Virus record (IMG/VR): IMGVR_UViG_3300046791_000665
Strand: one strand, 5' to 3'
Length of the DNA stretch: 64,000 nucleotides
DNA from: an uncultured virus (IMG/VR IMGVR_UViG_3300046791_000665)
Lineage: Duplodnaviria > Heunggongvirae > Uroviricota > Caudoviricetes
Shown in pieces: positions 1 to 64,000 of this stretch. The notes beneath the pieces were generated by a model that saw only the letters and a list, made by a program, of their open reading frames with translations, made no database searches and was not told the DNA's origin. Made by a program: the position numbers and the translations under genes. How positions within the stretch are numbered: position 1 is the stretch's first letter; the number at the start of each line of letters is the position of its first letter.

Positions 1-572
1 ACCTCGGTGGCGAGCGTGGCCGCGAAGGAGGCGATCGGCTCGCGAGGGGTCACCAAGGCGCCGTTCACGTTGAACGTGACGCCCGGCGGCACGATTAGCG
101 TCTTCAGCGCGGTGGCGGCGCGCGCCGCCTCCTCGCGCGTCATCCGCAGCTTGCCGTGGAACAGCGAGCCGTGCAGGCGACGGTCGACGGCGCGATTCGA
201 GACGCGGCGCCCCTCTTTCTTGAAGGACACCATGCCGGTGGTCGACTGGATCTCGGCCTCGTCACAGATCGCGAGCACGAGCTTCTCACCGAGATTGAAG
301 CGCCCGCGCTTCGCGAGCGCGCTCTTCTTCGTCGACGGGGCGAAGAGGGTGAAGGCGTGCGCCAGATCGGCGAAGCCGCTCGGGTCGTCGTCCGTCACCG
401 TGACCATCGTGAGTCGGTTTCCGGGCTCGAGGCTGATGCTCACCGTGCGAGCCTGAGTGTCGAGTGCGTTCGACACCAACTCGAACAGCGCGAACTCGAC
501 GCCCCGACGCTTCAGGATCGCGGCGAGGCCCTCCTTGTCGACCTGGAACCAGTCCTTGACGACGGCGGTCAC
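1..572 (-). CDS. GHKL (HATPase_c-like) ATPase domain protein, runs off window start
   Basis: Own translation from GTG at 572: MTAVVKDWFQVDKEG...ELVSNALD (N-box), VTDDDPSG (G1), RGRFNLGEK (G2). Overlaps stop of upstream ORF (GTGA). Confidence 0.75.
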   Translation of the reverse strand, partial: MTAVVKDWFQVDKEGLAAILKRRGVEFALFELVSNALDTQARTVSISLEPGNRLTMVTVTDDDPSGFADLAHAFTLFAPSTKKSALAKRGRFNLGEKLVLAICDEAEIQSTTGMVSFKKEGRRVSNRAVDRRLHGSLFHGKLRMTREEAARAATALKTLIVPPGVTFNVNGALVTPREPIASFAATLATE

Positions 573-1105
573 GAGCGCACCTCCTGCCCCTCGACGTTGT
601 GGCGCGCCGCAGCAAAGCGGTGGTGGGCGTTGCCGAGCACCCGGTGGGCTTCCGCGACGGCCTCGCGCGCCTTCTCATAATCCTCTTCGGCAGCGCGCAG
701 GGCGTTCGACGCGGCGGCGCGCTCGCCTTCGAGGATGACGGCGGGGTTCGCCGCTGCCCACTCGCGCACGGCGCGGAGAACCTCCGCTTTGATCGCGGCT
801 GCGTGGGTCTTCGGCGCCTCGTCCTTGCCGTAGGCGTAGAATCCGAGCTTCTTGCAGTAGAAGGCGCTGCGCGACTCGCGGAGCGGGTCCTTCTCGTCGC
901 GCGTCGGCACCCACTCGCCGCCGATCGCGCACTCGAGGTAGAGCGACGTCGAGTACTGGGTGCTCCGATAGGTCAGGCACCTGCCGTTCGAAGAGGCGTT
1001 GGCGTAAATGCGCTCGCCGTTCGTGATGGCGAGGAAGATCGTCCCGAACTTCGTCTCGACGGGGATGTCCTGCGGATATTGCACCCACTCGCGCTTGGTC
1101 GTCAT
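569..1105 (-). CDS. hypothetical protein
   Basis: ORF with GGAGG-like RBS before ATG 1105, directly downstream of promoter at 1131-1159. Confidence 0.7.
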   Translation of the reverse strand: MTTKREWVQYPQDIPVETKFGTIFLAITNGERIYANASSNGRCLTYRSTQYSTSLYLECAIGGEWVPTRDEKDPLRESRSAFYCKKLGFYAYGKDEAPKTHAAAIKAEVLRAVREWAAANPAVILEGERAAASNALRAAEEDYEKAREAVAEAHRVLGNAHHRFAAARHNVEGQEVRS

Positions 1106-1130
1106 GGTGATGTTTCCCTCCACGAAATAC

Positions 1131-1159
1131 AGTCTAGCTCTCGCCGTGCTTACTGTCAA
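1131..1159 (-). promoter_or_regulatory. sigma70-type promoter TTGACA-17-TAGACT
   Basis: Minus strand TTGACAgtaagcacggcgagagcTAGACT; near-identical copy at 4137-4165. Confidence 0.8.
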
Positions 1160-1716
1160 CTAAAAAACACTAGCTAAAAGCTGAAGGATTTCACGTACTT
1201 ACGCGCCTGCCTTCTTCCGGCGCCGCGCGTCCAGCAACTTGACCTTGCTCATTTTTTCTAGTCCCCCAGTAAGTTGTCGAGCGCCTTGTCGATCAGGAGC
1301 TTGACCTCGTAGTTCGCGCTCGCCCCGCACGTGCACGAACCGTCGGGGTCCAGATCCGCCGGGCACCGGCTGGAGTGCCCGCCGCTCAGCTTTTCCTTGG
1401 CCTTGATCAGACTCTCGATCGCCTGCCGTTTGTTGGTTGCCATTGGGTCTCCGTTAGAATTTCCTATGAGCTTGCCGTCGAAGATCACCGCTCATGTAAT
1501 CCCACGCGATGTCGCACTCGTCGGCAATCTGGTACAGCCACTCTTTCCCCGGCTTGCACGCTTCGTTTCCGTAAGCGATTGCAGATACCAGTGTGGGACC
1601 GTTGAACCAGAGCGTTCGCCCGCGCGTTCCGCTGTCGTCCACCATGATATCGATTCGCCACCGTGCCATCAGCCTCTCCTCGTTACAATTCCCGTTATCG
1701 GGCGCCCCGTCGAGAG

Positions 1717-2223
1717 CTATTCGTAGACGATCCGCCCCTTCTGCGTCTTGATCTTGTTGTTCTTGACGACGATTCGACCACGATCGTCGCCGCTCTCACC
1801 CTGCCACGTCACCTCGCCGCTGAGTTTGATCCCCCAGTGGTCGAGAAAGTGATCGATGATGTACTGCAACCACTCGATGTAGGCGCCGAATTTCTCGTTG
1901 CCGTCCCACTCGATGCATCCCCCATCGTCGGTCGCCACCCACTGGCACCACAGCCCCGGCTGCGACGGCGGCGGATCGTTGTTGTCGAGCACCGAAGCGT
2001 CTTTGTCCTGACCCATGAAGCCCATGCCGCCGACGAAATACTCCCCGTACTCACCGACGGGCAACCCCGCCGCCTCGCGCACGGGATCGGAAAGCGCCTG
2101 CGCCTTCTCCGCGCTGCGCTTCATGCGCCGCGTCTGATTGAACCCCTTGAGATACGCCACCTGCGCGGCGGTGAGCGGCTTGTCGAGATCGAACTGGCCT
2201 TCGAAATTGGTCGTGTATCCCAT
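1717..2223 (-). CDS. conserved phage-type hypothetical protein
   Basis: MGYTTNFEGQF...QPGLWCQW...WDGNEKF..YIEWLQYII; good RBS and GC3-rich codon usage. Confidence 0.7.
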   Translation of the reverse strand: MGYTTNFEGQFDLDKPLTAAQVAYLKGFNQTRRMKRSAEKAQALSDPVREAAGLPVGEYGEYFVGGMGFMGQDKDASVLDNNDPPPSQPGLWCQWVATDDGGCIEWDGNEKFGAYIEWLQYIIDHFLDHWGIKLSGEVTWQGESGDDRGRIVVKNNKIKTQKGRIVYE

Positions 2224-3877
2224 GATCGTTCCCTCCATGCGCTCCCCCTCCGTCGAGAGGGAGAGCCGGTGCAAGGAACTGGCAATTGCCCTTATCGGTT
2301 CTCCGACGGTACCTTGGACAAGAACTGCCGCGCCTCTTCGACCAACTCCGCAGGCGGAGGAATGATGCACTCCACCGCGCAGCCATCGACTTCACACTGC
2401 CCGTTTCTGTGCAGTTGAGGCGAGTGCCTGCAAAGGCAATGTCCTGCCAGAATACTCTCGGCGTCCATCGCGCTGTTTATTTGGTCGAACCATTTCATGT
2501 TTCACACCCTTCCAACGGACAATATCGGTTATCGGGTCAGCGACGGGGGTTCTTTGAGTCCGTCGAGGTGTAACAACGCCTCTCGCAACGTGCGGAAGTG
2601 CAGGGCACGCGCAGGTTCGCCGAGTACCTTGTACGCGTCATCCGAGCGCGCGGCGATGTACCAGCCGCGTCCCGCGTCTTCGCTGATCGCGATCTCGAAT
2701 CGGTGCCCGTGCGCGACCACATCGTAGACGCCGCTGTAGCGCTTGCGCACGTCAAGGTAGGCCGAATGGTCCGCCCGTGCGAACTTGTCGCTGAGATTCT
2801 TGCGCTTCATGCGCTGCAGCTGACCGCTTCCGAGGCTCACAAGACACCATCCTTGCACGAGTAGCAGACTTTGGCGTCGAGCGGGAAAAAGTGCGGGCAA
2901 ACTTTGTCGCGGCAACCGGGGCACTCGCGCACGTTGGTGCTGGCGACACCGCCACGTGTACGGGCCTTCCGCGCGCACCGCTCGCATACACCCTCCAGAC
3001 TCCATCCGAGTTTCGCAAGGGCCTTGTCGGTGCGCTTGTCGCACGACGCGACCGTATCCTGAGCCCACGTCGTGGGAGTGTTTCGGTGCTTGTGCCCGAG
3101 CTTGCAGCGCATGACGCCGTAGAGCCCCATCGGCTATCGCTTCTCCGACGAGTCGAAGAGGCGGCGCGAACTGAACGAGACCTTGCCGACACCGAACACG
3201 AACTTGATCTTCTTCACCAAGTCTCGCTCGTTGTCGCCGAAGAGCCGTCCGTTCACGGTGTCCACCGCCATGCGGTCCGTGGCGACATCGATGAGTAGAC
3301 GGCCATTCCAGGAACCCGCTTTCACCTTCCTCTGTTTGCCGAAAAGTGCCATTGCTTCCTCCGTCGGTGGATAGGATCGCCTCGTAGAGAACGTCGCAGC
3401 GCCACCTACCTCGCTACGACGCGAGGGTTGAAGCCGTCCCACGACGCGCCGTAGCTGGCGACGGTGCGCTCCGCGTTGCCGGATCGGACGTAGGTCTTCG
3501 CCTCGCTGCGATCCTCCGTATACCACGCGCCATCCCACTGCACGCGGCCGGCGAGGTAGGCCGGGCGACCGTTCAGGGTCGGGATCGTCAACTCGATCAG
3601 GTAGTTTTTCATGTCCGTTCCCTCCGTCGGTGACTTGATAATGACCTAGAAACCCAACCCTGCGCAAAACACGCAGCAGGTCCCATCGATATGCAGCCGG
3701 CGACCACATGACGGACAGGCCCCTTCCGTAATTCTCCCTGCGTTCACATCGCGATGCCAAGCGGAGCAGCGATCGTAATGGTCGCGTTGTTCCTGCGTCT
3801 CGGTACCGCGCTTCGATCCACCATCCATTCGCCGTCGCTTGATTCGCATCGGGTCTCCCGTCGGTGACTTGATAATG

Positions 3878-4129
3878 CTACTTGTCGGTTTTGGCGCGCG
3901 TCGCGGTATAGAGCGCGCGGCGGCCCTCGACCGGGAGATCGCGTTTCGCCACGCAGCGCTTGCGGTCGCAGAGGTAGAAACCGGGGCCGTCGCCGGCACC
4001 ACACACCTCGTCGTCCGTGTAGTAGTTGGTCCCGACCGGCTTCCCGCAGCCGTCGCACGACGCCGACGCCTGATACTTCCCCCGGCGATCCTTGGCGACG
4101 TGTTGGTAGCGCTTGAGTTTGTGTGCCAT
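3878..4129 (-). CDS. small Cys-rich (Zn-binding) protein, probably leaderless
   Basis: MAHKLKRY...CDGCG...LCDRKRC; ATG lies 7 nt after the -10 box. Confidence 0.6.
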   Translation of the reverse strand: MAHKLKRYQHVAKDRRGKYQASASCDGCGKPVGTNYYTDDEVCGAGDGPGFYLCDRKRCVAKRDLPVEGRRALYTATRAKTDK

Positions 4130-4136
4130 GAGAAAC

Positions 4137-4165
4137 AGTCTAGCTCCTGCCGTGCTTTCTGTCAA
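4137..4165 (-). promoter_or_regulatory. sigma70-type promoter TTGACA-17-TAGACT
   Basis: Minus strand TTGACAgaaagcacggcaggagcTAGACT. Confidence 0.8.
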
Positions 4166-4216
4166 CGAAAAAACATGAACTAAGAACTGAATGATTACGC
4201 ACACTTAGCCGCCAGC

Positions 4217-4366
4217 CTACTTTTCGGCTTGGATGTCCAGCGTGACTCGCATCCAGTCCGCGAGCGACCGTCGATCACGCGCCGCCGCCCGACTCCACCG
4301 CGCGACCTGCGCCGCGTCGGCGCGTAGTTGATAGACCTTGTCCATCGGTGCTTTTTTCTTCGGCAT
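4217..4366 (-). CDS. ribbon-helix-helix-like DNA-binding protein (49 aa, not in ORF track)
   Basis: MPKKKAPMDKVYQLRADAAQVARWSRAAARDRRSLADWMRVTLDIQAEK fits the RHH pattern. Confidence 0.6.
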   Translation of the reverse strand: MPKKKAPMDKVYQLRADAAQVARWSRAAARDRRSLADWMRVTLDIQAEK

Positions 4367-4412
4367 CGAAGGAATTGTGTACTACGGGCGTAGTGCAGGT
4401 GTCAAGGAATGC

Positions 4413-5105
4413 TTACGTGAGGCTGGCGTACTGGTCGACGAGCGCGGCCACGTCCGCCGCGCTGCGAGAGAAGCTCCACGCCGGAGTCGGCGCCGAGCGG
4501 AGGAAGATGCGAACGATGACCCCCTTCTCGACGCCGCCGTTTCGCGGCGACGTGTTCTTGAACTTGAGCGCCGCGCCGCACGCGATCGAGACCTCCCCCA
4601 GACGCTTGCGCGGGCCGATGTCGCCGACCACGCACTGCACGCTCTCCCCCGTGTCCCGATCCGCCACCAGCGCCGCGTCGCCCACCTGCACCCCGAAGAC
4701 CTCGCGCAGCTGCGGCGGCACCGAGATATAGGGGATCACGCGGCTGTCGACGTAGCGCCGGTAGTCGCCGATCGGGTAGTTCTTGTCAACGAGCGCAGTC
4801 GGCGAGACGAGGTAGCTCTTGTAGGGTCCGTCGGTCTGCTTGACCGGCTTGCCGTGCGGATCGGTCACCACACCCGCCCACCCGTGCACCGGATTCTCCG
4901 GATCATCCGTCGTGACGTGGAGCGCGTTGTGTATATCGTCGAGTGGCTTCAGCCCGAGCGCGGCAGCATCGGATCGCAGCGCGAACGCTGTCGGCGCCCC
5001 GTCCGCATCGATCGCGCCCCCGGCCTCGTACTGCACCTCCCACCCGAACGGAGTCGCGACAAGGTTCACTTGGATCCCGCCGATATTGATAATGGAGATA
5101 CTCAC
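4413..5105 (-). CDS. GH75 chitosanase-like glycoside hydrolase (possible lysin)
   Basis: IDADGAP, VDSRVIPYISVP, VGDAALV, VVGDIGP, LGEVSIA motifs. Confidence 0.7.
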   Translation of the reverse strand: MSISIINIGGIQVNLVATPFGWEVQYEAGGAIDADGAPTAFALRSDAAALGLKPLDDIHNALHVTTDDPENPVHGWAGVVTDPHGKPVKQTDGPYKSYLVSPTALVDKNYPIGDYRRYVDSRVIPYISVPPQLREVFGVQVGDAALVADRDTGESVQCVVGDIGPRKRLGEVSIACGAALKFKNTSPRNGGVEKGVIVRIFLRSAPTPAWSFSRSAADVAALVDQYASLT

Positions 5106-5443
5106 TTCTTCTTGCGCGCTGCCGCGTTCGCCTCCATCCCGCGGTTGTACTGTTCCTTCAGGTCTCGCCACACGGCTCCGACCCCGCGCTTCCGCACGGC
5201 GCCGAAGACGTCGCTCAACTTCGAGAACGCAGCCGAGGCGATCTTCTGCTTCACGGCCTCGAGCTTGTCGTCGGCCGTAATTGCCCCGTCGATCATGTCG
5301 GCGAGCGCTGCGGGCACGTCCTCCGCAAAGAGCGTGGTCGCGCGCAGGAGGCGGTCCTGCCACGATCGCGCGCCCGAGAACTCTCCCTCCGCGAAAAGCT
5401 GGAAGAGGTATATTTTTAACGCGTCGAGTCGCATCTTCTCCAT
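5102..5443 (-). CDS. hypothetical helical protein
   Basis: ORF translationally coupled to the GH75 gene. Confidence 0.5.
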   Translation of the reverse strand: MEKMRLDALKIYLFQLFAEGEFSGARSWQDRLLRATTLFAEDVPAALADMIDGAITADDKLEAVKQKIASAAFSKLSDVFGAVRKRGVGAVWRDLKEQYNRGMEANAAARKKK

Positions 5444-5623
5444 GAACTGGATTCTAACACGATTTCCGCGCTTGCCGAGCGGGCGCTCTCTGTGCGAGTA
5501 TCCAATTGTGATGAGAGACGAAGACCCTGTTTTGACCGACCGCGCCCTCGTGGTCATCGCGACCATCGCGATACCGGGCATGATCATCCTCGCGCTCGCC
5601 GCGAGCGCCCTATTGATTTTCGG

Positions 5624-6022
5624 ATGACGCTGATGCTTCTCCGACTCGTTGCGTGGCTCGCACTCAGCACTTCCGTCGGACGCGTCGGGCTCGGCACAAT
5701 CTTCCACTCGCGCGGTGACGCCGGCAATCCGAACAACCACCTCGCCTGCGTCTACAAAACACACGATGCCAAGGGGCGCCCGCTCCGCCACTACCAGCAC
5801 AAGATCCTCGACGACCGCGACATGGTGGTGGCGCTACCGAAGCGCTACCCGTGCCTCTCGTGGGTCTGGATCTACAATTTTCGCACGGGACTCTCGACGC
5901 TCGCGCGCGTAGGTGACCGGGGCCCTCGCCACGCCATGATCGATATGAGCCGCGCCGTAGCCAGAGCGATCCGCCACAACGGCAAGGAGAAGGTGCTCAT
6001 GATCCCGCTCGGTGGTCCATGA
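5624..6022 (+). CDS. RlpA-like double-psi beta-barrel lytic transglycosylase with signal peptide
   Basis: ARVGDRGP and IDMSRAVARAI motifs; hydrophobic N-terminus. Confidence 0.7.
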   Translation: MTLMLLRLVAWLALSTSVGRVGLGTIFHSRGDAGNPNNHLACVYKTHDAKGRPLRHYQHKILDDRDMVVALPKRYPCLSWVWIYNFRTGLSTLARVGDRGPRHAMIDMSRAVARAIRHNGKEKVLMIPLGGP

Positions 6023-6149
6023 AGCCGAACCCGATGCGGCTCCTCTGCTTCGGCGTCGCCTGGGGGAGCTTCCTGCTCTTCCTCGCCGCCTGCGCCTCTT
6101 AAGCGCGCTGGCGCGCTGCACCGAGCGCGTCGAGTCCACCTACTTTTCA

Positions 6150-7784
6150 TCACATAAGATCAAACGCTCGCCGCCACGCCGTCCTCATCATCTTCGTGAA
6201 CACTCCTCGATCCCAAGCCCCGCGCGCCGCACCTTCCCCAACGCTGCTGCACCACTTCCCCCAGGGCACGAAGAGCCCCCGCTTCGTCTTCTCGTCGACG
6301 ATCGCGGAGGGCACGCCGAGCCGTCGCGCGACCTCGCGCAGCACCGCCTTCGACTCCCGCTCGTTGATCTTCCACCTCGTCGGCATCCGGGCCCCGAGTT
6401 CGATCAGGCGGTGGTCGAGAAACGGCGAGCGATTCTCCATCCCGAACGCCGCCGCCATGCGATCGGCCATGCGCAGGAGCACCTGCATGGTCGTGTAGAA
6501 GTCGACGCGCATCATCGCCGCAGGAAGATCGCAGCACGTCCCCGCAAAGCGCTGCGCGATGCTCCTCGCGTGGTCGAGCGTCGCCTCGCCGCCGCGATTC
6601 AGCATCCTGGCCAGGATCTCGTCGGACTTCCCGAACATGGAGCGGTAGAGCGCCCCGTACGCCGAGAGGTTCTCATCTTCGATCGCCTGATCGAGCCACC
6701 ACAAAATTCGATAGCGCGAGTACCCTCCAAAAAGCTCGTCCGCGCCCTCACCCGAGAGCACGACGACCGCTCCGTCCTCGGCGATCTTCTGGTCCATGAA
6801 CCACTGGCACACAGCCGTCCACGTCGCCGGAGTATCGAGGTGGTAGGCCACCTTCGACAGCACGCGGTCGAGGTCGGCGAAGCCGAACGTGATCGCTGCA
6901 GGCTCGCGCCCCTGCGCCGCCGCCCGCGCGAGCGCGAGGTTGTCAACGCCGTCTTCTGGAAACGTCGCCGTGTAGAGCCTGTCGCTCTTCGCGACCGCCT
7001 GGATGATGGCCGAATCGAGCCCGCCCGAGATCTGCACCGCTACCGGGACTTCGGTCACCGCGCGGAGGCGGATCGAATCGACGAGAAGTGACTCCGTCTG
7101 CTCTATCGCCTCATCCCACGACATTCCCTCGTCGATGTCCGTCGGGAGACTCCACCACCTCGCTGGCTGCGGTGCTCCGAGGGTCGCCGTGCCCGCAAAC
7201 AAAATGTACTCGCCCGGCCCGAGGCAGCGAACGCCTCGGAACGGCGTCGTCTCTAGGCAGTCGAATTCCAGCGCTTCAAGCTCAGCGCAGGGCGCCTCCT
7301 CGAGCTTCACCGGCAGGGCCTTGATCTCCGAGGCGAACGCGATCCCGCTGCCGAGTGGAGCGTAGTAGAGAGGCTTCTCGCCCGCGCGATCGCGCGCGAG
7401 CAGGACGACGCCCTTCAGTGTGTCGACTAAGACGAGCCCGAACATCCCGTTCAGTCGCTGGAGCACGCCGAGCCCCCACCGCCGCCACCCGCGCGCCACG
7501 ACCTCGGCGTCGCACTCCGTCGCCCACGGAAGTCCATCGGAGAGTTCGGCCCGCAGCGCGCGCCAGTTGTAGACCTCACCGTTGAAGGCGAGGACGACCC
7601 CGCAGGAAGCGCGGAAGTCGAACGGCACCGGGATCGCCGTTCTATCGACGATCGACAACCTTGCCATCTCGAGCGAGACGTGCGCCCAGGAGAGATCCTC
7701 CGACAACCCTCCAGTGCCGTCAGGACCGCGATGCGAGAGCATCCTGCCGGAACGCGGCGTGAGCGAACCGACAAACCCGCACAT
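6150..7784 (-). CDS. asnB: asparagine synthase (glutamine-hydrolysing)-like amidotransferase
   Basis: N-terminal MCG, HRGPDG, FNGEVYN, RDRAGEKPLYY, SGGLDS, SGEGADELFGGY, RSPFLD. Confidence 0.92.
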   Translation of the reverse strand: MCGFVGSLTPRSGRMLSHRGPDGTGGLSEDLSWAHVSLEMARLSIVDRTAIPVPFDFRASCGVVLAFNGEVYNWRALRAELSDGLPWATECDAEVVARGWRRWGLGVLQRLNGMFGLVLVDTLKGVVLLARDRAGEKPLYYAPLGSGIAFASEIKALPVKLEEAPCAELEALEFDCLETTPFRGVRCLGPGEYILFAGTATLGAPQPARWWSLPTDIDEGMSWDEAIEQTESLLVDSIRLRAVTEVPVAVQISGGLDSAIIQAVAKSDRLYTATFPEDGVDNLALARAAAQGREPAAITFGFADLDRVLSKVAYHLDTPATWTAVCQWFMDQKIAEDGAVVVLSGEGADELFGGYSRYRILWWLDQAIEDENLSAYGALYRSMFGKSDEILARMLNRGGEATLDHARSIAQRFAGTCCDLPAAMMRVDFYTTMQVLLRMADRMAAAFGMENRSPFLDHRLIELGARMPTRWKINERESKAVLREVARRLGVPSAIVDEKTKRGLFVPWGKWCSSVGEGAARGAWDRGVFTKMMRTAWRRAFDLM

Positions 7785-8681
7785 CTACCGGACCCGAACG
7801 CCGCGCACGCTCGTCGGAAAATTTCCGACGCGATCCACATCGAAGCCGGCCTCAATAAACCAGCGCTTGACTTCCTCTGCGCCGTGCCACCAGCGGTAGG
7901 TCGGGCAGTGCCAGTCGAAGGTATCCGACGCACATTCTTCTGCGTCCCTGCTCGACGACACCCGCAGCACCTGCTCGAGCGCGCCCCAGCCGCCTGCGTA
8001 GCCGTCCCGAATCTTCGGCGCCCACTTCGCGAAGATCTCCGACAGCACCCGCGGCGGCACCGAGCGCGTGATCTCGTGCAGCATCTCCATCGGCGCGAGC
8101 CAGCGATCATCGCTCGCAGGTTTCGCGTAGACCCACACGGCGAAGGATCCGCCGCGCCTGACCGTGCGCGCAACCTCCTTGAACGCCCGCTCGGTGCTCT
8201 CGGTGTGGTGCAGCACTCCGATCGAGAACGCGTGGTCGACCGACTCGTCGCGGAGCGGCAGCGCGAGGATGTTGGCCTGGAGAAATTCGGCACCACTCAC
8301 GTTCTCCGTCGCTGCCAGGAGCGCGTGCGCCGAGCCGTCAACGCCGATCACCTTCGCTCCCATCCCCTGAGCAACCGCCGCGAAGCGTCCGCAACCGCAG
8401 CCCGCGTCGAGCACGGTCTTCCCGCCCAGCATCGCCTTCGAGAACCCCGTCTTCTCCTCGAAGATCCCCGCCGTCGTCGCTTGAAATTTCGGGTAGCGGC
8501 GCCAGCGCTCGTCGAAACCCGCATCCACCGATTCAGACACGAAGCGCGGCACGCCTCGGATCACGGGGACGATGTATCCGCAGCGCGCGCAGGCCAGGAG
8601 CCCGTCGTAGCTCGACTTCTCCGCCATGGGCGAGTCATCGCTCGCGCACTTCGGACACCGCAGCATCTTCAGGTCCACCAC
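7785..8681 (-). CDS. class I SAM methyltransferase with N-terminal Trm112-like Zn ribbon
   Basis: LRCPKC...CARCG..VPVIRGVPRF; VLDAGCGCGRF; SIGVLHHT. Confidence 0.85.
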   Translation of the reverse strand: MVDLKMLRCPKCASDDSPMAEKSSYDGLLACARCGYIVPVIRGVPRFVSESVDAGFDERWRRYPKFQATTAGIFEEKTGFSKAMLGGKTVLDAGCGCGRFAAVAQGMGAKVIGVDGSAHALLAATENVSGAEFLQANILALPLRDESVDHAFSIGVLHHTESTERAFKEVARTVRRGGSFAVWVYAKPASDDRWLAPMEMLHEITRSVPPRVLSEIFAKWAPKIRDGYAGGWGALEQVLRVSSSRDAEECASDTFDWHCPTYRWWHGAEEVKRWFIEAGFDVDRVGNFPTSVRGVRVR

Positions 8682-9265
8682 TTGCTCCTCTCCGATACGT
8701 CGATCAAGACGCCGAAATTGTTCTCGCAGTGGCGCAGGTCCGACGCGACTCGGATGCGGCGCTCCGCGTCCGACGAGAAGAACGTGCAGCAGCGCCGCTC
8801 GGGGACGTGCCGGGCGAGCAGCGTGCGCAACTCTTCCGGCGTGTACTCGCGAACGTGGTACTCGTTTTCGGCGTGCGACACGTTCCAGTTCGGCGTCGAG
8901 AAGAACGCAAACTCCCGCGCGACCTTGAGAAGCTGCGCGAGAAACGCCTCGTCCTCCTCGACGTGCTCGATCACGTCGCACGCAACGGAGAGGTCGTACG
9001 ATCTCGGATTCACCGTCAGAAACGGCGTGTCGATGACATCCGAGCGGAGCGGGAGCGGGTCGAGCCCGTGAACAGCCGAGGCTCCCGCGTTGCGGAGGAT
9101 ATCCACGCCGTAGCCCGTACCCGCTCCGACCTCGATCACCGTTCGCCTGTGCGCCCACGGCACGAGGAGTCGATACCACATCTCCTGGCAGAAATCCGGT
9201 TGCCCGAGGCGCTCCTCGACGGAGAGCGTCTCCATGCGCGTGAATCCCTGGTCGCGGCGGGGCAC
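8669..9265 (-). CDS. class I SAM methyltransferase
   Basis: VIEVGAGTGYG, DVIEHV, FSTPN. Confidence 0.85.
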   Translation of the reverse strand: MPRRDQGFTRMETLSVEERLGQPDFCQEMWYRLLVPWAHRRTVIEVGAGTGYGVDILRNAGASAVHGLDPLPLRSDVIDTPFLTVNPRSYDLSVACDVIEHVEEDEAFLAQLLKVAREFAFFSTPNWNVSHAENEYHVREYTPEELRTLLARHVPERRCCTFFSSDAERRIRVASDLRHCENNFGVLIDVSERSKWWT

Positions 9266-9867
9266 TAGATCCCCACCTTCGCACTGATCGGTTCCAGGCG
9301 CCAGCCCAGGTTTCCGCTCGCGAATGCTACCTCATCTGCGATCCTCCACCCTGCCTCGGCGATGACGCCCAGCACGTCGCCCCTGCGGAACGTCTGATAG
9401 TAGACGCCATCTGTGACCGAAGAGATCGCCTCCGCTGCCGGCGGACGGTACCAAATGATGATGGCGAGCCGCTTCGCGGAAGCGAGCAGGTGCGAGAGGC
9501 TCGGCTCGAGCGAGGGCTGGTGTTCCAGAACCGCCTTTGAGTAGACGATGTCGAACGCGCGCTGCGGTAGCTCGATGAGCGGTTGGTTTCGCCAGTCGGC
9601 CTCCGGAAACTTTTGCCGGAGCGCGGCGCAGAGCTTCCGCGAGCCCTCGAAGCCGGTGTAGAACAATTTACCGTCAAAGACGCTCTGCCGAAACTGCCGC
9701 TCGTAGTCCACGCCCGGGCCGGGGCCTACTTCCGCCATCGTATGGCAGCCGCTCTCGGCCGCCATCCGGATCACGCTCCCCGCCCAGGCACGCGACGGGT
9801 TGTCCCAATCGTCGGCGAGAAAGAGGCTCGGATCAACAGTGTTCCAGTAGGAGAAATCGAGCGTCAT
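9265..9867 (-). CDS. class I SAM methyltransferase
   Basis: EVGPGPG, FDIVYSKAVLEH. Confidence 0.75.
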   Translation of the reverse strand: MTLDFSYWNTVDPSLFLADDWDNPSRAWAGSVIRMAAESGCHTMAEVGPGPGVDYERQFRQSVFDGKLFYTGFEGSRKLCAALRQKFPEADWRNQPLIELPQRAFDIVYSKAVLEHQPSLEPSLSHLLASAKRLAIIIWYRPPAAEAISSVTDGVYYQTFRRGDVLGVIAEAGWRIADEVAFASGNLGWRLEPISAKVGI

Positions 9868-11432
9868 CGCGCAGCCTTCTTCAAGAAGTCGCGATATCGA
9901 TCGCGCCAGCAATCCCACGACCATCTTGCCGCGATCTCAGCGCGGTTCAATCTGCCCATCTCGTGCAGCCGCTCCGGCGCCATCTTCAACAGAGCCGCTG
10001 CGAACGCTTCAACGGTCCCCTCAACGAGTACGATCCCCGAATCGCCGAAGGCCGCGATCTGCGATTCCATCATCTCGCGGTGGTTGCCGACGTCCGTCGC
10101 GATGAGTGCGAGCCCGGAAGCCATCGCCTCCATGCAAGAATTCGATGCCGCCTCATACTCCGAAGCGCACAGCGCCACGTTCGCCTGCTGATAGAACGCC
10201 GGCATCTCCGAGGGCGGGCGACGGCGCGATGCGCCGCCAGACACCATGTAGTCGGCGACATGGAGCGGGATCTTCGCCTGCTGGCAGGCGGGCACGATCA
10301 CGTCGCCGAGATGCTTGATGAGTCTGCCACCGTAGGCATTTCCGACTCGATGCCCCGAGTTTCCGTTCCATTCCGCGACGACATCCGCGCGCAACGGCGC
10401 GGGAGTGGGAAACCGCCGCATATTGACCGGGTTCGTCAGATACACAACGTTCGGGCACTTCTCCACCAGTGCGTCGTAGACGTGTCGCACGGCCACTTGA
10501 AACGCGCGGTAGCGGTTCGCCGTGGCGACATCCTCCGCATTCGGCGGCACCGGAGTCTCCGTCTTAAACCACTGGCTTCGCAACGCCCCCGCCGCGCGAT
10601 CGTACGGGATCCCCATCGCCGGATTGCGGTGGAAGCACTCGAAGACGGCGTCGTAGTCGGTCCACCTCGGCCGCGCGCCCTGGTGCCAGTTCACGACGTA
10701 GAAGTGTTCGAAGTCGAAGTCGTCGGCGAGGTACTCCGCCAGATCGTGATTGTTCTGATCGAAGGCCCAGCCGGGCACGTCGCTCACGAGCAGGACTCTC
10801 GGCTTCTTCGGCTGAGGGACGTACCCCGTCACCGGGCGCAACTCGACGAGCCACCCGGCAAGGCGGCGACGCGCAGTTCCGGGGCGCCGCCTCAGCACCT
10901 CCTCGACCCCCTCGTACACGCTGACAGTCCAGGGCGGCCTCTTGCTATCAGACAGATCAGTGTAGTCGTGCGCGACCACACAGCCACCAGGAGCCAAGAG
11001 GTCGAGCGCGTATAAGATGTCTCGAGCCACACCCTCGGTCGAGTGATCTCCATCGACGAATATCATGTCGAAGCGACGTCCCGCCGAAACCCAGGCGCCG
11101 AGATTGGCCGACGACATGCGCACCTCGTCGACGTTCTTCACGCCGAGTACGCGGATTGCCCCGCCGGTCAGCTTCGAATCCAGCGGATTCCAAGACGTCT
11201 TCTCGGGCTCTGGCAGATCGATTGTCGTCACGCGCGCTTCTGGAAACGCGAGTCCGAACGCCGCTGCCGTCGCGCCCTTGTACGTTCCGATCTCGAGAAT
11301 CGTCCGCGCCCCCGTGCGCTCGAACGCGTCGAACAGATCGGACAATTCGGTCGCCGGATCCATGAGGCAGTGGTAGGGCAGCACCGACGCCAGAACGTCG
11401 TGGAGCCTCAGGTCGCGCGCGGATGGCATCAT
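9864..11432 (-). CDS. methyltransferase (Methyltransf_24-like) fused to GT-B glycosyltransferase
   Basis: ILEIGTYKG, FVDGDHS, AHDY; C-terminal SEYEAASNSCMEAMASGLALIATDVG. Confidence 0.85.
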   Translation of the reverse strand: MMPSARDLRLHDVLASVLPYHCLMDPATELSDLFDAFERTGARTILEIGTYKGATAAAFGLAFPEARVTTIDLPEPEKTSWNPLDSKLTGGAIRVLGVKNVDEVRMSSANLGAWVSAGRRFDMIFVDGDHSTEGVARDILYALDLLAPGGCVVAHDYTDLSDSKRPPWTVSVYEGVEEVLRRRPGTARRRLAGWLVELRPVTGYVPQPKKPRVLLVSDVPGWAFDQNNHDLAEYLADDFDFEHFYVVNWHQGARPRWTDYDAVFECFHRNPAMGIPYDRAAGALRSQWFKTETPVPPNAEDVATANRYRAFQVAVRHVYDALVEKCPNVVYLTNPVNMRRFPTPAPLRADVVAEWNGNSGHRVGNAYGGRLIKHLGDVIVPACQQAKIPLHVADYMVSGGASRRRPPSEMPAFYQQANVALCASEYEAASNSCMEAMASGLALIATDVGNHREMMESQIAAFGDSGIVLVEGTVEAFAAALLKMAPERLHEMGRLNRAEIAARWSWDCWRDRYRDFLKKAAR

Positions 11433-12109
11433 TGTCCGAACACGCAGCGATCGCAGGGCAGCGGCACGTCACCTAGCCTGCCCTCCCAACCGGGCGAGAG
11501 TTCCGTCGACTCAGCACCCGCGATACCGTTCGCGACGCAGCACCCGTAGACGCGCCCGTCCATGGTCGAGACCGAGTTCTTCTCGCGCCCGCAGGCCATC
11601 TTGCCGCTGCTCTTCGAGTGGATGACGACGTAGGACCGAAAATCCGTATCCGGCTTCGCCGCGCGCACGCGGTCGACGATGGTCGGATCTGTCGGCGTGC
11701 CGGCGTTCGACTCGTCGGTGAAGACGCTCATGTCCACGCGGTCGAAGTACTTGAGCGCCGCCGCGTGCTTCTCGAGCTTCGCGCCGTTCGAGATCAGCCG
11801 CAGGAACTTGCTCCCGCGCGCTGCGCGAGCGAGTCGCGCGACCTCCTCGAATTTTGGGTGCAGCGTGGGCTCGCCACCCGTGAGCGTCACCGTGCCGATG
11901 TCTCCGAGCGCCGCGACATCTGCCGCGATCGACTCAGGAGAGAAGATTCGCCCCTTCGCACGCAGGACGACGTCACCCTCGCAGCAGTCGGGGCAATCGC
12001 GATCGCACGCCGTCGTCACCATGACGTTGCCGTAGCCCGCCACACGCCACACGTCGAGATCCTCTCTCGGCCAGCGCCTGAGAATCGAATATTGACGCTC
12101 GTCATCCAC
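11429..12109 (-). CDS. radical SAM protein
   Basis: CDRDCPDC (CxxxCxxC), TGGEPTLHP, SPASM/twitch-like Cys residues at C-terminus. Confidence 0.88.
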   Translation of the reverse strand: MDDERQYSILRRWPREDLDVWRVAGYGNVMVTTACDRDCPDCCEGDVVLRAKGRIFSPESIAADVAALGDIGTVTLTGGEPTLHPKFEEVARLARAARGSKFLRLISNGAKLEKHAAALKYFDRVDMSVFTDESNAGTPTDPTIVDRVRAAKPDTDFRSYVVIHSKSSGKMACGREKNSVSTMDGRVYGCCVANGIAGAESTELSPGWEGRLGDVPLPCDRCVFGQ

Positions 12110-12725
12110 GGCGTTTCCACACCTCGTCCTGCTGCAGCTGCGCGATGAACTCGTACCCGCTCGCCCTCATGACCTCGCCGAACTGGGGGTCGCCGTAGTT
12201 GTTCTCGACGGTAAGCACGTCGATGCGGAAGCGGTCGAAGTCGAGCGTCTCGAGGATCGCCAGATCGGAGCCGTCCGCGTCGATGGAGCAGTAGTCGATC
12301 TTGTCGAGCCCGTGCTTCTCGAGCAGGCTGCCGAGCGTAACGACCGGGACCTGATAGCGCCGCATCCTTTTCGCCGTGCGCAGCATTCGCGCAGTAAGCC
12401 GATCTCCAAGCTGCCCGGCAAGACCGGAAAACGCCGTGCCATCGACGGTGTCGGCCTCGATGAACTCGGCCTCGCCGAACGCCGGCCCGATCGCCACGTT
12501 CTCGCAGATCGTCGACGCCGCGCGCGCTTCTCGGAGCTTCTGAAACGCACTCGGCTGCGGCTCCACGCAGAGCCCGCGCCAGCCGAGGTTGCGCTCGAAG
12601 AAGAGCGTGTTCGAGAACGTGACGCCATCGTACGCTCCGGCCTCGACGAAGACGCCGCCGCGCATCCTCGAAAAAAATCGCTCGTGGAGGAATTGATCCT
12701 GCCCGACCTGCGAGTGGAACGTCAC
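12102..12725 (-). CDS. FkbM-family methyltransferase
   Basis: SQVGQD, FVEAGAYDGVTFSNT, GLCVEP, IDYCSID. Confidence 0.88.
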   Translation of the reverse strand: MTFHSQVGQDQFLHERFFSRMRGGVFVEAGAYDGVTFSNTLFFERNLGWRGLCVEPQPSAFQKLREARAASTICENVAIGPAFGEAEFIEADTVDGTAFSGLAGQLGDRLTARMLRTAKRMRRYQVPVVTLGSLLEKHGLDKIDYCSIDADGSDLAILETLDFDRFRIDVLTVENNYGDPQFGEVMRASGYEFIAQLQQDEVWKRRG

Positions 12726-13570
12726 GTCGTCTCCTTCGCGGGATTATACCAGTACCAGTACAGGGGGCGATCTCCCGTCGAGACTTCCTTCTTCAAGAGC
12801 GGCCGGAGCCGCATCGAGTAGTCGATGTCCTCGCCGAGCGAGATCGCCTTAAACCCGGCTTGGAGTGCGAGTTCGCGCCTGACCGCATTCAGATGCCCCG
12901 GAAAACGGAAGTGCTTTCCATCTTGCGAGTAGTTATGGCTGCACGCGAGCGACGAGTAGAACGGCTCAGACGCCGCGCCCGCCGTCGTCATCACGCCGCA
13001 GAGGGACGCGCAGTCCGCCGCAGGCTCCGATCGCAGGGCGTCGACCACCCGCACGATGTAGTCGTGACTCACGCCATCGTCATCGTCCACGAACGAGACG
13101 AAGTGCCCCCGCGCGCGCTCGAGCAGCGCCTGCCGCTTTTCACCGATCGTGACACCCTCGCGCGGGTCAACGAGCACTTCCACTTCCCTCGGCTCCTCTT
13201 GCGCGAGGATCTGCGTCCAGAGGTGTTCGAGGAGCCGGTCGAGCATCACGCGCCGCGCCGGCAACGTAGCGATGCAGACAGATAGCCACAGCGGCGGCGA
13301 GTCGAATGCGAGTTGCGCGTGCGGTCGCGAGATCCGCTTCCGCGCTTCATAGATCATCTGGTCAGCGTTCCATAGTGCGTCATTGTGGTCGTAGAGCGCG
13401 TCCCGCGCCGCAACACCCCAGGCTGGGTGGCGGTGCTCGATGATCACTTCGTCAATATAGACGAGGCGCCCGGCCGCGCGCAGAACTTCCGTCTGCTCTT
13501 GGTCACAAAAAAGGGATTTATATCCTGGGACCGTTCTCGTTCCTGGATAATAGATGTAGTATTTTCGCAT
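12722..13570 (-). CDS. GT2 glycosyltransferase (C-terminal part of split gene)
   Basis: YIYYPG..GYKSLFCDQE, EHRHP, then LSVCIATL..R, FVDDDD, GEDIDY; ATG overlaps the endonuclease stop (TGATG). Confidence 0.8.
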   Translation of the reverse strand: MRKYYIYYPGTRTVPGYKSLFCDQEQTEVLRAAGRLVYIDEVIIEHRHPAWGVAARDALYDHNDALWNADQMIYEARKRISRPHAQLAFDSPPLWLSVCIATLPARRVMLDRLLEHLWTQILAQEEPREVEVLVDPREGVTIGEKRQALLERARGHFVSFVDDDDGVSHDYIVRVVDALRSEPAADCASLCGVMTTAGAASEPFYSSLACSHNYSQDGKHFRFPGHLNAVRRELALQAGFKAISLGEDIDYSMRLRPLLKKEVSTGDRPLYWYWYNPAKETT

Positions 13571-14328
13571 CACACTTTCCACGTTCGACCCATCTTAATG
13601 TGTCCTATTGTTGCCTCGCACACCTGGAACAACGGAGCAATCGAACGTATTGATCTGCCCTGCGTAAGTAGGCTGCGAATCTCTACTACTTGTATCCATG
13701 TTAGTTTCGCCATCCCAGCACCTTCGCCTTTACGCTGCGAAGATTGAAGTGCTCGCGTTTCTGCACTATGACAATAACCGCGATGGCTACGAGAAAAATT
13801 CTCTCGCGCCGCTTTCGTGGCAGGTGCTCGTATATACGGCAAGTTCTTATTAACATTATACTCTGTCCACTGTTTGCCTAGTTTGATCAAACTTATAACA
13901 GCCTGACTAACGCCAAACATCTCCCCGATTTCAACTTGGCGAAATTTTCCAAGCGACAATAGATGACGCACTTCTGCAACTTGATGTTCTTTCAAAGAAC
14001 GCGATTCTGGTTTGGGTCGTCTACAGCCAACAGATCCTTCGCCACCAGCAGTGCAGTTCAGCAGTTTTGCTCCAATAGCACGAAAATACGCAATATAAAA
14101 TATTTCTGCTTCGTCTAGTTCTAATTTAGAAGAACATTCTTCTAAAATTGTAATCTCATACGGCTTTCGCCTATACTTCTCAATCCATTTTGAGATCGGC
14201 AACTGTGGCCACGTCTCCAAATGTGAAGGTTTACTATGAGATTTCGGTCTAGACATTCCAACAGACGATTGTCCGATATACACAGAAGAAGATTCTCTGC
14301 GGTGCAGTATGTAAACAAACCGCTTCAT
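13570..14328 (-). CDS. GIY-YIG homing endonuclease with NUMOD-like/HTH DNA-binding modules
   Basis: FVYIL...VYIGQS, ILEEC, EIFYI, LNCTAGGEG, HSAETRALQS; markedly AT-richer than flanks. Confidence 0.88.
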   Translation of the reverse strand: MKRFVYILHRRESSSVYIGQSSVGMSRPKSHSKPSHLETWPQLPISKWIEKYRRKPYEITILEECSSKLELDEAEIFYIAYFRAIGAKLLNCTAGGEGSVGCRRPKPESRSLKEHQVAEVRHLLSLGKFRQVEIGEMFGVSQAVISLIKLGKQWTEYNVNKNLPYIRAPATKAARENFSRSHRGYCHSAETRALQSSQRKGEGAGMAKLTWIQVVEIRSLLTQGRSIRSIAPLFQVCEATIGHIKMGRTWKV

Positions 14329-15197
14329 TCTTCGACAAAAAACTGCCTGTAGAGTCGTCGTCCTAAGATTGGCAACGTCACACAGTTCTCGTGCTGGTGT
14401 CCATCGTCGAAGAACACAGCGCCGTCGAGATGTGGAAAATGCTCCTCCATCGCGGCGATCACGCGCGCCGCCCACCCGTTTCGCACCGGCATCATATCGT
14501 CCGATGCGAGCACGAGGATATCCCAATCCTCGATGCGCCCGGCATTGCAGGCGCTGATCTTCGACCTGTGATGGTCGACAGTGACGACGCACCCGAGCGC
14601 CGCGAGCCGCTGCTGCACCTCGCAAGCGAGCATGTCCTCATCGTCGTCATCGATGACGACCTCGATCGCGATAGGGCATCCGGCCATCGCGCGGTACTTC
14701 TCCAAGACCTCGAGCGCTTGCCTCGGTCTCGCGCGCGTCGGCATCCGCACGAGGAGTCGACGACCGGCATGGACGGCGGCGGGTGCGATCGACTGTGCGA
14801 GTGTGATCGGCGGCAGTGCGCTCGATCGCTGCACTTTCGAGAGCGCTGCGTAGACTGGCGTAAAATCGAATGCCGTTGACGGGGGCGGTCCTGCATCCGA
14901 TCTGGCAGTCACACGCCAACCGCACTGCTCGTACCTCCGACAGATTTCGAACGCAACTAGACCCGAGATTTCCTCCTTGAACACGAGCCGAATCGGACCA
15001 CCGTCAAATCCCGAACGCAATTTGCCATCGATCACCGCCTCGACTTTGGCGATCGCACGTTCTTCGTCGTCTGTGAAAATTCCTTCTGATTCGCGAGCAG
15101 AGGGCTCAATGATTGGCTGCCGTACCAGCGTCTGAAGAAGACGAGCGACTCCCTGTCGTAGCGGTGCTCTCTCGACAGCTTCGGCTAGAGTGATCAC
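14325..15197 (-). CDS. GT-A type glycosyltransferase (N-terminal part of split gene)
   Basis: PTRARP, VIDDDD, SKISACN, WDILVLASDDMMP, TLPILGRRLY; stop overlaps endonuclease ATG. Confidence 0.75.
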   Translation of the reverse strand: MITLAEAVERAPLRQGVARLLQTLVRQPIIEPSARESEGIFTDDEERAIAKVEAVIDGKLRSGFDGGPIRLVFKEEISGLVAFEICRRYEQCGWRVTARSDAGPPPSTAFDFTPVYAALSKVQRSSALPPITLAQSIAPAAVHAGRRLLVRMPTRARPRQALEVLEKYRAMAGCPIAIEVVIDDDDEDMLACEVQQRLAALGCVVTVDHHRSKISACNAGRIEDWDILVLASDDMMPVRNGWAARVIAAMEEHFPHLDGAVFFDDGHQHENCVTLPILGRRLYRQFFVEE

Positions 15198-16081
15198 AGC
15201 GCCTCACACTCACTGATCGCGCGCTCGATCTCCGGATCCCCGTGCTCACGGTAGAAAGATACGATCGCGTCAAGATCCATCGCCTCGTACTTCTTCGACG
15301 CTCCGATAAAGGGCACAAAAGCGTCCGAGCCCTCGCGCACCGCCTGCGGAACGCCGAGATCTTCACCCTTGAACGGATCGACTTCCCGACAGGTCATCGC
15401 AGCATCATACACCGCCGAGCCTGAGAGTCGATGCTCACACGTGTGGTGCTGAACGCGCGGCCATACATAGTCGACGAGAAACTTCAAATTGTTCGTGGTC
15501 CACGCGCTCACCTGCATTCGTTTTTCGAGCCTGTAACCGCGGGTACGCTCACGATCAGAATCCCAGACGAAATTTGGCCACTTCGCGCGAGCAAGAAACG
15601 CTTCGAAGTCCGGCGCGTTCCTGCGCGGACCGGCATCGAGCAATATCCGCGCCTGCGCGACCTCGAACCCTATGAGTCCGTCGATCATGGGCCAGTCGTG
15701 GTGCCCGCGCTTGTCGCCGATCGCGTGCGCAGCGAGCCCTGAACGCATCCACGTCTCAACAACACGACGCTCGCGGTACGATGCGATCGAGTCGACGTCA
15801 CGCATGATGAAGCGCTCGACCGAGTCGTCCCAGAGGGGCATGAGACGCCAGAGCATCGCCTTCTCGATCATCGCCCTACCGGGGATCTCCACCATCTCGA
15901 CGAGCCCGCGGACTACGAGCGCTCGGAGCGCCCGCACGTAACCGCCTTCATTGATGCGCTGGTCGTGATAGATCCGATAGACCCAGCCCTTGAAGATGCA
16001 GTGGTGCGCTCGCAATGCCGCCGGAAGGTACTGCTGGTAGATCCGCGAGTCATCGAAGAGGCAGGTGCTGACGACGTTCAT
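15194..16081 (-). CDS. putative glycosyltransferase-like protein
   Basis: MLWRLMPL..FIMRDVDS..RE motif with DxD; lies within the GT cluster. Confidence 0.5.
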   Translation of the reverse strand: MNVVSTCLFDDSRIYQQYLPAALRAHHCIFKGWVYRIYHDQRINEGGYVRALRALVVRGLVEMVEIPGRAMIEKAMLWRLMPLWDDSVERFIMRDVDSIASYRERRVVETWMRSGLAAHAIGDKRGHHDWPMIDGLIGFEVAQARILLDAGPRRNAPDFEAFLARAKWPNFVWDSDRERTRGYRLEKRMQVSAWTTNNLKFLVDYVWPRVQHHTCEHRLSGSAVYDAAMTCREVDPFKGEDLGVPQAVREGSDAFVPFIGASKKYEAMDLDAIVSFYREHGDPEIERAISECEAL

Positions 16082-16737
16082 GTGAGGTTCCGATTATGCA
16101 AAAGAACGTCGTTGCCATAATCCTCGATGAGATCGAAATCAGGGAGGAGTGCACGAATCTCAGCTAATCCGATCTCGCCCTTATAGTATTCGCGTTCGCC
16201 GTACTCCGTGTAAAGGTACCGCACGCGCTTCCAAGTCTCGGCACCTCCTCGAATCAAGTCCACCTCAGCGCCTTGAATGTCGGCCCAGATGAAGTCGATC
16301 ACGCCGCCGACGTGCTCGCGCGCGAAAGTATCGAGCGTCGTCACCTGCGTCGTGCTCGGGGTAAATATCATGCCCGGCCACGCCGCAGTCGCTAACTTCG
16401 GCTCGCGAATTGACGAGGAACCATAATAGTTCTCCACGACGCGTCCTGCCTCGATGCGCACACCAGAACTCACGTAGAACGGTTGCACACCCACCTCTGC
16501 TCCAACGGCAAGCGGCCACAGCGAATAGCGGCCCACGTTCCCGACATAGTGCAAGAGTTGGCAACGCGCGAAATTCTCCGGCTCCGGTTCAAAGCTATGG
16601 AGCGCAAACGGACGCTCAAGTCCGTCAAGGATCTGAAGAAACTGTTTTGTATGATGTGCGTCGCACGCGCCGAACTCGAGCATCGTAAAACGCTCAGATG
16701 CTACGACGAGGGCACGGAATCGATCCATAATGTTCAC
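16078..16737 (-). CDS. FkbM-family methyltransferase
   Basis: EFGACD, SFEPEP, IDFIWADIQGAE, YLYTEY. Confidence 0.85.
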   Translation of the reverse strand: MNIMDRFRALVVASERFTMLEFGACDAHHTKQFLQILDGLERPFALHSFEPEPENFARCQLLHYVGNVGRYSLWPLAVGAEVGVQPFYVSSGVRIEAGRVVENYYGSSSIREPKLATAAWPGMIFTPSTTQVTTLDTFAREHVGGVIDFIWADIQGAEVDLIRGGAETWKRVRYLYTEYGEREYYKGEIGLAEIRALLPDFDLIEDYGNDVLLHNRNLT

Positions 16738-17078
16738 GACGGTTCCGGTTCCGGCTTCGACCCTGATGCCGGCACTAACTCTGACTCTTGCTCCAGTTCT
16801 GGCTCTCCCTCCGCTTCCGACTCCTCCCAGACCATCAGCCTCCCCCCGCGCGGGATCTCCGAGATCAGCCGCGCCATACCCTCGAAATCAGCCCGCAGTT
16901 CGTCGCTCGTCCTCGGCTCGTGCGCCTGACAAGAAGAGCACGAGAACCCTTCCCAGCGCGCCTTGTACGCCGTCGTCAAGCACTCGTTGTACTTCCGACA
17001 GTCGAGCCGCCGCTGCTCGGGTATCAGTTCCGGATCGTAAATTTGCTTAATTTGAGTAGGAGTAGGTTCTGGGAGCAT
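16734..17078 (-). CDS. hypothetical Cys-containing protein
   Basis: Coupled ORF with C..Y..C and CSSC. Confidence 0.55.
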   Translation of the reverse strand: MLPEPTPTQIKQIYDPELIPEQRRLDCRKYNECLTTAYKARWEGFSCSSCQAHEPRTSDELRADFEGMARLISEIPRGGRLMVWEESEAEGEPELEQESELVPASGSKPEPEPS

Positions 17079-17975
17079 CTACGTCGCGACCTCGAGCGCT
17101 GCCTTCACTTCGTCCGCCTGACTGATCTTTTCGAACGCGTGGAAGCCGCGCGCCGCCGTCACTCGGCGAAGCCCGTCGTCGCGGAGCAGGTTCGCGCACG
17201 CAGCGCCAATCTGATCGTAGGGCACCAGCGCGGTCGCTCCGGCAGCAAACGTCTCGAGCGCGGCGTCGCTGCCGCCTCCCTCCGAGACCACGCACTTGCG
17301 ATTCGCGAGGAGGAGCGAGCAGCGGAAGATCTCCCAGATCGGACTCGGGTAGAAGTGCACGTTCAGCACGATCTTCGCCCGCGCGATCCAGCGATCCCGC
17401 TCCTCACCGTAGACGCCGGAGAGGACGTGCACCCGAATTCGCCGCCGCGCCACATCCTCGATCGCCTGCCTGCGCCGATCGTTCGGATTCGTCACGTCGA
17501 TCGACCCGCAGAAAAGCACGTCGAGATCCTCGCGCTCTGCCGGCGCGATGCTCGAGAGCCCGGGCCAGTAACCGATGCGGCAGAGCAACGCGCGGTCTAC
17601 GCCGAGCGACTTCAGTCGCGCGATGTTCGACTCGCTGTAATCCCACACCGCGTGCTGGCGGAGGCGCGTCAAATAGGGTGACTGCCTCCACGCCTCGCCG
17701 AGAAGCCCGTCGACCTGCACCTGTTCGGCGTTGTAGAGGATCGAATCTTCCGGCAACACCACGTCCTCAGGAAGCCGATGCGCGTTGAACGCGATGATCC
17801 TGCGGTTGCTGCTCACCTCGTGGGCTGCGGCGATGACCTCGCTCGCCATCCCCGGCACGAACACCACGTCGTGCCCGAGCCTCTTCAGAGAATCGGCGAC
17901 GCCCGCCGCAGCCTCCCGAAGCCCCTGCCAGTGCACGTCCCCCGGCGGCGCGTAGATCCAGACGGCGAACTTCAT
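17079..17975 (-). CDS. GT-B type glycosyltransferase-like protein
   Basis: DVLFCGS, AKIVLNVHFY, CVVSE. Confidence 0.7.
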   Translation of the reverse strand: MKFAVWIYAPPGDVHWQGLREAAAGVADSLKRLGHDVVFVPGMASEVIAAAHEVSSNRRIIAFNAHRLPEDVVLPEDSILYNAEQVQVDGLLGEAWRQSPYLTRLRQHAVWDYSESNIARLKSLGVDRALLCRIGYWPGLSSIAPAEREDLDVLFCGSIDVTNPNDRRRQAIEDVARRRIRVHVLSGVYGEERDRWIARAKIVLNVHFYPSPIWEIFRCSLLLANRKCVVSEGGGSDAALETFAAGATALVPYDQIGAACANLLRDDGLRRVTAARGFHAFEKISQADEVKAALEVAT

Positions 17976-19165
17976 GCGGACTCCCCAACTGCCGCCTCGT
18001 CGATGGCCTGGAACATCGCTGGAAAACCACCCGCTTCAAGCCCATACCGGATGTGCTCGCGCATTCGTTCCGCATAGTCCGGGTCTGCGGCGGCGATCTG
18101 CTTCGCCGCAACCGCTGCGATCTGGTGCGCGCGCCAGCAGCAGGAGAGATCGACGGGCGAGGTGCTCACGGCGTTCGCCGCCTCGGACGCCACCGTCGCC
18201 GCGTGGTGGGCCAGATCATAGACCTTTCGAACGGGCACGTTCGGGACCTTGGTCGCGATCTCCGCGCGGAGGAGTGCCGTCTCCGCGCGCTTCGGGTCCT
18301 GCGCGCACAATTCGTCGGCGATCGCGAAGAGTTGCTCCGCCGTATAGTCGCCGGACACCCGCATCGCGTCGAGCCGCCGCATCTCCACGTAGCCGCGCTC
18401 GTCCGCCGTCTCGATCGGCAAGAGGAGCCGCCGCGTGTACAACTCGATGGACTTCCGCGCGTACTCGACAAGCTCGTCCCCCTCCATCAGCGAGAGAAAT
18501 CTGTCGTAGCTCTGGGCGAGGAAGATGAGCGAGCGCGCGTCGGTCGGATCGGACAGGACCGCCGCCTCGAGCAGCGGGATGTGCGTCTCCCAGATGTTGT
18601 TCAGGCGCCGCTCGGGATCGGCGACCCGGTGATCGATCCAGGCATCGGGCACCGCGGCGGACGGGGCCTTCGGATCGACGCGGTTGAAGGGTACCTCGTG
18701 CACCACGCCCTCGTAGCGCCACGCGCTGCCGGTGCGCAGAACGATGGGACGGTAGAGCGACACGCCGTCGATCATCACCTTGACGAAGTGGCAATCGACG
18801 TCGGAGTCGCGGTGCTTCTCCAGGTGATCGCGGAGGGCGGCACCGTCGCGGAGATACTCGTCGCCGGAGAGCATCAATTGAAATACGGCGAGTTCTCCCT
18901 GCTCCGGGGGGCGACCAAAATACGTCGTTGACCAATCACGGCGCAGTACTTCATTTCTTGCCGTAGCAAAATCGATGAATGCCCCTTTACAGAGACCGCC
19001 CGGCACATCCCTCATCACCTCTTCCACGATGTCTTGAGTGCCATCGGTGGATCCGGTGTCCAAAATCGTCCACCGGTCAATCCAAGGACGCACCGCCTCG
19101 AGCACCTCTCGGATGCTCGAGGCTTCGTCCTTCAAGATCATGCAGAGCGACAGCAGCGGCTTCAC
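17972..19165 (-). CDS. GT2 glycosyltransferase with TPR-like C-terminus
   Basis: LSLCMILKDE, LDTGSTDGT, DFATARN, YEGVVHE, FLAQSY. Confidence 0.88.
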   Translation of the reverse strand: MKPLLSLCMILKDEASSIREVLEAVRPWIDRWTILDTGSTDGTQDIVEEVMRDVPGGLCKGAFIDFATARNEVLRRDWSTTYFGRPPEQGELAVFQLMLSGDEYLRDGAALRDHLEKHRDSDVDCHFVKVMIDGVSLYRPIVLRTGSAWRYEGVVHEVPFNRVDPKAPSAAVPDAWIDHRVADPERRLNNIWETHIPLLEAAVLSDPTDARSLIFLAQSYDRFLSLMEGDELVEYARKSIELYTRRLLLPIETADERGYVEMRRLDAMRVSGDYTAEQLFAIADELCAQDPKRAETALLRAEIATKVPNVPVRKVYDLAHHAATVASEAANAVSTSPVDLSCCWRAHQIAAVAAKQIAAADPDYAERMREHIRYGLEAGGFPAMFQAIDEAAVGESA

Positions 19166-19479
19166 GGCGACTTTCCCTCCTGATGCAGCCGATCGATCTC
19201 CTCGATGGTGATCGGCGGCAGAGACGGCTCTTCGTCAGCCTTCGGCACGCGAGTCTTCTTCTCCGCGCAGAGCCGCGACACTTCATCGACGAGCAGGAGC
19301 CCGCGGCGCGCAGCCTCGATTACGTCCTCGTCCACGATGAAGTGCTGGTCGCGGATCTTCGCGGCGAGCATCCGCGACGCCGTCTCGCACGCAAACTGGA
19401 TGCGGCTCGCCTGGAGCGCGGTGGACGCCATCGCGCCCAGGTTCTCCATCATGTGCCCGAGATCGGTGCCGTCGCTCAT
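19162..19479 (-). CDS. hypothetical protein
   Basis: Coupled ORF. Confidence 0.55.
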   Translation of the reverse strand: MSDGTDLGHMMENLGAMASTALQASRIQFACETASRMLAAKIRDQHFIVDEDVIEAARRGLLLVDEVSRLCAEKKTRVPKADEEPSLPPITIEEIDRLHQEGKSP

Positions 19480-19818
19480 CTAGTCCGCGACCTGCCGATC
19501 GCCCCCGGGCGCCGACTCGCGCTGGCGGCGGACCTCCCAGATGCCGGGGGCGAGGCGCAGCGTCTCGTGCGTGTCGTACGGGCGCTCGTGCACCACGTCG
19601 GTGTGCTCGGACTCGTTCGAGAGGTAGCAGATCATCGGGTTCGTCGTTCCGAAGAGGCGCACCTGCTCCGCCACCGCCACGTGGTGGTGCCCGGTCTCCG
19701 AGTGCGCGACGACCGCGCGCCCGTCGGCGATCGGCACCATCTTCACGTCGGCCGGGAGCTTGTCGACCCGGATGAACATCACGTCGCCCTGCGCCGCGGA
19801 CTTCTCGATCGTCTTCAT
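19480..19818 (-). CDS. conserved small protein typically paired with DUF6745 proteins
   Basis: QGDVMF, AHSETGHHH, HETLRLAPGIWEVRRQRE. Confidence 0.75.
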   Translation of the reverse strand: MKTIEKSAAQGDVMFIRVDKLPADVKMVPIADGRAVVAHSETGHHHVAVAEQVRLFGTTNPMICYLSNESEHTDVVHERPYDTHETLRLAPGIWEVRRQRESAPGGDRQVAD

Positions 19819-21833
19819 GTTCTCGCCTCCAATTTGAGCAGTTGATCTTCGGTCACATTGTATGTCCAAGCGTTCGCCTGGAGCGCGGTCGTCATCTCGC
19901 GAGGCACGGGGAGGACGAACTCCCGCTTCGTCGCGCAGCGCACTCGAAGAAATTTCGCGACAATCATCTCGCCTGTCAGACGTCCGCTCCAATCGGACAC
20001 AGGCCAATCGGTCTCGAGCAGGGTACCGATCTCCGGATCCGGATTCTCATCGACGACTCGCGCCTTCAGCGAGTCCAGAATTTTTGCCCACCCGAGAATT
20101 TCGACTACTACGCGCCTCTTTTCTGCGTTGATTGCATTAAAAATGACGTCTCGAATGTCGATAGATTCCGGATTCTCAATCCACGTCTGAGGAACTGCGA
20201 CATTGCGCCAGTGGTATTGAAAGAATCCATCGCGCCAGCGAAACGAAGGACCGTCTGAGGAGTGGGGCAGCGCCGTTCCTTGAAAAGACCACGAATCTTG
20301 CACGCCTCGTGACTCTGTCACCCTTAACTCCAAAGGATGATCAGACACGATGCAAAACTTCTTGCAGAAAAATCGAGGTCCCGCAGCTGCGATCGTCTCG
20401 TAATTTGCCCAGGCTGAAAAATCTACAGGTAGCTTCGCCACGTGACGATAGAACGAAATATTCGCCGCGTCTCCGTGCGTGTTGTAGTCGATTCCAAGCG
20501 ACGCCCCGCAACACCGGATTAAAAATCGCACGACCGGATCATCGACAAAAGTTCCACTATCACGACTACGTGCCGTTTCACTAAGATGTACTGCGATAGG
20601 ATGAACTTTTCCCCTTACTACATCTCGAACACTATTTTCGACGTCCGTGGGCGTGTCTTCAAATGTTTTCAGATCAACGCCCTGCACGATAGCGTCGTTG
20701 ATCAGGCTTTTCGTTCTTGCAAAAAGCTCTTCGACAATCGTCGTTCGACAAGTTGCTTCTGCGAGAGCGTCAGCCGCAATCGCACGACTATCTTTCTCCA
20801 GAGCGTGATCTCGAGCAATGGCGAGTATCCCCACGACCTCCGCGGGATCATTCGGCGTTTTCGAGTGCTCCTTGAGTTCTGTAACAACGTATCTATCCGC
20901 TGCCGTCGGACTGCCAGTTACGGCAGCGGTCTTAGCGTAACCTGCAGATTCGCTCTCGAACCAACGAAGTGGGCGCTCAGCTGGAACAGGATCGCTGCGA
21001 ATCGCATCGTCTATCGCGGCAGAGATAGTGCGCCGCGCGAGCGCGGGTGACCCGTCGCGAAATGCTTCCGCAATCGCTTTAGAAACAGCGACACCGATCA
21101 CAGCCGCGCGCGCGTAAAGTGCATCGAGATCAGGAGAGCCGTCCGGTGCGAGAGCCGAAGCGATCGCTCGATCCGATGCGACAATCGTTGCTGCGGCTGC
21201 AGCCGCCTCGATCGCCACCTTATTCGCCGCAACCGTTGCCCCAATAATCGACACTTCGACCGCCCGCGTCAGCGCGCGAATGACGATCGCCGTCCCTTTG
21301 CTGATCGGAGTGCTGGGCGCAGCAGCCTCGAGCGCGGCCCGCGTCGACGATTCGATCGACACGCGCAGTGCCTCGTCATCGTCAGCGATTTCCTTGCCGC
21401 GCAGATCTGCCTGCACTCGTTTTGCAACGTATCTGCAAGCGCCTGAGATCGCTGCTGTAAGACGTTCTTCATCGATCTCGCAGCCGAGCGCGCTCTGCTG
21501 TATTTCTGGATGATCACGCAAATACCACACGCCCGCCGCCACGCCTGTCGCGATGGCGCCGCTCACTGGACCGTCAGCAAGAACGACATTGACCGGTGGT
21601 GGGAGATAAGAACTCACGTAGAGCCCGCGCACGGCCTCACGAACACCCCCGCGTTCCTCATCGGAAAGCGTCTCGCAGCGCTGCGTGACTGCGACCCAGC
21701 GATCTGCCCACGATTTCGTCTGCGCGAGGTGTTCCGGCGTCAGCTTGTACTTGTCTTCGGACACAGAGGTCTCCTCATCGTCGCTCACCCAGGTATTGCT
21801 ACCGTGACCGCCGAGCCCTACCTCAAGAGCCAT
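19815..21833 (-). CDS. DUF6745-domain protein
   Basis: C-terminal PHSSDGPSFRWRDG..YHWRNVAVP..NAEKRRV..LRVRCAT..FVLPVP. Confidence 0.7.
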   Translation of the reverse strand: MALEVGLGGHGSNTWVSDDEETSVSEDKYKLTPEHLAQTKSWADRWVAVTQRCETLSDEERGGVREAVRGLYVSSYLPPPVNVVLADGPVSGAIATGVAAGVWYLRDHPEIQQSALGCEIDEERLTAAISGACRYVAKRVQADLRGKEIADDDEALRVSIESSTRAALEAAAPSTPISKGTAIVIRALTRAVEVSIIGATVAANKVAIEAAAAAATIVASDRAIASALAPDGSPDLDALYARAAVIGVAVSKAIAEAFRDGSPALARRTISAAIDDAIRSDPVPAERPLRWFESESAGYAKTAAVTGSPTAADRYVVTELKEHSKTPNDPAEVVGILAIARDHALEKDSRAIAADALAEATCRTTIVEELFARTKSLINDAIVQGVDLKTFEDTPTDVENSVRDVVRGKVHPIAVHLSETARSRDSGTFVDDPVVRFLIRCCGASLGIDYNTHGDAANISFYRHVAKLPVDFSAWANYETIAAAGPRFFCKKFCIVSDHPLELRVTESRGVQDSWSFQGTALPHSSDGPSFRWRDGFFQYHWRNVAVPQTWIENPESIDIRDVIFNAINAEKRRVVVEILGWAKILDSLKARVVDENPDPEIGTLLETDWPVSDWSGRLTGEMIVAKFLRVRCATKREFVLPVPREMTTALQANAWTYNVTEDQLLKLEART

Positions 21834-21840
21834 CTACGCA

Positions 21841-22356
21841 TCACTTCTTCGCGTCCACCGCGCCATCGACCGCAGGCACCGGCACCGCCTTCTTCTCGAG
21901 GATTGTCACCCGCTGCCCGGCTCCGATCGCGCCCGAAGTCGGGATCCCGGCCGGGAACGGCGTCTGATCACCGCCGCCGCCCGAAACCCCGGGCACCCTC
22001 GCCGTCGAGTCGACGATCTTCGGCGACATCACGGTCACGATCGGCGCGCCGCCGAGCTTGATCGGCGCCATCGCAGCGGGCGCCGGGGGACCGGGCCGAA
22101 TGATGGGCATGGTCTTCGCGATCGTCTCCCTCGTCCCCATGACCGCCGCGGGCGAGTTCTCGACCCGAACCGGCGAGCGCTGCGCCGCCATGATCGTGTT
22201 CTCGATCTTGACGGGCTTGGCGTTCACCGGGATCGGCGTCGCCGAGACCTTGACGGTGTTCGCGCCGATGGGCGGTGCCGGCGTCGGGGAGACGGTCACG
22301 AGCGGCTTCGGGCCCGCGGGGATCGGAACGGAGACGATCTTGCCGTTGTCGCTCAT
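21841..22356 (-). CDS. Pro/Val-rich hypothetical protein
   Basis: ORF with AAGGAG RBS. Confidence 0.6.
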   Translation of the reverse strand: MSDNGKIVSVPIPAGPKPLVTVSPTPAPPIGANTVKVSATPIPVNAKPVKIENTIMAAQRSPVRVENSPAAVMGTRETIAKTMPIIRPGPPAPAAMAPIKLGGAPIVTVMSPKIVDSTARVPGVSGGGGDQTPFPAGIPTSGAIGAGQRVTILEKKAVPVPAVDGAVDAKK

Positions 22357-22435
22357 GATTCTCCTTAGTTTTCAAAAAGCTGCGCGCATCGCCGGAAAAA
22401 TCGATCGGCGCCAGCAGGGATGGGGGCGTCGCGCG

Positions 22436-22960
22436 CTACGCCTCCTTCGGAGCCCCGTTCTTGCGCACGTTCGTCGCCACCTGACCGACCACATCGGGCT
22501 TCGGGATCCCCGACACCACCGGGGACGGGATCGTCGGCTCCGCCGACGCGGTCGAGACAGCGGGCGCAGTCGGGGTAGCCCCGACGACCATGCCCCCCGG
22601 AACCGGAGCCTGACCCGGCGCGGCCGAGGTCGACAACCCGGACGGGAACGGCGTCGAATCCTGCGGCCTGCCCTGGCCCTCGTCGGCGTCTTCGGATGCA
22701 GCCGCTGCGGCTGCCTGACCTGCTGCCTGACCCGATCCGCCGCCGAGGACGTGATCCGTGAGATCGATGATCGTCTTCGCGTTCTGCTGCACGAGCGCCT
22801 CTGCGGCCTCGAGCTTCCCGGCAAGCGCGATGCAGAACATGATGGTGGTCGCCGCCGTGAAGGGCTCCTTCTTGTCCGCCAGATCCTGCATCCACACGCC
22901 CATGGCGCCCTTCAGACCGTGCTCTTCCACCAGCTTCTCGAACTGCTCCGTCTGGGTCAT
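22436..22960 (-). CDS. hypothetical protein
   Basis: ORF with AGGAG RBS and GC3 bias. Confidence 0.55.
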   Translation of the reverse strand: MTQTEQFEKLVEEHGLKGAMGVWMQDLADKKEPFTAATTIMFCIALAGKLEAAEALVQQNAKTIIDLTDHVLGGGSGQAAGQAAAAAASEDADEGQGRPQDSTPFPSGLSTSAAPGQAPVPGGMVVGATPTAPAVSTASAEPTIPSPVVSGIPKPDVVGQVATNVRKNGAPKEA

Positions 22961-23157
22961 GCGAGGATCTCCTGTGCCGCGAGGGCTGTTCTGGAGATAC
23001 TCTGCCGCCCGCAGCACACCTCGTTCAAGAAAAAACGATTTCGTCAACAGATGTTTTATCGGTCGATGTGGAAATGACTCATTTGACAGAACGCGCAACG
23101 AGAGAACCGCATAAAGATATTGCGCCCATCACCGATCGTCGGCTAAGGTATCGATTC

Positions 23158-23403
23158 ATGGTCGTAAAGACATTCAGACACGGCACACCTCTCAGCCCTC
23201 CCGTCCAAGAGCGCCTGCGCGCCCTCATCGTCGAAATCGGAGAGTACGAGGCGGCGAAAAAGATCGGCGTTGGATACTCATCTATCGCAAGAGCGGCAGC
23301 CGGGATGGGGCTCAGGCGCGGCACCGCCGGGCTCATCGAGATGAAGCTCGAAGCGATCAAGACGGCGAACGGGACGAAGCCTGCGAAGACGAAGGGGAAG
23401 TAG
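23158..23403 (+). CDS. HTH DNA-binding protein
   Basis: EAAKKIGVGYSSIARAAAG. Confidence 0.6.
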   Translation: MVVKTFRHGTPLSPPVQERLRALIVEIGEYEAAKKIGVGYSSIARAAAGMGLRRGTAGLIEMKLEAIKTANGTKPAKTKGK

Positions 23404-23405
23404 CG

Positions 23406-24506
23406 ATGAAGACCAAGAAGCCCACGAAGACCAAGCCCCTCTCACAGAGCGCATCCCTGTGCCGCTTCCTCGAGAACGTGTTCAAGAACTTCTATCCTGA
23501 CATGGTTGAAGTGCGGGACGTGGCAGATCTTCGAACATTCGTGGAGCGATGGGAATACAAGCCCGCTAGCGCGAAGCCGTCGGGCAGAGATCTTGTGATC
23601 AAGGGAAACCGCCTGCTACAACGCTTGCGACAGAAAGCGATCGAAGCTGCTGGAACGCAAAACTATGTCGTCCTCGTCTATGACTTCCTGAAATCAGGCG
23701 CTCCGATAGCAAAGTTCGCCATCGATGTCCCCTCCAAGGGAGCGCTCGATGTTGCAGACATATCCGAGTGGGTACCGGCCAAACAGCTAACGACGGATCG
23801 CCCGGTCCCTCCTGAGTCTGAACCTGAGGCATCCTTCACGTCGTTGAGTGCCATCGGCAGCCTGCCGGAGCGCATTTCTACTAATGTACTCGGACTCGAC
23901 TACGTCCTCGGCGGCGGCATCGTGCCGGGCTCGCTCACGCTCCTGACCGGGGACCAGGGCATCGGAAAGAGCACGCTGCTCCTACAGGCTTGCTGCGGGC
24001 TCGCGAAGAAGACGCGGGTGCTGTACGCAACTGGAGAAGAGCAAGTAAATGCCATCGCTCACCGCGCGAATCGCCTCGGTCTCGAGATCCCCACGAATCT
24101 GTTCGTTGCTCGTGAGAACGATCTCGAAGACATCATCGATGCGGCTAGAAAAACGAGAATCCTCGTGATCGACAGTGCGCAGAGCCTCCACGTCTACTCT
24201 GAGAAGAGCGGTGACATGCTCAAGTGCGTCAACTCGGCCGCGCTTAAGACTGCCCTTCAGATCCTGAATGACATTGCTGCCGAGACGGGCATCACCGTCA
24301 TCATCACTGGACACATGACAAAAGATGGCGGGATCGCCAACCCGCGCACGCTCGAATACGCGGTAGACACGAGCATCCACCTGAGCGCGCCAAAAGCGGA
24401 CTCGCCCCTGCGCAAACTCTCCTGCCCCCACAAAAACCGCCATGGCGAGGTACCGCGCGAGGCGGCGTTCAAGATGACGGAAAAGGGGCTGCAGGAGATC
24501 AAGTAG
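23406..24506 (+). CDS. RadA/Sms-like ATPase lacking Zn finger and Lon-like domain
   Basis: LDYVLGGGIVPGSLTLLTGDQGIGKSTLLLQ, YATGEE, VIDSAQ, GHMTKDG, HKNRHG. Confidence 0.85.
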   Translation: MKTKKPTKTKPLSQSASLCRFLENVFKNFYPDMVEVRDVADLRTFVERWEYKPASAKPSGRDLVIKGNRLLQRLRQKAIEAAGTQNYVVLVYDFLKSGAPIAKFAIDVPSKGALDVADISEWVPAKQLTTDRPVPPESEPEASFTSLSAIGSLPERISTNVLGLDYVLGGGIVPGSLTLLTGDQGIGKSTLLLQACCGLAKKTRVLYATGEEQVNAIAHRANRLGLEIPTNLFVARENDLEDIIDAARKTRILVIDSAQSLHVYSEKSGDMLKCVNSAALKTALQILNDIAAETGITVIITGHMTKDGGIANPRTLEYAVDTSIHLSAPKADSPLRKLSCPHKNRHGEVPREAAFKMTEKGLQEIK

Positions 24507-24770
24507 ATGCGAAAACTACACCTCGAATTCACCGTCGACCTGCCGATCCCCGTGAGCGATGACGAACTGGCAGACTTCAAGGAAAAGGTGCGGACGCTCC
24601 CGCTCGACCGCTGGACGACGATATCGAGCGGTAGCGCCAAACTCAAGGTGAAGAAGGTGAGGCGCGGGAGAGAGACTTCGGTACTCGTCAAAGTCCCCAA
24701 GAGCGCCGGGCTCCCACACAGTGCCGTGCTGCGGCGCAGCGCCGTGCTGCGATTCAAAATCGAGGACTAG
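24507..24770 (+). CDS. hypothetical basic protein
   Basis: ORF abutting the RadA-like gene. Confidence 0.5.
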   Translation: MRKLHLEFTVDLPIPVSDDELADFKEKVRTLPLDRWTTISSGSAKLKVKKVRRGRETSVLVKVPKSAGLPHSAVLRRSAVLRFKIED

Positions 24771-24894
24771 CCGTGATCCGCTACATCCTCTGCCCCGCCT
24801 GCCACACCCATCTCCGCCCGACCTGCGACGTCAGCAAGTACCAGTACATCCGCTGCACCGGGGAGGGGAAGAAGCACTTTCTCGGGGCGAAGCG

Positions 24895-25623
24895 CTAGCG
24901 CGGCAACTCGATCGCGAATTCCAGCGCCACGTCGATCTTATCGCGCCCCTTGTTCTTGATGGCGATCGATTCGATATCGCACGCGATCGGAACTACGCCG
25001 TCTGCGCTTTTCGCCCGACTCAACATATAGACAGCTTTGCCATCACCGTCTCGGAAAATGAGATCGATCGCGTCCTCGCCCGCGACCCGCACCGTGGTAG
25101 CGAACGCGGGAACGAAGACGCTCCGCACCTCGCCGGGCGCCAGCGCGTCCAGGTGAAGCGTGCGGGTCAGCACGGGCATCTTGCTCGCCTTGAGGAAGCT
25201 GAGCATGGCGCCGATCTCACCCTCTCCGGAGACGGGCTCCGGATCGAACCCTACGGACACGGAGGCGTGTGCTCCGAGGATCGCTACCTGTAGTCCGATG
25301 TGAACGTCCACGTCAGCGATCAAATCGCGCCCCTCGTGCCCCCACCGAATTTTGGCAGCCGGACGGTAGCAGAGCCCATGCGTTGCAAACGTGGCCAGGA
25401 GATCGCACGACTCGTCCCCAACGTAGCGAATAACCTCCTGAAAGGGATCGCCCGTCTTGACCTTTAGAAACCCGCCCAGCGTCCCCCGCAGCATCGGCGG
25501 CGGCGGCGGCGTGACCACCGACGGCGGCATGATATGCACCGCCGCCACCTCTTCCTTCTTGACGAGCGTCGGGCACTTGTCCGGGGTGTGCAGGACGTAG
25601 CAGCTTGGGCAGGGCTTTTTCAC
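24895..25623 (-). CDS. hypothetical beta-rich protein with N-terminal CxxC
   Basis: GTG start with GGAGG RBS. Confidence 0.55.
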   Translation of the reverse strand: MKKPCPSCYVLHTPDKCPTLVKKEEVAAVHIMPPSVVTPPPPPMLRGTLGGFLKVKTGDPFQEVIRYVGDESCDLLATFATHGLCYRPAAKIRWGHEGRDLIADVDVHIGLQVAILGAHASVSVGFDPEPVSGEGEIGAMLSFLKASKMPVLTRTLHLDALAPGEVRSVFVPAFATTVRVAGEDAIDLIFRDGDGKAVYMLSRAKSADGVVPIACDIESIAIKNKGRDKIDVALEFAIELPR

Positions 25624-25693
25624 GGGAGCCTCCGAAGAGATTCTATCACGACTGCGGACTGCGGACCTCGCCCCTCCTCCCAGATATAGGTGA

Positions 25694-26014
25694 TCACTTG
25701 CACGCCTCGAGCGCGTCCACCCACGCGCTGAAGAGCGTTCGCAGGCACTTCGTCGAGCAGAGGTATATATCGAATTGCCCGCGTGGTGCCCACTCGACCA
25801 GAGAAGCAGCACGGCCCTCGTGCCAGAGGATGCTGAGGTAGCCGACGAGATCTTCCGCCATCTCAGCGCGTTGGCGCTTCCTATCTGTCACCCGGAGCGC
25901 GCCACCCATGATGGCGACGGCGTTCTTCGGGAGCTTCTTTCGACAAATGGGACAGGCGCCGCGGAGGCCGCGAGAGGGGAGGACGGAGGAGTTCTTGAGG
26001 AGGGGGAGGCGCAT
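25694..26014 (-). CDS. Zn-binding hypothetical protein
   Basis: CPIC...CSTKC. Confidence 0.55.
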   Translation of the reverse strand: MRLPLLKNSSVLPSRGLRGACPICRKKLPKNAVAIMGGALRVTDRKRQRAEMAEDLVGYLSILWHEGRAASLVEWAPRGQFDIYLCSTKCLRTLFSAWVDALEACK

Positions 26015-26329
26015 CTATCGCGGCGCGATCTCCGATTTCGGCACCAACTCGACATCCCGAACGACCTCGTCACCGTCGTTTCGGCTCCGATTCACCGACG
26101 CACTGTAGAGGAAGTAGCCCGGTGCGTTGATCATGAGCACCGTCGACGGCCTGATCTCCACGCCTTGGAGCACGTAGACGCCGTAGGCGTTGGTCATGGT
26201 GCTCTTATCCTGCACGGCGACGGACGCCGACCCGATCGGGTTGCCCGTCGGCTTGTCTCGGATGACGCCGCGGATGATGGAGCCGCAGCCGGAGATGGCG
26301 AGGAGGAGCACGGCAAGAACGATTCGCAT
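26015..26329 (-). CDS. lipoprotein with carboxypeptidase-regulatory-like beta-sandwich
   Basis: LAISGC lipobox; GVIRD..TGNPI..ASV..TNAYGVY..APGY. Confidence 0.7.
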   Translation of the reverse strand: MRIVLAVLLLAISGCGSIIRGVIRDKPTGNPIGSASVAVQDKSTMTNAYGVYVLQGVEIRPSTVLMINAPGYFLYSASVNRSRNDGDEVVRDVELVPKSEIAPR

Positions 26330-26343
26330 GAAAAATCTCCTTT

Positions 26344-26562
26344 TCAGATTACTTTTCGCGACGCCGGGTACGTCGCCCACGCCCGCATCGGAATCTTGTA
26401 CGCCTCCTCGATCGCGGCGGCGATCTGGAGTCCCGGGTTGCGCTTGCCCTCGGCGATGTACCGGACCTGCGTCGTCGAGCAGCAGATTCGAACGGAGACC
26501 AAGGCCTCGCCGTCTCGCTTGACGGTGGCGGCGAACTTTTTTCGAGCTTGGGTGGGGGTCAC
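26344..26562 (-). CDS. Cro/XRE-like HTH regulator
   Basis: STTQVRYIAEGKRNPGLQIAAAIE; divergent promoter region at 26570-26660. Confidence 0.65.
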   Translation of the reverse strand: MTPTQARKKFAATVKRDGEALVSVRICCSTTQVRYIAEGKRNPGLQIAAAIEEAYKIPMRAWATYPASRKVI

Positions 26563-26657
26563 GTTGAGAGACGGTAGCAGACGACTCGCATGAAAGTCAA
26601 GCTCTGTTGCCCGAACAAAAGTAACTTGACAACAGGCACCACAATAGTGAGAGTGTT

Positions 26658-27641
26658 TTGCACGATCACATGAGCACCGCCACCGGACTTTCTAAGAATA
26701 CCCCGTTCAAAGCGGAGATGGACACGCCGCCGAAGCGTCTAGCGCGGTTGGCAGTATACTCCGAGGTCCGTCGTCAGATACTGCTGCACTACAAGAACCC
26801 CGACCCACGTGCCCCTGCCCGATACATCGAGCGCGACGGAAAGCTCCCGTTCGATACACGAGTTTTGCTCTTTCCCGGACGACTCCCAAGTCACGAGATC
26901 GGCCTCGCGAAACACCTTCTCAACGCCTACGTAATCGCCGTCGACACCGATCAGCAAGCCGTCGACGCTGCTCGAGAGAGCGGCGCCGATCACGCCCAGT
27001 TACTCGATCTGAGCGATCTCAAGATACGTCTGCGGCGAAAGTATCCAGGAGACACGAGTCCCATCATCGATGCATTCGACTTCGTGAACATGGACACCTG
27101 CGGGCTCGTGACAACCGACGGCGTCAGCGAAGCGTTCGAGCGCGCCTGTAAGATCGGAGTCTTCGTCGCCACATGGTTCTCCTTTGGCCATGAGATGAAA
27201 CTCTCGTGGGTCCATGAAAGAGCGCTGCTGAGGCTGAAGCAAGACCCGGCGATGGAACGACGATTTCAAGACATCCCATCGACCATCAAGTGTCGGCTCC
27301 TCTTCGCGCGCGATCAGGCCAATCTGTCCGAGCGTCGTCAGGATACTGGTCTCGTAGATCATGTTCTCAACTTCCACATCGTAAAGATCTGGTCGTACAG
27401 GAGCAACGCGATGCCGATGTTCGTCGTCCTGTGGGCTGACGGGCAGTACGTGCACCTAGCAGACGATTACGTGATCCCGTTCGAGAGGATCTCTGCCGAC
27501 GACTACAGATCCCTCGTCATGCGCGCAGTCGACGCCGAGTCATCCAACAGAGCCGTGCTACTCTACGGCTGCTCCAAGGCACAGGTAGCTGCGTGGAGGG
27601 CTGTCAGAACTACTCAGACCAAGAAGAGGATCGGACCATGA
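26658..27641 (+). CDS. hypothetical protein (possible degenerate Rossmann/methyltransferase fold)
   Basis: VIAVDTD, FDFVNMDTCG; coupled to the helicase gene. Confidence 0.5.
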   Translation: MHDHMSTATGLSKNTPFKAEMDTPPKRLARLAVYSEVRRQILLHYKNPDPRAPARYIERDGKLPFDTRVLLFPGRLPSHEIGLAKHLLNAYVIAVDTDQQAVDAARESGADHAQLLDLSDLKIRLRRKYPGDTSPIIDAFDFVNMDTCGLVTTDGVSEAFERACKIGVFVATWFSFGHEMKLSWVHERALLRLKQDPAMERRFQDIPSTIKCRLLFARDQANLSERRQDTGLVDHVLNFHIVKIWSYRSNAMPMFVVLWADGQYVHLADDYVIPFERISADDYRSLVMRAVDAESSNRAVLLYGCSKAQVAAWRAVRTTQTKKRIGP

Positions 27642-30448
27642 AGACACCCCGGGCTCTACCGGCCCGAACAAGCGGTTACCGTACTGCTGCGTTGGAGCCT
27701 CCTCAACCGCACCAGAATGACGCACGCCACGCCGTACTCGCCAAGCTCAGTAAGTGCGACCGCGCGCAGTGCATCATGCCTTGCGGCACCGGCAAGACCT
27801 ACGTCTCGCTCCTCGTCGCACAGGACGGCAAGCACAAAACGGTCGTCGTCTTCGTCCCATCGCTGGCCCTCGTTCGTCAGGTACTCGCCGAGTACCGCGC
27901 GCGCTCTTCGTGGAAGCGGTGGAGTGCGATCGCCGTCTGCTCCGACCCATCTGTTGTTGATGATGGGCTCTACATAGCTCCAGATGAAGTCGGCTGCGTC
28001 GTCACGACCGATTCGAACATCATCAAGACGTTCCTGAGTCAGGACGGTGTACGCGTCGTCTTCTGCACTTACCAGTCGGCGAGTCTCCTCAATGGACTGA
28101 GATTAGAACTCGGGATCTTCGACGAGGCGCACCGTACCGCCGGACGCCAGGGCAAAGCATTTGCCTTCGCGCTCTCCGACAAGAACGTGCAAATCAAGAA
28201 GCGTTTGTTCATGACGGCAACGCCGCGTCATGCAAGAGCGACCGATGACGGCGAAGTGCCTGTATTCTCGATGGACGACGAGAAGCTATATGGGTCAGTC
28301 GCCTACAGGCTTGACTTCCGTAAAGCGATCGATCTCGGGCTCATCTGCGACTACGAGATCATCATCTGTCCTCTGATCGAGGACGTGAACACTGATGGGG
28401 AAAAGGCTGCGCAGGTTGCCCTCCGCAAGGCCATGGTCAACTACGGCGCAAGACGAGCGTTCACGTTCCATAGCACCGTCGAACGCGCTAGGAGCTTCGC
28501 AGAAGATCGCCACGGCGCCATATACGACTACCGTAAGTTCCACATCAACGGCGCGATGTCGACATCTCAACGCGAACCTATGCTATCGCAGATGGTTGCG
28601 CATGGAGGTATCGTCACCAACGTTCGCTGTCTTTCCGAAGGGGTCGACTTCCCGGCTGTCGACGTAGTCGCCTTCATCGACCCGAAACGAAGTGTGATTG
28701 ACATCGTACAGGCAATCGGACGATGTCTACGCAAGGATAGGAACAACGAAAAGAAGAAGAGCTACATCCTCGTTCCTATCTATATACCTAGAAAACTGAC
28801 CGAAGAAGAGTCGATACGAAAAAGCAAATTCGGTCCACTCTACGACGTGCTTCAGGCCATACGAGAACAGGACAAGGTACTTGAGGCTGATCTGAGGCAA
28901 GCGTCCGAACGAGCGATGGTTACGGGTGATACCGGCAATATTGATCGTATCTCGGTCCTTGGCTACAGCGAAGAGACCCTCGACGTCTTGCAGCGCGCAA
29001 TTACGGTACGACTAGTAAAAATTGTATCAGGAATTAAAGCGGCAGACATTAAGAAACAGTTGTTGTTGAAGATGGCGCATCGCGGAGCGTCGAGACCGCA
29101 TTGGAATACTAGAATCGGAATAGCGCTGTCCAGCTACGTAAGCGCTGTGCGAGACTCCTACGACATCTATTTTGATCAAAAAATTCGACGACTAGCGCCA
29201 AACTGGTTCACTAGCAGCGCAGATCTAAACAAGAAGATCTTATTAAAAATGGCGCGTCGCGGTGATTCGAGACCGAATAGTAAGACCAGGATCGGAAATG
29301 CGCTAGTCCATTATACGAATAGACCTACTGACGCTGCCTTTGATCAAGAAATTCGACGACTCGCACCACAATGGTTTGTCAACACCACTAACGAAAACAA
29401 GAAAATACTGTTTAGCGTGGCACACGGTAGACGTCCAAAGCCGCACTATAAAACTAAACTCGGAATAGCACTTAGAGTGTATACAACACCCGGTGGATCA
29501 TTCGACAAATTTTTCAATAAAAAAATTAGACATCTTGCACCGCACTGGTTCACTAGCAGCGCAGATCGAAACAAGAAGATCTTGTTAGAAATGGCACGAC
29601 GCAGTGCCTCGAGACCGTTGAGTAATACCAAAATCGGAAATGTGCTACTCAAGTATACAGGCAGTAAGTTTAAGCTTTCCGGCACTGGCTTTGACCAAGA
29701 GATTCGACGACTCGCACCACAGTGGTTTATCGATACTGTCGACGAGAACAAGAACATCTTACTGGAGATGGCACGACGCGGTAATGCGAGACCGAAAGAA
29801 AGAACCGAATTAGGATCAAAATTACAAAGATACTCAAGTCCGAATAGCCGTTCTTATGACGACGCTTTCGACGAAGAAGTTCGACACCTTGCACCGCACT
29901 GGTTCATTAACAGCGCAGATCAAAACAAGAAGATCTTATTGGAGATGGCACGTCGGGGAGAGCCAAAACCTCTAGGCAGAAAAAACAAAGCATCAGCGCT
30001 TAACGACTACACTTCTGAAACGAGATCATTCGACACAGTTTTCAATCGAAAAATTCGACGTATTGCACCGCACTGGTTCATTAACAGCGCAGATCAAAAC
30101 AAGAAGATCTTATTGGAGATGGCACGTCGGGGAGAGCCAAAACCTCTAGGCAGAAAAAACAAAACAGCATCGGCTCTTAGAGACTACACTTCTGAAACGA
30201 GATCATTCGACACAGTTTTCAATCGAAAAATTCGACGTATTACACCGCACTGGTTCATTAACAGCGTCGATCAAAACAAGAAAATCTTATTGGATATGGC
30301 ACGTCGGGGAGATCCAAAGCCGTATTATACGACCAAAATCGGAAACGCACTAAAGCGCTATATAAACAACAATAAAAGCAGCACTTACAGCTACGACGCG
30401 ATTTTTAGGCAAAAAATCCTACGACTCGCGCCTCATTGGTTGAAATAG
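27638..30448 (+). CDS. SF2 DEAD/DEAH-box helicase with 8 C-terminal ~58-aa repeats
   Basis: PCGTGKT, DEAH, TATPR, LSEGVD, QAIGRCLR. Confidence 0.9.
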   Translation: MKTPRALPARTSGYRTAALEPPQPHQNDARHAVLAKLSKCDRAQCIMPCGTGKTYVSLLVAQDGKHKTVVVFVPSLALVRQVLAEYRARSSWKRWSAIAVCSDPSVVDDGLYIAPDEVGCVVTTDSNIIKTFLSQDGVRVVFCTYQSASLLNGLRLELGIFDEAHRTAGRQGKAFAFALSDKNVQIKKRLFMTATPRHARATDDGEVPVFSMDDEKLYGSVAYRLDFRKAIDLGLICDYEIIICPLIEDVNTDGEKAAQVALRKAMVNYGARRAFTFHSTVERARSFAEDRHGAIYDYRKFHINGAMSTSQREPMLSQMVAHGGIVTNVRCLSEGVDFPAVDVVAFIDPKRSVIDIVQAIGRCLRKDRNNEKKKSYILVPIYIPRKLTEEESIRKSKFGPLYDVLQAIREQDKVLEADLRQASERAMVTGDTGNIDRISVLGYSEETLDVLQRAITVRLVKIVSGIKAADIKKQLLLKMAHRGASRPHWNTRIGIALSSYVSAVRDSYDIYFDQKIRRLAPNWFTSSADLNKKILLKMARRGDSRPNSKTRIGNALVHYTNRPTDAAFDQEIRRLAPQWFVNTTNENKKILFSVAHGRRPKPHYKTKLGIALRVYTTPGGSFDKFFNKKIRHLAPHWFTSSADRNKKILLEMARRSASRPLSNTKIGNVLLKYTGSKFKLSGTGFDQEIRRLAPQWFIDTVDENKNILLEMARRGNARPKERTELGSKLQRYSSPNSRSYDDAFDEEVRHLAPHWFINSADQNKKILLEMARRGEPKPLGRKNKASALNDYTSETRSFDTVFNRKIRRIAPHWFINSADQNKKILLEMARRGEPKPLGRKNKTASALRDYTSETRSFDTVFNRKIRRITPHWFINSVDQNKKILLDMARRGDPKPYYTTKIGNALKRYINNNKSSTYSYDAIFRQKILRLAPHWLK
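29051..30445 (+). repeat. 8 tandem in-frame ~174-bp repeats
   Basis: NKKILLEMARRG..P...T.IG.AL..Y...FD..IRRLAPHWF units; the copies at ~29891 and ~30065 are nearly identical in DNA. Confidence 0.9.
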
Positions 30449-30654
30449 TCCGCCAAGATCACTCATCTACTCCCGTAATCGTCAATCTGTTGCCGCAGTT
30501 CTCGCACACGATCTCACCGCGGATTATCGCTAGAATTTTCCGTACAGATAGGTATCTCCGTTTCGAGAAGGCGCATGACGTACACGTCTCGACACAAGTC
30601 ACATACTGGTCAAGACCTCCGCTCTTATATTTACGCGGCATGTGGTACCCCTAT

Positions 30655-31974
30655 TTACTGCCGCTTCCTCGCCCTCAGCCTCTCCACCGCCCTCGATGCC
30701 CCGAGCACATCATCGGCCATCGACGCGTGCCCGGTGCGAACCCGCATCCGCTCGACCGAGCGCGAGGCGCCGAACACGTCGCCCTCGAAGCTCGGCTCCT
30801 CCTCAGAGGTCCCGCGGTCCGACGGCATCTCCTCCGACGGCTCTTCGGCGGTGCCGCGATCCGGCGGCGCCTGCTCCGCATAGACTTCATCCGGGTGCGC
30901 GCGCATGTAGTCGAGGTCGGCCTGAGCCGCCTGCATCTCCATCTGCTCGCGCTGGAGATCCATCTCCTGCTGACGCTGCGCAGCCTGCATCTCCATCTCC
31001 TGCTGCTGCTGGGCGAACCGCGACTGCGCCGCCGCCTCCTGCTGCGCCTGCCCGGTCGCCGCGACCTGCGCCGCCGCATCCGCCGCCTGCTGCGCCTGCT
31101 CCTGCTGATGCTGCGCATCCAGGTCCGCCAGATCCTGCTGGGCCTGCGCCTCGGCCAACTCGGCGGCCAGCTGGTCGTCGAGCACCTTCTGCGCAGCCTG
31201 TGCGTCGGCGAGCGCCTGAGCGGTCTGCTGGTTCAGGAGGGCGATCGCGCGCTTCGACTCGGCCGTCGCGTACTCGGGCGCCTCGCTCGGGTACCAGAAC
31301 CACTGCTTCGCATCCGTCGCCCAGCGCAGATTCGCGAAGTCCGGCATCGACGGGTTGCCGATGAGCGGGCCGTAACCCGCAGCGGCACTCGCCGCTGCCG
31401 GGGCGGGCAGATCGGCCGCGGTCACATCATCCCAGTTCCAGTTACCCTGCTGCGCCGCCGCCGCGATAAGCTGCGGGATCCCGGCCGACATGAAAGAGAG
31501 GATGCCCTCGCCGATGCTCTTCGGAGCCACATCGAACCCGCGCTTGCCGTAGACCTTGATCCAGCGCGCCGGGCTGCCGGAATTCGGCGCGTTGATCTTG
31601 TCGAAGCCCCAGACGTAGCCGTTCTCCTCGGGCGGCGAGCCCTTCCAGTAACTGTAGGAGCCGACGCAGTAGGGCGGCATCCCCTTCGAGCCATCGTAGA
31701 CCACCGCATCCGCCGGCAGCGCCTTGATCGTCGTGTTGAGCGGTGCCGCCGGGATCGGCGGCGGATCGAACGATGCGTCCGGCGACGGCAGCGACGGATC
31801 CTCGTACGTGTTCGGGTCCAAATAACTCGAGCTTGCCGGGTCCGTCGTCGCGTCGTAGCCGGGCTCGCCGGGCGACAGACCATTGCCGTCGACACCGAGG
31901 ATATCGACGTCCGGGTGGGAGTACTCGGCACGCCGCTGAGCGGCGCGATCGCGGAGTTCGTGAATTCTGGACAT
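30655..31974 (-). CDS. putative virion protein with Gln/Ala-rich coiled coil
   Basis: Long GC3-biased ORF; DILG/DVFG/DVLG motifs. Confidence 0.6.
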   Translation of the reverse strand: MSRIHELRDRAAQRRAEYSHPDVDILGVDGNGLSPGEPGYDATTDPASSSYLDPNTYEDPSLPSPDASFDPPPIPAAPLNTTIKALPADAVVYDGSKGMPPYCVGSYSYWKGSPPEENGYVWGFDKINAPNSGSPARWIKVYGKRGFDVAPKSIGEGILSFMSAGIPQLIAAAAQQGNWNWDDVTAADLPAPAAASAAAGYGPLIGNPSMPDFANLRWATDAKQWFWYPSEAPEYATAESKRAIALLNQQTAQALADAQAAQKVLDDQLAAELAEAQAQQDLADLDAQHQQEQAQQAADAAAQVAATGQAQQEAAAQSRFAQQQQEMEMQAAQRQQEMDLQREQMEMQAAQADLDYMRAHPDEVYAEQAPPDRGTAEEPSEEMPSDRGTSEEEPSFEGDVFGASRSVERMRVRTGHASMADDVLGASRAVERLRARKRQ

Positions 31975-32035
31975 CGTTGTCTCTCCTGTTGATCCTTCTA
32001 TCGACACTCGCTCGATCAGTCTTGAGATCGAGACC

Positions 32036-32842
32036 CTACTTCTTCTTCTTGAAAGTCTGCTTCTGCTGCAGCGCCTTCTGCCGCGCCACCGCGCTCGCGT
32101 TGATCTTGGAGCGTGCCGCCGCGTGCGCCTTCGCCGCTTCCGCCGCGTGCTTCGACGAGACGCCGACCGACTTCGCCGCCGCCCTGAGCTTGTCGAGGGC
32201 CTGCGCCCGCTTCGGCGACGGCTTGACCGCCCCGATCATGTCGTCGAGCACCTCGCCGATGACCTTGGTAGCGGGCACGCGCTTCGCGAGCCGCTTGCCC
32301 ACGAGCGCCGCCCGCGCTGCGGCGGCATTCGCTGCCTTCACCGCCCCGGCGTGCGTCTTCGGCGGGTGGCTCGCGTGCTTCGAGACCGCGGTCGCGATCT
32401 TCTTCTCCGCCGCACTCGCCGACTTCTTCACCTTCGCCTGCGCCGCTGCGATCTGCGCCTTCTTGGCGGCCGAGCCCGCGGAGACGGGAGCCTTCTTCGC
32501 GAAGATCGGGCCCGCGCCGAGCACGTCGAGCCCGTGGGCGTAGCCGGTGCCGAAGAGGAGATCGTCCGCGCCGAGCACCGCGGACTTCTCCGCCTGCGCG
32601 CCCGGAGTCGGAACCTTCCGCCACGCGCCCGAGCGCCCGGGCACGTCCGACGCCCGCAGCGTGGAGGTGATGCTGTACCAGGGCGGCGCGATCTTCCGCG
32701 TCGCGAACCAGTAGTCGCCGTTGAGGAAGACGACGTCGCGGGGGTAGTAGGTGCTCTTCAGATCGAACAACCCGCGCTGCGCGCTCGTGGCCGCGCCGAA
32801 GACAACGTCCTGGAATTCCATAGCTCTCTCCTCTTCGCTCAC
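32036..32842 (-). CDS. putative virion protein with Lys/Ala-rich histone-H1-like C-terminus
   Basis: YAHGLDVLGAG followed by an AK-rich tail. Confidence 0.6.
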   Translation of the reverse strand: MSEEERAMEFQDVVFGAATSAQRGLFDLKSTYYPRDVVFLNGDYWFATRKIAPPWYSITSTLRASDVPGRSGAWRKVPTPGAQAEKSAVLGADDLLFGTGYAHGLDVLGAGPIFAKKAPVSAGSAAKKAQIAAAQAKVKKSASAAEKKIATAVSKHASHPPKTHAGAVKAANAAAARAALVGKRLAKRVPATKVIGEVLDDMIGAVKPSPKRAQALDKLRAAAKSVGVSSKHAAEAAKAHAAARSKINASAVARQKALQQKQTFKKKK

Positions 32843-32843
32843 G

Positions 32844-34700
32844 TTATTTTCCCTTGCGCCGGGCCCAGCCGCTTCCGAGCGCGTCGAGACCGCTGCCGTA
32901 GGCTTCACCGAACACCTCGATCACTTCCGTGGGGCGCTCCCAGCCACCCTCCATTCCTGCCGAGGCCCCGTGCGGAGGATACGACTCCTGCTGCAGGTAC
33001 GCCGCGCCGCGATGCGCGCTGCCATGGGACCGGATCGGATCGCTGGGCCGGTCCGTGATCTGATGCTGGAAGCGCGAGTACTGGATGTCGTTCGCCTCGC
33101 TCACACCGAGCACGACTTCCAATTCACCCTCACCCTCGCTGGCCTGCGCGGCGAGCTTCGCCGCCTCATTCCGGTAACCGCTCTCGCCCGGGACCGCCTC
33201 CTCGGCCGGAGCCTCCTCGTCGTAGGGGGACTCGTACCCTTCCTGGTATTCAGCATCCATCGAGCCTCCGCCTTCCTCGACCTCCATCGGCGCGTCGCTG
33301 CCGGTAGCACCGGGCGTGCGAGTCCAGCCGTCACTTTCCTCGAACGGATCCTGTCCAGCACGAAACTGCTGCACTGCCTCGTCTTCGGACAGCTGCGGCT
33401 CGGTGTCCATCTCCTCCTCGTACGCTTCGCCGCTGCCCCCGCCCCCGCCCTCATCCGCGCCGCCACCGCCGCCACCAGCACCCGCCGTTCCAGGATCGAA
33501 CGTACCGGCACCGCTGCTGCTCGGCGCCATCGCCTCCGCCGCGCTCGCCGCCTGGATCGCCTTCGCGGTCGCCTTCGGCGTGTCGCGGATCCACGGCTTC
33601 AGCGCCGCCTTCGCTGCGTTGAAGTTCTTGTCGAAGTCCGGGCCCTTCGTCCAACCCACTTCGAAATCCCAGGTCTCGGGAATCGACGGGAACATGGCGT
33701 AGATCGGTTCAAGCGCGTCTGCGGCAGCTTGCGCCGCCACACCAGCGTCCGCAGCCTGCTGGCCCTGCGGGGTGCCTGTCGCCGCATTGCCGGCATTGGT
33801 CGCGCGCTCAGCGGCGGATACCGCGGCGTCGTATACGCCGAGGGCGGGCTCGAGGGCTGCGTCCACCTCGACCATGGCGTCGGCGAGCGCCGCCGACACG
33901 CTCGAGGCGAAGTCGTCATCCGCGCCGAGATCGACGTTGCCGCCGTCGGTGGTCTTGTTGCCGCCACCCTGATACGGCGGGGGCGGACCGATGTCGGTCT
34001 TCTTCGGCGGCGGCGCGGGCGTCGCCTCCATCCACACCTCGCGCCCCATCGCCGCGAAGCGGTGGCACATCATCGTGCCCGTCTTCGGGTTCATGAGCAG
34101 CGCCCAGCCCGCGGGACACGTGAAATCTGCGCCGACGATCGAACTCTTGCGCAGCATCGAGAACTTCGACGAGACCGGAGTCTTCTGCGGCGCCTTCATC
34201 GCCTGCGTCTGCACCTTCGACTGCATGAACTGCGGCGCGAGCATTTTACCAGCGGCGGCAGTCTTCGCCGTCACCGCCTGCGCCTGCTTGGCTGCAGCGG
34301 CCTGACTCTGGGAGACGGCCTTTGCCTTGGCGGCGGCTGCAGTAGCGGCAGCCTTCTGTCCCTGCGCGACCGCTTTCTGCCCGACGTTCACGGACCTTGC
34401 CCCGAGGAGCCGCGCCTTCGCGAATCGGGATTTCATCAGGCGCTGCCCGGCGGCGATGGCCCTATTGCCCGAGGCGATCGCACGCTGCGCGCCGCCCTTC
34501 CCGAGCATCCCCGTCTTGGACGTCATCTTGACTGGGCCTGCGCCGAGCACGTCGAGACCAGTGTCGTACGCCTCGCCGAAGATCGACGGACCACCGGGAT
34601 ACTCGTGCGCCGTGCGCGACGTGACGTGCCACGTCGGCTGAAGCTCGGCCACCGAGGGCTGCAGGGGAGGCGGAAAAAAGATGTCGTAGTTGCGCGCCAT
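32844..34700 (-). CDS. putative virion polyprotein-like protein
   Basis: YDTGLDVLGAG and YGSGLDALGSG motifs separate basic, helical and acidic blocks. Confidence 0.6.
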   Translation of the reverse strand: MARNYDIFFPPPLQPSVAELQPTWHVTSRTAHEYPGGPSIFGEAYDTGLDVLGAGPVKMTSKTGMLGKGGAQRAIASGNRAIAAGQRLMKSRFAKARLLGARSVNVGQKAVAQGQKAAATAAAAKAKAVSQSQAAAAKQAQAVTAKTAAAGKMLAPQFMQSKVQTQAMKAPQKTPVSSKFSMLRKSSIVGADFTCPAGWALLMNPKTGTMMCHRFAAMGREVWMEATPAPPPKKTDIGPPPPYQGGGNKTTDGGNVDLGADDDFASSVSAALADAMVEVDAALEPALGVYDAAVSAAERATNAGNAATGTPQGQQAADAGVAAQAAADALEPIYAMFPSIPETWDFEVGWTKGPDFDKNFNAAKAALKPWIRDTPKATAKAIQAASAAEAMAPSSSGAGTFDPGTAGAGGGGGGADEGGGGGSGEAYEEEMDTEPQLSEDEAVQQFRAGQDPFEESDGWTRTPGATGSDAPMEVEEGGGSMDAEYQEGYESPYDEEAPAEEAVPGESGYRNEAAKLAAQASEGEGELEVVLGVSEANDIQYSRFQHQITDRPSDPIRSHGSAHRGAAYLQQESYPPHGASAGMEGGWERPTEVIEVFGEAYGSGLDALGSGWARRKGK

Positions 34701-35149
34701 CAGGCGATCCTCCGATAACCTACCCCGAGAATATCGAGCCCGGCTGCGTACGTCGGCGAGAGCCCCGGTCCCCGCTCGTCCTGCATGAACGAGCGCGCGA
34801 CCTGCCCGCTGCCGTCGGGGCGGAACATCTCCACCTTCGACGGCGCCGCCTCGCCGGGATAGACGGCACCCGAGAACACTGGGCCCCCGAAATTCATGAA
34901 GTAGCGCTTGTCGCACTTCGGGCACCAGTAGTTGGCGTGCCCGGGGCGATCGTCGAGGTACTTCGAGCGCCCGTCGCTGGTCGCGAACTCGGTGACGACC
35001 TTCTGGCAGTGCGGACAGCGGAAGGGGAGGATATCGTAGGTTGAACTCTGCGACGGCGTGACGCGGTAGTACGGCGTGACCGTATTCGGGTCGCCGTAAT
35101 CGCCCTCAAAGATTCGAATTCCCAAAAAACCCAACCGCGTCCTGCGCAT
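34700..35149 (-). CDS. Zn-ribbon protein
   Basis: CPHC...CPKC; YAAGLDILGVG near the C-terminus. Confidence 0.6.
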   Translation of the reverse strand: MRRTRLGFLGIRIFEGDYGDPNTVTPYYRVTPSQSSTYDILPFRCPHCQKVVTEFATSDGRSKYLDDRPGHANYWCPKCDKRYFMNFGGPVFSGAVYPGEAAPSKVEMFRPDGSGQVARSFMQDERGPGLSPTYAAGLDILGVGYRRIA

Positions 35150-36279
35150 TACCCTGCCCTCTTCAGCAACTCTACAGATCCTACCACGGTCGTCGGCAAA
35201 ATACCCGATCGGCGATGCTGGTCCCGGACCTCGTCCTCCGACCCGTACTGTGCCCACCTCGCGTACCTGTTTGCCTTGGCATCGTCCCCCGACCGGAGCG
35301 CGGCCCGGTACACGTCGCCGAGCCGGCACATCTCCACCTGCTGCGATGGCACCCAGTAGTCGATGGCACCCGTCGTCGGATCAGACTCGGCCGCAGCGTC
35401 GAGCACCTCCGCCGCGACCCTGCGCGCCCGATCCGTCGGCACGCGCCGCGTCGAGGCGTAGCCGCCGGACTTCGAGGAGGAGCCGTACTCGCCGGTCGGC
35501 GCGAGAAGTTCCTGCACCGTGACGCCGAGCAGATCCGCGCGGTTTCGCGCCGCCCAGGCCGCCGCCACTTGCTCCTCGCGCGAGCGCCCGCCGAGTTCGC
35601 TCTCTACCATGCGCGCGAGCGCCTCGCGATCTTCGGAGGTGCGACCCTCGACGATAAAATCACCTGCCACAGTCTGATCCTTTAGTTTGCTCACGGCAAC
35701 CGCCTGCCCTCCCTGCCAGTTGTCCCCCGCGACGATTCGAGCAGTGACATCCTTCTTCGGCACGAACGTCTTCGATGAATTGACTGCGATATCGAGCGGT
35801 TCCTCTCCAAATACTCGGAATGTTTTGTGAATTCCGGTGAAGTGTCCGCCCGTGTCGACAACGCGAAAAACTGCGTTCGGCCACGGCGACATCACGAGGC
35901 GCTGCCCGAACGGCCAGACGACCGGATCACCGGAGACGCTGACCTCGGGGTACTTCACCGGATCGGAGAGGTGCTGCTCGAGCGTGTGTAGTTGCACGCG
36001 CTTGCCCGTGCGCGGATCTACAACGCGCCTGCCGTTCCACGACGCCGCCCCCTTGACGCCGCCCTCCATCAGCCGTTCTTTCGCCGTGAGCCCTTCCACA
36101 AACGGCCAGTACCCCGTGGCATGGGCCTTCACGATCCCGCCCGTCGCCACCGCCTTCTCGACGGCGGCGGTCGCCGCATTGATCCTCCGCAGCACCCACC
36201 ACGCGCCGAGACCGGCGAGCGCGGCGGTGCCTCCCCCGAGGAGGAGCGCGGGAACAATGCTCTTCTTCGACTCACTCAC
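35149..36279 (-). CDS. membrane-anchored cell-wall hydrolase (3D-like plus SleB/Hydrolase_2-like domains)
   Basis: N-terminal TM; ATGYWP..VVDTGG..DIAV; ALARMVESE..AAAWAARNRA..DPTTGAIDYW. Confidence 0.7.
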   Translation of the reverse strand: MSESKKSIVPALLLGGGTAALAGLGAWWVLRRINAATAAVEKAVATGGIVKAHATGYWPFVEGLTAKERLMEGGVKGAASWNGRRVVDPRTGKRVQLHTLEQHLSDPVKYPEVSVSGDPVVWPFGQRLVMSPWPNAVFRVVDTGGHFTGIHKTFRVFGEEPLDIAVNSSKTFVPKKDVTARIVAGDNWQGGQAVAVSKLKDQTVAGDFIVEGRTSEDREALARMVESELGGRSREEQVAAAWAARNRADLLGVTVQELLAPTGEYGSSSKSGGYASTRRVPTDRARRVAAEVLDAAAESDPTTGAIDYWVPSQQVEMCRLGDVYRAALRSGDDAKANRYARWAQYGSEDEVRDQHRRSGILPTTVVGSVELLKRAG

Positions 36280-36283
36280 GTAT

Positions 36284-36685
36284 TTACTTCCCCTTCGGCC
36301 GAGCCCAGCGTCCGCCGTGACTGCCGTCCGCCGCCCATACGAACACGTAGCCCTCGAACGGCGTGCCCGGCACACCGCAGATGTAGTGTCCGACGGGTGG
36401 GCTCGACTGCTTGCCCTTCAGGAACCAGCCGCCATCCCACACGCGCCCGGGCTCATCGCGATCGTGGAACATCTTCGAGGGGAAGGTGGTCGACGCATCA
36501 CACCAATCGTACCCGGACGGCAGTTTGCCGACGGGCGCGGGGATCTTCAGCAACTCGCCTTCCTTCTTCGTCTTCGACGCCATCGAGATCTCCTTGGGCT
36601 TCGCCATCATGAACTTTCCGATCAGTGCGATCGCGACGATTGCTGCGAGAGCCGCGGTGCACGCGAGTCCGATCCAGATCGCCAA
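36284..36685 (-). CDS. membrane-anchored hypothetical protein
   Basis: N-terminal TM helix. Confidence 0.55.
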   Translation of the reverse strand: MAIWIGLACTAALAAIVAIALIGKFMMAKPKEISMASKTKKEGELLKIPAPVGKLPSGYDWCDASTTFPSKMFHDRDEPGRVWDGGWFLKGKQSSPPVGHYICGVPGTPFEGYVFVWAADGSHGGRWARPKGK

Positions 36686-37297
36686 CTAACTTCTCAACTT
36701 CTTCCAGGCCAGCATCGTTCCGCCGACCACGCCGAGTCCGACCGTTCCGATGATCGCCCACCCCCACCACGGCATCTCCGTCACCTTGTCCATGATCTTG
36801 CCCGGTGCCTCGAGCACCTTCAGCGTGCGGTTCATGACCTCGTCGAGCATCGCGTCAAAATTCGCCTGCGCGTACTTGCTCCCTTCCTCGCTCGCGTTCC
36901 ACTCGATATACGCCTGCCGCACCCAGGTCTTCAAATCGTCTGCAGCACCGTACGGCGCCTGCGGAGAGAACAGCTTCGACAGCGCGTCCTGATGCCACGC
37001 AAGTTTCCACTTCACGTTTTGACGCGAGGCATCACCGGGAAGGGGCCCCGACGACATCGCGTAGCTGGCGAGCGGGCCGAGCGCGACCGTCCAGAGCGGA
37101 CTCGTGCGGGGAGCCGCATCCGCCGCCTTGATCGCCGCATCGATCACCTTCTGCCCGTAGGAGACGAGCACCTTCGCCTGCGCGACCGACATCGGCTTGA
37201 TGCGGTCGAGCGCGTGCTGGATGACGCCGAGATCGAAGGCTCCGAATACGACGCGCGCCGAGCCGAGCACGTCGAGACCGTGGCTGTACGCTCTCAC
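36686..37297 (-). CDS. putative virion membrane protein
   Basis: Starts MRAYSHGLDVLGSA; C-terminal TM. Confidence 0.65.
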   Translation of the reverse strand: MRAYSHGLDVLGSARVVFGAFDLGVIQHALDRIKPMSVAQAKVLVSYGQKVIDAAIKAADAAPRTSPLWTVALGPLASYAMSSGPLPGDASRQNVKWKLAWHQDALSKLFSPQAPYGAADDLKTWVRQAYIEWNASEEGSKYAQANFDAMLDEVMNRTLKVLEAPGKIMDKVTEMPWWGWAIIGTVGLGVVGGTMLAWKKLRS

Positions 37298-37530
37298 GAC
37301 GTCTCTCCTCGCGTTGCGACCTTGTAGAGCCCGTACCCGATGCGGAGCGCTCCGATGCTGCCGACCACGACGCGGAGCGCTGTCGGCAGGAACAGTGCAG
37401 CCGTGACCTCGAGCACTCCTGCGGCGAGCCCACGATACGGCTGCGGGCCGCCCATGATCACGCCGCAGACCGAAGGAACGCTCTCCAGTTCGGCGCCGAG
37501 CACGTCGAGACCGTGGTTGTATCCCTTCAC
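37294..37530 (-). CDS. small membrane protein
   Basis: MKGYNHGLDVLGAE; two hydrophobic segments. Confidence 0.65.
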   Translation of the reverse strand: MKGYNHGLDVLGAELESVPSVCGVIMGGPQPYRGLAAGVLEVTAALFLPTALRVVVGSIGALRIGYGLYKVATRGETS

Positions 37531-37827
37531 TTAGTTCATTCTCCCGCGGACGCTCGCACCCGCGCTCTCGATGATCTCGAGCAGCGCCTCGTCCTTCGTC
37601 GTGATGCGCTTGCCGAGGATCTCCCGCAGCTTCTTCATCCCGTCGCCGAACTCCGGATGGTCTACCCACATGCGCTCAAACGGCTCCCTGCACACCTCCC
37701 GCGGCACGTCGGCGAGGAACTTGTGGGTCCAGTCGAGCAGCTTGCGCAAGAGATGATACCTCACCTCCGCCTTCGCGCGGGCGAAGAGCGACGACAGGGG
37801 ACCGAACCAGCGCGTCTCCACGATCAC
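37531..37827 (-). CDS. hypothetical protein
   Basis: Coupled ORF starting MIVETRWFG. Confidence 0.45.
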   Translation of the reverse strand: MIVETRWFGPLSSLFARAKAEVRYHLLRKLLDWTHKFLADVPREVCREPFERMWVDHPEFGDGMKKLREILGKRITTKDEALLEIIESAGASVRGRMN

Positions 37828-38333
37828 TTGCGCACCAAAAAGTAGACGCCGAAACCCACCAGCGTCGCCGCCTTCACGGCCAGGGCCACCTGCCAGACGG
37901 GCACGCCGGCAGCAACTTCCGTCTGAGCGAGCGCCTTCAGCTTCGCGAGCACGCCCTCGCCCCCGGCCCCGGGCGTGACCGCCGGACCCATCGCCCCGGG
38001 CTGGCTCCAGCCCTGGGCCGGACGACCATCGGACGGCTTCTCCGGTGGAATGAGCGGTCTCGACGGCGCCGCGGGAGCGGAGACGCCGAGCGCCATGAGC
38101 ACGCCGTAGTCGATCACGCCTGACTGCTCTGCTCCCAGTACCTTCTGCATCGCCTTGATCGCCTGCGCTGTATCCGGACCGTAGGCACCGTCCACACCCT
38201 TCTTGAGGTGGAAGCCCTTCGCCTCGAGCGCCTTCTGTACGGCGAGCACCGTCGCGTAGTCGGTATACGTTGCTCCCGCCGTCGCCGTGGTGGCGCCGAG
38301 AATGTCGAGCCCCACTCTGTACGCCCGCATCAT
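37824..38333 (-). CDS. peptidoglycan-binding domain protein with C-terminal TM
   Basis: VQKALEAKGF..VDGAYGPDTAQAIKAMQ..GVID; YRVGLDILGA. Confidence 0.8.
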   Translation of the reverse strand: MMRAYRVGLDILGATTATAGATYTDYATVLAVQKALEAKGFHLKKGVDGAYGPDTAQAIKAMQKVLGAEQSGVIDYGVLMALGVSAPAAPSRPLIPPEKPSDGRPAQGWSQPGAMGPAVTPGAGGEGVLAKLKALAQTEVAAGVPVWQVALAVKAATLVGFGVYFLVRK

Positions 38334-38336
38334 TTC

Positions 38337-39287
38337 TTATACCTGCTCCTTCCCGAGGCCCGTCGCTGCTGCCGCCACGCCCGCCGCGACCGGCGTGCCG
38401 AGGAACGCGAGCACCGCCCAGCCCCACTTCGCCTTCACGAGGAGGGCAATGGTGGCGCCGAGCCCGAGGACACCGACGGCGCCGACGAGGGCGATCGGGA
38501 GGTAGGAGAGGGACTTCGCGGGCTTCTCCGTCGCCACGATCTGCGCCGCGAACTTCTTCGCGTCCGCGCTCGCGGACGGCGACTCGAGGACTGCCTTCGC
38601 CTGCTCGATCCGCTCGACGGTGTAGACCGGTCCCGCGGTCGCCGCCGTGCTTGACTTGCCGGAATCGACCCACGAACTGGAGAGCGGCCAGGGCGCCCCC
38701 TCGTTCAGGCTCGTCCGATCGGTGGTGACGAGCTTCTTGGACACTTCAACGACCGGCGCCACGTCAGCTGCCGCGATCCAGTAGTCGGTGCCGCCGACGT
38801 TCGCCTGCACGCGACGACGACCGTTCTGAACGTCGTCCGTACCGAAGATCTTTTTGCCGGACTTCCACACCGATCCCGTCGTCGTCTTCGAATCGGCATA
38901 GACGGTCGAATCGCGAAGCAGCGTGTACACCATTGCAGCCTCGGCGCCGAGGATGTCGAGTCCGTGCGCGTACGACCTCGACAACGCACCGAGCATCGTC
39001 GTGCTGCGCACACCGTTCTTGACGGTGAGCGACTGGAGCCCGGTGAAGTCGCGCTTCGTCCCGTCCTTCAGGTACACGGTGACGGTCGTCGGCCAGTCGT
39101 ACATGTTCGCGTGCCCGATCGTCGAATACCAGTACTTCCCGCCGCGCACCACGACCTTCGACACCGACGGAAACACCGTCGAGGCGAGGTTCTTCGGCGA
39201 GGCGATGACGCTGTCGGGCGTCATGATGACGTCCGCGAAATTCGCCATGCGTCTCATCTGGGGCGTGACCGTCTTGAAGATCGGCAT
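38337..39287 (-). CDS. putative virion membrane protein with SH3-like domain
   Basis: YAHGLDILGAE; beta-rich segment ending YWIAAADV; two C-terminal TMs. Confidence 0.6.
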   Translation of the reverse strand: MPIFKTVTPQMRRMANFADVIMTPDSVIASPKNLASTVFPSVSKVVVRGGKYWYSTIGHANMYDWPTTVTVYLKDGTKRDFTGLQSLTVKNGVRSTTMLGALSRSYAHGLDILGAEAAMVYTLLRDSTVYADSKTTTGSVWKSGKKIFGTDDVQNGRRRVQANVGGTDYWIAAADVAPVVEVSKKLVTTDRTSLNEGAPWPLSSSWVDSGKSSTAATAGPVYTVERIEQAKAVLESPSASADAKKFAAQIVATEKPAKSLSYLPIALVGAVGVLGLGATIALLVKAKWGWAVLAFLGTPVAAGVAAAATGLGKEQV

Positions 39288-39330
39288 TGCTCTCGCTCCT
39301 TGTGCCTATCCCTTACAGCTACTTCAGCGA

Positions 39331-39819
39331 CTACTTCTTGATCCCCGCCTTGATCTTCTCCCACGCCTCCTGCGCCCCCGAGCCCGGCACAAAGGAGGTG
39401 ACGACGGCGCCGACCACGACACCACCGAGCCAGCCGACCACCGGGTGGGCCGGGTAGAGCAGCGCGCCGCCGATGCCGGCCGCCTCGACGCCGAGACCGC
39501 AGAGCGCGCGAGTGCGCTCGGCCGGGCCGCCGCGCACGATCGGGTAGACGTTCGACGCGAGGGCGTGCCCAGCTAACGCTCCGAGAACCCTATGATTTTT
39601 CCACGCCACCGCGCCGATCGCGGCGCCGACGAGGCCGGGAGCGAGCCCGAGCGCCGCGTGGGCAGCCGACTCGCGCACCTGCGGCTTCGGCTCGAGCTTG
39701 GCGAGCGCCTTCGGCGTACTCTCCTGCGGAGGCGGCGCCAGCGCGGCGAGAATATCCGACGCGCGACGCGCCCCGTTGAGGCTGGGTGCGATGTTTCCGA
39801 GAACGTGAGTGTAGCTCAT
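39331..39819 (-). CDS. multi-TM Gly/Ala-rich membrane protein
   Basis: Several GxxxG helices. Confidence 0.65.
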   Translation of the reverse strand: MSYTHVLGNIAPSLNGARRASDILAALAPPPQESTPKALAKLEPKPQVRESAAHAALGLAPGLVGAAIGAVAWKNHRVLGALAGHALASNVYPIVRGGPAERTRALCGLGVEAAGIGGALLYPAHPVVGWLGGVVVGAVVTSFVPGSGAQEAWEKIKAGIKK

Positions 39820-40403
39820 TACGAGGGCCTCCGCGTTGCGAGTTTATAGATGAGAGCGGCGAGTCCGCCGACCCCGAGAACGATTCCACCGCCGACGAGG
39901 ATCTGCTTGGTCGAGATCCCGCCCTGCGGCATCTGCTGCACCTGCGCACCCGGCACGATCGCCGGCTGCCCGAAACCGGGACGGTAGAACGCCGCGCGCT
40001 CTTCGGCCGCGCGTGCGTCCGCATCAAGCATCGTCGCGAGATCCGCCTTCCTCTGCGCGTCCTTGTGGAGCGTCCCCTTCGGATCCTTCTCCGTCGCATC
40101 CGCCTTCGTCTTCGCGGCGCGCGCGTCGACGGCGGCGAACGTCGCCTTCTTGCGCGCCTCCTGCGCGGCCTTGACCGCGGCGTCGCCCTCCTTGTTCGCC
40201 TCTTTGTCGGCGGCGGACTTCTTCGCCGCCTCATCCTTGGCCTGCTGCTCCTGCAGCAAGCCGCCGGCACCCTTCGCCAGTTCGGAGAACATGGAGGCGT
40301 AGAGCGGCGCGTTCGACTGCGTCTGCGCCTCTTCACCCGAGAGCGCGTCGAGCCCCTGCGCGTATTCCTTCCACGCCAACTTGTGCCTGCGAATCGAACT
40401 CAC
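39819..40403 (-). CDS. coiled-coil protein with C-terminal TM (paralog of next gene)
   Basis: YAQGLDALSGE, SMFSELAKG. Confidence 0.7.
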   Translation of the reverse strand: MSSIRRHKLAWKEYAQGLDALSGEEAQTQSNAPLYASMFSELAKGAGGLLQEQQAKDEAAKKSAADKEANKEGDAAVKAAQEARKKATFAAVDARAAKTKADATEKDPKGTLHKDAQRKADLATMLDADARAAEERAAFYRPGFGQPAIVPGAQVQQMPQGGISTKQILVGGGIVLGVGGLAALIYKLATRRPS

Positions 40404-40990
40404 GTGGACCTCCTGGACGAAAAGAGCTTGTAGAGGATCGCGGCGAGACCGCCGATCCCGAGGACGACTCCGCCCCCGATGAGGGCGTTCCTCGCGGTGA
40501 AGATCCCGCCCTCCCGCACCATCGCCGGAACGCTCTGCCCGCTCGGCAGCGACGTCTGGGGCGCGAGCCCTGCCTTCATCTCAAACCCGCGCGCATCGGC
40601 GTCGTAGAGCGCCGCGATCCGCGCCGCCTCGGCCGCCTCCTTGTGCAGCGGACCGCTCGGATCCTGCTCCGTCAGCGCCTTCAGGCGCGCAACCTCGGCC
40701 TCGGTTGCCTTGTTGTTGGCGTTCTGCCGCGCCGACTTCGCCTTGTTGACCGTCTCCTCCTGCGCCTTGCGCACCGGCTCATCCTTCTTGGCCTTCTCGG
40801 CGGCAGCGGTCTGCGCCTGCTTCCGCGCCACCGTCTCGCCCACGCCCTTCGCGAGTTCGGAGAACATGCTGGTGGCGATCGGGATGGTGTCGTCACCCTC
40901 GATGTTGTCTTCGTCCTCGCCCTCGCCCGAGAGCGCGTCGAGTCCCTGCGCGTACTTGAATGAGAGCTTGTGCGTTCTCATCGATCCCAT
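40400..40990 (-). CDS. coiled-coil protein with C-terminal TM (paralog of previous gene)
   Basis: YAQGLDALSGE, SMFSELAKG. Confidence 0.7.
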   Translation of the reverse strand: MGSMRTHKLSFKYAQGLDALSGEGEDEDNIEGDDTIPIATSMFSELAKGVGETVARKQAQTAAAEKAKKDEPVRKAQEETVNKAKSARQNANNKATEAEVARLKALTEQDPSGPLHKEAAEAARIAALYDADARGFEMKAGLAPQTSLPSGQSVPAMVREGGIFTARNALIGGGVVLGIGGLAAILYKLFSSRRST

Positions 40991-40995
40991 GTGCT

Positions 40996-41328
40996 CTACC
41001 TCTTTCTCACGATCAGGTATGTCGTCAGCCCCGCCGCCCCGAGCCCGACCACGCCGAGCACGCCGTACAAGATCATCCTCGTGCGCGCCGCGTCAGCCTC
41101 CGCCTTCGCCCGCTCCTGCCGCGCGCGCTCCTGCGCGATCAACTGCTCGGCCGTCGGACGCTGCTGCGCCTGCGCCGCCTGACCGCCCTGTCCCGCGGCT
41201 CCAGCAAGCTTTGAAATAGTATTAAGGTACGGCACGAAATCGCCGATGTTCAGACCCTCGCCCGCGAGCGCGTCGAGACCATCGGCATATTTGCGAATGA
41301 GGCGGTGCCTGCGGAGCGCGTTCATCAC
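40996..41328 (-). CDS. small protein with C-terminal TM
   Basis: YADGLDALAGE. Confidence 0.65.
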   Translation of the reverse strand: MMNALRRHRLIRKYADGLDALAGEGLNIGDFVPYLNTISKLAGAAGQGGQAAQAQQRPTAEQLIAQERARQERAKAEADAARTRMILYGVLGVVGLGAAGLTTYLIVRKR

Positions 41329-41768
41329 GCCACCCTCTTCTTTCTCAAGAAATTCCAGACCAGCATCGCGACGAGACCGCCCGTCGCTGTGACCGCCACC
41401 GTGGTGAGGATAGTACGCTCTCCGTTCAGCGGCTGCCAGTTCGCGGGCTCGACCACCGCGACGGCGGCGTCCACGCCCTCCTTCTTCATCGCGTCGCTGA
41501 TCTTGCTCCTGATCGTATCGAGCACCTTGTTCTCGATCGTCTCCGGCGCGAGCGCCGCCGCGAGCGACGCGGCGAGTCCCTGCTTCTGCGCAAGCTGCGT
41601 CGCGTTTCGCACCTGAACGATCACCGCGCGGTGGCTGACGGCAGACGCCGCCTGCTCGGGCGTGAGCCCGGTGCTGCTCCCGCGGGAGGTCGCGGCGCCC
41701 GGCGAAAGCTCGGCGCCGAGCACGTACAGCCCGTTCATGTACGCGGAACTATTGATGTTTTTAGCCAC
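41325..41768 (-). CDS. protein with C-terminal TM
   Basis: YMNGLYVLGAE. Confidence 0.65.
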   Translation of the reverse strand: MAKNINSSAYMNGLYVLGAELSPGAATSRGSSTGLTPEQAASAVSHRAVIVQVRNATQLAQKQGLAASLAAALAPETIENKVLDTIRSKISDAMKKEGVDAAVAVVEPANWQPLNGERTILTTVAVTATGGLVAMLVWNFLRKKRVA

Positions 41769-41780
41769 TTAAAAAGACCC

Positions 41781-41809
41781 TTGACAGTGATATCGATGTG
41801 ATATACACT
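41781..41809 (+). promoter_or_regulatory. sigma70-type promoter TTGACA-17-TACACT with internal GTGATAT direct repeat
   Basis: TTGACAgtgatatcgatgtgataTACACT; ATG follows 7 nt downstream. Confidence 0.8.
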
Positions 41810-41816
41810 GTCTCCC

Positions 41817-41954
41817 ATGATGATTCGCTTCCTCGTCGGACTGCCAGAGCCGACTCTCGCGTGGTTGCGAGAGGAGTCCGCCCGCCTCGAGATCCCCATC
41901 TCGGAGTTGATTCGGCGTATCCTTGACGAGAAACGCGAACCCAAGCCCCGCTGA
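41817..41954 (+). CDS. CopG/RHH-like regulator (45 aa, not in ORF track)
   Basis: MMIRFLVGLPEPTLAWLREESARLEIPISELIRRILDEKREPKPR. Confidence 0.75.
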   Translation: MMIRFLVGLPEPTLAWLREESARLEIPISELIRRILDEKREPKPR

Positions 41955-41966
41955 AAAGGAGCCTCC

Positions 41967-42188
41967 ATGCGCACCGTCATCCTCGCCCTGTTCGCCGTCG
42001 TGCTCACCGCCTGCAACATGCAGCAGCCGCTGCCATCGCCACCCGACCTCATCCGAAACATCGTCGACGCGGGGGGTAACGACCTCGACAACGTCGCCCC
42101 TGCCGACCTCGGCTGCACGAACATCGGTGGTCTGTGCTGTCACTTCACCGACACATGGCACTGCGACCAGCCCGATTACGCAAACTAA
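41967..42188 (+). CDS. small lipoprotein
   Basis: AAGGAG RBS; VLTAC lipobox; Cys-rich C-terminus. Confidence 0.7.
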   Translation: MRTVILALFAVVLTACNMQQPLPSPPDLIRNIVDAGGNDLDNVAPADLGCTNIGGLCCHFTDTWHCDQPDYAN

Positions 42189-42193
42189 TCTTT

Positions 42194-43231
42194 TCATAGC
42201 GCCAGTCCGAAAACCAACCGGCCCGTGATACCGGCGCCGCCCGTGACGATATCCACGAGCACGGCGTCGTCGGGCAAGCGCGTGGGGATGTACGTCGACG
42301 TCGAGTTGGCCGCGAGCGTCACCGACGCAATCACGGTACCCGTTGCCAACTTGAAATCGAGTCTGCACGCCGCGTCGAGGGGGCGGAGGAAGGTGAGATC
42401 CTTCGCCCAAGCGGGGATCTGGAAATTGGTCTGCACGTTCGTGTCGTCGACGTACACCGTCCGATAGGTCGGCTGTCCGGGGCGGGGGGCGCCATAGAAG
42501 CCCATGGACCCGGAAAGCTTCATGGTGCCGTTGAAGTCGGTCCCCGTCGCTCCGTCCATTCCGACCTGCACGTGGACGAACGACGCATTCACCACCAGCT
42601 GAATTCCGCGATACAGATCGACATCAGCCTCGTTCAACCAGCCCGCCGAACCCCACCGAACGCGTGCGAACGGTCGAAACGAGATCTGGAGACCGCCGCC
42701 GGGAGATGCCGTCTGCAGGATCTGCTGCACCGGGGAGACGGAGATCGTCACGGGCAAGGCGTCCGCCGGGTGTTCACCGTTCCACCGGAGAACGTCTTTC
42801 GGATTTTCACCCGACGTGCATTCTTGAATATTTCCGAGGATGGATCCGCCGCTCATTGCAGAAGCGGGATTGATGCGTCGATAGGGCGCGAGGCGAGCGA
42901 GCGCATCGCGCCGATCTTTTGCGATCGCAGCCTTCTGCTCCAACTGGTCGATCTGCGGCATCGCCTGCATGATGTTGTGTGCGCGATCCAACTCGTCCTG
43001 CCCCGCCCGATCCATCTCCTCGACGACCTGCCTCTTGACCGTGACGTCCTGCACGGGGACCTCGTGGATCACGTCCTCGTTGCGAGCCATGCCGCGGCGC
43101 CGCGCGCTGAAATCGTCGTCATTGTCGCCGTCCGTGCCGCCGTCATCGCCCAGCAGCGCGAGGGCGTTCCTCCGCCGCTCGATGGCACCCAGTTCCTCGT
43201 CGTCGAAATCCCAGTCGCTCATTAAAGCCAC
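42194..43231 (-). CDS. putative structural protein with beta-rich C-terminus (minor capsid/penton candidate)
   Basis: Acidic N-terminus followed by many predicted beta strands. Confidence 0.45.
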   Translation of the reverse strand: MALMSDWDFDDEELGAIERRRNALALLGDDGGTDGDNDDDFSARRRGMARNEDVIHEVPVQDVTVKRQVVEEMDRAGQDELDRAHNIMQAMPQIDQLEQKAAIAKDRRDALARLAPYRRINPASAMSGGSILGNIQECTSGENPKDVLRWNGEHPADALPVTISVSPVQQILQTASPGGGLQISFRPFARVRWGSAGWLNEADVDLYRGIQLVVNASFVHVQVGMDGATGTDFNGTMKLSGSMGFYGAPRPGQPTYRTVYVDDTNVQTNFQIPAWAKDLTFLRPLDAACRLDFKLATGTVIASVTLAANSTSTYIPTRLPDDAVLVDIVTGGAGITGRLVFGLAL

Positions 43232-44367
43232 ATGCTCATCAGCGAGTACCGCTGCGCCAGGGTCTGCTTCTTCTGCTTCGCCGCCTTCTCCACCCGTCCC
43301 TGCGCGAGCCTCTTCGTCGATTCGGCCAGGAGCGGAGCCGCAACCTTCTTGCCGAGCGGCGTCTTCGCCGCCGAACGCATCTTCGACATCTCCTTCTTCG
43401 CCAGCGGATCGCCCTGGTCCGCGCGCTGCTCCGTGTACATGAGCGCGGCCAGCGGCGCCGTCGACTCGCTCGTGCCCGGGCTCGCAAGCAAGAGCGGCTC
43501 GTCACCGTCCTCCATCCCGCACACGTCCATCCGGCGACGCGCGGCCAGGGCCGCCCCGGCGACGTCGCGCACGAGTTTCTTCCCGCACGCGACATCAGCG
43601 AGATCGCGGGCGGCGCCGAGCACGGTGACGGGGTGGACACCCGCTCCCATCGCCCAGCCCACGATTTCGCTCTCGTTCACGCGCGGGCGTGCCGCCATCG
43701 TCGCGATGCGCGAGGAGCCGTCCGGCACCGAGAACCGCATCGAGCAGATGATCGAATCGCCGTTGCGCCAGCACTTCACCTTGCCCTGCGACTCCGCCGG
43801 GAGATCGAGCGGCACCTCGTCCATCGCGCGAATCGCTTCGCCTGTCGTCTTCGCGAGGTGGAGATCCTTCACGGCCTGCACCGCACCCAGCACCTCATCC
43901 CAGACCCGGATCCGCTGCGGCTTCTTGCGGTAGCCCGGGTGCTTCTCCGTCGAGTGCTCGTCGATGTGCCCCTCGAGCGCGCCGCGCAACTCCCGCACGC
44001 GCCGATCGAGTTCCCTGACCGCGGACTCGCACACCATCTCGCCGAAGGTAGGATCGGTATCGACGCGCAGCGCCCGACTCTTCGGCTCATTCGCCATGAA
44101 GTGGCGAAGTGCCGTCTTGAACACCGGAAAGGTCTCCTCGGCAGGCGGCTCGAACGGGACCGCCTCGACATCTTCATCGCCTGCGAACACCTCGGCCTCC
44201 TCGTCGTTCTGATCGATCATCTCTCCCTCGGTGCGCGGGAGAAAATCGAACTCGTTGTCCTGGTCCCCGCCGCCACCCTCGGTCATGCGCCCGATGATGT
44301 GCGACACGTCCATCTCACCCTCGGGACTCGAGGCGAGGATGAGCGGGAGATCGGTTTCAGCGGACAT
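43222..44367 (-). CDS. hypothetical protein in virion module
   Basis: Long GC3-biased ORF with GGAG RBS. Confidence 0.65.
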   Translation of the reverse strand: MSAETDLPLILASSPEGEMDVSHIIGRMTEGGGGDQDNEFDFLPRTEGEMIDQNDEEAEVFAGDEDVEAVPFEPPAEETFPVFKTALRHFMANEPKSRALRVDTDPTFGEMVCESAVRELDRRVRELRGALEGHIDEHSTEKHPGYRKKPQRIRVWDEVLGAVQAVKDLHLAKTTGEAIRAMDEVPLDLPAESQGKVKCWRNGDSIICSMRFSVPDGSSRIATMAARPRVNESEIVGWAMGAGVHPVTVLGAARDLADVACGKKLVRDVAGAALAARRRMDVCGMEDGDEPLLLASPGTSESTAPLAALMYTEQRADQGDPLAKKEMSKMRSAAKTPLGKKVAAPLLAESTKRLAQGRVEKAAKQKKQTLAQRYSLMSMWL

Positions 44368-44378
44368 CGTCGTCTCCT

Positions 44379-44708
44379 TTACTGCTGTTCAAACCCGAGA
44401 GAAAACAAATTCATATCGAAAATGAAAAAATTCTGTTTCGTTCGCACAGCGCTTTCCTGCGTTGCCCCCCGGATTTCCGACGTGGTTCCGTCTGCCTTCT
44501 GCACGAACTGCGGCACCGTGTTCGGGGAGAGCGCCAACGGCTCGAACGTCGTATTGTTGCCGTTCCTGTCCCACGGCGTCCCGACGATCACGGGCCCCTG
44601 CGCAGCGGGTGGCGGGATCGCAACCCTGCCCTCGGTCGGCGCGGGCTGCGCGGGCCAGATCTGGATTCGCGGCGGAGGCGTGTAGTCTGGAGAAAATGCC
44701 ATCGTCAT
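44379..44708 (-). CDS. Pro-rich hypothetical protein
   Basis: AGGAGG RBS. Confidence 0.55.
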   Translation of the reverse strand: MTMAFSPDYTPPPRIQIWPAQPAPTEGRVAIPPPAAQGPVIVGTPWDRNGNNTTFEPLALSPNTVPQFVQKADGTTSEIRGATQESAVRTKQNFFIFDMNLFSLGFEQQ

Positions 44709-44713
44709 CCTCC

Positions 44714-45337
44714 TTAGAAGAGCCCCGAGACCCTATCGTACGCTTCCTGCGTCGCCTTGAACCGATCTCCCGACGCCCACATCTTCAAGCCGCCAGGACC
44801 CGCCTTGTGCAAGATCGCCAGGGCTCCCGAGGTCGACATCGCCGGATCCTTCTTGATCTCTCCCGCCGACATCTTCTTCGTGTAGTCCTGCATCGATCGA
44901 GCAAACACCTTCCGCTGCGCTTCCGGGCTCTTCAAGAAGCCATCGCACGTCATCGGCGGCACGAACACGGCCAGCCACACCGTCTTGCCGGACTTCTTGC
45001 CGCGCTTGAGCTTCTTCACGATGCCGAGATCCTCGAGCCTGCGCGGCGTCATCTCGAACATCCCGAGCGTATTCGCGTCCGAGACCGCATCGTGAGGTGC
45101 GGTCGCCATGCACCGAACGAAACTCGTCCAAGCTTCATCGGACACGCCGGGCAGCGCGCTCTTGAGACACGCCTCCTCGCCATCGTCGAGGAGCGAGTCG
45201 CCACGCGCCACGAGGTAGTCGTCGCCACGAGCGGGCTCTTCTTCCCGCACCGGGTGCACGAACGACTCCTCCGCGATGCCCTCGTCGTAGCCGAAGACCT
45301 CGTCGAAGATGCGGCTATAGCGCTTGGCGAAGCTCAC
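44714..45337 (-). CDS. lysozyme/lytic-transglycosylase-like protein
   Basis: TLGMFEM...LEDLG, FLKSPEAQ, GALAILHKAGPGG. Confidence 0.45.
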   Translation of the reverse strand: MSFAKRYSRIFDEVFGYDEGIAEESFVHPVREEEPARGDDYLVARGDSLLDDGEEACLKSALPGVSDEAWTSFVRCMATAPHDAVSDANTLGMFEMTPRRLEDLGIVKKLKRGKKSGKTVWLAVFVPPMTCDGFLKSPEAQRKVFARSMQDYTKKMSAGEIKKDPAMSTSGALAILHKAGPGGLKMWASGDRFKATQEAYDRVSGLF

Positions 45338-46371
45338 GGCGATGCGAGCCTCCTACGCAGCGCGAGCCTGACCAGCGCCTCGTCGAGGTCGTCGTCGCTG
45401 TCGTCGACCACGACCGGGTAATCGTAGTCGTAGTAGCCCGGCCACCAGCCGCCACCGCCCCAGCCGCCACGGAAGCCCCGGCCGCCGTGACCGCCGTGTC
45501 CACCATGGTGCCCTCCGTGCGGAGCGCCATCGAACCGATCCTCGCGATCTTCGTAGTCCATCTCGTCCGGATCTCGCATCCGGGTGTTGAAGAGCGGACC
45601 GCCCTGCGTCGGCAGGTTCGGGTAGCGCGGATCGGCGTAGAACGCCTGGGGGCGCGTCGGCGACCAGTCGGCGTAGGCTTCGTCCGTCTGGAACGGGATG
45701 GAGTACTGGAACTGGCTGAAGTCCTGCGGCGTCGTGACCGTGATGCCGCCGCCGAGCACCGTCGTCTTGCGGAGCCCGGCGATGAACTCGCCCATGCGCT
45801 CGCCGAGTTTCTGGCGCTCGTGCTCGCGATCCGCATCGCGCTCCGCCCCGCCCATGCCCATGAGCAGCGACGGATCCTCGCTCGAGCCGTCCTCGTGCAT
45901 CACGATCACGTGATAGGTCATCCCGCCGTCGGGGCGGCGACGCCAGACGATGCAGGGTGCTGCATCGAAGCCGAGTTCACACAGTTCGGCGGCACGCCAC
46001 GCCGCGAGATTGTCGCAATCACCGCCGTTATTCTCAATGATTCTCGGTATTTCCCTGAAGTGCTCACCGCCGCCCAGTTGTTCGATCATCCCTTCGGCAG
46101 CGGCCATGATCTCGGCCGGTGCCCCCTTCTTCTTCAGGTACGCGCGCAGCAGCGCAGCCTCGGGGATCTCCGCGCGCTCGAACTGCTCCGGCAGCTTGTA
46201 CTTCACACCGCTCTGGTAGAGGAGTGGCGTTCCGGGATTCTCCCGGAGGTAGAGACGGTTGCAGTTCGTAAGGGCCTGAAGGAGCCAGAGCACGCGCTTC
46301 TGGCTGCTCGCGCGATCGCTCTCGTCACGAAACAGATCCATGTCGAACAGGATGTTGCGGAGCGACATCAA
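45334..46371 (-). CDS. transglutaminase-like (papain-fold) cysteine protease
   Basis: GDCDNLA (Cys), TYHVIV (His) and EDPS (Asp) in catalytic order. Confidence 0.7.
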   Translation of the reverse strand: MMSLRNILFDMDLFRDESDRASSQKRVLWLLQALTNCNRLYLRENPGTPLLYQSGVKYKLPEQFERAEIPEAALLRAYLKKKGAPAEIMAAAEGMIEQLGGGEHFREIPRIIENNGGDCDNLAAWRAAELCELGFDAAPCIVWRRRPDGGMTYHVIVMHEDGSSEDPSLLMGMGGAERDADREHERQKLGERMGEFIAGLRKTTVLGGGITVTTPQDFSQFQYSIPFQTDEAYADWSPTRPQAFYADPRYPNLPTQGGPLFNTRMRDPDEMDYEDREDRFDGAPHGGHHGGHGGHGGRGFRGGWGGGGWWPGYYDYDYPVVVDDSDDDLDEALVRLALRRRLASP

Positions 46372-46420
46372 CCGACCTCCATCGTGCTTGCCACCGTGTT
46401 ACCGTCCCCGCAATTTTCTC

Positions 46421-46464
46421 CAAAAAAGAACGAGCCGCGTCCCCATTTCTGAGGACGCGGCTCG
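46421..46464 (-). terminator. rho-independent terminator after the candidate capsid gene
   Basis: 12-bp stem CGAGCCGCGTCC/GGACGCGGCTCG followed on minus strand by TTCTTTTTT. Confidence 0.8.
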
Positions 46465-46502
46465 CGGTTCTTGCTCTTGCTACTCGAGCCGCGCGCCCAG
46501 AA

Positions 46503-47084
46503 CTACTGGACGATGTGGCCGATGACCGACATCGACCACGTGAGGGTCGCGGCGGTCGTGTTCTGGATCTGGAAGGTCACGAACAGCGCGGGATCGCAGG
46601 TGTCGAGCATCTGCTCGTTGTCCAGCACGGTCCCGGCGTAGGTGCTCACCGCGATCGGGTTCTGGAAGGTCGGCAGCTGCGACTTGTTGCCGACGAACAG
46701 GCCCTGGATGAAGAGTCCGGTCGAGTCGCCCGTGTTGATGAGCTTCTCGCCGCGGAACAGCACCTGCGGCTGCGCCTGGACGGTCACCGTGGTGGCCGGG
46801 GGGATCGCGGTCGGCCCGAAGCCGATGGTCCAGCGGCGCTTCTTGGTCGGCTGGATGCGCTGCACGATCGGCGCCCGCTTCGCGAGCTTCTGCGCGAGCG
46901 CGGTCTGGAACGCCGCGCCGCCCTTGATCTTCTCCGAAGCGGCCTGGAGCAGCCCCAGGATCTCCTCGTGGCCGAGGATCTCCTCGTGCCCGACCATGGT
47001 GCCCTCTTCCTCGTCGCGCGAACGGCCCTGGAGCCCGTGAATCATGATGTCGTCCATTTGTAGATCTCTCCTGTCAACGCTCAC
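46503..47084 (-). CDS. candidate single jelly-roll major capsid protein
   Basis: ~110-aa all-beta C-terminus (TVQAQPQVLFRGEKL, VGNKSQL, FQIQN); very high GC3; followed by a terminator; N-terminal GHEEILG x2. Confidence 0.5.
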   Translation of the reverse strand: MSVDRRDLQMDDIMIHGLQGRSRDEEEGTMVGHEEILGHEEILGLLQAASEKIKGGAAFQTALAQKLAKRAPIVQRIQPTKKRRWTIGFGPTAIPPATTVTVQAQPQVLFRGEKLINTGDSTGLFIQGLFVGNKSQLPTFQNPIAVSTYAGTVLDNEQMLDTCDPALFVTFQIQNTTAATLTWSMSVIGHIVQ

Positions 47085-47192
47085 CGCAAGCGGTGCGCGC
47101 CTGATTTTTCTCGACGACCGGTCGGACGCATTCGCGCCGCCGGGTCCTTCCTCACCGAGCGCTCAACGGCGCCCGGCGTTTGCCTCGTCGCC

Positions 47193-47696
47193 CTAACGAG
47201 CGGGGCGACGCGCCATGTCGGCCAGTTCCTGGGCGGACAGGACGTCCCGCGGACGGGTCTCCTTGTCGACGCCGAGGATGGTCGCATTCGGCAGCGCGGC
47301 CTTCGCCTTCGGCACATCCGCCTCGGAGATGAGCAGGCGCTTGACGCCCGACGCCTGCGCGCCGTGTCCCGCTCCGAGCGTGTGGAAGAAGGCGCCGACG
47401 CCGGCATTGCCGAAGGCGTTGGCGTGCGGGGCCACGAGGTGGGCCAGCTTGCCGAGGCGGCCACTGGGGCTGATCATCTCGGTGCCGAGCGCCACCACCT
47501 TGAGCCCCACACCCGCGAGCAGGTCGGCGGGGATGCCGAACATGCTGGCCTTCTCGCGGTAGCGGTTCTGGAGGTAGCCGAAACCATAGGAGCCGGCCGC
47601 GAACTCGGCGGTCGTCATGAGATCGTGCACGAGCGGGTGCTTGTGCAGGTGCTTGTGACGGCTGCCGCCGCGGACCAACTTATCGAGGTAACCCAT
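47193..47696 (-). CDS. Gly-rich membrane-associated protein upstream of the capsid candidate
   Basis: GAGGAG RBS; amphipathic/hydrophobic helices. Confidence 0.65.
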   Translation of the reverse strand: MGYLDKLVRGGSRHKHLHKHPLVHDLMTTAEFAAGSYGFGYLQNRYREKASMFGIPADLLAGVGLKVVALGTEMISPSGRLGKLAHLVAPHANAFGNAGVGAFFHTLGAGHGAQASGVKRLLISEADVPKAKAALPNATILGVDKETRPRDVLSAQELADMARRPAR

Positions 47697-47848
47697 TCTC
47701 GACTTCTCCTCAGGTGTGCAGTCTCAGGATCCCGTTGGCTCGAGCGAACTCATCGACCGAGCGCGGTGCCCTTTGCCTTGCTGAGGAAAATTTAGCGGGT
47801 ATCTCGAAGAGGGAGATAAATCAGTTCAGTCTATCGTGACACTTGCAA

Positions 47849-48076
47849 CTAAGGTATCCGACGCAGCGCCCACCGATCAATCGCAGACGGGTCAGCAATC
47901 ACAATCGAGCGCTTTCGATTTGGATCCGACTTAATCCTCTTGACAGGCAGCGGATCTGTCACCATCTTCACCCACCGCTGCACCGACGCCACGCTGACAC
48001 CTGTACCTCCCCAGAGCTTGTCGATTCGATCAGCGATGGCTTTGTAACCTCTGAGCATCTCTTTCGACTCCAGCAT
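47849..48076 (-). CDS. winged-HTH/excisionase-like DNA-binding protein
   Basis: LRGYKAIA..GVSVASVQRW..DPLPV. Confidence 0.55.
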   Translation of the reverse strand: MLESKEMLRGYKAIADRIDKLWGGTGVSVASVQRWVKMVTDPLPVKRIKSDPNRKRSIVIADPSAIDRWALRRIP

Positions 48077-48147
48077 CTTTCTCTTTTACATCAACATCAA
48101 AAACGCCGCTTATAACACTTGAGTCTTAGATTTCTTTAGTGTCACTA

Positions 48148-48570
48148 CTACTTTCGCAGCGGTCGAACAGGCTTTTCGGGCACGAAACCGCGCTCCGCAT
48201 CGAACGGCGATCCCTGCGCGACCTCCCTCATCCGCTCTACCTCATCGAGCGTGCCGTCGTGACGTGAACCTCGACGGTAGGCGGGTGAATCGCGCGAGAT
48301 CAAACCGTCCCAGCGCGGGTGCTGCGACGGGCGAAGAGCCTCTGGCGTCAATGGCAGAGGCGGCATCGGATCTTTTTCTTCTTCCTCTTCTACCCTGCGC
48401 TGCTTCGCAGTCTCGACAATCGCCTCCCGCCTCTTCGTCTCCCCCTCGCTGATTCCTTTCGGAAACAGGCGTTCTTGTACGCGCTCTAGGCACTCCTCTC
48501 GCTGTTTTTCGTCGACTCCTCGCTCAATCCACGCCTCGAGTTCGAGCACGTCCTCGACGGTGATACTCAC
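48148..48570 (-). CDS. hypothetical protein
   Basis: Coupled ORF. Confidence 0.55.
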   Translation of the reverse strand: MSITVEDVLELEAWIERGVDEKQREECLERVQERLFPKGISEGETKRREAIVETAKQRRVEEEEEKDPMPPLPLTPEALRPSQHPRWDGLISRDSPAYRRGSRHDGTLDEVERMREVAQGSPFDAERGFVPEKPVRPLRK

Positions 48571-49706
48571 GACTTCGCCTCCTCATTCTTCGCCGCATCA
48601 CTCTCCGTCGCCTTCTTCGCGGCATCCGCGAGCGCCATGAGCCCGCCAAGCTGCGCCTGAGAGAGTACTTCCGAAGCCTTCTGGATCTGGTCCATCTGCA
48701 ACATGGTAGGAGCACCGCTACCGGGAATAAGATCGCTCAGCCTCTTCGGGTCGATCGCGCCGCGGATGATGTCGTTGATCAAAAACACCTGATCGCTCGT
48801 GAGGATGCCTGCCTCGGTGATCTGCCCCGAAGTCGTATCGATCACGCCGAAGAGCAACGCGGCCTGCTCCTTCGTCAGCCCGTCGACGAACTGCTTCACG
48901 CCAGTATCGAGCCCAGCCTTCCCCTTCGTCATGTAGGCGATCATGGACGGGGCCAGCTGTTTGACCACCTGGACGCCCTCGACGAGGACAGAGTTGATCA
49001 CCTTGGCTCTATCCGCACGGATGTCGCGCTCGGACTTTCGATCGAGCGCTTCTTCGGTCGTGATGATCCACTGCCTGCGATCCGCCTCCATCTGGCGGAT
49101 CCACTCCCGCTGCTCCCGAATGATTTCCTGCTGGAGCGTCATCACACTGCCCGTCACCTCATTCGTCTGCTCCTGGTTCCAGCGCCCGTGCGCCAGCGCC
49201 GTCGAGAGCAGGCGATCGCGGTGCGTGTCGTCGTCGTCGCTGGCCGGGATGATCTGCCCTTCCTTGTGCTCTCTCCCCGTCGGGTTGAGATCGAATGAAA
49301 AACGCTCGTACGGCGCCGCGCCCTTCAGCGTGGATGTGGCGACGAGCGCGTACTTGTGCGGCCTCTTGAGCGCGTTGCACTCCCGCTGCGCCGTCGCCAG
49401 GAAGAAATTGGACATTTCTACCAACTCCTCCCTCGACGGCACGCGCGACGACATCGGCTTCCAACTCTTGTACGTGATCTGCTTTCCGTAATCCCTCGGA
49501 CCGTACATGGGGAGGAGCGCGATCATCTCCGGAAACGCGTCCGGCTCCGGCTTCGGATTCGGCTTCCCCTTCTCGCTATCCGACGGCGGCGGAGCCGGAT
49601 TGATTTCGAAGAGACGCTCGAGCCACGCGAACATCTCCGGATCTTCCGCCGTCGGAATGATCTGGCGCTGCTCGTCTCTGCGATCTTCCTTCTTCGCTGT
49701 CGCCAT
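48567..49706 (-). CDS. hypothetical protein with coiled coil; N-terminal domain shared with 23406..24506
   Basis: Long ORF with AGGAG RBS. Confidence 0.7.
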   Translation of the reverse strand: MATAKKEDRRDEQRQIIPTAEDPEMFAWLERLFEINPAPPPSDSEKGKPNPKPEPDAFPEMIALLPMYGPRDYGKQITYKSWKPMSSRVPSREELVEMSNFFLATAQRECNALKRPHKYALVATSTLKGAAPYERFSFDLNPTGREHKEGQIIPASDDDDTHRDRLLSTALAHGRWNQEQTNEVTGSVMTLQQEIIREQREWIRQMEADRRQWIITTEEALDRKSERDIRADRAKVINSVLVEGVQVVKQLAPSMIAYMTKGKAGLDTGVKQFVDGLTKEQAALLFGVIDTTSGQITEAGILTSDQVFLINDIIRGAIDPKRLSDLIPGSGAPTMLQMDQIQKASEVLSQAQLGGLMALADAAKKATESDAAKNEEAKS

Positions 49707-49726
49707 GCTCTAAATCGCTCCTGTTT

Positions 49727-50200
49727 TCAACGTTTTGTGGTTGCTTTCGCTACGGATCTCTTGCGGAAATCTAATTCAGCTGCCGCTTCGCTAATATAAT
49801 CATTCGCAATTTCTTGAAACTGCCTCTCCGTCAGATTCTGATTACGGAGTCTATCGAGGCGGTCATCCTCCTCGGCGATGGTGTACCCGAGCGTCCTCGC
49901 TGTCCGAAACAACTGCCTCTTCAGCATATCGGGCCACCAGTCCGGAACACACTTCCCCCTGGCAGGTACATAGACTGCCTTACCGCGATCATCCTCACCC
50001 GCAATCTCAAGCGCATCTGGCGAGCAGCCCTCTCCCAGAGCCAGTTCTCGTCGAACAATCGTGCGCCCGATACGCGCTTCGTGCGCAATGCTGATCGGAC
50101 GTTGCTCGATTCCTTCGATCCACGCCCATGAGCGAAGGTTTTGCCCGCACACAGGGCAACCGGCGTAGAGCACTCTGCTGGCCATCCGAAAACGAACCAT
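49727..50200 (-). CDS. hypothetical protein with CxxC
   Basis: ORF track; GCPVCG. Confidence 0.45.
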   Translation of the reverse strand: MVRFRMASRVLYAGCPVCGQNLRSWAWIEGIEQRPISIAHEARIGRTIVRRELALGEGCSPDALEIAGEDDRGKAVYVPARGKCVPDWWPDMLKRQLFRTARTLGYTIAEEDDRLDRLRNQNLTERQFQEIANDYISEAAAELDFRKRSVAKATTKR

Positions 50201-50308
50201 AGCAGCAAGTCCGTTTGTTGTCTAAGTCCTTGAAATCAGCATATGCTAATTTGTCGATCGACCGACCCTATTTGCCCTCCGCCCAAGGACGTGCTTTAGT
50301 CTCTTTCG

Positions 50309-51583
50309 ATGGGAGTACGCGCCTACTACTGCCGCGGCTGTGCGCACACCGGACCAAATCGCTGGAGAGGGCAGTGCCCCTCCTGCCGCGGACTCTGGTC
50401 GATTAAAGAGGTCGTCGTTTCAAGCGACGAGTGCCCGGGCGGGCAGCATGTTGACTTGGAAGAGGGCGAGTTCGCGTCGCTCAGCGATATTGGCGAAGAT
50501 GTTGAGGAGCCACCCCGTCTCGTGATCGGCGGCCGAATGAGTAGCGTCGACGACATACTAGGCGGCGGAATTGTAGAAGGTGCGGTCGTACTCCTCACCG
50601 GAGATCCGGGAATCGGAAAATCTACGCTCGTTCTTCAGATCCTCCAAGAATTGTCGAAGAATTACAAAGTGCTCTACGCCGTCGGTGAGGAGACCGTAAA
50701 GAAAGTTCTCTTTCGATCGAAGCGCATCGGAAAATTCAACCAGCGGCTACTTATCGGGCGAGAAACTCAGTTAGAGAACATCTTCGAAAAAATCGAATCT
50801 CTACACGCCAAGCTCGTCGTCATCGACTCCCTTCATACGATCAGGGCCTTCAGCGAGACTACCGGAGACGAGTTGGAAGTAGGTTCTACTACCGCTCTCC
50901 GCATCGGAATGCAGGCGATCGCCGACTACGCCTCGAAGATGGAAATAACGTTCATTCTCATCGGTCACGTCAACAAAGAAAGCGGCATCGCCGGGCCGCG
51001 CACCCTCGAGCACGCCTGCGACGTCGCGATCCACTTCGAGAGCCGATCGGCCAACAAACGAGATCCGATCCGCGTTCTGAGGTGCGACCACAAAAACCGG
51101 GACGGCGATGTGCCAAAATACGCACATTTTGAGATGACGGCGAAGGGTCTCGTACCGTGGGAAGAACCGTCCGAAGACGAGGATGCAGAGGACGAGCCAG
51201 AAATCATCACCCATCGCCCCTCTCGTCGGCTGCGTGCTCTGCCGTCTATCGCACCTACACCAGCAGCGCTCCCTGCACCTGAAGCTTCCTGGGCCACTCC
51301 TGACGGTATTCCTGCCACAACCGTCCTCGCCGTACCCTGCGACATCCCAGACTGCCGCGGAACCGTCGGGCGCGCCTGTACCGCAGCTGACGGATCGAGA
51401 GAGAAAGGTTTTCACCAGACGCGCATCGAGAAAGCACGCGGCGCGATCGCGGCAGAGCCGCTTGCCGAAACTCCCGAGATACCGCTACCGCCAGACCCCT
51501 TCGAAAAAAAGTTCGGCGCACCTCCAAAACTCAAGGCCGCGCGCACCAAAAAGCGCCGCACAGAATTACCCCCGGTGCGTTGA
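50309..51583 (+). CDS. RadA/Sms-like ATPase with N-terminal Zn finger, no Lon-like domain
   Basis: YYCRGC..WRGQCPSCRGLWS, GDPGIGKSTL, VIDSLH, GHVNKESGIAGPRTLEHACD, HKNRDG. Confidence 0.88.
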   Translation: MGVRAYYCRGCAHTGPNRWRGQCPSCRGLWSIKEVVVSSDECPGGQHVDLEEGEFASLSDIGEDVEEPPRLVIGGRMSSVDDILGGGIVEGAVVLLTGDPGIGKSTLVLQILQELSKNYKVLYAVGEETVKKVLFRSKRIGKFNQRLLIGRETQLENIFEKIESLHAKLVVIDSLHTIRAFSETTGDELEVGSTTALRIGMQAIADYASKMEITFILIGHVNKESGIAGPRTLEHACDVAIHFESRSANKRDPIRVLRCDHKNRDGDVPKYAHFEMTAKGLVPWEEPSEDEDAEDEPEIITHRPSRRLRALPSIAPTPAALPAPEASWATPDGIPATTVLAVPCDIPDCRGTVGRACTAADGSREKGFHQTRIEKARGAIAAEPLAETPEIPLPPDPFEKKFGAPPKLKAARTKKRRTELPPVR

Positions 51584-51606
51584 TGGCGTGTAAACTACGA
51601 GTCTAG

Positions 51607-51960
51607 ATGGCGGCCAGCGATAAGATCCTCAAGCGAATCGAGAACCTGCTCAGGCTGGCCGCCCCGACTTCGAACACAACCGAGGCCGAGCGCTCAAATG
51701 CCGCACTCGAGGCCGCACGCCTCATCCAAGAGCACGCCGTGAGCGTCCGCCCCGAAGATCCCCCTGCTCCTCCAAAACGCTCACAGGGGGGCGTCGTCCA
51801 CGGTGCCTGGGTCCTCACACAGGCTCTCCAGTGGTGCAACTGCTCACACTGCAACAACAAAATTTCGCAGGGCGACATCGTCTGGGTACGCGTTCTGAGC
51901 GTCGCTCGCGTCGACTACCGCCATAACTGCAAACCCTGCAAACCACAGGCAGCCGAATGA
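51607..51960 (+). CDS. DUF2786-like N-terminus plus Zn ribbon
   Basis: KILKRIENLLRLA..EAERSNAALEAARLIQEH; CSHC. Confidence 0.65.
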   Translation: MAASDKILKRIENLLRLAAPTSNTTEAERSNAALEAARLIQEHAVSVRPEDPPAPPKRSQGGVVHGAWVLTQALQWCNCSHCNNKISQGDIVWVRVLSVARVDYRHNCKPCKPQAAE

Positions 51961-52227
51961 GTCGCCTCCTCACCCTCCTCTTCCTCGCCGCCATCGGCGT
52001 GCTCTTCGGACTCGGCGTTCGCTCGGGCGCAGTCACGTTCATGTCGCAGGAACCGCCGCAAAAATTGTGCGCAAAAGTCTGCGCTCCCGCCAGCGTGCGG
52101 CACTTCGAACTTCAGATCGATACCCGAGGCATCGTGAAGGGGTTTTTCTGCGACTGCCTACCGTAGAGTCAAAACTGTTTTTCCTTGACATTTGACGAGG
52201 CGCCCCACTCCGTGTAATCCTCTCCTC

Positions 52228-52497
52228 ATGGGCGCGGAACAAATTCTTACGCTCGTCACACACGGCGGCACGGTCAGCGTCATCGCCCTCCTGTTCTGGC
52301 TCTACGTGCGTGAGCGCAACGAGCGCATCGCTGCCCAGGCACTCGTGCTAACATTAACGAAAGAGAACGCGGAATCGTCTGCGAAGATGGTGCGCGCCAC
52401 CGAGGAAAACACGAAGGCCACAACATCGCTGGCCGAAGGGATGCATCAGTTCGGTGACAAGATCAAAGATCTGATCGCCAGGAGACGAGTCTCATGA
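52228..52497 (+). CDS. holin-like membrane protein (TM plus coiled coil)
   Basis: GGTVSVIALLFWLYVRER followed by coiled coil. Confidence 0.45.
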   Translation: MGAEQILTLVTHGGTVSVIALLFWLYVRERNERIAAQALVLTLTKENAESSAKMVRATEENTKATTSLAEGMHQFGDKIKDLIARRRVS

Positions 52498-52721
52498 GGC
52501 AGAAAGCAGCACCGCTCCCCCAGGAGTGCGACAGCATCCGCGCAAACAATGCGCAATCCGTCGCAAATCTAGAGGAAGGTGCGAAGAAAATGCGCGACGT
52601 CGCGGAAGAGTTCAGCGAGATCGGGGAGTCGCTCACACGACACCTGAAGCGGCTCGAAGAAGGTGACGACGAAGTCACCCCGCCGCCGTTCCCGCTGCCG
52701 TTCGCCATCGCGAAGAAGTAG
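52494..52721 (+). CDS. hypothetical coiled-coil protein
   Basis: Coupled ORF. Confidence 0.5.
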   Translation: MRQKAAPLPQECDSIRANNAQSVANLEEGAKKMRDVAEEFSEIGESLTRHLKRLEEGDDEVTPPPFPLPFAIAKK

Positions 52722-53081
52722 AACTTCCTCCGTCCTTTTCTAGGTTTTCAAGCCTTCTGCACCCTCGCCGAGCGATTTTCAAAGTAAACGTATTAGTGCT
52801 TCTAAGAAGCCTATACAGCGAACCTCCGACGGACTATAGACGGAAAAAAAAAAAGGAGCCACGATGCGCCTCACACTCTTCGTCGCCTGCTTCGCCTCCG
52901 GCTGCTGCGCCCAGTTTCAGCAGACACACACCAAGCACGTGAAGACCGACCACAACAGCGCCACCATAACCAAGGAGTCGGTTCAGCGCCTCCGCGATCC
53001 CGCGTGCCGCGCCGACGCCAAGTGCCTCGGGGCGAATCTCGGAGCGATCGACGAGCAGGCGGATGCTATTTTGGTGAACCC

Positions 53082-53492
53082 GTGAAGTCCCCCACGCTCT
53101 CGGCGATCGTCGACCTCGCCGGCAAGATCGATGCGGTCATCAAAGCCGGAAAAGACGGTATCACCGTCGCCAACGCCTTCAACCACCCGGCCGTGCTCGC
53201 GCTCCGCGACAGCCTCCTCACCCTCTTCGGTGCCGAGGATTCGATTTCGGAAATGCTCGACGCAGTCGATGCGCTCAGCGAGGATTTCGATCGGCTGCAC
53301 GCGCTCCCCTACTCCGACGAAACCCTCGTCAAGATGGGGATCATCGCTGGCGCCGCGCGAGCACTCTCGGCTCAGGCAGAGGAAGAAGCCGCCGAGCCGG
53401 ATCAGATCTTCAAGTACACGCTCGAGGTAACGTGGCCCTACCTGGAAGGTCTGGTAAAGGCAGGGATCTTGGTGGCGCAGGCAGTGGCCTAA
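53082..53492 (+). CDS. hypothetical helical protein
   Basis: GTG start overlapping the stop of 52864..53085. Confidence 0.5.
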   Translation: MKSPTLSAIVDLAGKIDAVIKAGKDGITVANAFNHPAVLALRDSLLTLFGAEDSISEMLDAVDALSEDFDRLHALPYSDETLVKMGIIAGAARALSAQAEEEAAEPDQIFKYTLEVTWPYLEGLVKAGILVAQAVA

Positions 53493-53897
53493 CTTTGGCG
53501 GGCACGACCGGCACACGCGACGAGTTCACCTGCCGCTGCTGCGCCAGGAGTACGATCAAATATCCCGGGATCACGATTCGTGACGAGCGGACAGGGTCGA
53601 TTCGAGCAGGCGTCTGCTCCGTCTGCTTCGAGAATCAACCTACGATGGCCATGAACGCACTCGCAGCTTTCATCAAAGGTCTGCCGCGAAAAATCGTGAG
53701 TGCGTGAGCGTCCCCCTCCGCATGACCGCGAACGAGGCTCTCGGACGCCTCGTCAACGCGTGCGGCGACCACGTCGTCGACGACGTAGCCTGCTGGGAGA
53801 TCGAGGCGCTGAAGCGCGAGGGGTGGAAGGCGTCGATGATCCTCGGCAATGCCACGATCACGATCGTGCTCGAGGAGCCGTCGAAGAAGAGCGACGA

Positions 53898-54572
53898 CTA
53901 GGGAAGCATCCGGATCTCATTCCGTCGCATCGGTCTCACGCTCACCGCGTACTGCACCTGCCCCTTCCACTTTCCGTAGAGCGCGACGAGCGCGTCATCC
54001 CAAGCGTGCTCCAGCACAGCGTCGCGGAGGAGGGGCGCTCCGGCCATCGGTATAATGGACTTCATCGTCGCTTCGTGCCAGCAGCCCTTGAGATAGATGG
54101 CGACGTGTGTGGCATCGAACCGCTTCGACGGAATTAGCTTCGGCGCGACTTTCTTTACCTCTCTCGCCACGCAGACAATTCCGGTCTTCGGGTGCACGTA
54201 CAGATCACCCTTGCGGAGCGGTCTCACTCCACCGTACCCCGAAGCGCTCGGCACGCCGTTGACCAGCACCACGTTCTCCTCGACGTACGTCTTCACGTGG
54301 TCGAGCACGTGCTTCTGCACGGCGCTCTTCGGAGAGATGTGCGCCCGCATCTCCGAGCGCACTTTGTTCCACGAGCGCCCGACCTGCTTATGTAGAAAGC
54401 GGTAGAGCGGCGCGAGATTCTCGTTCAACGCCTTCGTGCGCGCGCGTCGATCGCGGAGCGGCTCCCTCGTCGGCAGCGACTCGAGATCCGCGCGCTCGCG
54501 CATGAACTCTCGCCCGTATCCCCCGCCGCGTCGCGGGCGCTCGACGATCACCTTAGACATGTCGGAGCGCAT
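53898..54572 (-). CDS. conserved hypothetical protein
   Basis: MSKVIVERPRRG..LNENLAPLYRFL..VGRSWNKV..LYVHPKTG; GGGGGGAG RBS. Confidence 0.75.
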   Translation of the reverse strand: MRSDMSKVIVERPRRGGGYGREFMRERADLESLPTREPLRDRRARTKALNENLAPLYRFLHKQVGRSWNKVRSEMRAHISPKSAVQKHVLDHVKTYVEENVVLVNGVPSASGYGGVRPLRKGDLYVHPKTGIVCVAREVKKVAPKLIPSKRFDATHVAIYLKGCWHEATMKSIIPMAGAPLLRDAVLEHAWDDALVALYGKWKGQVQYAVSVRPMRRNEIRMLP

Positions 54573-54700
54573 CTTCGTCTCCCCCCTTCAGCTGTTTGTT
54601 CCCCGCCTCTCGCGGCGCCCCCGTCCATCAACGGGTGCGATCTACCTAGACGCCGCGAGAGCCCCTACGCCATCCTAGAAACGCGAACAACACCACCTCT

Positions 54701-54865
54701 TCAGGGCTTACAGCAGAGGCACGTCGCGTAAATGCGACGCGGGTTCTGCCTGTGCGACCACACGATCGGCGTCACGAACGGGCGCCCGGTGCGTGCGCAG
54801 TGCCCTACCACTCGATACTCGTAGCCGCTTCCGCTTCCCTTCTTGCTGCTGGTCTTCGAATCCAT
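54701..54865 (-). CDS. small Cys-containing protein (54 aa, not in ORF track)
   Basis: GGAGGT RBS; MDSKTSSKKG...HCART...TCLCCKP. Confidence 0.45.
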   Translation of the reverse strand: MDSKTSSKKGSGSGYEYRVVGHCARTGRPFVTPIVWSHRQNPRRIYATCLCCKP

Positions 54866-54935
54866 GATGGACCTCCGTTTGACAGGAGGTCCGCCTACGG
54901 TGGTCTGGTCGTGCTCCTCATGATCATCTCCTCAG

Positions 54936-55265
54936 TGGACTCGGAGGGAGTCGAACCCTCGTCTGGCGGTGCGTTCAAAAAACGTCTACGCGCGTGTCCG
55001 GTTTACGTCCGGCATCGTTACATCAACTACGAGGGGACCAGGAGAGATCTACTTCTGCAGCGTCTCCGTCGCTGCTCGCCGGTTTATTTTCCCAGGATCT
55101 CCGGCTCCCGGCCCGATCGTGCTGCAGCTAGGCTGCTGCACGGAGGGGCGAAGCGAACGCGTTGTCGTTGGCTTTTGTTGTTTTCCCGTCGGATTTACGA
55201 GGTGTCGAGAACCCTCGGCGCGCTACTTTTTGTTCGTTCACCTCCATCGAAACCGGTACGAGCCC
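54936..55265 (-). ncRNA. ssrA: tmRNA (transfer-messenger RNA)
   Basis: 5' GGGCTCG pairs with 3' CGAGTCC-A including the G3-U wobble; T-arm GAGGGTTCGACTCCCTC; tag frame ANDNAFASPLRAAA-stop at 55172-55128. Confidence 0.93.
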
Positions 55266-55532
55266 GTAAGACCAACATGCTACCAAATCTTTCTTCTTGA
55301 AGTCCAGCACAAAACGATCTAGTCTCCGCCCCCATCATGAGCCACCGAGAGCAGCAGCGCCAGCGCCTGATCGACCGCCGCTACGAGACCGCCGCCCGCC
55401 CCCGCCAAGAATCGGGCGAGGGCACGCGCGGGCGCGTCGGACCGGGGGCAGGTGCGCGCTCGAACGTTCCAACACCGCTCGCGGCACGCGATCCGCGCCT
55501 GCCGCTCAAATCGATCCAGATCTGGTAAAAAC

Positions 55533-55767
55533 CCGGGGACGGGTTCAACTGCAAGAGGAAGGAGTAGCAGGTTGGCGTGCTAAGTGCTCGTCCTCTAGGG
55601 GACTCGCTCAGGGCTCGCTGCTCGGTGCTCCGCGCTATCGATCTGACCGCTGAACGCTCTGGTGCCGGTGTCTTTTTGCCCGTAAGGGCGTTCAATGATC
55701 GACGATTGACGTCGGTCGGTATTGCCTACCTCGCCTCTCCGCTCTCGCTCATCTCCCCCGTCCCCGG
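55533..55767 (-). ncRNA. putative structured ncRNA with long closing stem and 7-nt periodic AGC motifs
   Basis: 11-bp perfect inverted repeat (55533-43/55757-67) extends into an imperfect stem; GCT every 7 nt on + strand. Confidence 0.6.
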
Positions 55768-55772
55768 AAAAC

Positions 55773-56279
55773 CTACAGCCCGACGCTCGTCCGGTGGTTC
55801 GCACTCTCGACGAGATCGTTCAGGTCATCGAACTTCTTCTGCACCTCGGCGACGGACTGCGCGCGCCGCGCCTCCGGCAAGTGGCAGCGAAACAGGCGCT
55901 CGACTGCGGCGTACTTGTTACCCCCGTCGACCGTGATGTACTCGTTGGTGCGATCGGCCGTCACCTCCTGCGGGCGCACGGCGAGTCCGCGGAGCCACGC
56001 GATCCGCCCCTTGAACTCCTGGAGCCAAACCGTCGCCTCAGCGAGGGTGATGCTGCGACCCTCGTAGTCGACCTTCGTCTGCGCGTTGGCGATCCGCAGC
56101 GCGGCCTCGAGCCGGATCAACTCTTGACGCTTGCCGTCCGCCTCTTCGAGGCAGGTGCCAAAGGAGAAGGCCGGGGGCTGCTTCTCCTCGTGCGTCACCG
56201 AGCCGGCAGCGCGCTCGAGCGACTCCTTGTACTCCCCCTTCAACTTCGCGATGCGACGGAGGGTCTGTGCAATGGTCAT
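55773..56279 (-). CDS. DIP1984/DUF6847-like coiled-coil protein
   Basis: MTIAQTLR..LIRLEAALRIANAQT..ITLAEA..LNDLVESANHRT. Confidence 0.7.
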   Translation of the reverse strand: MTIAQTLRRIAKLKGEYKESLERAAGSVTHEEKQPPAFSFGTCLEEADGKRQELIRLEAALRIANAQTKVDYEGRSITLAEATVWLQEFKGRIAWLRGLAVRPQEVTADRTNEYITVDGGNKYAAVERLFRCHLPEARRAQSVAEVQKKFDDLNDLVESANHRTSVGL

Positions 56280-56870
56280 CGTCTACTCCCCTTTCAAAGA
56301 GAAAAACCGTAGCGTATCAAGATTCGTCGAGTCAAGTGTTTATTTCACCCTCACGCTTTCCCACCGATCGAGGCACTCCATCCGCGAACAGCACGCCGGA
56401 TAGAGAACGCCACTATCGGTGTACGGTCCCTGCGCCGTCTTCGCGCCGCAGTAGCGGCAGTTGTACTCGAACTTCTCCGCGTGGGCGAGTCGGTTCCAGG
56501 CGCGGCAAAACCAGCCGAAGAAGTAGAGCAGACGCACTCTCACAGGCAGTGGCGCGCTCACCACATCCTCACATTCCCAACGGGGAGCCTCGCCTCTCCA
56601 GGCTTCGTTGGCTTGTCGTCCTTCGCGCCCTTGCCCGGGCCGACGCCGCCGCGCTGCACGGTGAAGCGGAGCTTCGGCACCGTCGGGTCGTCCTTGGGAT
56701 CGGGTCCGGTAGGTTCAGGATTGCCGAGGCGATCGTAAAAACTCATCACCAGAATGCTGACATGGCGAGCGGTTGCCAGTCAATAAAAAACCAATCCCAC
56801 TTGACATCGGATTGGATCGCGCGTATCTCTTCTTCTCAAACAGGCTCACAGAGCCAAGTGGAGAAATCAA

Positions 56871-57314
56871 ATGAAGACGTCCAAGAAGAACGGTAGCGGC
56901 ATGGTCGGCGTGATGGCGATGCTCAGCCCGGCGCGCAAGCGCGAGATCCTCGACGAGGTATCCGGCGAGCAGCTGTCCAAGATCTTCGCCAAAGCGAAGA
57001 CCGTCGGCACCTTCCTCGCCGCCGTGCAGGCGCACCCGCAGGCGGAGCACATCCGGTCCCTGCCGATGGTGCGTCCCGCCAACGCTCTGCCCCAGAACGG
57101 CGTCCACAGGCCCAGGCGCCGCGTCCTCGGCGACGCTCTGCTCGGGCAGGTGCTCGCGATCGTGAAGAAGAACCCGGGCTCGCGCAGCGAGGTGCTGCAG
57201 CAGAAGACCGACATCGATCGGAAGACCTGGAAGGCCGCGCTCACGAAGCTCCGCGCGACCAAGCAGGTGAAGACGCGCGGCAACCGGCGGGCGACGACCT
57301 ACACCGCAGCCTAG
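56871..57314 (+). CDS. basic winged-HTH DNA-binding protein
   Basis: VKKNPGSRSEVL..LTKLRATKQVKTRGNRRATTY; TTGACA at 56801. Confidence 0.65.
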   Translation: MKTSKKNGSGMVGVMAMLSPARKREILDEVSGEQLSKIFAKAKTVGTFLAAVQAHPQAEHIRSLPMVRPANALPQNGVHRPRRRVLGDALLGQVLAIVKKNPGSRSEVLQQKTDIDRKTWKAALTKLRATKQVKTRGNRRATTYTAA

Positions 57315-57550
57315 TCGCCGCTCTTCTTCTCGGGCCACCCCTCCCTCACCCACGACTCCAGAATCTCCCGCACCTTCGGATCCCGGAGCGCCTCCCGCGC
57401 GATCCGCCGCACCTCCTCCTTCTCGCGCCTGAGATCCGCCACCGCCTCGAACTCCGAATTGCCGTGCCCCATCAGCCCGAACGGCTCGTTCTGCGCGTAC
57501 CACGTCACGCGCTCGCCGATGGAAGATCTCCAGGTGCGGAGCTTGCTCAC
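57311..57550 (-). CDS. hypothetical protein
   Basis: Coupled ORF. Confidence 0.45.
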   Translation of the reverse strand: MSKLRTWRSSIGERVTWYAQNEPFGLMGHGNSEFEAVADLRREKEEVRRIAREALRDPKVREILESWVREGWPEKKSGD

Positions 57551-58185
57551 TTCACCCTCACAAGCTCTCCCGTACTCACCTTGAAGCGCAAACCGTGTCC
57601 TGGACAGGTCACGACCCCGTCGCGAATAGGAAGTCCGTTGAGGGGCGTCCCGCGATGCGGGCAGGTCCGACAGTCGCGTTTCCGATGCTGTGCGTAGGCG
57701 TTCTCCAACTCGCGCACAAAGGGGAGCAGCGTGTTGCCGATGCGTGACGGATAGTCGGGCATCTTGCGGAGGCAGCGCAACCTGCGCAGCGATGTCTTGA
57801 ACGGTTCAGCAGCGTTCAGATAGGGAATCACCGCGAGCATCGCGTATCGAGGACGCAACTTCTTCTTGATGCGCGGAAGTGGGGGTATGTCGTCGTACAC
57901 CGGTTCGATACCGAGCTTCTTTCCGTGCACGCGCTCCACTTCTGCCATGAGACCGTCGATGATCTCTGGTGCTAGAAAGCGCAGGTCGTAATGCCAGTGC
58001 TCCTCGGGAAACTTGATGATGTCCGCGTCCTCGTGGGCGGGACCGAGGACGGGCACGATGTGCTCGTCGTTATCGAGCCCGGGGCCGTTAACCCATCTGG
58101 GAAGCCGGGTCACGCACGGCACCATGTACTCGCGCCCTACCTCGACGACGTCACAATCGCTGACGAGCGGAGCCTCGCCTTTCAT
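57547..58185 (-). CDS. protein with C-terminal Rieske [2Fe-2S]-like motif
   Basis: TCPHRGTPL...VTCPGHGLRF. Confidence 0.75.
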   Translation of the reverse strand: MKGEAPLVSDCDVVEVGREYMVPCVTRLPRWVNGPGLDNDEHIVPVLGPAHEDADIIKFPEEHWHYDLRFLAPEIIDGLMAEVERVHGKKLGIEPVYDDIPPLPRIKKKLRPRYAMLAVIPYLNAAEPFKTSLRRLRCLRKMPDYPSRIGNTLLPFVRELENAYAQHRKRDCRTCPHRGTPLNGLPIRDGVVTCPGHGLRFKVSTGELVRVK

Positions 58186-58186
58186 C

Positions 58187-58642
58187 CTACGCCGCCATCG
58201 CGAAGCGCGGGCGCGCGAACATCTCCAAGTACATGTCGACCAACTCCCGCGCTTCCTTGTCCGCCGCGTAGAGCCCGAGCATCCAGACCTCTTTGTGGAG
58301 ATCCCCGAGCCGAACAATCTCCTCGTCGAGGATGCGGTCGACCTCATCGATCGTGCGCCAGGGGCGACTGTCGATCAAGCGCTTCCCACCATCTTCGTAA
58401 AACGAGCGGATCTCGCCCGCGTAGCTCGGCGCGTAGAGCGCGAGCAGCCAGTCGAGCACGCTCCGGAACTCCGACTCGTCGACGATCCCGCGGAGGAGCG
58501 CGAGCCCGCGCTGGTGCCGCGACTCCTTCAGCCGCGCCTCGGTGCGCACGAGGCAGGACTCGAGGAACTCAGATTCGAGCCCGAGCTTCTGGACGAGGGT
58601 CTGTCGGAGTTCGAGGTTCTGGACGAGGCGGAGGGACATCAT
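58187..58642 (-). CDS. hypothetical protein, leaderless, with Leu/Gln-rich N-terminus
   Basis: Promoter TTGACA-17-TAGGCT at 58677-58649. Confidence 0.65.
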   Translation of the reverse strand: MMSLRLVQNLELRQTLVQKLGLESEFLESCLVRTEARLKESRHQRGLALLRGIVDESEFRSVLDWLLALYAPSYAGEIRSFYEDGGKRLIDSRPWRTIDEVDRILDEEIVRLGDLHKEVWMLGLYAADKEARELVDMYLEMFARPRFAMAA

Positions 58643-58648
58643 GGGCGG

Positions 58649-58677
58649 AGCCTACAATCTTTCGTGTTTGTTGTCAA
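58649..58677 (-). promoter_or_regulatory. sigma70-type promoter TTGACA-17-TAGGCT
   Basis: TTGACAacaaacacgaaagattgTAGGCT on minus strand. Confidence 0.7.
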
Positions 58678-59142
58678 CTACACGTACGGCGAGCACACCG
58701 CCGCCATCATCGACAGCGTGAACGCCGCGCGTCTGCGCTTCGAACGATCGGGTAGCCCCCAGGACCAGATCGCCCGCGCCATCGGATCGCGCGAGAGCCG
58801 CAGGAGGACGAGCGCCTCGACGAACGCCTCCGCGCCCGCGCGCTCGAGGCGTCGACCCCGCTCGTACTCCCGCTGCGCGCGGCTCACGGTAACTTCTCGA
58901 CGCGCGTGACCTTGTACTCGCCGTGCTCTCCGGCCGTGACGCCGAAGCTGCCGAGCGCCTCTTCGACGGCCTCCGCCTCGGTCGCGATGCCGAACACGGA
59001 GATCGGATAGACTTCGTCCTCCTCGATCACGCGCACGTACACGACCCAGTTCGGCCCCCGCGACTCGCCCCCGCGACTCTTCGATCTCCAAGATCTTCAT
59101 CACTGAAAAATCTACCACGCGAATGTTTCTGACACAATCCCC

Positions 59143-59172
59143 TTGACAGGTTCCTGATCGAGCGGTTACACC
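59143..59172 (+). promoter_or_regulatory. putative sigma70 promoter for the RAMP-like gene
   Basis: TTGACA-18-TACACC; AGGGAGG RBS before ATG 59208. Confidence 0.5.
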
Positions 59173-59207
59173 TGGAACGTTGCAGTAAACTCCAAGGGAG
59201 GAAAGCG

Positions 59208-60149
59208 ATGAGCGAGATGACGACCGGCAATGGAAGCACCGACAAGAAACCGAAGAAGCCCGCGCCCGAGATCACGAAGGTCACCGTGCAGCCGAAGAAG
59301 GCGACGGACTGGGGCGCGCTCCTCGCCTCCGCCGCCGCCGACCACTGGCGCACCCTCCGCGTGACCGTGCGCGTCCGCGAGAAGCTCCTCGCCGGCAAGC
59401 CCGCGCAACTCGACGCGGCCAAGGCGATGCTGAAGGCCCGCGGCCTCGAAGACAAGATCGAGGCGCTTCGCATCACCGACTCGAACGCGCTCAAGCTCGC
59501 GGCGGCGGCGGCGGGCGTCACCGACGCCCTCGCCACGCCCGAGACCGCCCAGGAGGTCGCGGAGGCGGCCAGCGAGACGGTCGACGAGGGGCTCTGCGAA
59601 TTCCACCGCCGCGAGGGGCGTCCCGGGCTCTGGATGCCGGCCAACAACGTGAAGGCGATGCTGAAGGAGAACTGGAGCGTGCTCGGCTACCGCGTCGAGC
59701 ACCGCGGCTCGCGCGGCGCGATGGCGGAGGGTGTCTTCGTCTTCGGCGTCGACGCGAAGGACAAGGACTGGATCCGGCTCTCCGAGAAGAGCGCGCCCGA
59801 CGCCGTCGAGGTCGCGGTCTCGCACACGACGGGGCCGAAGGGCCCGGTCTCGTCCATCAAGCGCCACGAGTACCTCCTCCGCCCGACCGTCACCTTCGAC
59901 ATCGCGATGGCGGTGCTGGCGGTGCACGAGCCGAAGAAGGCGGACGCGAAGAAGAGCGAGTCCGAGGGCGACGCCGAGACCAAGTCGAAGATCGGCCGCC
60001 TGAAGATCCCGGACGACGCGCTGGCGCGGACGCTGGTCCACGCCGCCGAGCACGGCCTCGGAGCCTGCCGCTCGCAGGGGCACGGGCGCTTCGACATCGT
60101 CTCCGTCGAGGAGACCGGCTCGAAGAGCGAGTCCGAAATCGCGAAGTAG
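59208..60149 (+). CDS. stand-alone Cas7-group/RAMP-like protein
   Basis: N-terminal strand LRVTVRVREKLLAG; LWMPANNVKAMLKE (cf. RAMP IPGSSLKGxLR); C-terminal Gly-rich loop GLGACRSQGHGRF. Confidence 0.75.
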   Translation: MSEMTTGNGSTDKKPKKPAPEITKVTVQPKKATDWGALLASAAADHWRTLRVTVRVREKLLAGKPAQLDAAKAMLKARGLEDKIEALRITDSNALKLAAAAAGVTDALATPETAQEVAEAASETVDEGLCEFHRREGRPGLWMPANNVKAMLKENWSVLGYRVEHRGSRGAMAEGVFVFGVDAKDKDWIRLSEKSAPDAVEVAVSHTTGPKGPVSSIKRHEYLLRPTVTFDIAMAVLAVHEPKKADAKKSESEGDAETKSKIGRLKIPDDALARTLVHAAEHGLGACRSQGHGRFDIVSVEETGSKSESEIAK

Positions 60150-60168
60150 GGGAGCGGCGAACCCCGGG

Positions 60169-60202
60169 CGCCCCGCGCGGCTGCGACAGAGCGCGCGGGG
60201 CG
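60169..60202 (+). promoter_or_regulatory. GC-rich hairpin at the head of the array
   Basis: CGCCCCGCGCG/CGCGCGGGGCG 11-bp stem enclosing a GCGAC; no U-tract. Confidence 0.7.
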
Positions 60203-60224
60203 GGACACGCCAGAGTGACGATCC

Positions 60225-61232
60225 GCGACGGTTCTACCCCATTTGAGCCCTGCCTGAGCAGCGCGACGACCCTCAGCCCGCACTCTCGGAACGACCCGTC
60301 GCGACGCGTCATTCCCGCACTATTCACAGCGACACACCTAGCAGAGTCGGGCGCTGCCTCACCGCCCCGCACCAGAGCGACGCTGCTCTCCAAGCATGGC
60401 CATCTCCAGGCGACGGCCCTACCTAGCTCTCGACCTGTCCTGGACTGAGCGACGAGACGAGTCCGTCGATCGCAATCCGTTGCGACAAGACGATCCAACC
60501 CGTTTCACGTCCAGCCACGGGTCCGTCTCAACGTGACACGTCGAGCATGGTCCAGCCGCCGCGACGAGCGCAGCCAGTCCTGACTCACCTCTCCCGCCGC
60601 CAGCGCGACAGTCCATCGCTATGCTGTCCGGCGCGACGATTCAGCACAGGTCGGGTTCCAGCCCGTACCGGCGCGACGCTTCATCCCAGGACAAGTCGGG
60701 ACTAGTCGGCGCGACGGTTCTTGCCGCGCGAGACCAATAACCGTACCGACCCGCAGCGACGAGCCGTTCCCTCCCTGTCTCACGTCGCTCCACAGCCGCA
60801 GCGACAAGCAAGGACAAACCGATTCCAGTCTCCGCGACATGCCCGCGCATTCGCAAGCCAACGTGACTTTTCATCCCAACTCCGCCCGCAGCCAAGTCCT
60901 CGCGACGTTGCACGTCTATCGAGGCCATTCCCCGTCGGGCCAACGCGACTACCCCACCCGACCTCCCGCGATCCCGATCGCCGCGACTTGTCAAGCCGAC
61001 CCCTGCGCGACCCAGCGCGACATGCCATCGCGATTCAAGATCGCCGCGATCCGCAGCGACATGCCCACCCGTTCCAGCCGCCGCGACGAGCCCGTTCGTA
61101 CCGTACGCGCGCCCCATTCAGTGCGACTATTCTCCCCACACCATCTCATTTCCGTCCGCCGCGACTACCCGTGACGTACCGTTACGGCTCCGCGCGACAT
61201 GCCCAGCCACCACCGATCATAACGACCGCGAC
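60225..61232 (+). repeat. non-coding array of ~27 units GCGAC+(NNNNC)n+NNN; candidate guide-RNA array
   Basis: 28 GYGAC anchors spaced 27-51 nt, mostly 28/33/38/43/48; C at every 5th position. Confidence 0.85.
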
Positions 61233-61267
61233 CGCGCTCCCCCGATCGATCGCTCGAGGAGTAAAAA

Positions 61268-61516
61268 ATGAAATTTAGAGGAGCCCCGATGCCCACCGTC
61301 CACCTCGACCGCCGCCGCGTCAGCGCCGTGCTCGCGCTCCGCGACCTCTCCTTCACCGACCTCGCCCGCCGCGCGCGGGTCACCCCGCAGCACCTGCGCC
61401 TCGTCCTGCGCGGCAGGCGCGGGGCCTCCCCGGACCTCCTCCGCGCCGCCAGGAAGGTGCTCGGGAAGCCGGGCTGGGCGTTCGCCGCCGGGGAGGTGGA
61501 TTCGATCAGCGACTAG
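61268..61516 (+). CDS. XRE-type HTH protein
   Basis: LSFTDLARRARVTPQHLRLVLRGRR. Confidence 0.75.
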   Translation: MKFRGAPMPTVHLDRRRVSAVLALRDLSFTDLARRARVTPQHLRLVLRGRRGASPDLLRAARKVLGKPGWAFAAGEVDSISD

Positions 61517-61953
61517 GACGCGCCCTTCCCGCTCTTCCTCTCGTCGAACTCGGACAGGGCCCTCGCCGCCCGCGCCACCTCCTCCACGAGCGACTCCCGC
61601 GTCACGGTCGCGGCCCGAAGCTCGATCACCACCGCGTTCGGCAAGCGGTCCGGGCCCCCGTCGAGCACGCACACGCTCGGGTTCTTCTCATTGCGCTCGA
61701 TCGCGCACTTCTCGCAGCAGAAGATCTTGGCGTTCGCGTTCCACCAGCGCGCGTTGCCGCTCAGGCACCCGCTCGAGCTACCGCACCGGCCGCCCCGCAC
61801 GCCCCCGGGCGCGTCGACGGCCTCGCTGCCCCAGGCGAGCAGGAGTTCGCGCCCCTTCCTCGACAGGCTCGTATTCGAGCGGTGAGCCGCTTCTGCGAGG
61901 AGCGCCTGCTCCGCCTCGGTCACGAGCACCTGCACGACCTTGTCCTTCCTCAT
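61513..61953 (-). CDS. RHH-like N-terminus plus Cys-rich domain
   Basis: KVVQVLVTEAEQALLAEAAHRSNTSLSR; CCEKC. Confidence 0.55.
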   Translation of the reverse strand: MRKDKVVQVLVTEAEQALLAEAAHRSNTSLSRKGRELLLAWGSEAVDAPGGVRGGRCGSSSGCLSGNARWWNANAKIFCCEKCAIERNEKNPSVCVLDGGPDRLPNAVVIELRAATVTRESLVEEVARAARALSEFDERKSGKGAS

Positions 61954-62117
61954 GGCGCCCACCGTGCCGGAAATTCCTACATATGTCAACTAGTAGGTTT
62001 TAAACGTGTAAAGCCTGATAAACGCTACTAGGTACTCGTTTAGCAGCCTCTGACCTATATATGTTCACATGTAGCTGTACGCTATATAGGCTAGGTATAT
62101 AGCCTGAGGTCGCACCG

Positions 62118-62451
62118 CAACCTCCGAGGTTGCGAGGTTGCGCTGAAAAAGGTTGTAGAGGCTAAACCCCGCGCCGCCAGCTGGAAATTCGACAACTCCC
62201 GCAACCTCTTCGATTTTTTCGACCTTTCTGGGGGAACCCTCGATTGTCTATTAGTTGCCCCTAATATATGTAGCTCTACAACCTCCAACGATATTAACTC
62301 TCAAAAGGTTGTAGTCCTATATAGAAAAAAGCGGTATATACCCCTTCCTAAAAGACTTCTTCAAAAAGGTTGCAGAGGTTGTAGAGGTTGTAAAGATCCA
62401 GCAATATCTTTGAGGTTTTTGACCTACAACCTCGGTCCCAACCTACAACCT
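62118..62451. repeat. AT-rich region with 13 AGGTTG iterons in both orientations; candidate replication origin
   Basis: AGGTTG at 62127, 62135, 62150, 62306, 62367, 62376, 62385; CAACCT at 62118, 62202, 62279, 62427, 62439, 62446. Confidence 0.7.
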
Positions 62452-63059
62452 TTTTTTCCAACGGTGTTTTAGGGGGCCGGCGCCCCCGCAAAAACAGCTG
62501 TTTCTATATTTCTAGAACTTTACCGTATTTTTGAATTAGAACTCGGACTCTCGGACCCTCCAGTGACGCTGCCCCCGTTCTCAGCCGGCGCGCACCGCTC
62601 ATTCGCAAACTGCAAACGATCGGCAACGATTCCGCATCGTTCCGCCGTCGAAGATGTTCGAAAAAGTTGACACGCTCCGACCGCGCGGTGTACAAGCACT
62701 CGACCTGCCGCGATCTGCTACGCGAGGCGATCGCGGCGGCGACAAGAGAAACGAACGAACTGGGTGGGCTCCTCCAAGGGCAGCACGGGGGGCGCGCGCA
62801 GGGAAAAGTCGGAGAAAGTCGGGCGCTCCCCACCCGGCAACACCTGACCGACCCGGCGCGCGGCCCGGCGCGCGCCCCACGCGGTGCCCTTGGAGACAAG
62901 AGACCATGCCGACTCTACCGCACCGCATCTCGCACCTGTACTCGTTCCCGCGGACCCCCTCCAAGAAAATCTCGAAGTAGCGCGCTGATCCATGAATAGC
63001 GCGTTCAAACGCCGCGAGAGCGGCGCGGAGCCCTGTCGCCTCTATGGGGCGCAGCATTG

Positions 63060-64000
63060 ATGTCGGCAGCGTCCGAGACGCCTCCGGTGACGCCTGCGCC
63101 GCCCCCGGCGGTCGTGCAGGCGGCAGCCGACGACAAGTTCGAGATCGTCTTCTACCGCGACCAGGAGTCGACCGCCCCGGGACACTGCAGCATTTCCTGG
63201 GAGCGCTTCGCAGAGTTCGTCACCACCTGCGCGGAGGCGAGCCCCTGCACCGTCGCCGATGGTCCGTTCAAGTGCGCGGGGAAGAAGTGCGTCTACAAGA
63301 GCCACTCGGCGCTCCCCGCGAACGCCGACAACAACATGGCCTGGGCCCCGACCGAAATCGAGGGCAGCCGCCTCGACAAGAACGTCCGCTTCCTCACGGC
63401 CCTGGTACTCGACTTCGACCACGTCTCGTGGAGCGTCGGCGAGGCGATCGACGAGAAACTCTCCGCCTGGGAGCACATCGCCCACACGACCCACAACCAT
63501 CGCGGCGGGGACGACAACTGCCTCCGCCACATCCTCCGCCTCTCGCGGAAGGTGCACGCGAACCAGTGGCACCGCTTCCTCCCCGCCGCGATCGCCTACC
63601 TCGGCGTGACCGTCGACAACGGCGAGGGCGAGCGCCAGCCCGATCCGACCTGCAAGAACCGCTCGAGGTTCTACTATCTGCCGTCCCACCCCGGCGATGC
63701 CCCCCGCGGCGCCGCCCGCGTGCCCGGCAAGGTGCTCGACGTGGACGAGGTGCTCTCGTGGGCGGAGCAGCACCTGCCCATGCCCGCGCCATTCGACGAC
63801 TCGGTGCGCGAGGCGCTGCCCGAGATCTCGGACTGGGACCTCGACGGTCCGGACATCCTGGAGGCGATCGACCTCGCGTCGAACTATTTCCCGACGAGGC
63901 GGCGCCACGAGTTCGCTGCCGCCCTGGCCGGAATGTTGCGCCGGGCCGGAGCCTCTGAAGACGACGCGCGCTGGCTCGTGCGCGAGATCTGTGTCCGGGG
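63060..64000 (+). CDS. AEP-superfamily primase (probable primase-helicase N-terminus), runs off window end
   Basis: Own translation: ALVLDFD, HTTHNH, LRHILRLSRKV, DPTCKNRSRFYYLP. Confidence 0.8.
   Translation, partial: MSAASETPPVTPAPPPAVVQAAADDKFEIVFYRDQESTAPGHCSISWERFAEFVTTCAEASPCTVADGPFKCAGKKCVYKSHSALPANADNNMAWAPTEIEGSRLDKNVRFLTALVLDFDHVSWSVGEAIDEKLSAWEHIAHTTHNHRGGDDNCLRHILRLSRKVHANQWHRFLPAAIAYLGVTVDNGEGERQPDPTCKNRSRFYYLPSHPGDAPRGAARVPGKVLDVDEVLSWAEQHLPMPAPFDDSVREALPEISDWDLDGPDILEAIDLASNYFPTRRRHEFAAALAGMLRRAGASEDDARWLVREICVR

Follow-up and report, generated by a model that had tools for sequence, protein, structure and literature searches.

Sequence comparison indicates that a stretch of viral DNA of 64,000 nt (IMG/VR record IMGVR_UViG_3300046791_000665; this whole stretch is here called the window) encodes a conserved two-part module, in which the gene of a 165-175-aa protein has a structured RNA directly behind it on one transcript. 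The carriers of this module are mainly uncultured, often very large, phages. The searches performed point to a previously undescribed RNA-protein pair, the RNA of which is absent from Rfam: in Rfam 15, the region 55300-56000 of the window gave no match even at E ≤ 10 (6S RNA included), and among 17 related loci none of the matches fell within the RNA, the only ones being to tRNA and RNase P RNA together with two sub-threshold matches in the tRNA cluster of locus L218. A search of the literature on DUF6847/DIP1984, on PDB entry 3KDQ and on heptanucleotide-repeat RNAs in phages returned nothing relevant, and no report of the element was found in the literature on RNase P RNA and tmRNA in huge phages.

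Locus layout and fold of the RNA

The module occupies the minus strand of the window and is composed of the following features.

55773..56279, minus strand: gene (ORF) of a 168-aa protein with a modelled 3KDQ/DIP1984 fold, assigned to a divergent, mainly phage-borne branch of DUF6847
55775-55773, minus strand: TAG stop codon of the 168-aa gene
55533-55767, minus strand: structured RNA of about 235 nt, starting 5 nt past the stop codon of the 168-aa gene
55757..55768, minus strand: 5' arm of the closing stem P1, U + CCGGGGACGGG, starting 4-5 nt past the stop codon
55767-55757 and 55543-55533, minus strand: CCGGGGACGGG and CCCGTCCCCGG, respectively, which pair with each other
55659..55756, minus strand: 5' domain with nested helices (GCGAGAG, GGAG, AGGU.GGC) and small hairpins, as in the minimum-energy fold
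End of the 5' domain, minus strand: box CACCGGCACC, immediately 5' of the heptad tract
55642..55658, minus strand: heptad block 1, AGC-N4-AGC-N4-AGA, units 1-3 (starts at 55658 and 55651; AGA at 55644)
55579..55636, minus strand: heptad block 2, seven AGC, units 4-10 (starts at 55636, 55629, 55622, 55615, 55608, 55588 and 55581)
55589..55605, minus strand: 17-nt spacer between units 8 and 9 (usual spacer 4 nt), containing a small hairpin, GUCC...GGAC
55532..55543, minus strand: 3' arm of the closing stem P1, CCCGUCCCCGG + G
55527..55531, minus strand: U-run (TTTTT) directly 3' of P1
54933..55265, minus strand: phage-encoded tmRNA, 261 nt 3' of the U-run (Rfam RF00023, 106.7 bits)

The tmRNA is the only match at gathering score when the whole window is compared with Rfam 15, and its tag peptide according to ARAGORN is ANDNAFASPLRAAA. 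The stop codon, the pairing of the RNA ends, the inner helices, the U-run and the AGC positions had all been listed in the original prediction and were recovered where it had placed them, the GCT positions that it gave for the plus strand corresponding to the AGC triplets found on the minus strand.

The 3' element of the module is an RNA encoded on the strand of the gene and closed by a long-range stem. In the window, P1 comprises 12 bp when a U-G pair is counted, and a terminal stem of this length was obtained in one of 200 dinucleotide shuffles. The minimum-energy fold of the window RNA (-105.1 kcal/mol, z -4.6), which was equalled in stability by none of 200 shuffles, contains the GCGAGAG/CTCTTGC, GGAG/CTCC and AGGU..GGC/GCC..ACCU helices. 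A terminator scan makes no call for P1 and its U-run, because the loop far exceeds the limit of the scan. The related RNAs range in size from 205 to 310 nt, and their P1 sequences are unrelated among loci, with the pairing always kept (CCGGGGACGGG, CGGGAAGAGGGGCGG, UAGGGUACG and UAGAAUACGC, and a 23-bp stem at locus L003). For 12 of 16 RNAs an equally long closing stem arose in at most three of 200 shuffles; the closing stem scored higher in the sense than in the antisense orientation for ten of the 16, equally for two and lower for four, and the sense-strand closing stems of these RNAs hold 14 G-U pairs.

Covariation was analysed across nine low-GC RNAs, in which 27 pairs belonging to four helices were 89.4% paired and twelve pairs had changed on both sides, values that were matched by 0-1 of 500 shuffles; in controls for which the helices had been slid, pairing reached at most 53.5%. 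The hairpins of the related RNAs are capped by GNRA and UUCG loops, a U-rich run lies 3' of P1 in nine of the 15 RNAs compared (counted by eye), and a box of the form CAYCGRYACC / CCGAUAC precedes the tract also in L003, L004, L011, L017 and group B.

The heptad tract starts approximately 110 nt past the stop codon and has a period of 7 nt. In the window RNA it offers ten heptad positions (3 + 7), nine of which are occupied by AGC and one by AGA; counting by eye gave ten units for 12 of the 16 RNAs and 9-10 for the four others. The consensus across RNAs is nnUnAGC, the triplet and the U located two bases upstream being kept and the remaining spacer bases varying, and block 1 (consensus AGCnnUYAGCnnUYAKA) represents the best-conserved stretch of the RNA. 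All units share one orientation, and both blocks are situated 5' of the 3' strands of the closing helices. The linker between the blocks varies from 5 to 10 nt. Hairpin-bearing insertions of 13-35 nt, whose length is usually not divisible by 7, occur in the spacers with the register kept; they are also present in L015, L016, L020 and L022, relatives having other hairpins in spacers close to the position seen in the window. RNAalifold returned only 2-bp artefacts within the tract and hence no conserved pairing there, and single-sequence folding of the window RNA gave a mean pairing probability of 0.57 for the tract versus 0.61 outside it, so that the tract is not predicted to be more open. From the retention of the triplet and the U, of unit count and of register, together with the lack of internal pairing, we infer that the tract probably functions as an array of protein-binding sites.

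Of the 25 strongest short-period signals in the 64-kb window, the tract is the sole one at lag 7; the lags of the others (5, 6, 9, 10, 12 and 15) are for the most part divisible by three, as is typical of coding repeats. Degenerate repeats of about 39 nt are also present in the window, at 60297-61203.

The protein and the recurrence of its gene beside the RNA

The window protein scores below both curated cut-offs of its nearest families, namely Pfam DUF6847 (PF20935; 16.7 bits, cut-off 27) and NCBIfam DIP1984_fam (NF038048; 19.6 bits, cut-off 70). When 57 relatives were scanned, 44 matched DUF6847 at E ≤ 1e-3 and 24 reached at least 27 bits; the branch includes at least 549 cluster representatives at E ≤ 1e-3. 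The AlphaFold2 model of the window protein (pLDDT 96.3) consists of four helices and two beta-hairpins, and the earlier label of a coiled-coil protein is a loose one. The top Foldseek match of this model is PDB 3KDQ (E 8.3e-4, TM 0.67-0.81), a Corynebacterium diphtheriae protein from a family without known function. The same structure is the top match in VIA-align (Z 14.6, rmsd 3.2 Å, 149/152 residues), where the next, unrelated matches have Z ≤ 9.6 and cover residues 1-69 only, and the ESM Atlas neighbours of the protein are named DIP1984 family or DUF6847. By its model the window protein has the 3KDQ fold, and it belongs to a branch of DUF6847/DIP1984 that has diverged.

Querying the PDB sequences with the family profile produced no match at E ≤ 1, PHROGs yielded no family for the window protein nor for ten of the 11 neighbouring ORFs, and no known RNA-binding domain was detected in the protein with Pfam, NCBIfam or PHROGs. 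The protein is not basic, the median pI over 150 representatives being 6.64, with values above 8 in 16% of them. N-terminal extensions found in a few long homologues were considered as fusions and look like wrongly called starts.

The window protein is predicted to self-associate. The prediction obtained a score of 0.75 compared to 0.07 for the best control, the mark for such a pass having been reached in calibration by 20 of 30 one-chain-pair proteins and by one of 23 single-chain proteins; the run employed four copies and a custom alignment, unlike the calibration, and its pass may reflect memory because 3KDQ is a solved relative. Contacts agreed between runs to at least 91%, with a partner pLDDT of at least 89. 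The predicted contact corresponds to a two-fold symmetric dimer rather than to a ring or filament, in a model that covers the protein only. Invariant polar residues are located at both ends of the protein (Q5, R8, K14 and R23; E136, R139, N154, E158 and N161) and fall outside the predicted interface residues. The original prediction had envisaged an oligomeric or filament-forming protein that binds the RNA in a 7-nt register: the register is indeed conserved and the self-association model passes its controls, yet the predicted interface is that of a two-fold dimer.

The order of gene and then RNA was encountered downstream of every homologue with sufficient flanking sequence (28/28 loci, comprising viral contigs and five small bacterial genomes), over a GC content of 31% to 68% for the loci or records measured and, for the loci aligned outside the bacterial genomes, at identities to the window protein down to 36-37%. 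Within 500 nt 3' of the gene, pairs of AGC triplets 7 nt apart numbered 1-6 at all 28 loci and at least two at 26 of them, as compared to 0-1 in each of 31 gene bodies and 0-1 in each of 31 upstream flanks. The proteins of the five bacterial-genome loci are 41-42% identical to that of L013. Only the RNA is conserved beside the gene, no other neighbour being common to all loci. The examination of homologues' 3' flanks for a heptamer periodicity, which had been suggested as a check, thus revealed a similar RNA with the register conserved in each case; neither an Rfam match (6S RNA, for example) nor an absence of such RNAs beside homologues, which had been named beforehand as grounds for rejection, was found.

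The coupling of gene and RNA is shown for the branch of the window protein only, because AGC heptads were present downstream of none of the two canonical DUF6847 genes examined (144.7 and 116.2 bits). Two weak DUF6847 matches in small genomes look, by the appearance of their sequences, like GreA transcription factors. When two family members served as tblastn queries, nothing among 50,697 GenBank phage records matched at E ≤ 1e-3; single-protein searches with family members returned the known L003 contig or no match, and a word-based protein search starting from the family reached no bacterial DIP1984 proteins. A pattern scan for five AGC units listed at least 153 loci, none of which has the gene, the known loci not being among the matches listed.

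A distant homologue (hhalign 94.3%, E 1e-7) was recovered from a 595-kb uncultured phage, where a stem-closed RNA carrying UUAAA(A)G repeats of 6-7 nt comes after it. A protein 31.5% identical to this homologue is encoded by a 462-kb phage and is likewise followed by a stem-closed RNA, which ends in a U-run and carries A-rich repeats of 7-8 nt. That a different motif accompanies a different branch of the protein counts in favour of the protein reading the motif. A candidate counterpart in a cultured virus is gene Blue_209 of Bacillus phage Deep Blue, together with a 430-nt RNA downstream of it.

Possible readings of the heptad array

The explanation to which we give slightly better than even chances is that an oligomer of the protein reads AG(C) triplets at a 7-nt period in a HutP-like manner, with either a stable particle or read-through control as the outcome. 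Each copy of the protein, present as a dimer or as an assembly of dimers, would recognise one AG(C) triplet, and the tract would wrap a defined protein oligomer, as with the XAG-N4 repeats of HutP and the (G/U)AG repeats of TRAP. By the one outcome, cleavage in the closing stem would free a stable ribonucleoprotein from the operon transcript, which would then act in trans; to judge from the tRNA, tmRNA and RNase P RNA genes near the module, such a particle might serve RNA processing or translation. By the other, which is closer to HutP, binding to the tract beside the 3' strands of P2 and P1 would alter formation of the closing stem and U-run, and would thereby govern read-through into the genes downstream as well as how stable the mRNA encoding the protein is. 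The two outcomes appear about equally likely. Weighing against the explanation as a whole are a protein that is not basic and shows no known RNA-binding domain, a predicted contact that is a dimer, a tract predicted to be no more open than the rest of the RNA, locus L022 with its truncated gene beside an intact RNA, the two canonical DUF6847 genes that lack AGC heptads downstream, and a U-run that follows P1 in no more than nine of 15 RNAs. A broader proposal, which we advance tentatively as a possibility, is that DIP1984-fold phage proteins and their downstream RNAs constitute a large class of co-evolving ribonucleoproteins, in which each branch would read a short motif of its own, recurring roughly every 7 nt (AGC, or A-rich in the two megaphages), a fixed number of sites (ten here) would specify the assembly, and the assembly would act in trans on RNA processing or translation of host or phage. 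Roles as an anticodon-loop sponge or as an RNase III processing stalk are speculation.

The suggestion that the RNA serves as a guide or is antitoxin-like found no support. The 4-nt spacers are short and were matched to no target; the protein showed no toxin-like fold or family in Pfam, NCBIfam, PHROGs, Foldseek or VIA-align; and the module is neighboured across loci by tRNA, tmRNA, RNase P RNA and RNA ligase genes, not by defence genes. It is also conceivable, if unlikely, that the RNA stands on its own as a non-coding RNA or acts as a host-factor decoy, its heptads being read by a triplet-repeat reader, a ribonuclease or anticodon loops and the gene being merely co-transcribed. The placement of the module in clusters of stable-RNA genes agrees with this, as do a neighbouring protein that is neutral and in which Pfam and NCBIfam detect no RNA-binding domain, and locus L022, where the gene breaks off at about residue 105 and the RNA is intact; by our reasoning, U-n-A-G-C would moreover complement positions 34-36 and 38 of an anticodon loop ending GCU-N-A. 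However, the adjacency of gene and RNA persists at 36-37% protein identity with no other neighbour conserved, the distant protein branch pairs with a different repeat motif, and we know of no host factor that reads AGC at a 7-nt period, nor did the literature search find one.

It is very improbable that the heptads form an operator or centromere-like array on double-stranded DNA, bound by dimers in the way of omega, the repressor of pSM19035, whose 7-10 heptad repeats run without interruption beside a promoter, in phase along the double helix. The ten units and the predicted dimer would suit such an arrangement, and heptad arrays at the DNA level do exist in phages, given that (NN)CAAGC arrays ending in TTGACA-N17-TATAAT-like promoters are common in viral contigs among the matches listed. 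Nevertheless, the tract examined here is embedded in covarying long-range and local helices with GNRA and UUCG caps, its G-U pairs favour one strand, its units always have one orientation, no promoter-like site was found in 54800-56800 of the window, and phasing on a duplex would be broken by linkers of variable length and by hairpin insertions that are mostly not multiples of 7. Hardly credible is a selfish heptamer-repeat element without dedicated function, of the type of palindromic heptad arrays or IVS-like cassettes. Inverted arrays (for instance UUAGCNN...NNGCUAA) are frequent in viral contigs among the matches listed, but the module has a single array, directly oriented and confined to one side of the gene, its closing stem is not built of heptads, and it is present in one copy per genome, being the single top signal in the window and in three phage records; position, unit count and flanking helices are, furthermore, conserved over deep divergence.

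Comparison with known systems

If the protein does read the array, a family with a structure since 2009 would obtain its first testable function, sequence-specific reading of single-stranded RNA, and a structured RNA family absent from Rfam would be added. Such reading would also represent a third structurally unrelated oligomer solution to triplet-repeat recognition, after TRAP and HutP. That the module has a fixed place among genes for tRNA, tmRNA, RNase P RNA and RNA ligase hints at a connection with RNA processing or translation in large phages, and a ten-site array together with a small, well-folded protein would be attractive for structure determination and for RNA-scaffold engineering.

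With 3KDQ and DUF6847 the window protein has the whole fold in common, at scores below both curated cut-offs. In type III toxin-antitoxin systems, ToxI consists of tandem repeats of about 34-45 nt that precede the gene of an endoribonuclease toxin, whereas the present units are of 7 nt and follow a gene whose product has no toxin match in Pfam, NCBIfam, PHROGs or Foldseek. CsrB and RsmZ carry repeated GGA motifs in hairpin loops at irregular spacing and are encoded away from the gene of the dimeric protein that they bind. The proposal made here shares with them one RNA offering many copies of a short motif to one dimeric protein, and differs in that its array is linear, keeps register and has a constant position next to the gene. 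TRAP is an all-beta ring that binds (G/U)AG repeats at a 5-6-nt period, the number of repeats equalling that of subunits and the spacers not being read. Wrapping of an oligomer by RNA, one site per subunit and unread spacers would be common to TRAP and the system proposed here, while the period is 7 rather than 5-6 nt and the all-beta ring has no counterpart in ring evidence here. The TRAP ring has 11 subunits (PMC1474065).

HutP provides the closest comparison in layout. As described in PMC2425495, three XAG motifs 4 nt apart are read on each face of the HutP hexamer, and the Bacillus subtilis target, located in the RNA 3' of hutP, comprises two such sites with a 12-17-nt linker between them. 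The phage module differs from that description in several respects: two sites of three units, 12-17 nt apart and flanking a terminator stem, are replaced by blocks of three and seven with a 5-10-nt linker, so that ten units stand against 3 + 3, and both blocks lie 5' of the 3' strands of the closing helices; a C follows the AG and the U two bases upstream is conserved; and the RNA is three to five times larger, has a hairpin-rich 5' domain, is phage-borne and has no ligand known. The protein has the modelled 3KDQ fold, which is its only strong structural match and is unrelated to HutP, and no HutP family was among its Pfam matches at E ≤ 0.01. The likenesses are a target RNA directly 3' of the regulator gene, AG triplets with 4-nt spacers at a 7-nt period, a first block of three units with more units beyond a linker, sites that flank or abut a stable stem ahead of downstream genes, and an oligomer with one triplet per subunit, the last being a proposal for the phage protein. 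The feature that characterises a HutP-type target in that description, XAG triplets with four variable bases between them directly 3' of the regulator gene, is found in the phage module as well.

Layout, recurrence and folding of the heptad RNA

The gene and the RNA that follows it are located on the minus strand of the window, together with a tmRNA gene further downstream.

Elements of the module and its downstream neighbour in the window
55773-56279, minus strand: 168-aa ORF, stop codon TAG
55767-55757, minus strand: 5' arm of the closing stem, CCGGGGACGGG, starting 5 bases past the TAG
55543-55533, minus strand: 3' arm of the closing stem, CCCGUCCCCGG, with UUUUU directly after
54933-55265, minus strand: tmRNA (Rfam, with ARAGORN in agreement), 261 nt downstream of the U-run

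The tract, flanked by the 5' domain on one side and the 3' strands of the RNA on the other, comprises ten heptad positions in the order AGC, AGC, AGA, a 5-nt linker, five AGC units, a 17-nt spacer containing a small hairpin, and two further AGC units. The plus-strand GCT positions of the original prediction correspond to these minus-strand heptads; its nested helices are present in the predicted fold, and the U-run which it had placed after the closing stem was found as UUUUU. The predicted fold has an energy of -105.1 kcal/mol over 251 nt, compared to a shuffle mean of -82.7 (z -4.6), and its stability was matched by none of 200 shuffles. Among the 25 strongest short-period signals of the window the tract is the sole lag-7 periodicity, the others being mostly at lags 6, 9, 12 and 15, which are typical of coding repeats. 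The Rfam check that had been proposed matched no known family to the heptad RNA: at gathering thresholds the tmRNA was the sole match in the window, and a permissive scan of window positions 55300-56000 (E<=10) returned zero matches.

A scan of IMG/VR with protein alignment A1 retrieved 24 loci, three of which end at the gene, and three came from GTDB genomes, which were scanned with a narrower alignment; a search of 401 genomes of the phylum of the GTDB loci added two, the gene being present in three of the 401. In every locus with flank, the gene is followed by hairpins and an AGC heptad tract, both enclosed in a long-range stem, and the number of AGC-AGC pairs 7 nt apart was used as a uniform count.

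AGC-AGC pairs 7 nt apart, per locus
500 nt downstream of the gene: 1-6 (28 of 28 loci with flank; at least 2 in 26)
Gene body: 0-1 (31 of 31 loci)
Upstream flank: 0-1 (31 of 31 loci)

Both the similar RNA and the heptamer periodicity, for which the original prediction had suggested searching the 3' flanks of homologues, are therefore found beside all 28 homologues with flank. These 28 include exact duplicates (L006, L008 and L010 of L005; L012 of L011; L019 of L018; L025 of L003), and the set of distinct RNAs consists of 16 sequences (viral loci plus the window), the near-identical L002 being left out. The tract alone ranks first among AGC heptad clusters in the window and in each of three whole phage records. 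At locus L022 the DUF6847-like gene (3001-3333) ends after approximately residue 105 and runs directly into an intact heptad RNA (3306-3640), a truncation due either to a deletion in nature or to faulty assembly.

The heptad units can be aligned across all lineages with the consensus nnUnAGC, and no other stretch of the RNA is as conserved as the first block, AGCnnUYAGCnnUYAKA. By reading of the parse, 12 of the 16 RNAs have ten positions (3 + 7), while the count is 9-10 in L004, L015, L020 and L022, where a unit is out of register or an insertion is present. Degenerate triplets (AGU, AAG, AAA, ACC) occupy one or two positions in each RNA, at places that vary by lineage; the linker following unit 3 measures 5-10 nt, and hairpin-bearing spacer insertions of 13-35 nt occur at differing sites in the window, L015, L016, L020 and L022. 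RNAalifold predicted no conserved pairing within the tract, and single-sequence thermodynamics, with a mean pairing probability of 0.57 in the tract versus 0.61 outside, does not mark it as open.

The closing stems (7-23 bp) are unrelated in sequence between lineages. For 12 of the 16 RNAs a terminal stem as long was obtained in at most 3 of 200 shuffles, the weakest being those of L022, L023, L018 and L011. The sense stems include 14 G-U pairs, and the closing-stem score is higher in sense than in antisense for ten RNAs, equal for two and lower for four. Covariation was assessed on the nine low-GC RNAs (alignment A5; four helices, 27 pairs), with RNAalifold also run: 89.4% of cells are paired, as compared to at most 53.5% in slid controls, both-side changes occur in 12 pairs, and the observed values were reached by 0-1 of 500 column shuffles. 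The heptad RNAs have GNRA and UUCG loops at the tips of their hairpins. A possible alternative fold, competing with the long-range stem, exists in most low-GC RNAs: GUACG, which forms the closing stem's 5' arm, is also able to pair with CGUAC, a neighbouring copy of the 3' arm, generating a local hairpin with a GNRA-like loop (L013-L022, first 50 nt; for example L015 3526-3550).

The neighbouring protein and its relatives

The window protein scores below the cut-offs of both the DUF6847 model (16.7 bits, cut-off 27) and the DIP1984_fam model (19.6 bits, cut-off 70). Its AlphaFold2 model, obtained with alignment A2 (22 sequences) as input, has a pLDDT of 96.3 and consists of four helices and two beta-hairpins. 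A single solved structure, PDB 3KDQ, from Corynebacterium diphtheriae and without assigned function, matches this model strongly (Foldseek TM 0.67-0.81; VIA-align, approximately 48,000 chains, Z 14.6 over 149 residues), the next VIA-align rows (Z <=9.6) being helical hairpins covering residues 1-69 only. In the ESM Atlas its neighbours are clusters of viral origin and clusters named 'DIP1984 family'. When 1.84 billion representatives were searched with a profile, 549 relatives were obtained at E<=1e-3, of which 186 reach E<=1e-30; lengths of 160-190 aa predominate almost entirely. A separate tblastn search of cultured phages gave no close relative at E<=1e-3. Because 44 of 57 relatives scanned match the DUF6847 model, 24 of them above cut-off, the window protein belongs to a large and divergent branch, viral for the most part, of the DUF6847/DIP1984 superfamily, and the description of the gene as DIP1984-like holds through its fold and its relatives although the protein itself is sub-threshold.

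The charge of the protein is near neutral (median pI 6.64 over 150 representatives). Its predicted complex with itself scored 0.75, compared to 0.07 for the best control, in a job set up unlike the calibration; moreover, a relative, 3KDQ, is already solved, and the model may have passed by memory of that structure. Among proteins solved as pairs of one chain, 20 of 30 attained the mark, as did one of 23 solved as single chains. Between model runs at least 91% of contacts agree, with a partner pLDDT of at least 89. Self-association is thus supported by modelling, in favour of the oligomeric protein proposed earlier, the predicted interface being two-fold symmetric only. Invariant polar residues at both chain ends are positioned outside this predicted interface and would therefore be free for another ligand.

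Outside this branch, two genes of canonical DUF6847 members, scoring 144.7 and 116.2 bits, have no AGC heptads downstream. Beyond one of them, in a small bacterial genome (L190; G336, contig C12), a 19-bp long-range stem encloses approximately 175 nt, 175 nt past the gene, without heptad periodicity. The 595-kb uncultured phage LR756511.1 encodes a distant homologue (hhalign 94.3%, E 1e-7 against A2), followed by a tiny lysine-rich ORF and a stem-closed RNA in which one hairpin has a UUCG cap and the 6-7-nt repeat UUAAA(A)G is present six times. A protein of LR756500.1, 31.5% identical to this homologue, precedes a stem-closed RNA with a U-run end and A-rich repeats of 7-8 nt, for which chance is hard to exclude because the genome is very AT-rich. 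A weaker DIP1984-like candidate (hhalign 43.9%) is Blue_209 of Bacillus phage Deep Blue (NC_031056.1).

Blue_209 and its downstream gap (locus L218)
1471-2103: Blue_209, annotated 'tail fiber protein', directly after 12 tRNA genes
2104-2560: 430-nt unannotated structured gap after Blue_209, ending in a terminator

This gap, to which Rfam gave no match, is conserved in phage Thurquoise with compensatory hairpin changes, and CAAAG motifs 14-22 nt apart are present five times in Deep Blue and four times in Thurquoise. These cases, which are few, would fit a motif that co-varies with the protein branch.

Genomic company, carriers and other repeats

None of the protein-coding neighbours is shared by all loci, and the recurrent neighbours of the module are stable-RNA genes. 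Eight of the nine low-GC loci, from large uncultured phages, encode an RNase P RNA of bacterial class A at full length (251-308 bits), starting 15-340 nt past the closing stem (at most 25 nt in five of the eight).

Class-A RNase P RNA in low-GC loci
L013 3805-4144
L014 3801-4291
L015 4222-4565
L016 3980-4343
L018 3803-4132
L020 3914-4275
L022 3973-4473
L024 1852-2334

Among whole records, RNase P RNA is present in G002-G004 and absent from G001 and G411. tRNA clusters are located within 3 kb in seven of the nine low-GC loci and in L001, L003, L005 and L008; in the low-GC group, furthermore, an HNH endonuclease is encoded upstream and the RNase P RNA is followed by a gene for an RNA ligase. The tag of the window tmRNA is ANDNAFASPLRAAA, and G003, a 41%-GC relative, has a tmRNA with the similar tag ANDNAFAPLALAA.

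Carriers include very large phages, with records of 353 kb (79% estimated completeness), 268 kb (62%), 153 kb (35%) and 130 kb (30%). Two of them, the low-GC phage records G003 and G004, contain 32 and 39 tRNA genes, respectively, among which suppressor-type genes with anticodon CUA (G004 20602-20693, G003 104550-104624) hint at TAG reassignment. A complete phage of 74 kb, which has terminal repeats and one tRNA but lacks RNase P RNA, also carries the module, which is therefore not tied to RNase P RNA. Five small genomes (~1-1.4 Mb), two of which are recorded as Patescibacteria, carry the module, adjoining in one of them genes for a glycosyltransferase and for a TrmB regulator.

Other repeats were observed in viral contigs and in the window. 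Arrays of five to nine (NN)CAAGC heptads run directly into TTGACA-N17-TATAAT/TATAAG-like promoters (among the matches listed, L032, L035, L041, L049, L053, L055, L057, L059, L074, L086 and L090, none with a DUF6847 gene nearby), and look like DNA-level heptad operators or upstream elements. Inverted heptad arrays, such as UUAGCNN repeats, a loop and NNGCUAA repeats, form long hairpins (L037, L038, L040, L063, L076 and L083 among the matches listed). Window positions 60297-61203 contain degenerate direct repeats with a GCGCGACG-like core at a spacing of ~38-40 nt and larger steps, perhaps the 'RAMP array' mentioned in the original prediction. In the lowest-GC part of the window, at 29889-30318, a 177-nt unit is repeated in tandem (2.4 copies, 94% matches).

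Possible action of the heptad RNA and comparison with HutP

A stand-alone or decoy RNA is a possible explanation, to which the neutral charge of the protein, its lack of an RNA-binding domain and the retention of the RNA beside the truncated gene of L022 all lend weight. The heptads might instead constitute an operator in duplex DNA, DNA-level heptad arrays before promoters being common in viral contigs, but this is unlikely because covarying helices surround the tract and its phasing is broken internally. A selfish heptamer-repeat element does not fit a single copy in one orientation with a deeply conserved layout.

If copies of the neighbouring protein bind the tract, they would either form a stable particle with the RNA or act as a switch of read-through and stability. 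Protein and RNA may form a particle, for which the conserved, elaborate 5' domain counts, as does the closing stem, which we take to resemble the processing stalks of stable RNAs. Protein binding may equally act as a switch, given that the tract adjoins the 3' strands of the closing helices, that a U-run follows the closing stem in 9 of the 15 RNAs listed, that genes or RNA genes lie downstream on the same strand, and that the 5' arm can pair with the adjacent 3'-arm copy in most low-GC RNAs.

According to PMC2425495, each face of the HutP hexamer recognises three XAG motifs with a 4-base separation, reading the bases A and G, at two sites 12-17 nt apart within the RNA downstream of hutP, and binding remodels a stable stem so that transcription proceeds. 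HutP is the closest precedent for the heptad RNA, which has the same period, an nAG unit to which a conserved C is added, exactly three units in its first block, and the order of gene followed by target. Because HutP shares this unit, period, three-unit block and gene order, we infer by analogy that copies of the neighbouring protein would read the AG(C) triplets of the tract.

Follow-up and report, generated by a model that had tools for sequence, protein, structure and literature searches.

VIPR was first described in 2026 (bioRxiv 10.64898/2026.04.26.720920) and, according to the preprint texts, Vipr and vrRNA form filaments in which one protomer is placed on each pentamer and which silence DNA (bioRxiv 10.64898/2026.04.26.720920; 10.64898/2026.04.26.720927). 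In these systems vrRNAs are expressed, purify together with Vipr and direct its binding to double-stranded DNA under a gapped rule with a 1-nt skip. The type II VIPR of Escherichia phage SUSP1 and of a Pseudomonas fulva prophage consists of Vipr, vap1 and vrRNAs, as these texts have it (bioRxiv 10.64898/2026.04.26.720920, 10.64898/2026.04.26.720927). The text of the first preprint describes vap as ‘typically’ part of VIPR loci, and hence as not obligatory, and also names NNNGG, YNNNG and NNNNG as alternative repeats, together with staggered arrays (bioRxiv 10.64898/2026.04.26.720920); as these alternatives are admitted, GGY/NN defines the canonical VIPR types only. In the COMPASS intergenic map, as given in its text, 21 of 99 period-5 clusters are non-canonical and VIPR-like, with cores such as GAC/NN, CAC/NN, WGT/NN and TGH/NN, the first two of which end in C (bioRxiv 10.64898/2026.10.21.760802).

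In the present work we analysed a locus in the window, i.e. a whole stretch of 64 kb of DNA, for which a preliminary description had, correctly, pointed to VIPR. As far as the preprint texts cover the matter, this kind of system has already been published, along with alternative pentamer motifs and staggered arrays, and the window locus is very probably a further VIPR example, with an unusual layout. Compared with type II VIPR as presented in those texts, it has the same phage-borne lone RAMP with a glycine loop, a thumb hairpin and a helical insertion, the same lack of cas genes and of a CRISPR array, flanking non-coding arrays with 5-nt steps and fixed and hypervariable positions, three scaffold and two kept positions, and an array that is co-directional with the gene. 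It differs in that the scaffold is xYC on the gene's strand and not GGY, in that the units comprise 5–8 pentamers and no structured 3′ tail (9–16 repeats plus a pseudoknot tail in type II), in the number of units per array (28 in the window and as many as 56 in relatives, against four vrRNAs in type II), and in having neither a conserved vap partner nor significant sequence similarity to SUSP1 Vipr.

The likeness to the alternative-repeat staggered arrays of VIPR lies in degenerate pentamers, one or two fixed bases and spacerless units that share junction bases. Whereas staggered arrays can have units of 5k+4, as in the canonical array of one relative (L030, junction GGCA|GG), the junction here is GCGAC, the units are 5k+3 and the overlap is 2 nt, not 1 nt; in addition, the fixed bases here are C on the gene's strand, a comparison that covers the text of the first preprint, in which seven types are distinguished. 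The COMPASS non-canonical clusters likewise place a Vipr-like fold beside period-5 arrays with a fixed trinucleotide other than GGY, some cores ending in C, and their arrays are oriented with the neighbouring genes. Their motifs are repeated approximately ten times, and GCGAC is absent from the text accompanying them. Within the preprint texts, we came across no GCGAC-anchored array.

The RAMP gene and its product

A 313-aa ORF with a ribosome-binding site had been claimed for this locus, and both are present: the ORF at 59208..60149 on the plus strand, and the site, AAGGGAGGA, at 59194..59202, 5 nt ahead of the ATG. The ORF is a stand-alone Cas7-like (Vipr-like) RAMP gene. The two RAMP motifs proposed in the preliminary description both fall where conservation is highest in an alignment of 52 family sequences, in which P144, N146, K149, A150, E154, G283, G285, R288 and G293 are invariant. 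The protein was found to have a Cas7/RAMP fold, with the RNA-targeting Cas7 subunits Csm3, type VII Cas7 and Cas7-11 as the nearest solved folds. From the secondary structure of the model, read by eye, the RRM core includes the helix of residues 145–158 (NNVKAMLKENWSVL), a helical insertion occupies residues 60–125 or thereabouts, a long β-hairpin (‘thumb’) corresponds to residues 199–224, and the glycine loop GLGACRSQGHG spans residues 283–293. A predicted complex of three RAMP copies scored 0.34 (mark 0.42).

The RAMP protein gave no significant match in Pfam, PHROGs or PADLOC, and its best E-value against PDB sequences was only 0.24. A Pfam family is likewise absent for canonical Vipr proteins, whose published family was built by PSI-BLAST from the seed X1U2U4 and counts 2,664 members. 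Comparison of profile A1 with SUSP1 Vipr by hhalign was not significant (E 0.11), and neither were the comparisons of A1 (E 0.05) and A3 (E 0.013) with A2, a shallow canonical profile of six sequences. The glycine loops line up in these non-significant alignments, where D177 and W178 of the SUSP1 loop, which according to the preprint texts read G1 and G2, are replaced by A and C here.

A promoter of the gene's own had also been claimed, and this was not confirmed. The stretch at 59143..59172 on the plus strand, as read in the sequence, is weakly promoter-like (TTGACA at 59143–59148, a 17–18 nt gap and TTACAC/TACACC), and a sigma-70 scan gave no site in 58900–62100. Promoter and terminator scans of the window and of L030, L044 and L051 likewise revealed nothing above chance. 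The hairpin noted after the RAMP stop exists, at 60169..60202 on the plus strand directly 3′ of the stop codon, as a GC-rich 11-pair stem whose loop contains the first GCGAC of the array and which has no U tail; the 80-nt stretch folds no better than shuffles (z −1.1). Rfam gave no match at E ≤ 1 over 58000–64000.

Genomic context

In class 1 CRISPR-Cas systems, Cas5, a large subunit and further cas genes accompany Cas7, and a CRISPR array with repeats of 25–40 nt lies next to them. Unlike the class 1 Cas7 backbones (Csm3, Cmr4, Csf2 and type VII Cas7), the RAMP gene stands without further cas genes or CRISPR repeats: PADLOC Cas families match none of the 70 window proteins and the four TRF rows contain no CRISPR-like array, in agreement with the earlier claim, so that the features of a class 1 effector are lacking at this locus by both PADLOC and TRF. 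The step is also 5 nt here and 6 nt in those backbones, with which the sequence identity is 8–16%. VIPR genes are expected in a non-CRISPR context, as a stand-alone gene or a two-gene operon, and in a viral or proviral location, and this is what we find. Proteins of the window include DnaB/RecA-like ATPases, a primase-like protein and one with an endolysin-type PG-binding domain, and the relatives lie on IMG/VR contigs of 4–199 kb. Two scans of 185,579 species genomes returned no member of the RAMP family and, for the wider clade, one MAG contig.

The HTH gene that had been reported after the array is a small XRE-like gene at 61268..61516 on the plus strand, which begins 15–35 nt past the last array unit; another possible start lies at 61290 and is preceded by GAGGAG. 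It was recognized by HTH_31 (E 5.6e-5) and HTH_3 (E 3.1e-4), both under the Pfam curated cut-offs, and by PHROG HTH/regulator families (E 2e-3). As the genes past the array vary among relatives, this gene is a neighbour and no conserved partner, and an accessory vap gene as in VIPR is not found either. The small ORFs that separate gene from array in L022/L029, L031 and L035 are of unlike kinds, one of them being DUF3310.

The array in the window

The array occupies 60183..61266 on the plus strand and, on the basis of counts, autocorrelation and relatives, comprises 28 GCGAC-anchored candidate guide (vrRNA-like) units of 10–79 nt, built of NNNYC pentamers on the gene's strand. GCGAC occurs 28 times and GTCGC twice in the intergenic region 60150..61267, against 178 and 171 times respectively in the whole window. 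Self-identity of the array reaches 0.366 at a lag of 5 nt and 0.354 at 10 nt, compared with approximately 0.27 at adjacent lags, and the periodicity score is z = 7.4 (1000 shuffles), which bears out the claim of 5-nt-periodic non-coding DNA after the RAMP gene. When 300-nt windows were ranked over the 64 kb, approximately twenty of the top 40, with every one of the highest-scoring among them, lay within 60101–61001. Downstream of GCGAC, C is found at +9 in 26/28 units, at +14 in 24/27 and at +19 in 18/27, and upstream at −4 in 25/28 and at −9 in 22/27; the anchor therefore moves the register by 3. The window array is less regular than the arrays of relatives, with only 14 of its 27 GCGAC spacings equal to 5k+3 and 13 off register.

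These data, like those from the relatives, agree with the VIPR description of flanking tandem pentanucleotide repeats with fixed and hypervariable positions. The canonical GGY/NN (YNNGG) repeat is not found, the pentamer being NNNYC on the sense strand and GRNNN on the antisense strand, and neither strand of the window contains a run of at least four GGYNN units. The suggestion that the sense-strand code is unlike GGY/NN holds for the family consensus as well, which is NNNY(83%)C(90%) on the gene's strand.

Linkage, units and turnover in relatives

Two findings that would have spoken against the preliminary interpretation, lack of a RAMP fold and homologues without a downstream periodic array, were looked for, and neither was made: the fold is present, and an array adjoins the gene in relatives. 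That interpretation is partly supported. Within 600 nt past the RAMP stop, 24 of 28 distinct loci contain 6–19 copies of GCGAC and 0–3 of GTCGC. This count covers distinct loci with at least 250 nt past the stop, several of them closely related to one another, and leaves out L007 and L021 (loci that lack the stop codon), L010, L013, L017 and L018 (<250 nt downstream), L036–L039 (partial matches) and L027 (same contig as L002). A further clade is approximately 30% identical to the RAMP family, with an hhalign E-value of 4e-52 between them. Period-5 regions adjoin its gene in 19 of 22 loci, 23 of 25 such regions are C-rich on the gene's strand, and a chain of at least seven GCGAC anchors lies beside the gene in nine of the 22 loci, L058 (same contig as L002) and L064 (a fragment) being left out of these counts.

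Among 607 pooled units, 376 had the length 5k+3; lengths of 28, 33 and 38 nt accounted for 63, 116 and 97 of these, respectively. Near-identical units were compared between different loci, and in 14 independent pairs the substitutions at pentamer positions 1–5 numbered 4/88, 7/88, 15/88, 14/74 and 3/74 respectively, and positions 1+2 differ from positions 3+4 (Fisher p 0.0012). The phages of L005 and L006 are 97.4% identical across the gene, its leader and the initial units, and the remaining ~800 nt of the array are unrelated. Our data thus show the fold, the conserved linkage and orientation of gene and array, quantized units, the kept positions and unit turnover between close relatives. We also considered the sense-strand triplets as codons: TAG (6 observed, 26.6 expected) and TAA (3 observed, 12.5 expected) are both depleted and TGA (13 observed, 9.6 expected) is not, so that the triplets are not simply codons.

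Strand and mechanism

That the locus holds a VIPR-like RAMP-plus-guide-array system, whichever strand is read, is in our view very probable. The best explanation with the sense strand included, namely that a large soil phage carries an RNA-guided system of VIPR type with a single Cas7-like RAMP and short guide units arranged in an array, has slightly better than an even chance. The transcribed strand of the array would be that of the gene. In seven loci with an upstream array, the last unit stops ~15–35 nt short of the RAMP start codon, at its RBS, leaving no space for a separate promoter, and in the window, L030, L025 and L011/L012 the next same-strand gene lies directly past the last unit; sense-strand array RNA must therefore exist upon expression of those genes. 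The array keeps one orientation with respect to the gene whether it lies upstream or downstream, which an independent antisense array would not need, and both canonical arrays examined, those of SUSP1 and of L030, are co-directional with vipr.

These observations count against the main alternative, in which the same kind of system takes its guides from the opposite strand, as GC-NNN-(GRNNN)k-GTC, a degenerate GGY/NN equal to the published NNNGG/NNNNG staggered alternative vrRNAs, with the RAMP gene and the array transcribed convergently or divergently. We consider this rather unlikely, even though the minus-strand pentamer, G(90%)R(83%)NNN, shows conservation that drops from base one to base three as in GGY, the first VIPR preprint names NNNGG, YNNNG and NNNNG in its text, and the 5k+4 units of L030 with their GGCA|GG junction formally resemble 5k+3 units with GTC|GC. 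At L030, the RAMP stop is separated from the first unit by a hairpin of 13 pairs and a U-rich tail, which resembles an intrinsic terminator and would argue against simple read-through at that locus, and an opposite-strand promoter-like site at the far end of the array points inward; however, the L030 scan found three such sites, with 2.0 ± 1.8 expected by chance. At L023 a convergent gene follows the array. Over 1030 nt of the window array, much more structure is predicted for minus-strand than for plus-strand RNA (−489 against −339 kcal/mol, computed without a shuffle control), which again speaks against opposite-strand guides.

Taking the gene's strand as the guide strand, we infer as follows how the array units may be processed, bound, paired and targeted. 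The array would be transcribed in the same transcription unit as the RAMP gene, and the RNA would then be C-rich, GAC-NN-(xYC-NN)k-xGC. Each pentamer would be bound by one RAMP protomer, which would grip the scaffold (C5 strongly, Y4 weakly and x3 hardly) and display the next two bases. At GCGAC two scaffolds would meet without a guide dinucleotide between them, which would give the unit length of 5k+3, and this break in register may cap filaments at about 5–8 protomers and mark the sites of unit separation. The resulting small RNPs may silence competing mobile elements, whose nucleic acid they would recognize through gapped pairing, a step that is modelled on the demonstrated type II VIPR.

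Each unit holds 5–8 guide dinucleotides, i.e. 10–16 nt, which is short for unique targeting; in exact-pattern searches of IMG/VR, matches arising by chance would outweigh any signal from so few informative bases. We scanned ~230 kb (the window and relatives) on both strands with arrays masked, using rules of three, four or five read bases and 0–2 skipped, and 295 distinct regular units gave no excess over shuffled guides. A scan with the nine canonical GGYNN units of L030 (skips 0–3) was likewise empty, and, as canonical units also lack matches, the ~230-kb search space is too small.

RNA is the target of type III, VII and III-E Cas7 backbones. The RNA-targeting character of the closest solved folds and the lack of a DNA target in the ~230 kb scanned would both suit a RAMP–RNA complex that acts on RNA and not DNA, or that regulates the phage's own transcripts. 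This is improbable in our judgement, given that characterized VIPR systems bind double-stranded DNA according to the preprint texts, that target type is not readable from fold similarity and that self-matches in the same ~230 kb do not exceed shuffled controls. A DNA-level element (iterons, or protein-binding sites for, e.g., the HTH protein, replication or packaging) or a decaying remnant would fit the 13 of 27 off-register spacings and the HTH gene directly past the array, but is very improbable, as the array accompanies the RAMP gene and not the HTH gene in relatives down to ~30% identity, the strict strand asymmetry (28 against 2) and the hypervariable positions within a 5-nt step suit a RAMP filament as the reader, repeats bound at the DNA level usually being identical to one another, and unit content differs between 97%-identical phages.

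Significance

The branch of Vipr-like RAMPs comprises 777 representative clusters at 50% identity, and the L030 phage carries canonical G-anchored and C-anchored systems side by side. We tentatively propose, at somewhat short of an even chance, that this branch reads a C-anchored xYC/NN on RNA of its own strand, the mirror image of GGY/NN, in units of 5–8 protomers split by GCGAC, and that canonical and C-anchored systems are orthogonal in one cell.

VIPR is a newly described class of CRISPR-related, programmable DNA binders with a gapped code. The locus adds to it a soil-phage family that has many members, another scaffold and arrays that are extremely compact and lack a tail. Should the guides come from the opposite strand, this would be an ordinary instance of the staggered NNNGG/NNNNG type that is already published. 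Should they come from the C-rich strand, the family would provide a second recognition code that is orthogonal to GGY/NN and coexists with it in nature, which would help both to explain how scaffolds are read by RAMPs and to build multiplexed tools.

The RAMP gene and its product

The 313-residue RAMP-like ORF of the window (59208..60149, plus strand) is preceded by a good ribosome-binding site, and the promoter that the preliminary description assigned to it was unsupported by a promoter scan. Its product has no Pfam family, PHROG family or significant PDB sequence match. An AF2 model of the protein (pLDDT 81) gave 68 Foldseek matches in the PDB at E ≤ 1e-3, all of those listed being Csm3, Cmr4, type VII Cas7 or Csf2 subunits, and three viral RAMP-like models in BFVD also matched it (E 3e-11 to 1e-6); the predicted fold is that of a Cas7-group RAMP. 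Sequence searches identified 212 relatives, and a family profile covering 52 of these matched 777 representative clusters (50% identity) among 1.84 billion at E ≤ 1e-3, 389 of them at E ≤ 1e-10. The motifs that had been flagged in the protein are the invariant helix-1 and glycine-loop columns of this 52-sequence alignment.

A periodic array follows the RAMP gene

The 1.1 kb separating the RAMP gene from a small HTH gene (61268..61516, plus strand; HTH_31/HTH_3, below cut-off) is non-coding and strongly patterned. It contains 28 copies of the anchor GCGAC against two of its reverse complement GTCGC, compared with 178 and 171 across the whole window. Self-identity reaches 0.366 at lag 5 and 0.354 at lag 10, with neighbouring lags at about 0.27, and periodicity stands 7.4 sd over shuffles; when the whole 64 kb was searched, the top-scoring sliding windows all lay at 60101-61001. 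On the 3′ side of the anchors C recurs every fifth base (26/28, 24/27, 18/27, and so on), and upstream it recurs in a register shifted by 3 (25/28, 22/27). Fourteen of the 27 anchor spacings are 5k+3 nt long, i.e. k pentamers plus 3 nt. The ORF, the periodicity and the anchor counts thus bear out the earlier observation of a RAMP-like gene with a 5-nt-periodic non-coding array. The hairpin described past the stop codon is present, but unexceptional. No cas gene was found among the 70 window proteins, no CRISPR-like repeat was detected in the window by TRF, and Rfam gave no match in 58000-64000. In addition, a perfect 13-nt direct repeat that includes the anchor, GCCCCCGCGACTC, occurs in two copies at 59054-59079; it falls within a minus-strand ORF (58678-59118), 65 nt 5′ of the promoter-like TTGACA that precedes the RAMP gene.

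Linkage of gene and array among relatives

The array is tied to the RAMP gene across relatives. Among the 28 distinct loci with at least 250 nt past the stop codon, 24 carry 6-19 GCGAC and 0-3 GTCGC within the following 600 nt, although the number of independent cases is below 28 because several loci are closely related to one another. The exceptions are L001, L003, L009 and L020, and in L001 the array lies upstream of the gene with its orientation unchanged. Arrays in the family comprise 7 to 56 units, and 376 of the 607 pooled units measure 5k+3 nt, the lengths peaking at 28, 33 and 38 nt. On the sense strand the pentamer reads N N N Y(83%) C(90%), and the one immediately 3′ of the anchor tends towards A/G/T-A-G-C-C.

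A wider clade, only about 30% identical, aligns with the family of the window by hhalign at E 4e-52. Period-5 regions adjoin its RAMP gene in 19 of 22 loci, a GCGAC chain of at least seven does so in 9 of 22, and of the 25 period-5 regions 23 are rich in C on the strand of the gene. One locus of this clade, L050, has a G-rich (45% G) period-5 region at 1-251, about 2 kb upstream of its C-array-type RAMP gene, which may be another canonical array beside the C-rich one. Between gene and array, two relatives share a conserved small ORF without a Pfam family (L022:2959-3294, 112 aa; L029:4780-5157, 126 aa), and unrelated small ORFs occupy the same gap in L031 and L035, that of L035 being a DUF3310 gene; these are possibly accessory genes of sub-lineages.

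Roles of the pentamer positions

Substitutions were counted in a small sample of 14 independent near-identical unit pairs, each from different loci, and amounted to 4/88, 7/88, 15/88, 14/74 and 3/74 at pentamer positions 1-5 (positions 1 and 2 against 3 and 4, p 0.0012). Hence the fixed C is followed by two bases that are conserved and then by two that drift within a preference for pyrimidines. Judged from these sequences, the pentamer appears to consist of a scaffold of three bases and a guide of two, the same layout as in the GGY/NN repeat of VIPR. A unit would then read GAC-NN-(xYC-NN)k-xGC, and the 5k+3 length would arise because the GCGAC junction joins two scaffolds without guide bases between them. 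Unit content turns over fast: L005 and L006 are 97.4% identical over gene, leader and first units, yet have nothing in common over the remaining ~800 nt of the array.

Genomic context

The window appears to belong to a large phage. The RAMP protein was located on a 158,943-nt contig, IMG/VR contigs of up to 199 kb carry its relatives, and hardly any member of the family occurs in the 185,579 species genomes scanned. Besides a primase-like gene, the window has genes for glycosyltransferases and for a PG-binding endolysin domain. Two KaiC/RecA/DnaB-like ATPase genes that are paralogues (23406-24506 and 50309-51583) both match AAA_25 and phrog_26214 (E 3e-30 and 1e-36). An auxiliary gene block unusual in phage (6150-19165) includes an asparagine synthase (E 2e-52), a methyltransferase-glycosyltransferase fusion, further glycosyltransferase-like genes and, at 11432-12109, a weak viperin/radical-SAM-like match (PADLOC pVip E 5e-7). 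A 177-nt tandem repeat (29889-30318; 2.4 copies, 94% matches) lies at the edge of a low-GC stretch (49.5% GC at 28-30 kb compared with about 63% elsewhere). The run of small minus-strand genes at 39819-41768, three of which clearly have in common the N-terminal motif R-H-K/R-L ... Y-A-x-G-L-D-A-L-S/A-G-E, is a tandem paralogue family in a presumed structural/lysis block.

Relationship to published VIPR systems

The VIPR systems named in the preliminary description are real. The preprint (bioRxiv 10.64898/2026.04.26.720920) describes Vipr as a lone phage RAMP and its guides, the vrRNAs, as 9-16 YNNGG repeats followed by a 3′ tail, with dsDNA recognition that skips every third target base; it lists seven types, the alternative repeats NNNGG, YNNNG and NNNNG, and staggered arrays. 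In the structural companion paper (10.64898/2026.04.26.720927), GGY is buried and pentamer and protomer stand at 1:1, and a later preprint (10.64898/2026.10.21.760802) gives 99 period-5 clusters, 21 of which have non-canonical cores, GAC/NN and CAC/NN among them. The kind of system is therefore known, as are degenerate and C-ending scaffolds, and the window locus is a genuine VIPR-like RAMP-plus-array system. Profile comparison of its family with canonical Vipr was not significant (E 0.013 to 0.11).

On the metagenomic phage contig L030, two systems lie in tandem on one strand (1866-5849). The first consists of a canonical Vipr, similar to that of Escherichia phage SUSP1 (BLASTP E 3e-11), a second ORF and a staggered GGYNN array with units of 5k+4 nt and the junction GGCA|GG; directly after it comes a RAMP member of the window's family whose array is of the GCGAC/NNNYC form. 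Positions 8003-8713 hold a third GCGAC chain. SUSP1 also has its YNNGG repeats on the gene's strand, so these canonical arrays are G-rich on that strand, whereas the arrays of the window's family are C-rich.

Which strand carries the guide

Among RNA-guide readings, the arrangement of the loci moderately favours C-anchored guides, made from the sense, C-rich strand. In seven loci an upstream array reaches the RAMP ribosome-binding site, its end lying ~15-35 nt 5′ of the start codon. A same-strand gene begins directly past the last unit in the window and in several relatives, and arrays keep one orientation relative to the gene on whichever side of it they lie. The guides might instead be made from the antisense strand, on which the pentamer would read G-R-N-N-N, like the published motifs. 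Consistent with this, L030 has an intrinsic-terminator-like hairpin between RAMP gene and array and a promoter-like site, within chance expectation, at the array's far end, and in L023 the gene past the array is convergent.

Follow-up and report, generated by a model that had tools for sequence, protein, structure and literature searches.

The window, a stretch of 64,000 nucleotides from the uncultured virus record IMGVR_UViG_3300046791_000665, carries on its + strand a vipr-like gene (59208..60149) and, shortly behind it, an array of about 29 short units (60215..61250, +). The gene encodes a 313-aa protein predicted to be a single-RRM RAMP of the Cas7-like kind, with a C-terminal glycine-rich loop (G-loop) HGLGACRSQGHGRF, and since its third-position GC is 0.94 we consider the frame to be real. 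Between its stop codon and the array lies a GC-rich hairpin (60170..60201, +; stem GCCCCGCGCG / CGCGCGGGGC) that is not followed by a T-run and whose role is uncertain; the fold of 60150–60224 has an MFE of -37.2 kcal/mol, which at a z of only -1.05 against 200 shuffles is not significant. A small gene for a helix-turn-helix (HTH) protein (61268..61516, +), with an alternative start at 61289 behind GGAG, begins 20–40 nt after the array; it matches Pfam HTH_31 at E 5.6e-5 and HTH_3 at E 3.1e-4, in each case below the curated cut-off, and no homologue of it was found beside the related loci. Its product is possibly a DNA-binding accessory of the module, or the gene may merely happen to come next. 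A scan for promoters and terminators returned no promoter-like site and a single terminator-like site, which lies outside the array.

The window encodes phage-type replication genes, among them a primase/helicase-like gene about 1.8 kb from the array, and no structural phage genes were identified in it by PHROG or Pfam. We assign the element to phages because of these replication-gene matches and because of its relatives in IMG/VR, as L001 and L052–L071 of the related loci that we collected (numbered with L) are IMG/VR contigs. The 3-kb region has no match by DNA similarity to known phages, and in 185,579 reference prokaryote genomes the pattern was matched 72 times, none of which was confirmed by tblastn.

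The 313-aa protein has no match in Pfam, PHROG or NCBIfam, and PADLOC gives only a weak match of residues 269–308 to Csm4 (E 0.0028). Its AF2 model (pLDDT 69.7, pTM 0.63) is predicted to adopt a Cas7-type RAMP fold, as the best Foldseek matches and the top 30 VIA-align matches are CRISPR RAMP subunits, mostly of the Cas7 type (Csm3, type VII Cas7, Cmr4, Csf2 and gRAMP), with best values of Z 10.8 and rmsd 4.8 over 167 residues by VIA-align and E 5e-6 by Foldseek. A long β-hairpin at residues 199–224 of the model can be read as sitting at the location of the thumb. We collected 212 homologues, and a profile search with the family, whose G-loop reads HGxGAxRSQGxGxF, recovered 775 cluster representatives at E <= 0.001. 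Apart from the weak Csm4 match to the G-loop of the RAMP itself, no cas family was detected in the neighbouring genes scanned, and among these genes cas1, cas2, cas5, cas6, cas10 and nuclease genes were not found.

The array had been noticed in the original prediction as a series of GCGAC anchors separated by pentamers ending in C, and its 28 anchors are all present at their coordinates, 26 as GCGAC and two as GTGAC. The first clear anchor is at 60225 and the last at 61228, the final unit decaying by about 61250, and further anchors are found at 60183 and 61007 (GCGAC) and at 60215 (GTGAC). On the + strand GCGAC occurs 28 times within 60150–61270 and 178 times in the whole 64-kb window, corresponding to about 25 per kb in the array versus about 2.4 per kb elsewhere, while the reverse complement GTCGC is not enriched in 60150–61270. 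Recounting the anchor spacings gave the same numbers as before, 5n+8 in 14 and 5n+9 in 7 of 27, the remaining six being 51, 40, 45, 45, 27 and 40; a binomial test for at least 14 of 27 at 5n+8 yields P = 2.3e-4 (p = 0.2). The count of C-ending pentamers in the 14 clean units was likewise reproduced (67 of 77; P = 5e-17 given the C frequency of 0.41 in the region), and where the final C is missing, 9 of 10 pentamers have C at position 4, as had been said of most of them. Position 4 is a pyrimidine in 61 of the 77.

The rhythm persists when composition is controlled for. In 60225–61232, compared with 1000 dinucleotide-preserving shuffles, the autocorrelation of C at lag 5 is 1.35 times the expected value (z 7.4) and at lag 10 it is 1.24 times the expected value (z 5.0); signals at lags 13, 18, 23 and 28 (z 3.1, 2.6, 4.8 and 3.9) reflect a phase that moves on by 3 with every unit. 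Owing to this slip no global Fourier peak at period 5 is expected over the array, and there is none. Tandem Repeats Finder reports within the array only three 10-nt repeats of about two copies each, with no rows for the 5-nt rhythm or for units of 28–48 nt. The suspicion that CRISPR finders would overlook such an array is supported, as is the view that it is not a simple satellite: the units are diverse, and even the two most alike in the window disagree at 48% of their positions. No Rfam family was found in the array and thus no hammerhead lies between the units. A second period-5 signal, at 29,000–30,400, proved to be a protein-coding tandem repeat and was ruled out.

The units were originally parsed as GCGAC followed by pentamers and a 3-nt linker. 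The order of these elements stands; anchor and linker are better read together as a junction, xGC-GAC, made of two fixed triplets with no variable dinucleotide between them. Each unit, 27–51 nt long, then has the form GAC-NN-(sYC-NN)k-xGC and contains 5–10 variable dinucleotides. Comparison of related arrays for gain and loss of units showed that close relatives differ by insertions of whole units, for example of 43 nt. In near-identical units of related loci, substitutions number 10 and 9 at pentamer positions 3 and 4 and two each at positions 1, 2 and 5, a skew with a chi-square p of 0.009 in only 12 unit pairs. These substitutions spare positions 1 and 2, which in so small a sample is consistent with the proposal that the variable bases carry information, and because of this pattern we assign the putative information-bearing dinucleotide NN to positions 1–2.

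Gene and array travel together. A homologous gene with a same-strand GCGAC array was found in 27 of 39 related loci examined; of the 12 others, ten have less than 500 nt of downstream sequence, and two, L001 and L008, have ample downstream sequence yet no downstream array. The orientation of the array relative to the RAMP gene is constant in all 27, none being inverted. Among 26 arrays, 309 of 441 spacings of 20–60 nt are 5n+3 (P 6e-114), pentamer position 5 is C in 78–95% of units of the well-sampled lengths (28–43 nt), and at position 4 C makes up about 60% and T about 25%; the largest array, in L022, has up to 56 anchors. A more distant clade of 12 IMG/VR loci and the cultured Microcystis phage Mae-JY09, which has the same layout of gene and array, obeys the same grammar (5n+3 in 118 of 275 spacings, C at position 5 in 91% and at position 4 in 78%), so the grammar is conserved across loci without common array sequence. 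No other neighbour is conserved: clustering of the ORFs of the 39 loci and the window gave no family present in more than three loci except the RAMP gene and its shadow frames, and tblastn of the window ORFs against the related loci found no conserved neighbour either.

A lone RAMP protein beside an array of pentamers has been described under the name VIPR (Viral Interference Programmable Repeat), in bioRxiv preprints that have been in print since April 2026 (10.64898/2026.04.26.720920, 10.64898/2026.04.26.720927). In their account the protein polymerises on pentamer-repeat RNAs (vrRNAs), whose variable dinucleotides read DNA; such systems are mostly viral (10.64898/2026.04.26.720920), with one Vipr protomer per pentamer repeat in the reported cryo-EM structure (10.64898/2026.04.26.720927). 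VIPR type II, known from Escherichia phage SUSP1 and a Pseudomonas fulva prophage, consists of Vipr, vap1 and vrRNAs. It has in common with the present locus a lone single-RRM RAMP protein with a G-loop, non-coding tandem pentamers beside the gene that combine a fixed part with a variable dinucleotide, carriage by phages, and several guides per locus that differ between relatives. The two differ in several respects. On the gene strand the repeat of SUSP1 is GGY-NN, whereas here it is NN-s-Y-C and a GGY-like reading is obtained only on the opposite strand; the guides of SUSP1 have 9–16 repeats as compared to 5–10 here and end in a structured 3' tail of about 40 nt, in place of which the present units abut at the 8-nt xGC-GAC junction; SUSP1 has four vrRNAs versus about 29 units; and its accessory gene vap1 has no counterpart here in the form of a conserved partner. 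The SUSP1 protein, whose solved entry (36pp) we located by sequence but did not meet among the fold-search matches listed, has 195 aa and the G-loop GVGDWRPRFGRF, compared with 313 aa and GLGACRSQGHGRF. Aligned with hhalign, the two family profiles match weakly, in 126 co-linear columns that span helix 1 to the G-loop (E 0.0032, probability 10%); when the single SUSP1 sequence takes the place of its profile, the alignment is confined to the G-loop, at a probability of 0.4%.

Non-canonical VIPR arrays have been described as well. The repeats NNNGG, YNNNG and NNNNG, in variable array layouts, are listed as alternatives in the first preprint (10.64898/2026.04.26.720920), and a further one reports period-5 arrays with GAC/NN and CAC/NN motifs adjoining Vipr-like folds (10.64898/2026.10.21.760802). 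As described, these arrays likewise have period 5, adjoin a Vipr-like fold and are relaxed in the fixed part of the repeat; reverse-complemented, the published NNNGG gives the CCNNN of the present array, and the published GAC/NN is the start of every unit. The staggered arrays of the published accounts, which overlap by 1 nt, and the non-canonical clusters of about 10 repeats offer no obvious match to units of 5n+8 joined by xGC-GAC. Neither GCGAC nor GTCGC occurs in the text and legends of the supplement of 10.64898/2026.04.26.720920, and a literature search returned no paper in whose retrieved text a CGAC-type motif stands in the context of VIPR, vrRNA or Cas7; judged by text and legends, the clade may be one of the seven published VIPR types.

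The backbones of Class 1 CRISPR-Cas systems (Cas7/Csm3/Cmr4) share the fold of the vipr-like protein (Z about 10) and, by analogy, may share the use of one protomer per fixed guide step. They too go with a long array of many different guides with a short constant separator, whose cassettes are gained and lost between relatives, and the 5' handle of type I and type III crRNAs is 8 nt, the same length as the constant boundary segment here. The step, however, is 5 nt rather than 6, the constant element is 5–8 nt rather than a repeat of 24–40 nt, and with a fixed C every 5 nt the array's "spacers" cannot be raw captured DNA. As direct repeats of 24–40 nt are absent and no cas genes were detected in the neighbouring genes scanned, membership in CRISPR-Cas was rejected, and a CRISPR-like system with a 5-nt Cas7 register was dropped as a novelty because the VIPR preprints precede it. 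TIGR-Tas systems similarly have short-period guide arrays overlooked by CRISPR finders, but the 18-nt period and Nop-domain effector described for them (10.64898/2026.10.21.760802) are both missing here. TRAP-like or Rho-utilisation RNA, primase recognition sites and Chi-like arrays were set aside as well, since the linkage to a RAMP gene explains the array better.

Given the RAMP fold, the linkage of gene and array, the quantised spacings, the turnover of units and the match to the literature, we conclude that 59208–61250 is very probably a VIPR-type module of a large phage-like element, composed of a lone Cas7-like Vipr gene and an array of about 29 guide units. The module would be a divergent, cytosine-type form of the VIPR RNA-guided silencing systems. 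The grammar and its significance, the predicted RAMP fold, the linkage of gene and array, the gain and loss of units and the sparing of NN positions come from the present data. Binding of RNA by one protomer per repeat, targeting of DNA and silencing would be its properties by extension from the work on SUSP1 and P. fulva, and the transcribed strand, the C-based code and the role of the junction as a filament boundary are what we infer for the present clade. That the length of a unit encodes the number of subunits, as originally proposed, is what one would expect of an array tied to a Cas7-like gene, as one Vipr protomer sits on each pentamer in the published cryo-EM structure, and would apply here by analogy.

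The transcribed strand is likely to be the gene strand. In SUSP1 the GGY repeats are on the strand of the genes and the arrays are co-directional with them. In L052, L053, L058 and L060 a C-type array precedes vipr, with its end some 25 nt ahead of the RBS and ATG, so that vipr could hardly be expressed without transcribing the array on the gene strand. A same-strand ORF follows about 20–80 nt past the array in the window and in L010/11, L015, L024, L030, L031/32 and L037 (about 70 nt in the last), and the array of Mae-JY09 sits between same-strand genes. Guides antisense to vipr, of the form 5'-(G-R-y-N-N)k-GTCGC, would belong to the same VIPR system; their code would be a degenerate GGY/NN or "NNNGG", and GTCGC would serve them as a minimal 3' tail. 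The opposite-strand pentamer (G about 90%, R about 85%, a weak Y of about 50–65%, then NN) does give the canonical order G1-G2-Y3-N-N, the repeat adjoining GTCGC is the most canonical (GGC), the published alternatives NNNGG, YNNNG and NNNNG are all written in G, and in L030 a strong intrinsic terminator on the gene strand separates vipr from the array. Yet an antisense promoter would fall inside vipr in the four loci with an upstream array, where vipr would still require transcription through it, and the same-strand genes that begin 20–60 nt behind the array in at least seven loci and the co-directional arrays of SUSP1 point the other way. The protein also speaks against it: D177 and W178 of SUSP1 Vipr are reported to read G1 and G2, and R179 to form the pyrimidine pocket (10.64898/2026.04.26.720927), and in the G-loop alignment, which depends on the weak SUSP1 match (hhalign probability 10%, E 0.0032), D177 and W178 are replaced by Ala and by Cys/Asn/Ser/Asp, the G1-reading position being Ala, or Ser/Cys, superfamily-wide, whereas R179 is kept as the invariant R288. 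A scan of the 27 loci for hairpins with T-runs gave no consistent signal, although L021 has a terminator just after the array. Taken together, antisense guides appear the less likely, though a serious, alternative.

With transcription of the gene strand, we tentatively propose a mirrored, cytosine-based VIPR code in which s-Y-C/NN transcripts are bound by a Vipr that has lost both guanine-reading residues of its G-loop and in which xGC-GAC serves as stop and start of filaments, a specific scheme that may well not hold in this form. As for the mechanism of the module, our main reading is that the array would be transcribed, most likely on the gene strand, and that Vipr protomers would bind the RNA, one per pentamer, each holding a fixed triplet (s-Y-C, with C invariant) and exposing the next two bases (NN). 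At the xGC-GAC junction two fixed triplets without NN would meet, shifting the register by 3, ending one filament and starting the next; because the junction would bound the filaments, a unit of 5n+8 nt would give rise to a ribonucleoprotein with n+1 NN steps, 5–10 here. The string of NN would then read the double-stranded DNA of a competitor element or of the host discontinuously and silence it.

Other explanations accept the array as real and deny it the role of a guide. It could yield an RNA that the Cas7-like protein binds but that serves as a scaffold, as a regulatory untranslated region of some length, or as a decoy or sponge that titrates, for example, a RAMP complex of the host or of a rival. 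The decoy role reported for solo vrRNAs of satellites (10.64898/2026.10.15.759431) and the fact that 5–7 NN steps specify only 10–14 bases would suit such an RNA, as would the absence of target matches in the DNA searched: 254 clean units searched against about 280 kb of collected loci, on both strands and under 12 gapped rules (three position choices, skips of 0–3), gave no excess over controls with shuffled pentamer order, and 28 units searched for self-targets in the window, whole or triplet-only and ungapped, did no better than shuffled units. We nevertheless find this improbable, as the high diversity of the units, their turnover as cassettes and the sparing of NN positions between relatives indicate a library of specificities and not a sponge of identical sites. 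Still less probable is an element acting at the level of DNA, be it a set of iterons, a partition site or an array to which the HTH protein or the replication proteins encoded nearby would bind. The HTH gene adjoins the array and the primase/helicase-like gene is near, but neither kind of neighbour is conserved with it whereas the RAMP gene is; moreover, the two strands differ strongly in the signal (C 0.40, G 0.26), no more than 5 bp of it are conserved, the content between them being variable, and its orientation to the RAMP gene never varies among the 27 loci.

That the array is a product of chance, of base composition or of a hidden protein-coding region can practically be dismissed. ORFs of 111–185 aa can be drawn across it, but no ORF of at least 80 aa in 60320–61264 has the high third-position GC of a gene, in agreement with the earlier view that the array is not coding, and insertions and deletions of units between relatives are not multiples of 3. 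Chance is contradicted by the shuffle and binomial tests and by a grammar that recurs in loci sharing no array sequence.

As a class of RNA-guided DNA recognition VIPR is only months old, and type II alone has been dissected. The clade described here is large (775 cluster representatives) and holds by far the biggest arrays in our analysis, each locus having tens of guides. A minimal punctuation mark appears to suffice in place of a tail or ribozyme, and the base code is possibly a different one. In that case it could be feasible to retune Vipr proteins to other fixed triplets, a filament-forming RAMP would be seen to measure the length of its guides from RNA sequence alone, and many guides could be expressed compactly from one transcript. 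The copy in cultured Mae-JY09 puts these points within reach of the bench. For annotation, xCGAC every 5n+8 nt, C at each fifth base and an adjacent GxGAxRSQG protein form a rule that would locate loci overlooked by repeat and CRISPR finders. Should the mirrored code be true, one transcript would supply dozens of guides of 5–10 protomers without Cas6, ribozyme or structured tail, and the clade would represent a stage in the evolution of RAMPs that is multiplexed in the manner of a CRISPR array and whose 8-nt boundary resembles the 5' handle of crRNA.

The original prediction described, at 60225-61232, an array of units that each consist of a GCGAC anchor, pentamers ending in C and a 3-nt linker. 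All the anchors that it listed (26 GCGAC and 2 GTGAC) are present within 60215-61250 on the plus strand, and its counts proved exact: 14 of the 27 spacings equal 5n+8, 7 equal 5n+9 and 6 take other values, and in the clean units C is the last base of 67 of the 77 pentamers, with C at position 4 in 9 of the 10 exceptions. GCGAC occurs 28 times within 60150-61270 as compared to 178 times across the whole window, and its reverse complement shows no enrichment within that interval. The predicted periodicity held: relative to 1000 shuffles that preserve dinucleotides, the autocorrelation of C had a z of 7.4 at lag 5 and of 5.0 at lag 10. Additional peaks at lags 13, 18, 23 and 28 appear because the phase slips by 3 nt per unit, and it is due to the same slip that Fourier analysis of the array gave no global peak at period 5. 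Tandem Repeats Finder reported neither the 5-nt rhythm nor the units, and an Rfam search returned no match for the array. ORFs inside the array lack the third-position GC excess typical of the real genes of the window, as expected of non-coding DNA, and the units are mutually unrelated within the window, the closest pair of equal length differing at 48% of positions. We conclude that the array is real and that its earlier interpretation, in which unit length encodes subunit number and the variable bases carry information, was essentially right.

The ORF immediately upstream (59208-60149, +) stops 34 nt before the first GCGAC and, with a third-position GC of 0.94, carries the strongest coding signal of the neighbourhood. 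Its product matched no Pfam, PHROG or NCBIfam model, and the sole PADLOC match is a weak one to the Csm4 model (residues 269-308, E 0.0028). The metagenome protein collection holds 212 relatives, none with a Pfam domain, and an alignment of 22 of the 212 reveals an invariant C-terminal motif, HGxGAxRSQGxGxF. The AlphaFold model computed from this alignment of 22 sequences (pLDDT 69.7, pTM 0.63) finds its best structural matches among CRISPR RAMP subunits, mainly of Cas7 type (Csm3, type VII Cas7, Cmr4, Csf2 and gRAMP domains), with Foldseek E values as low as 5e-6; CRISPR RAMPs make up all of the first 30 VIA-align matches, the best at Z 10.8 and rmsd 4.8 over 167 residues. A profile search gathered 775 cluster representatives, a superfamily marked by the signature GLGA[NDSLC]RSQG. 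Aligning the protein's profile to that of the SUSP1 Vipr family gave a weak match (E 0.0032, probability 10%), though one that is co-linear over 126 columns.

Vipr proteins are described as lone RAMP proteins, mainly of viruses and proviruses, whose guides (vrRNAs) comprise 9-16 YNNGG repeats and a structured 3' tail; the NN dinucleotides read double-stranded DNA with a one-base skip, and the outcome is transcriptional silencing of rival phages and satellites (10.64898/2026.04.26.720920). The same text distinguishes seven types, with array layouts that vary (staggered, ribozyme-interspersed, single) and alternative repeats NNNGG, YNNNG and NNNNG. The structural study places one protomer on each repeat; in Vipr of the Escherichia phage SUSP1, H17 and D177 contact G1, R138 and W178 contact G2, and Y3 sits in a purine-excluding pocket with R179 (10.64898/2026.04.26.720927). 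A language-model survey describes 99 period-5 clusters, 21 of the 99 with non-canonical fixed triplets, e.g., GAC/NN and CAC/NN (10.64898/2026.10.21.760802), and satellites are reported to employ solo vrRNAs as decoys (10.64898/2026.10.15.759431). As both defining features of VIPR at large are present in the window, a stand-alone RAMP and adjoining pentamer-repeat non-coding DNA, we assign the module to VIPR, a kind of system that is already in print since April 2026. Neither GCGAC nor GTCGC appears in the supplement of 10.64898/2026.04.26.720920, and among the papers listed by a literature search none mentions a CGAC-type motif in the context of VIPR, vrRNA or Cas7. Judged from text and legends, the clade may still correspond to one of the seven published types, 'NNNGG' or 'staggered' for example.

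To follow the linkage of gene and array we fetched 39 loci (1 IMG/VR and 38 metagenome; handles L001 and so on) encoding relatives at 38-57% identity; no related locus was found in the reference genome collection. A dense same-strand GCGAC cluster lies downstream of the gene in 27 of the 39, directly or past one small ORF. Ten of the 12 remaining loci have less than 500 nt after the gene; L001 and L008 have ample downstream sequence and yet no downstream array. None of the 39 loci carries an array inverted relative to the gene, and no other neighbour is conserved, since tblastn with every ORF of the window recovered the RAMP gene and its shadow frames alone, as did all-against-all clustering of the loci's ORFs. 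Over 26 arrays (523 spacings) the dominant lengths are 23, 28, 33, 38, 43, 48 and 53, and of the 441 spacings that measure 20-60 nt, 309 equal 5n+3 (binomial P 6e-114). Across distinct units anchored on GCGAC, C occupies pentamer position 5 in 78-95% at well-sampled lengths, position 4 is C in ~60% and T in ~25%, G is favoured at position 3, positions 1-2 vary and are C-poor, and the three bases of the linker tend to N-G-C.

The grammar is kept in a more distant branch, for which 20 IMG/VR loci were fetched and 12 analysed with xCGAC anchors together with the cultured Microcystis phage Mae-JY09: 118 of 275 spacings equal 5n+3, and C occupies position 5 in 91% and position 4 in 78%. One locus, L063, prefers 5n+4. 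In Mae-JY09 a gene 27% identical, annotated hypothetical, precedes units punctuated by CGAC, most of them 33 nt long; the array of about 12 units (L040 3736-4252, i.e., PP395641.1 38460-38976) extends to the end of the linear record, which at base 1 begins again with a gene on the same strand.

Array size is highly variable, L022 holding 56 anchors over 1.8 kb (3171-4999), and L025, L029 and L030 each contain between two and four arrays, with gaps or genes between them (L030: 6872-7809 and 10004-11032). Between the Vipr-like gene and the array, L021 (2956-3297) and L029 (6780-7160) carry homologous small ORFs of 113 and 126 aa, and L031/32 and L035 different ones; all are candidate accessory genes. 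Four IMG/VR loci of another branch have G-rich TG-NNN pentamers on the gene strand with GCCGAG-type punctuation (L064 3640-4010; L065; L069 1105-1270; L070) and differing G-loops, GMGSDRG and GMGQERSQ, and represent a second non-canonical code in the same superfamily.

Several features separate the window from type II VIPR. The genes of SUSP1 share their strand with GGY, whereas here the gene strand reads NN-s-Y-C and it is the opposite strand that resembles GGY (G, R, weak Y, N, N). Guides would have 5-10 NN steps instead of 9-16, and the type II tail is missing, the units abutting via an 8-nt constant segment that we parse as two fixed triplets, xGC-GAC, without an intervening NN, which produces the 3-nt phase slip. 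Unlike type II, the clade has arrays of tens of units (29 in the window) and no conserved accessory gene.

The resemblance of the opposite strand to GGY/NN, together with the fact that published variants are all G-based, argues for guides from the strand opposite the vipr gene, as does a gene-strand terminator between vipr and array in L030. Other features favour guides from the gene strand. In four viral contigs (L052, at 2572-2975, L053, L058 and L060) a C-type GCGAC array lies upstream of vipr and stops about 25 nt short of the RBS and ATG, and same-strand ORFs are present further upstream; gene-strand transcription of the array is therefore needed for vipr expression. A same-strand ORF begins within ~20-80 nt of the array's end in the window, L010/11, L015, L024, L030 and L031/32, and in L037 at a distance of about 70 nt; the genes around the Mae-JY09 array are all on its strand, and in L021 a gene-strand terminator lies downstream of the array. 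In L057, with arrays on both sides of the gene, a promoter-like TTGACA-16-TAATCA between the upstream array and vipr indicates that arrangements vary. Superfamily-wide, the G-loop alignment shows the guanine-reading D177 replaced by Ala and W178 by a small or polar residue, with R179 of the pyrimidine pocket retained, changes that would fit a triplet whose invariant base is the pyrimidine at position 3. Judged from such sequence features, the guide is probably read from the gene strand.

Comparison of related arrays for unit gain and loss, proposed with the original prediction, showed that the arrays of close relatives have identical units in common and that their differences consist of whole units inserted, deleted or replaced; a 43-nt unit of L011 is missing from L010, and the arrays of L026 and L034 differ by multi-unit blocks. 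In a small sample of 12 unit pairs, each nearly identical and taken from different loci, substitutions number 10 at pentamer position 3, 9 at position 4 and 2 each at positions 1, 2 and 5 (chi-square p = 0.009), which would fit selection for specificity on positions 1-2 and a requirement of position 5 for protein binding. Window units matched the rest of the window no better than shuffled units did, and 254 clean units compared with the fetched loci and the window under 12 gapped rules gave no excess over controls; as published VIPR systems likewise show no self-targeting, this null is uninformative.

The contig carrying the Vipr-like protein (158,943 bases) is likely a phage: the window has a primase/helicase-like gene and a RecA/KaiC-like ATPase, both with phage families; no structural phage genes were recognised in it, and many of its ORFs have no family whatever. 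An asparagine synthase-like gene (6150-7784, -; Pfam E 1.7e-52) and two glycosyltransferase-like genes (12722-13594 and 17972-19234, both -) resemble a cluster for sugar or cell-surface modification, carried by the same element. A 936-aa helicase (ResIII/DEAD and Helicase_C; 27638-30448, +) has in its C-terminal half a low-GC tandem repeat of ~177 nt (59 aa), 2.4 copies at 94% in 29889-30318 by TRF with more degenerate copies from about 29000, and a second period-5 signal in the window scan was rejected as an artefact of this repeat. GC skew is strongly negative over the whole window (1-64000; C 0.339, G 0.287); coding-like ORFs lie mostly on the minus strand, and the Vipr module and its neighbours (~59200-61500) on the plus strand.

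The clade is of interest for its grammar, in which unit length is quantised at 5n+8, units meet at xGC-GAC and arrays grow very large. Of interest, too, are the absence of both tail and accessory gene and a possible cytosine-based code read from the gene strand.
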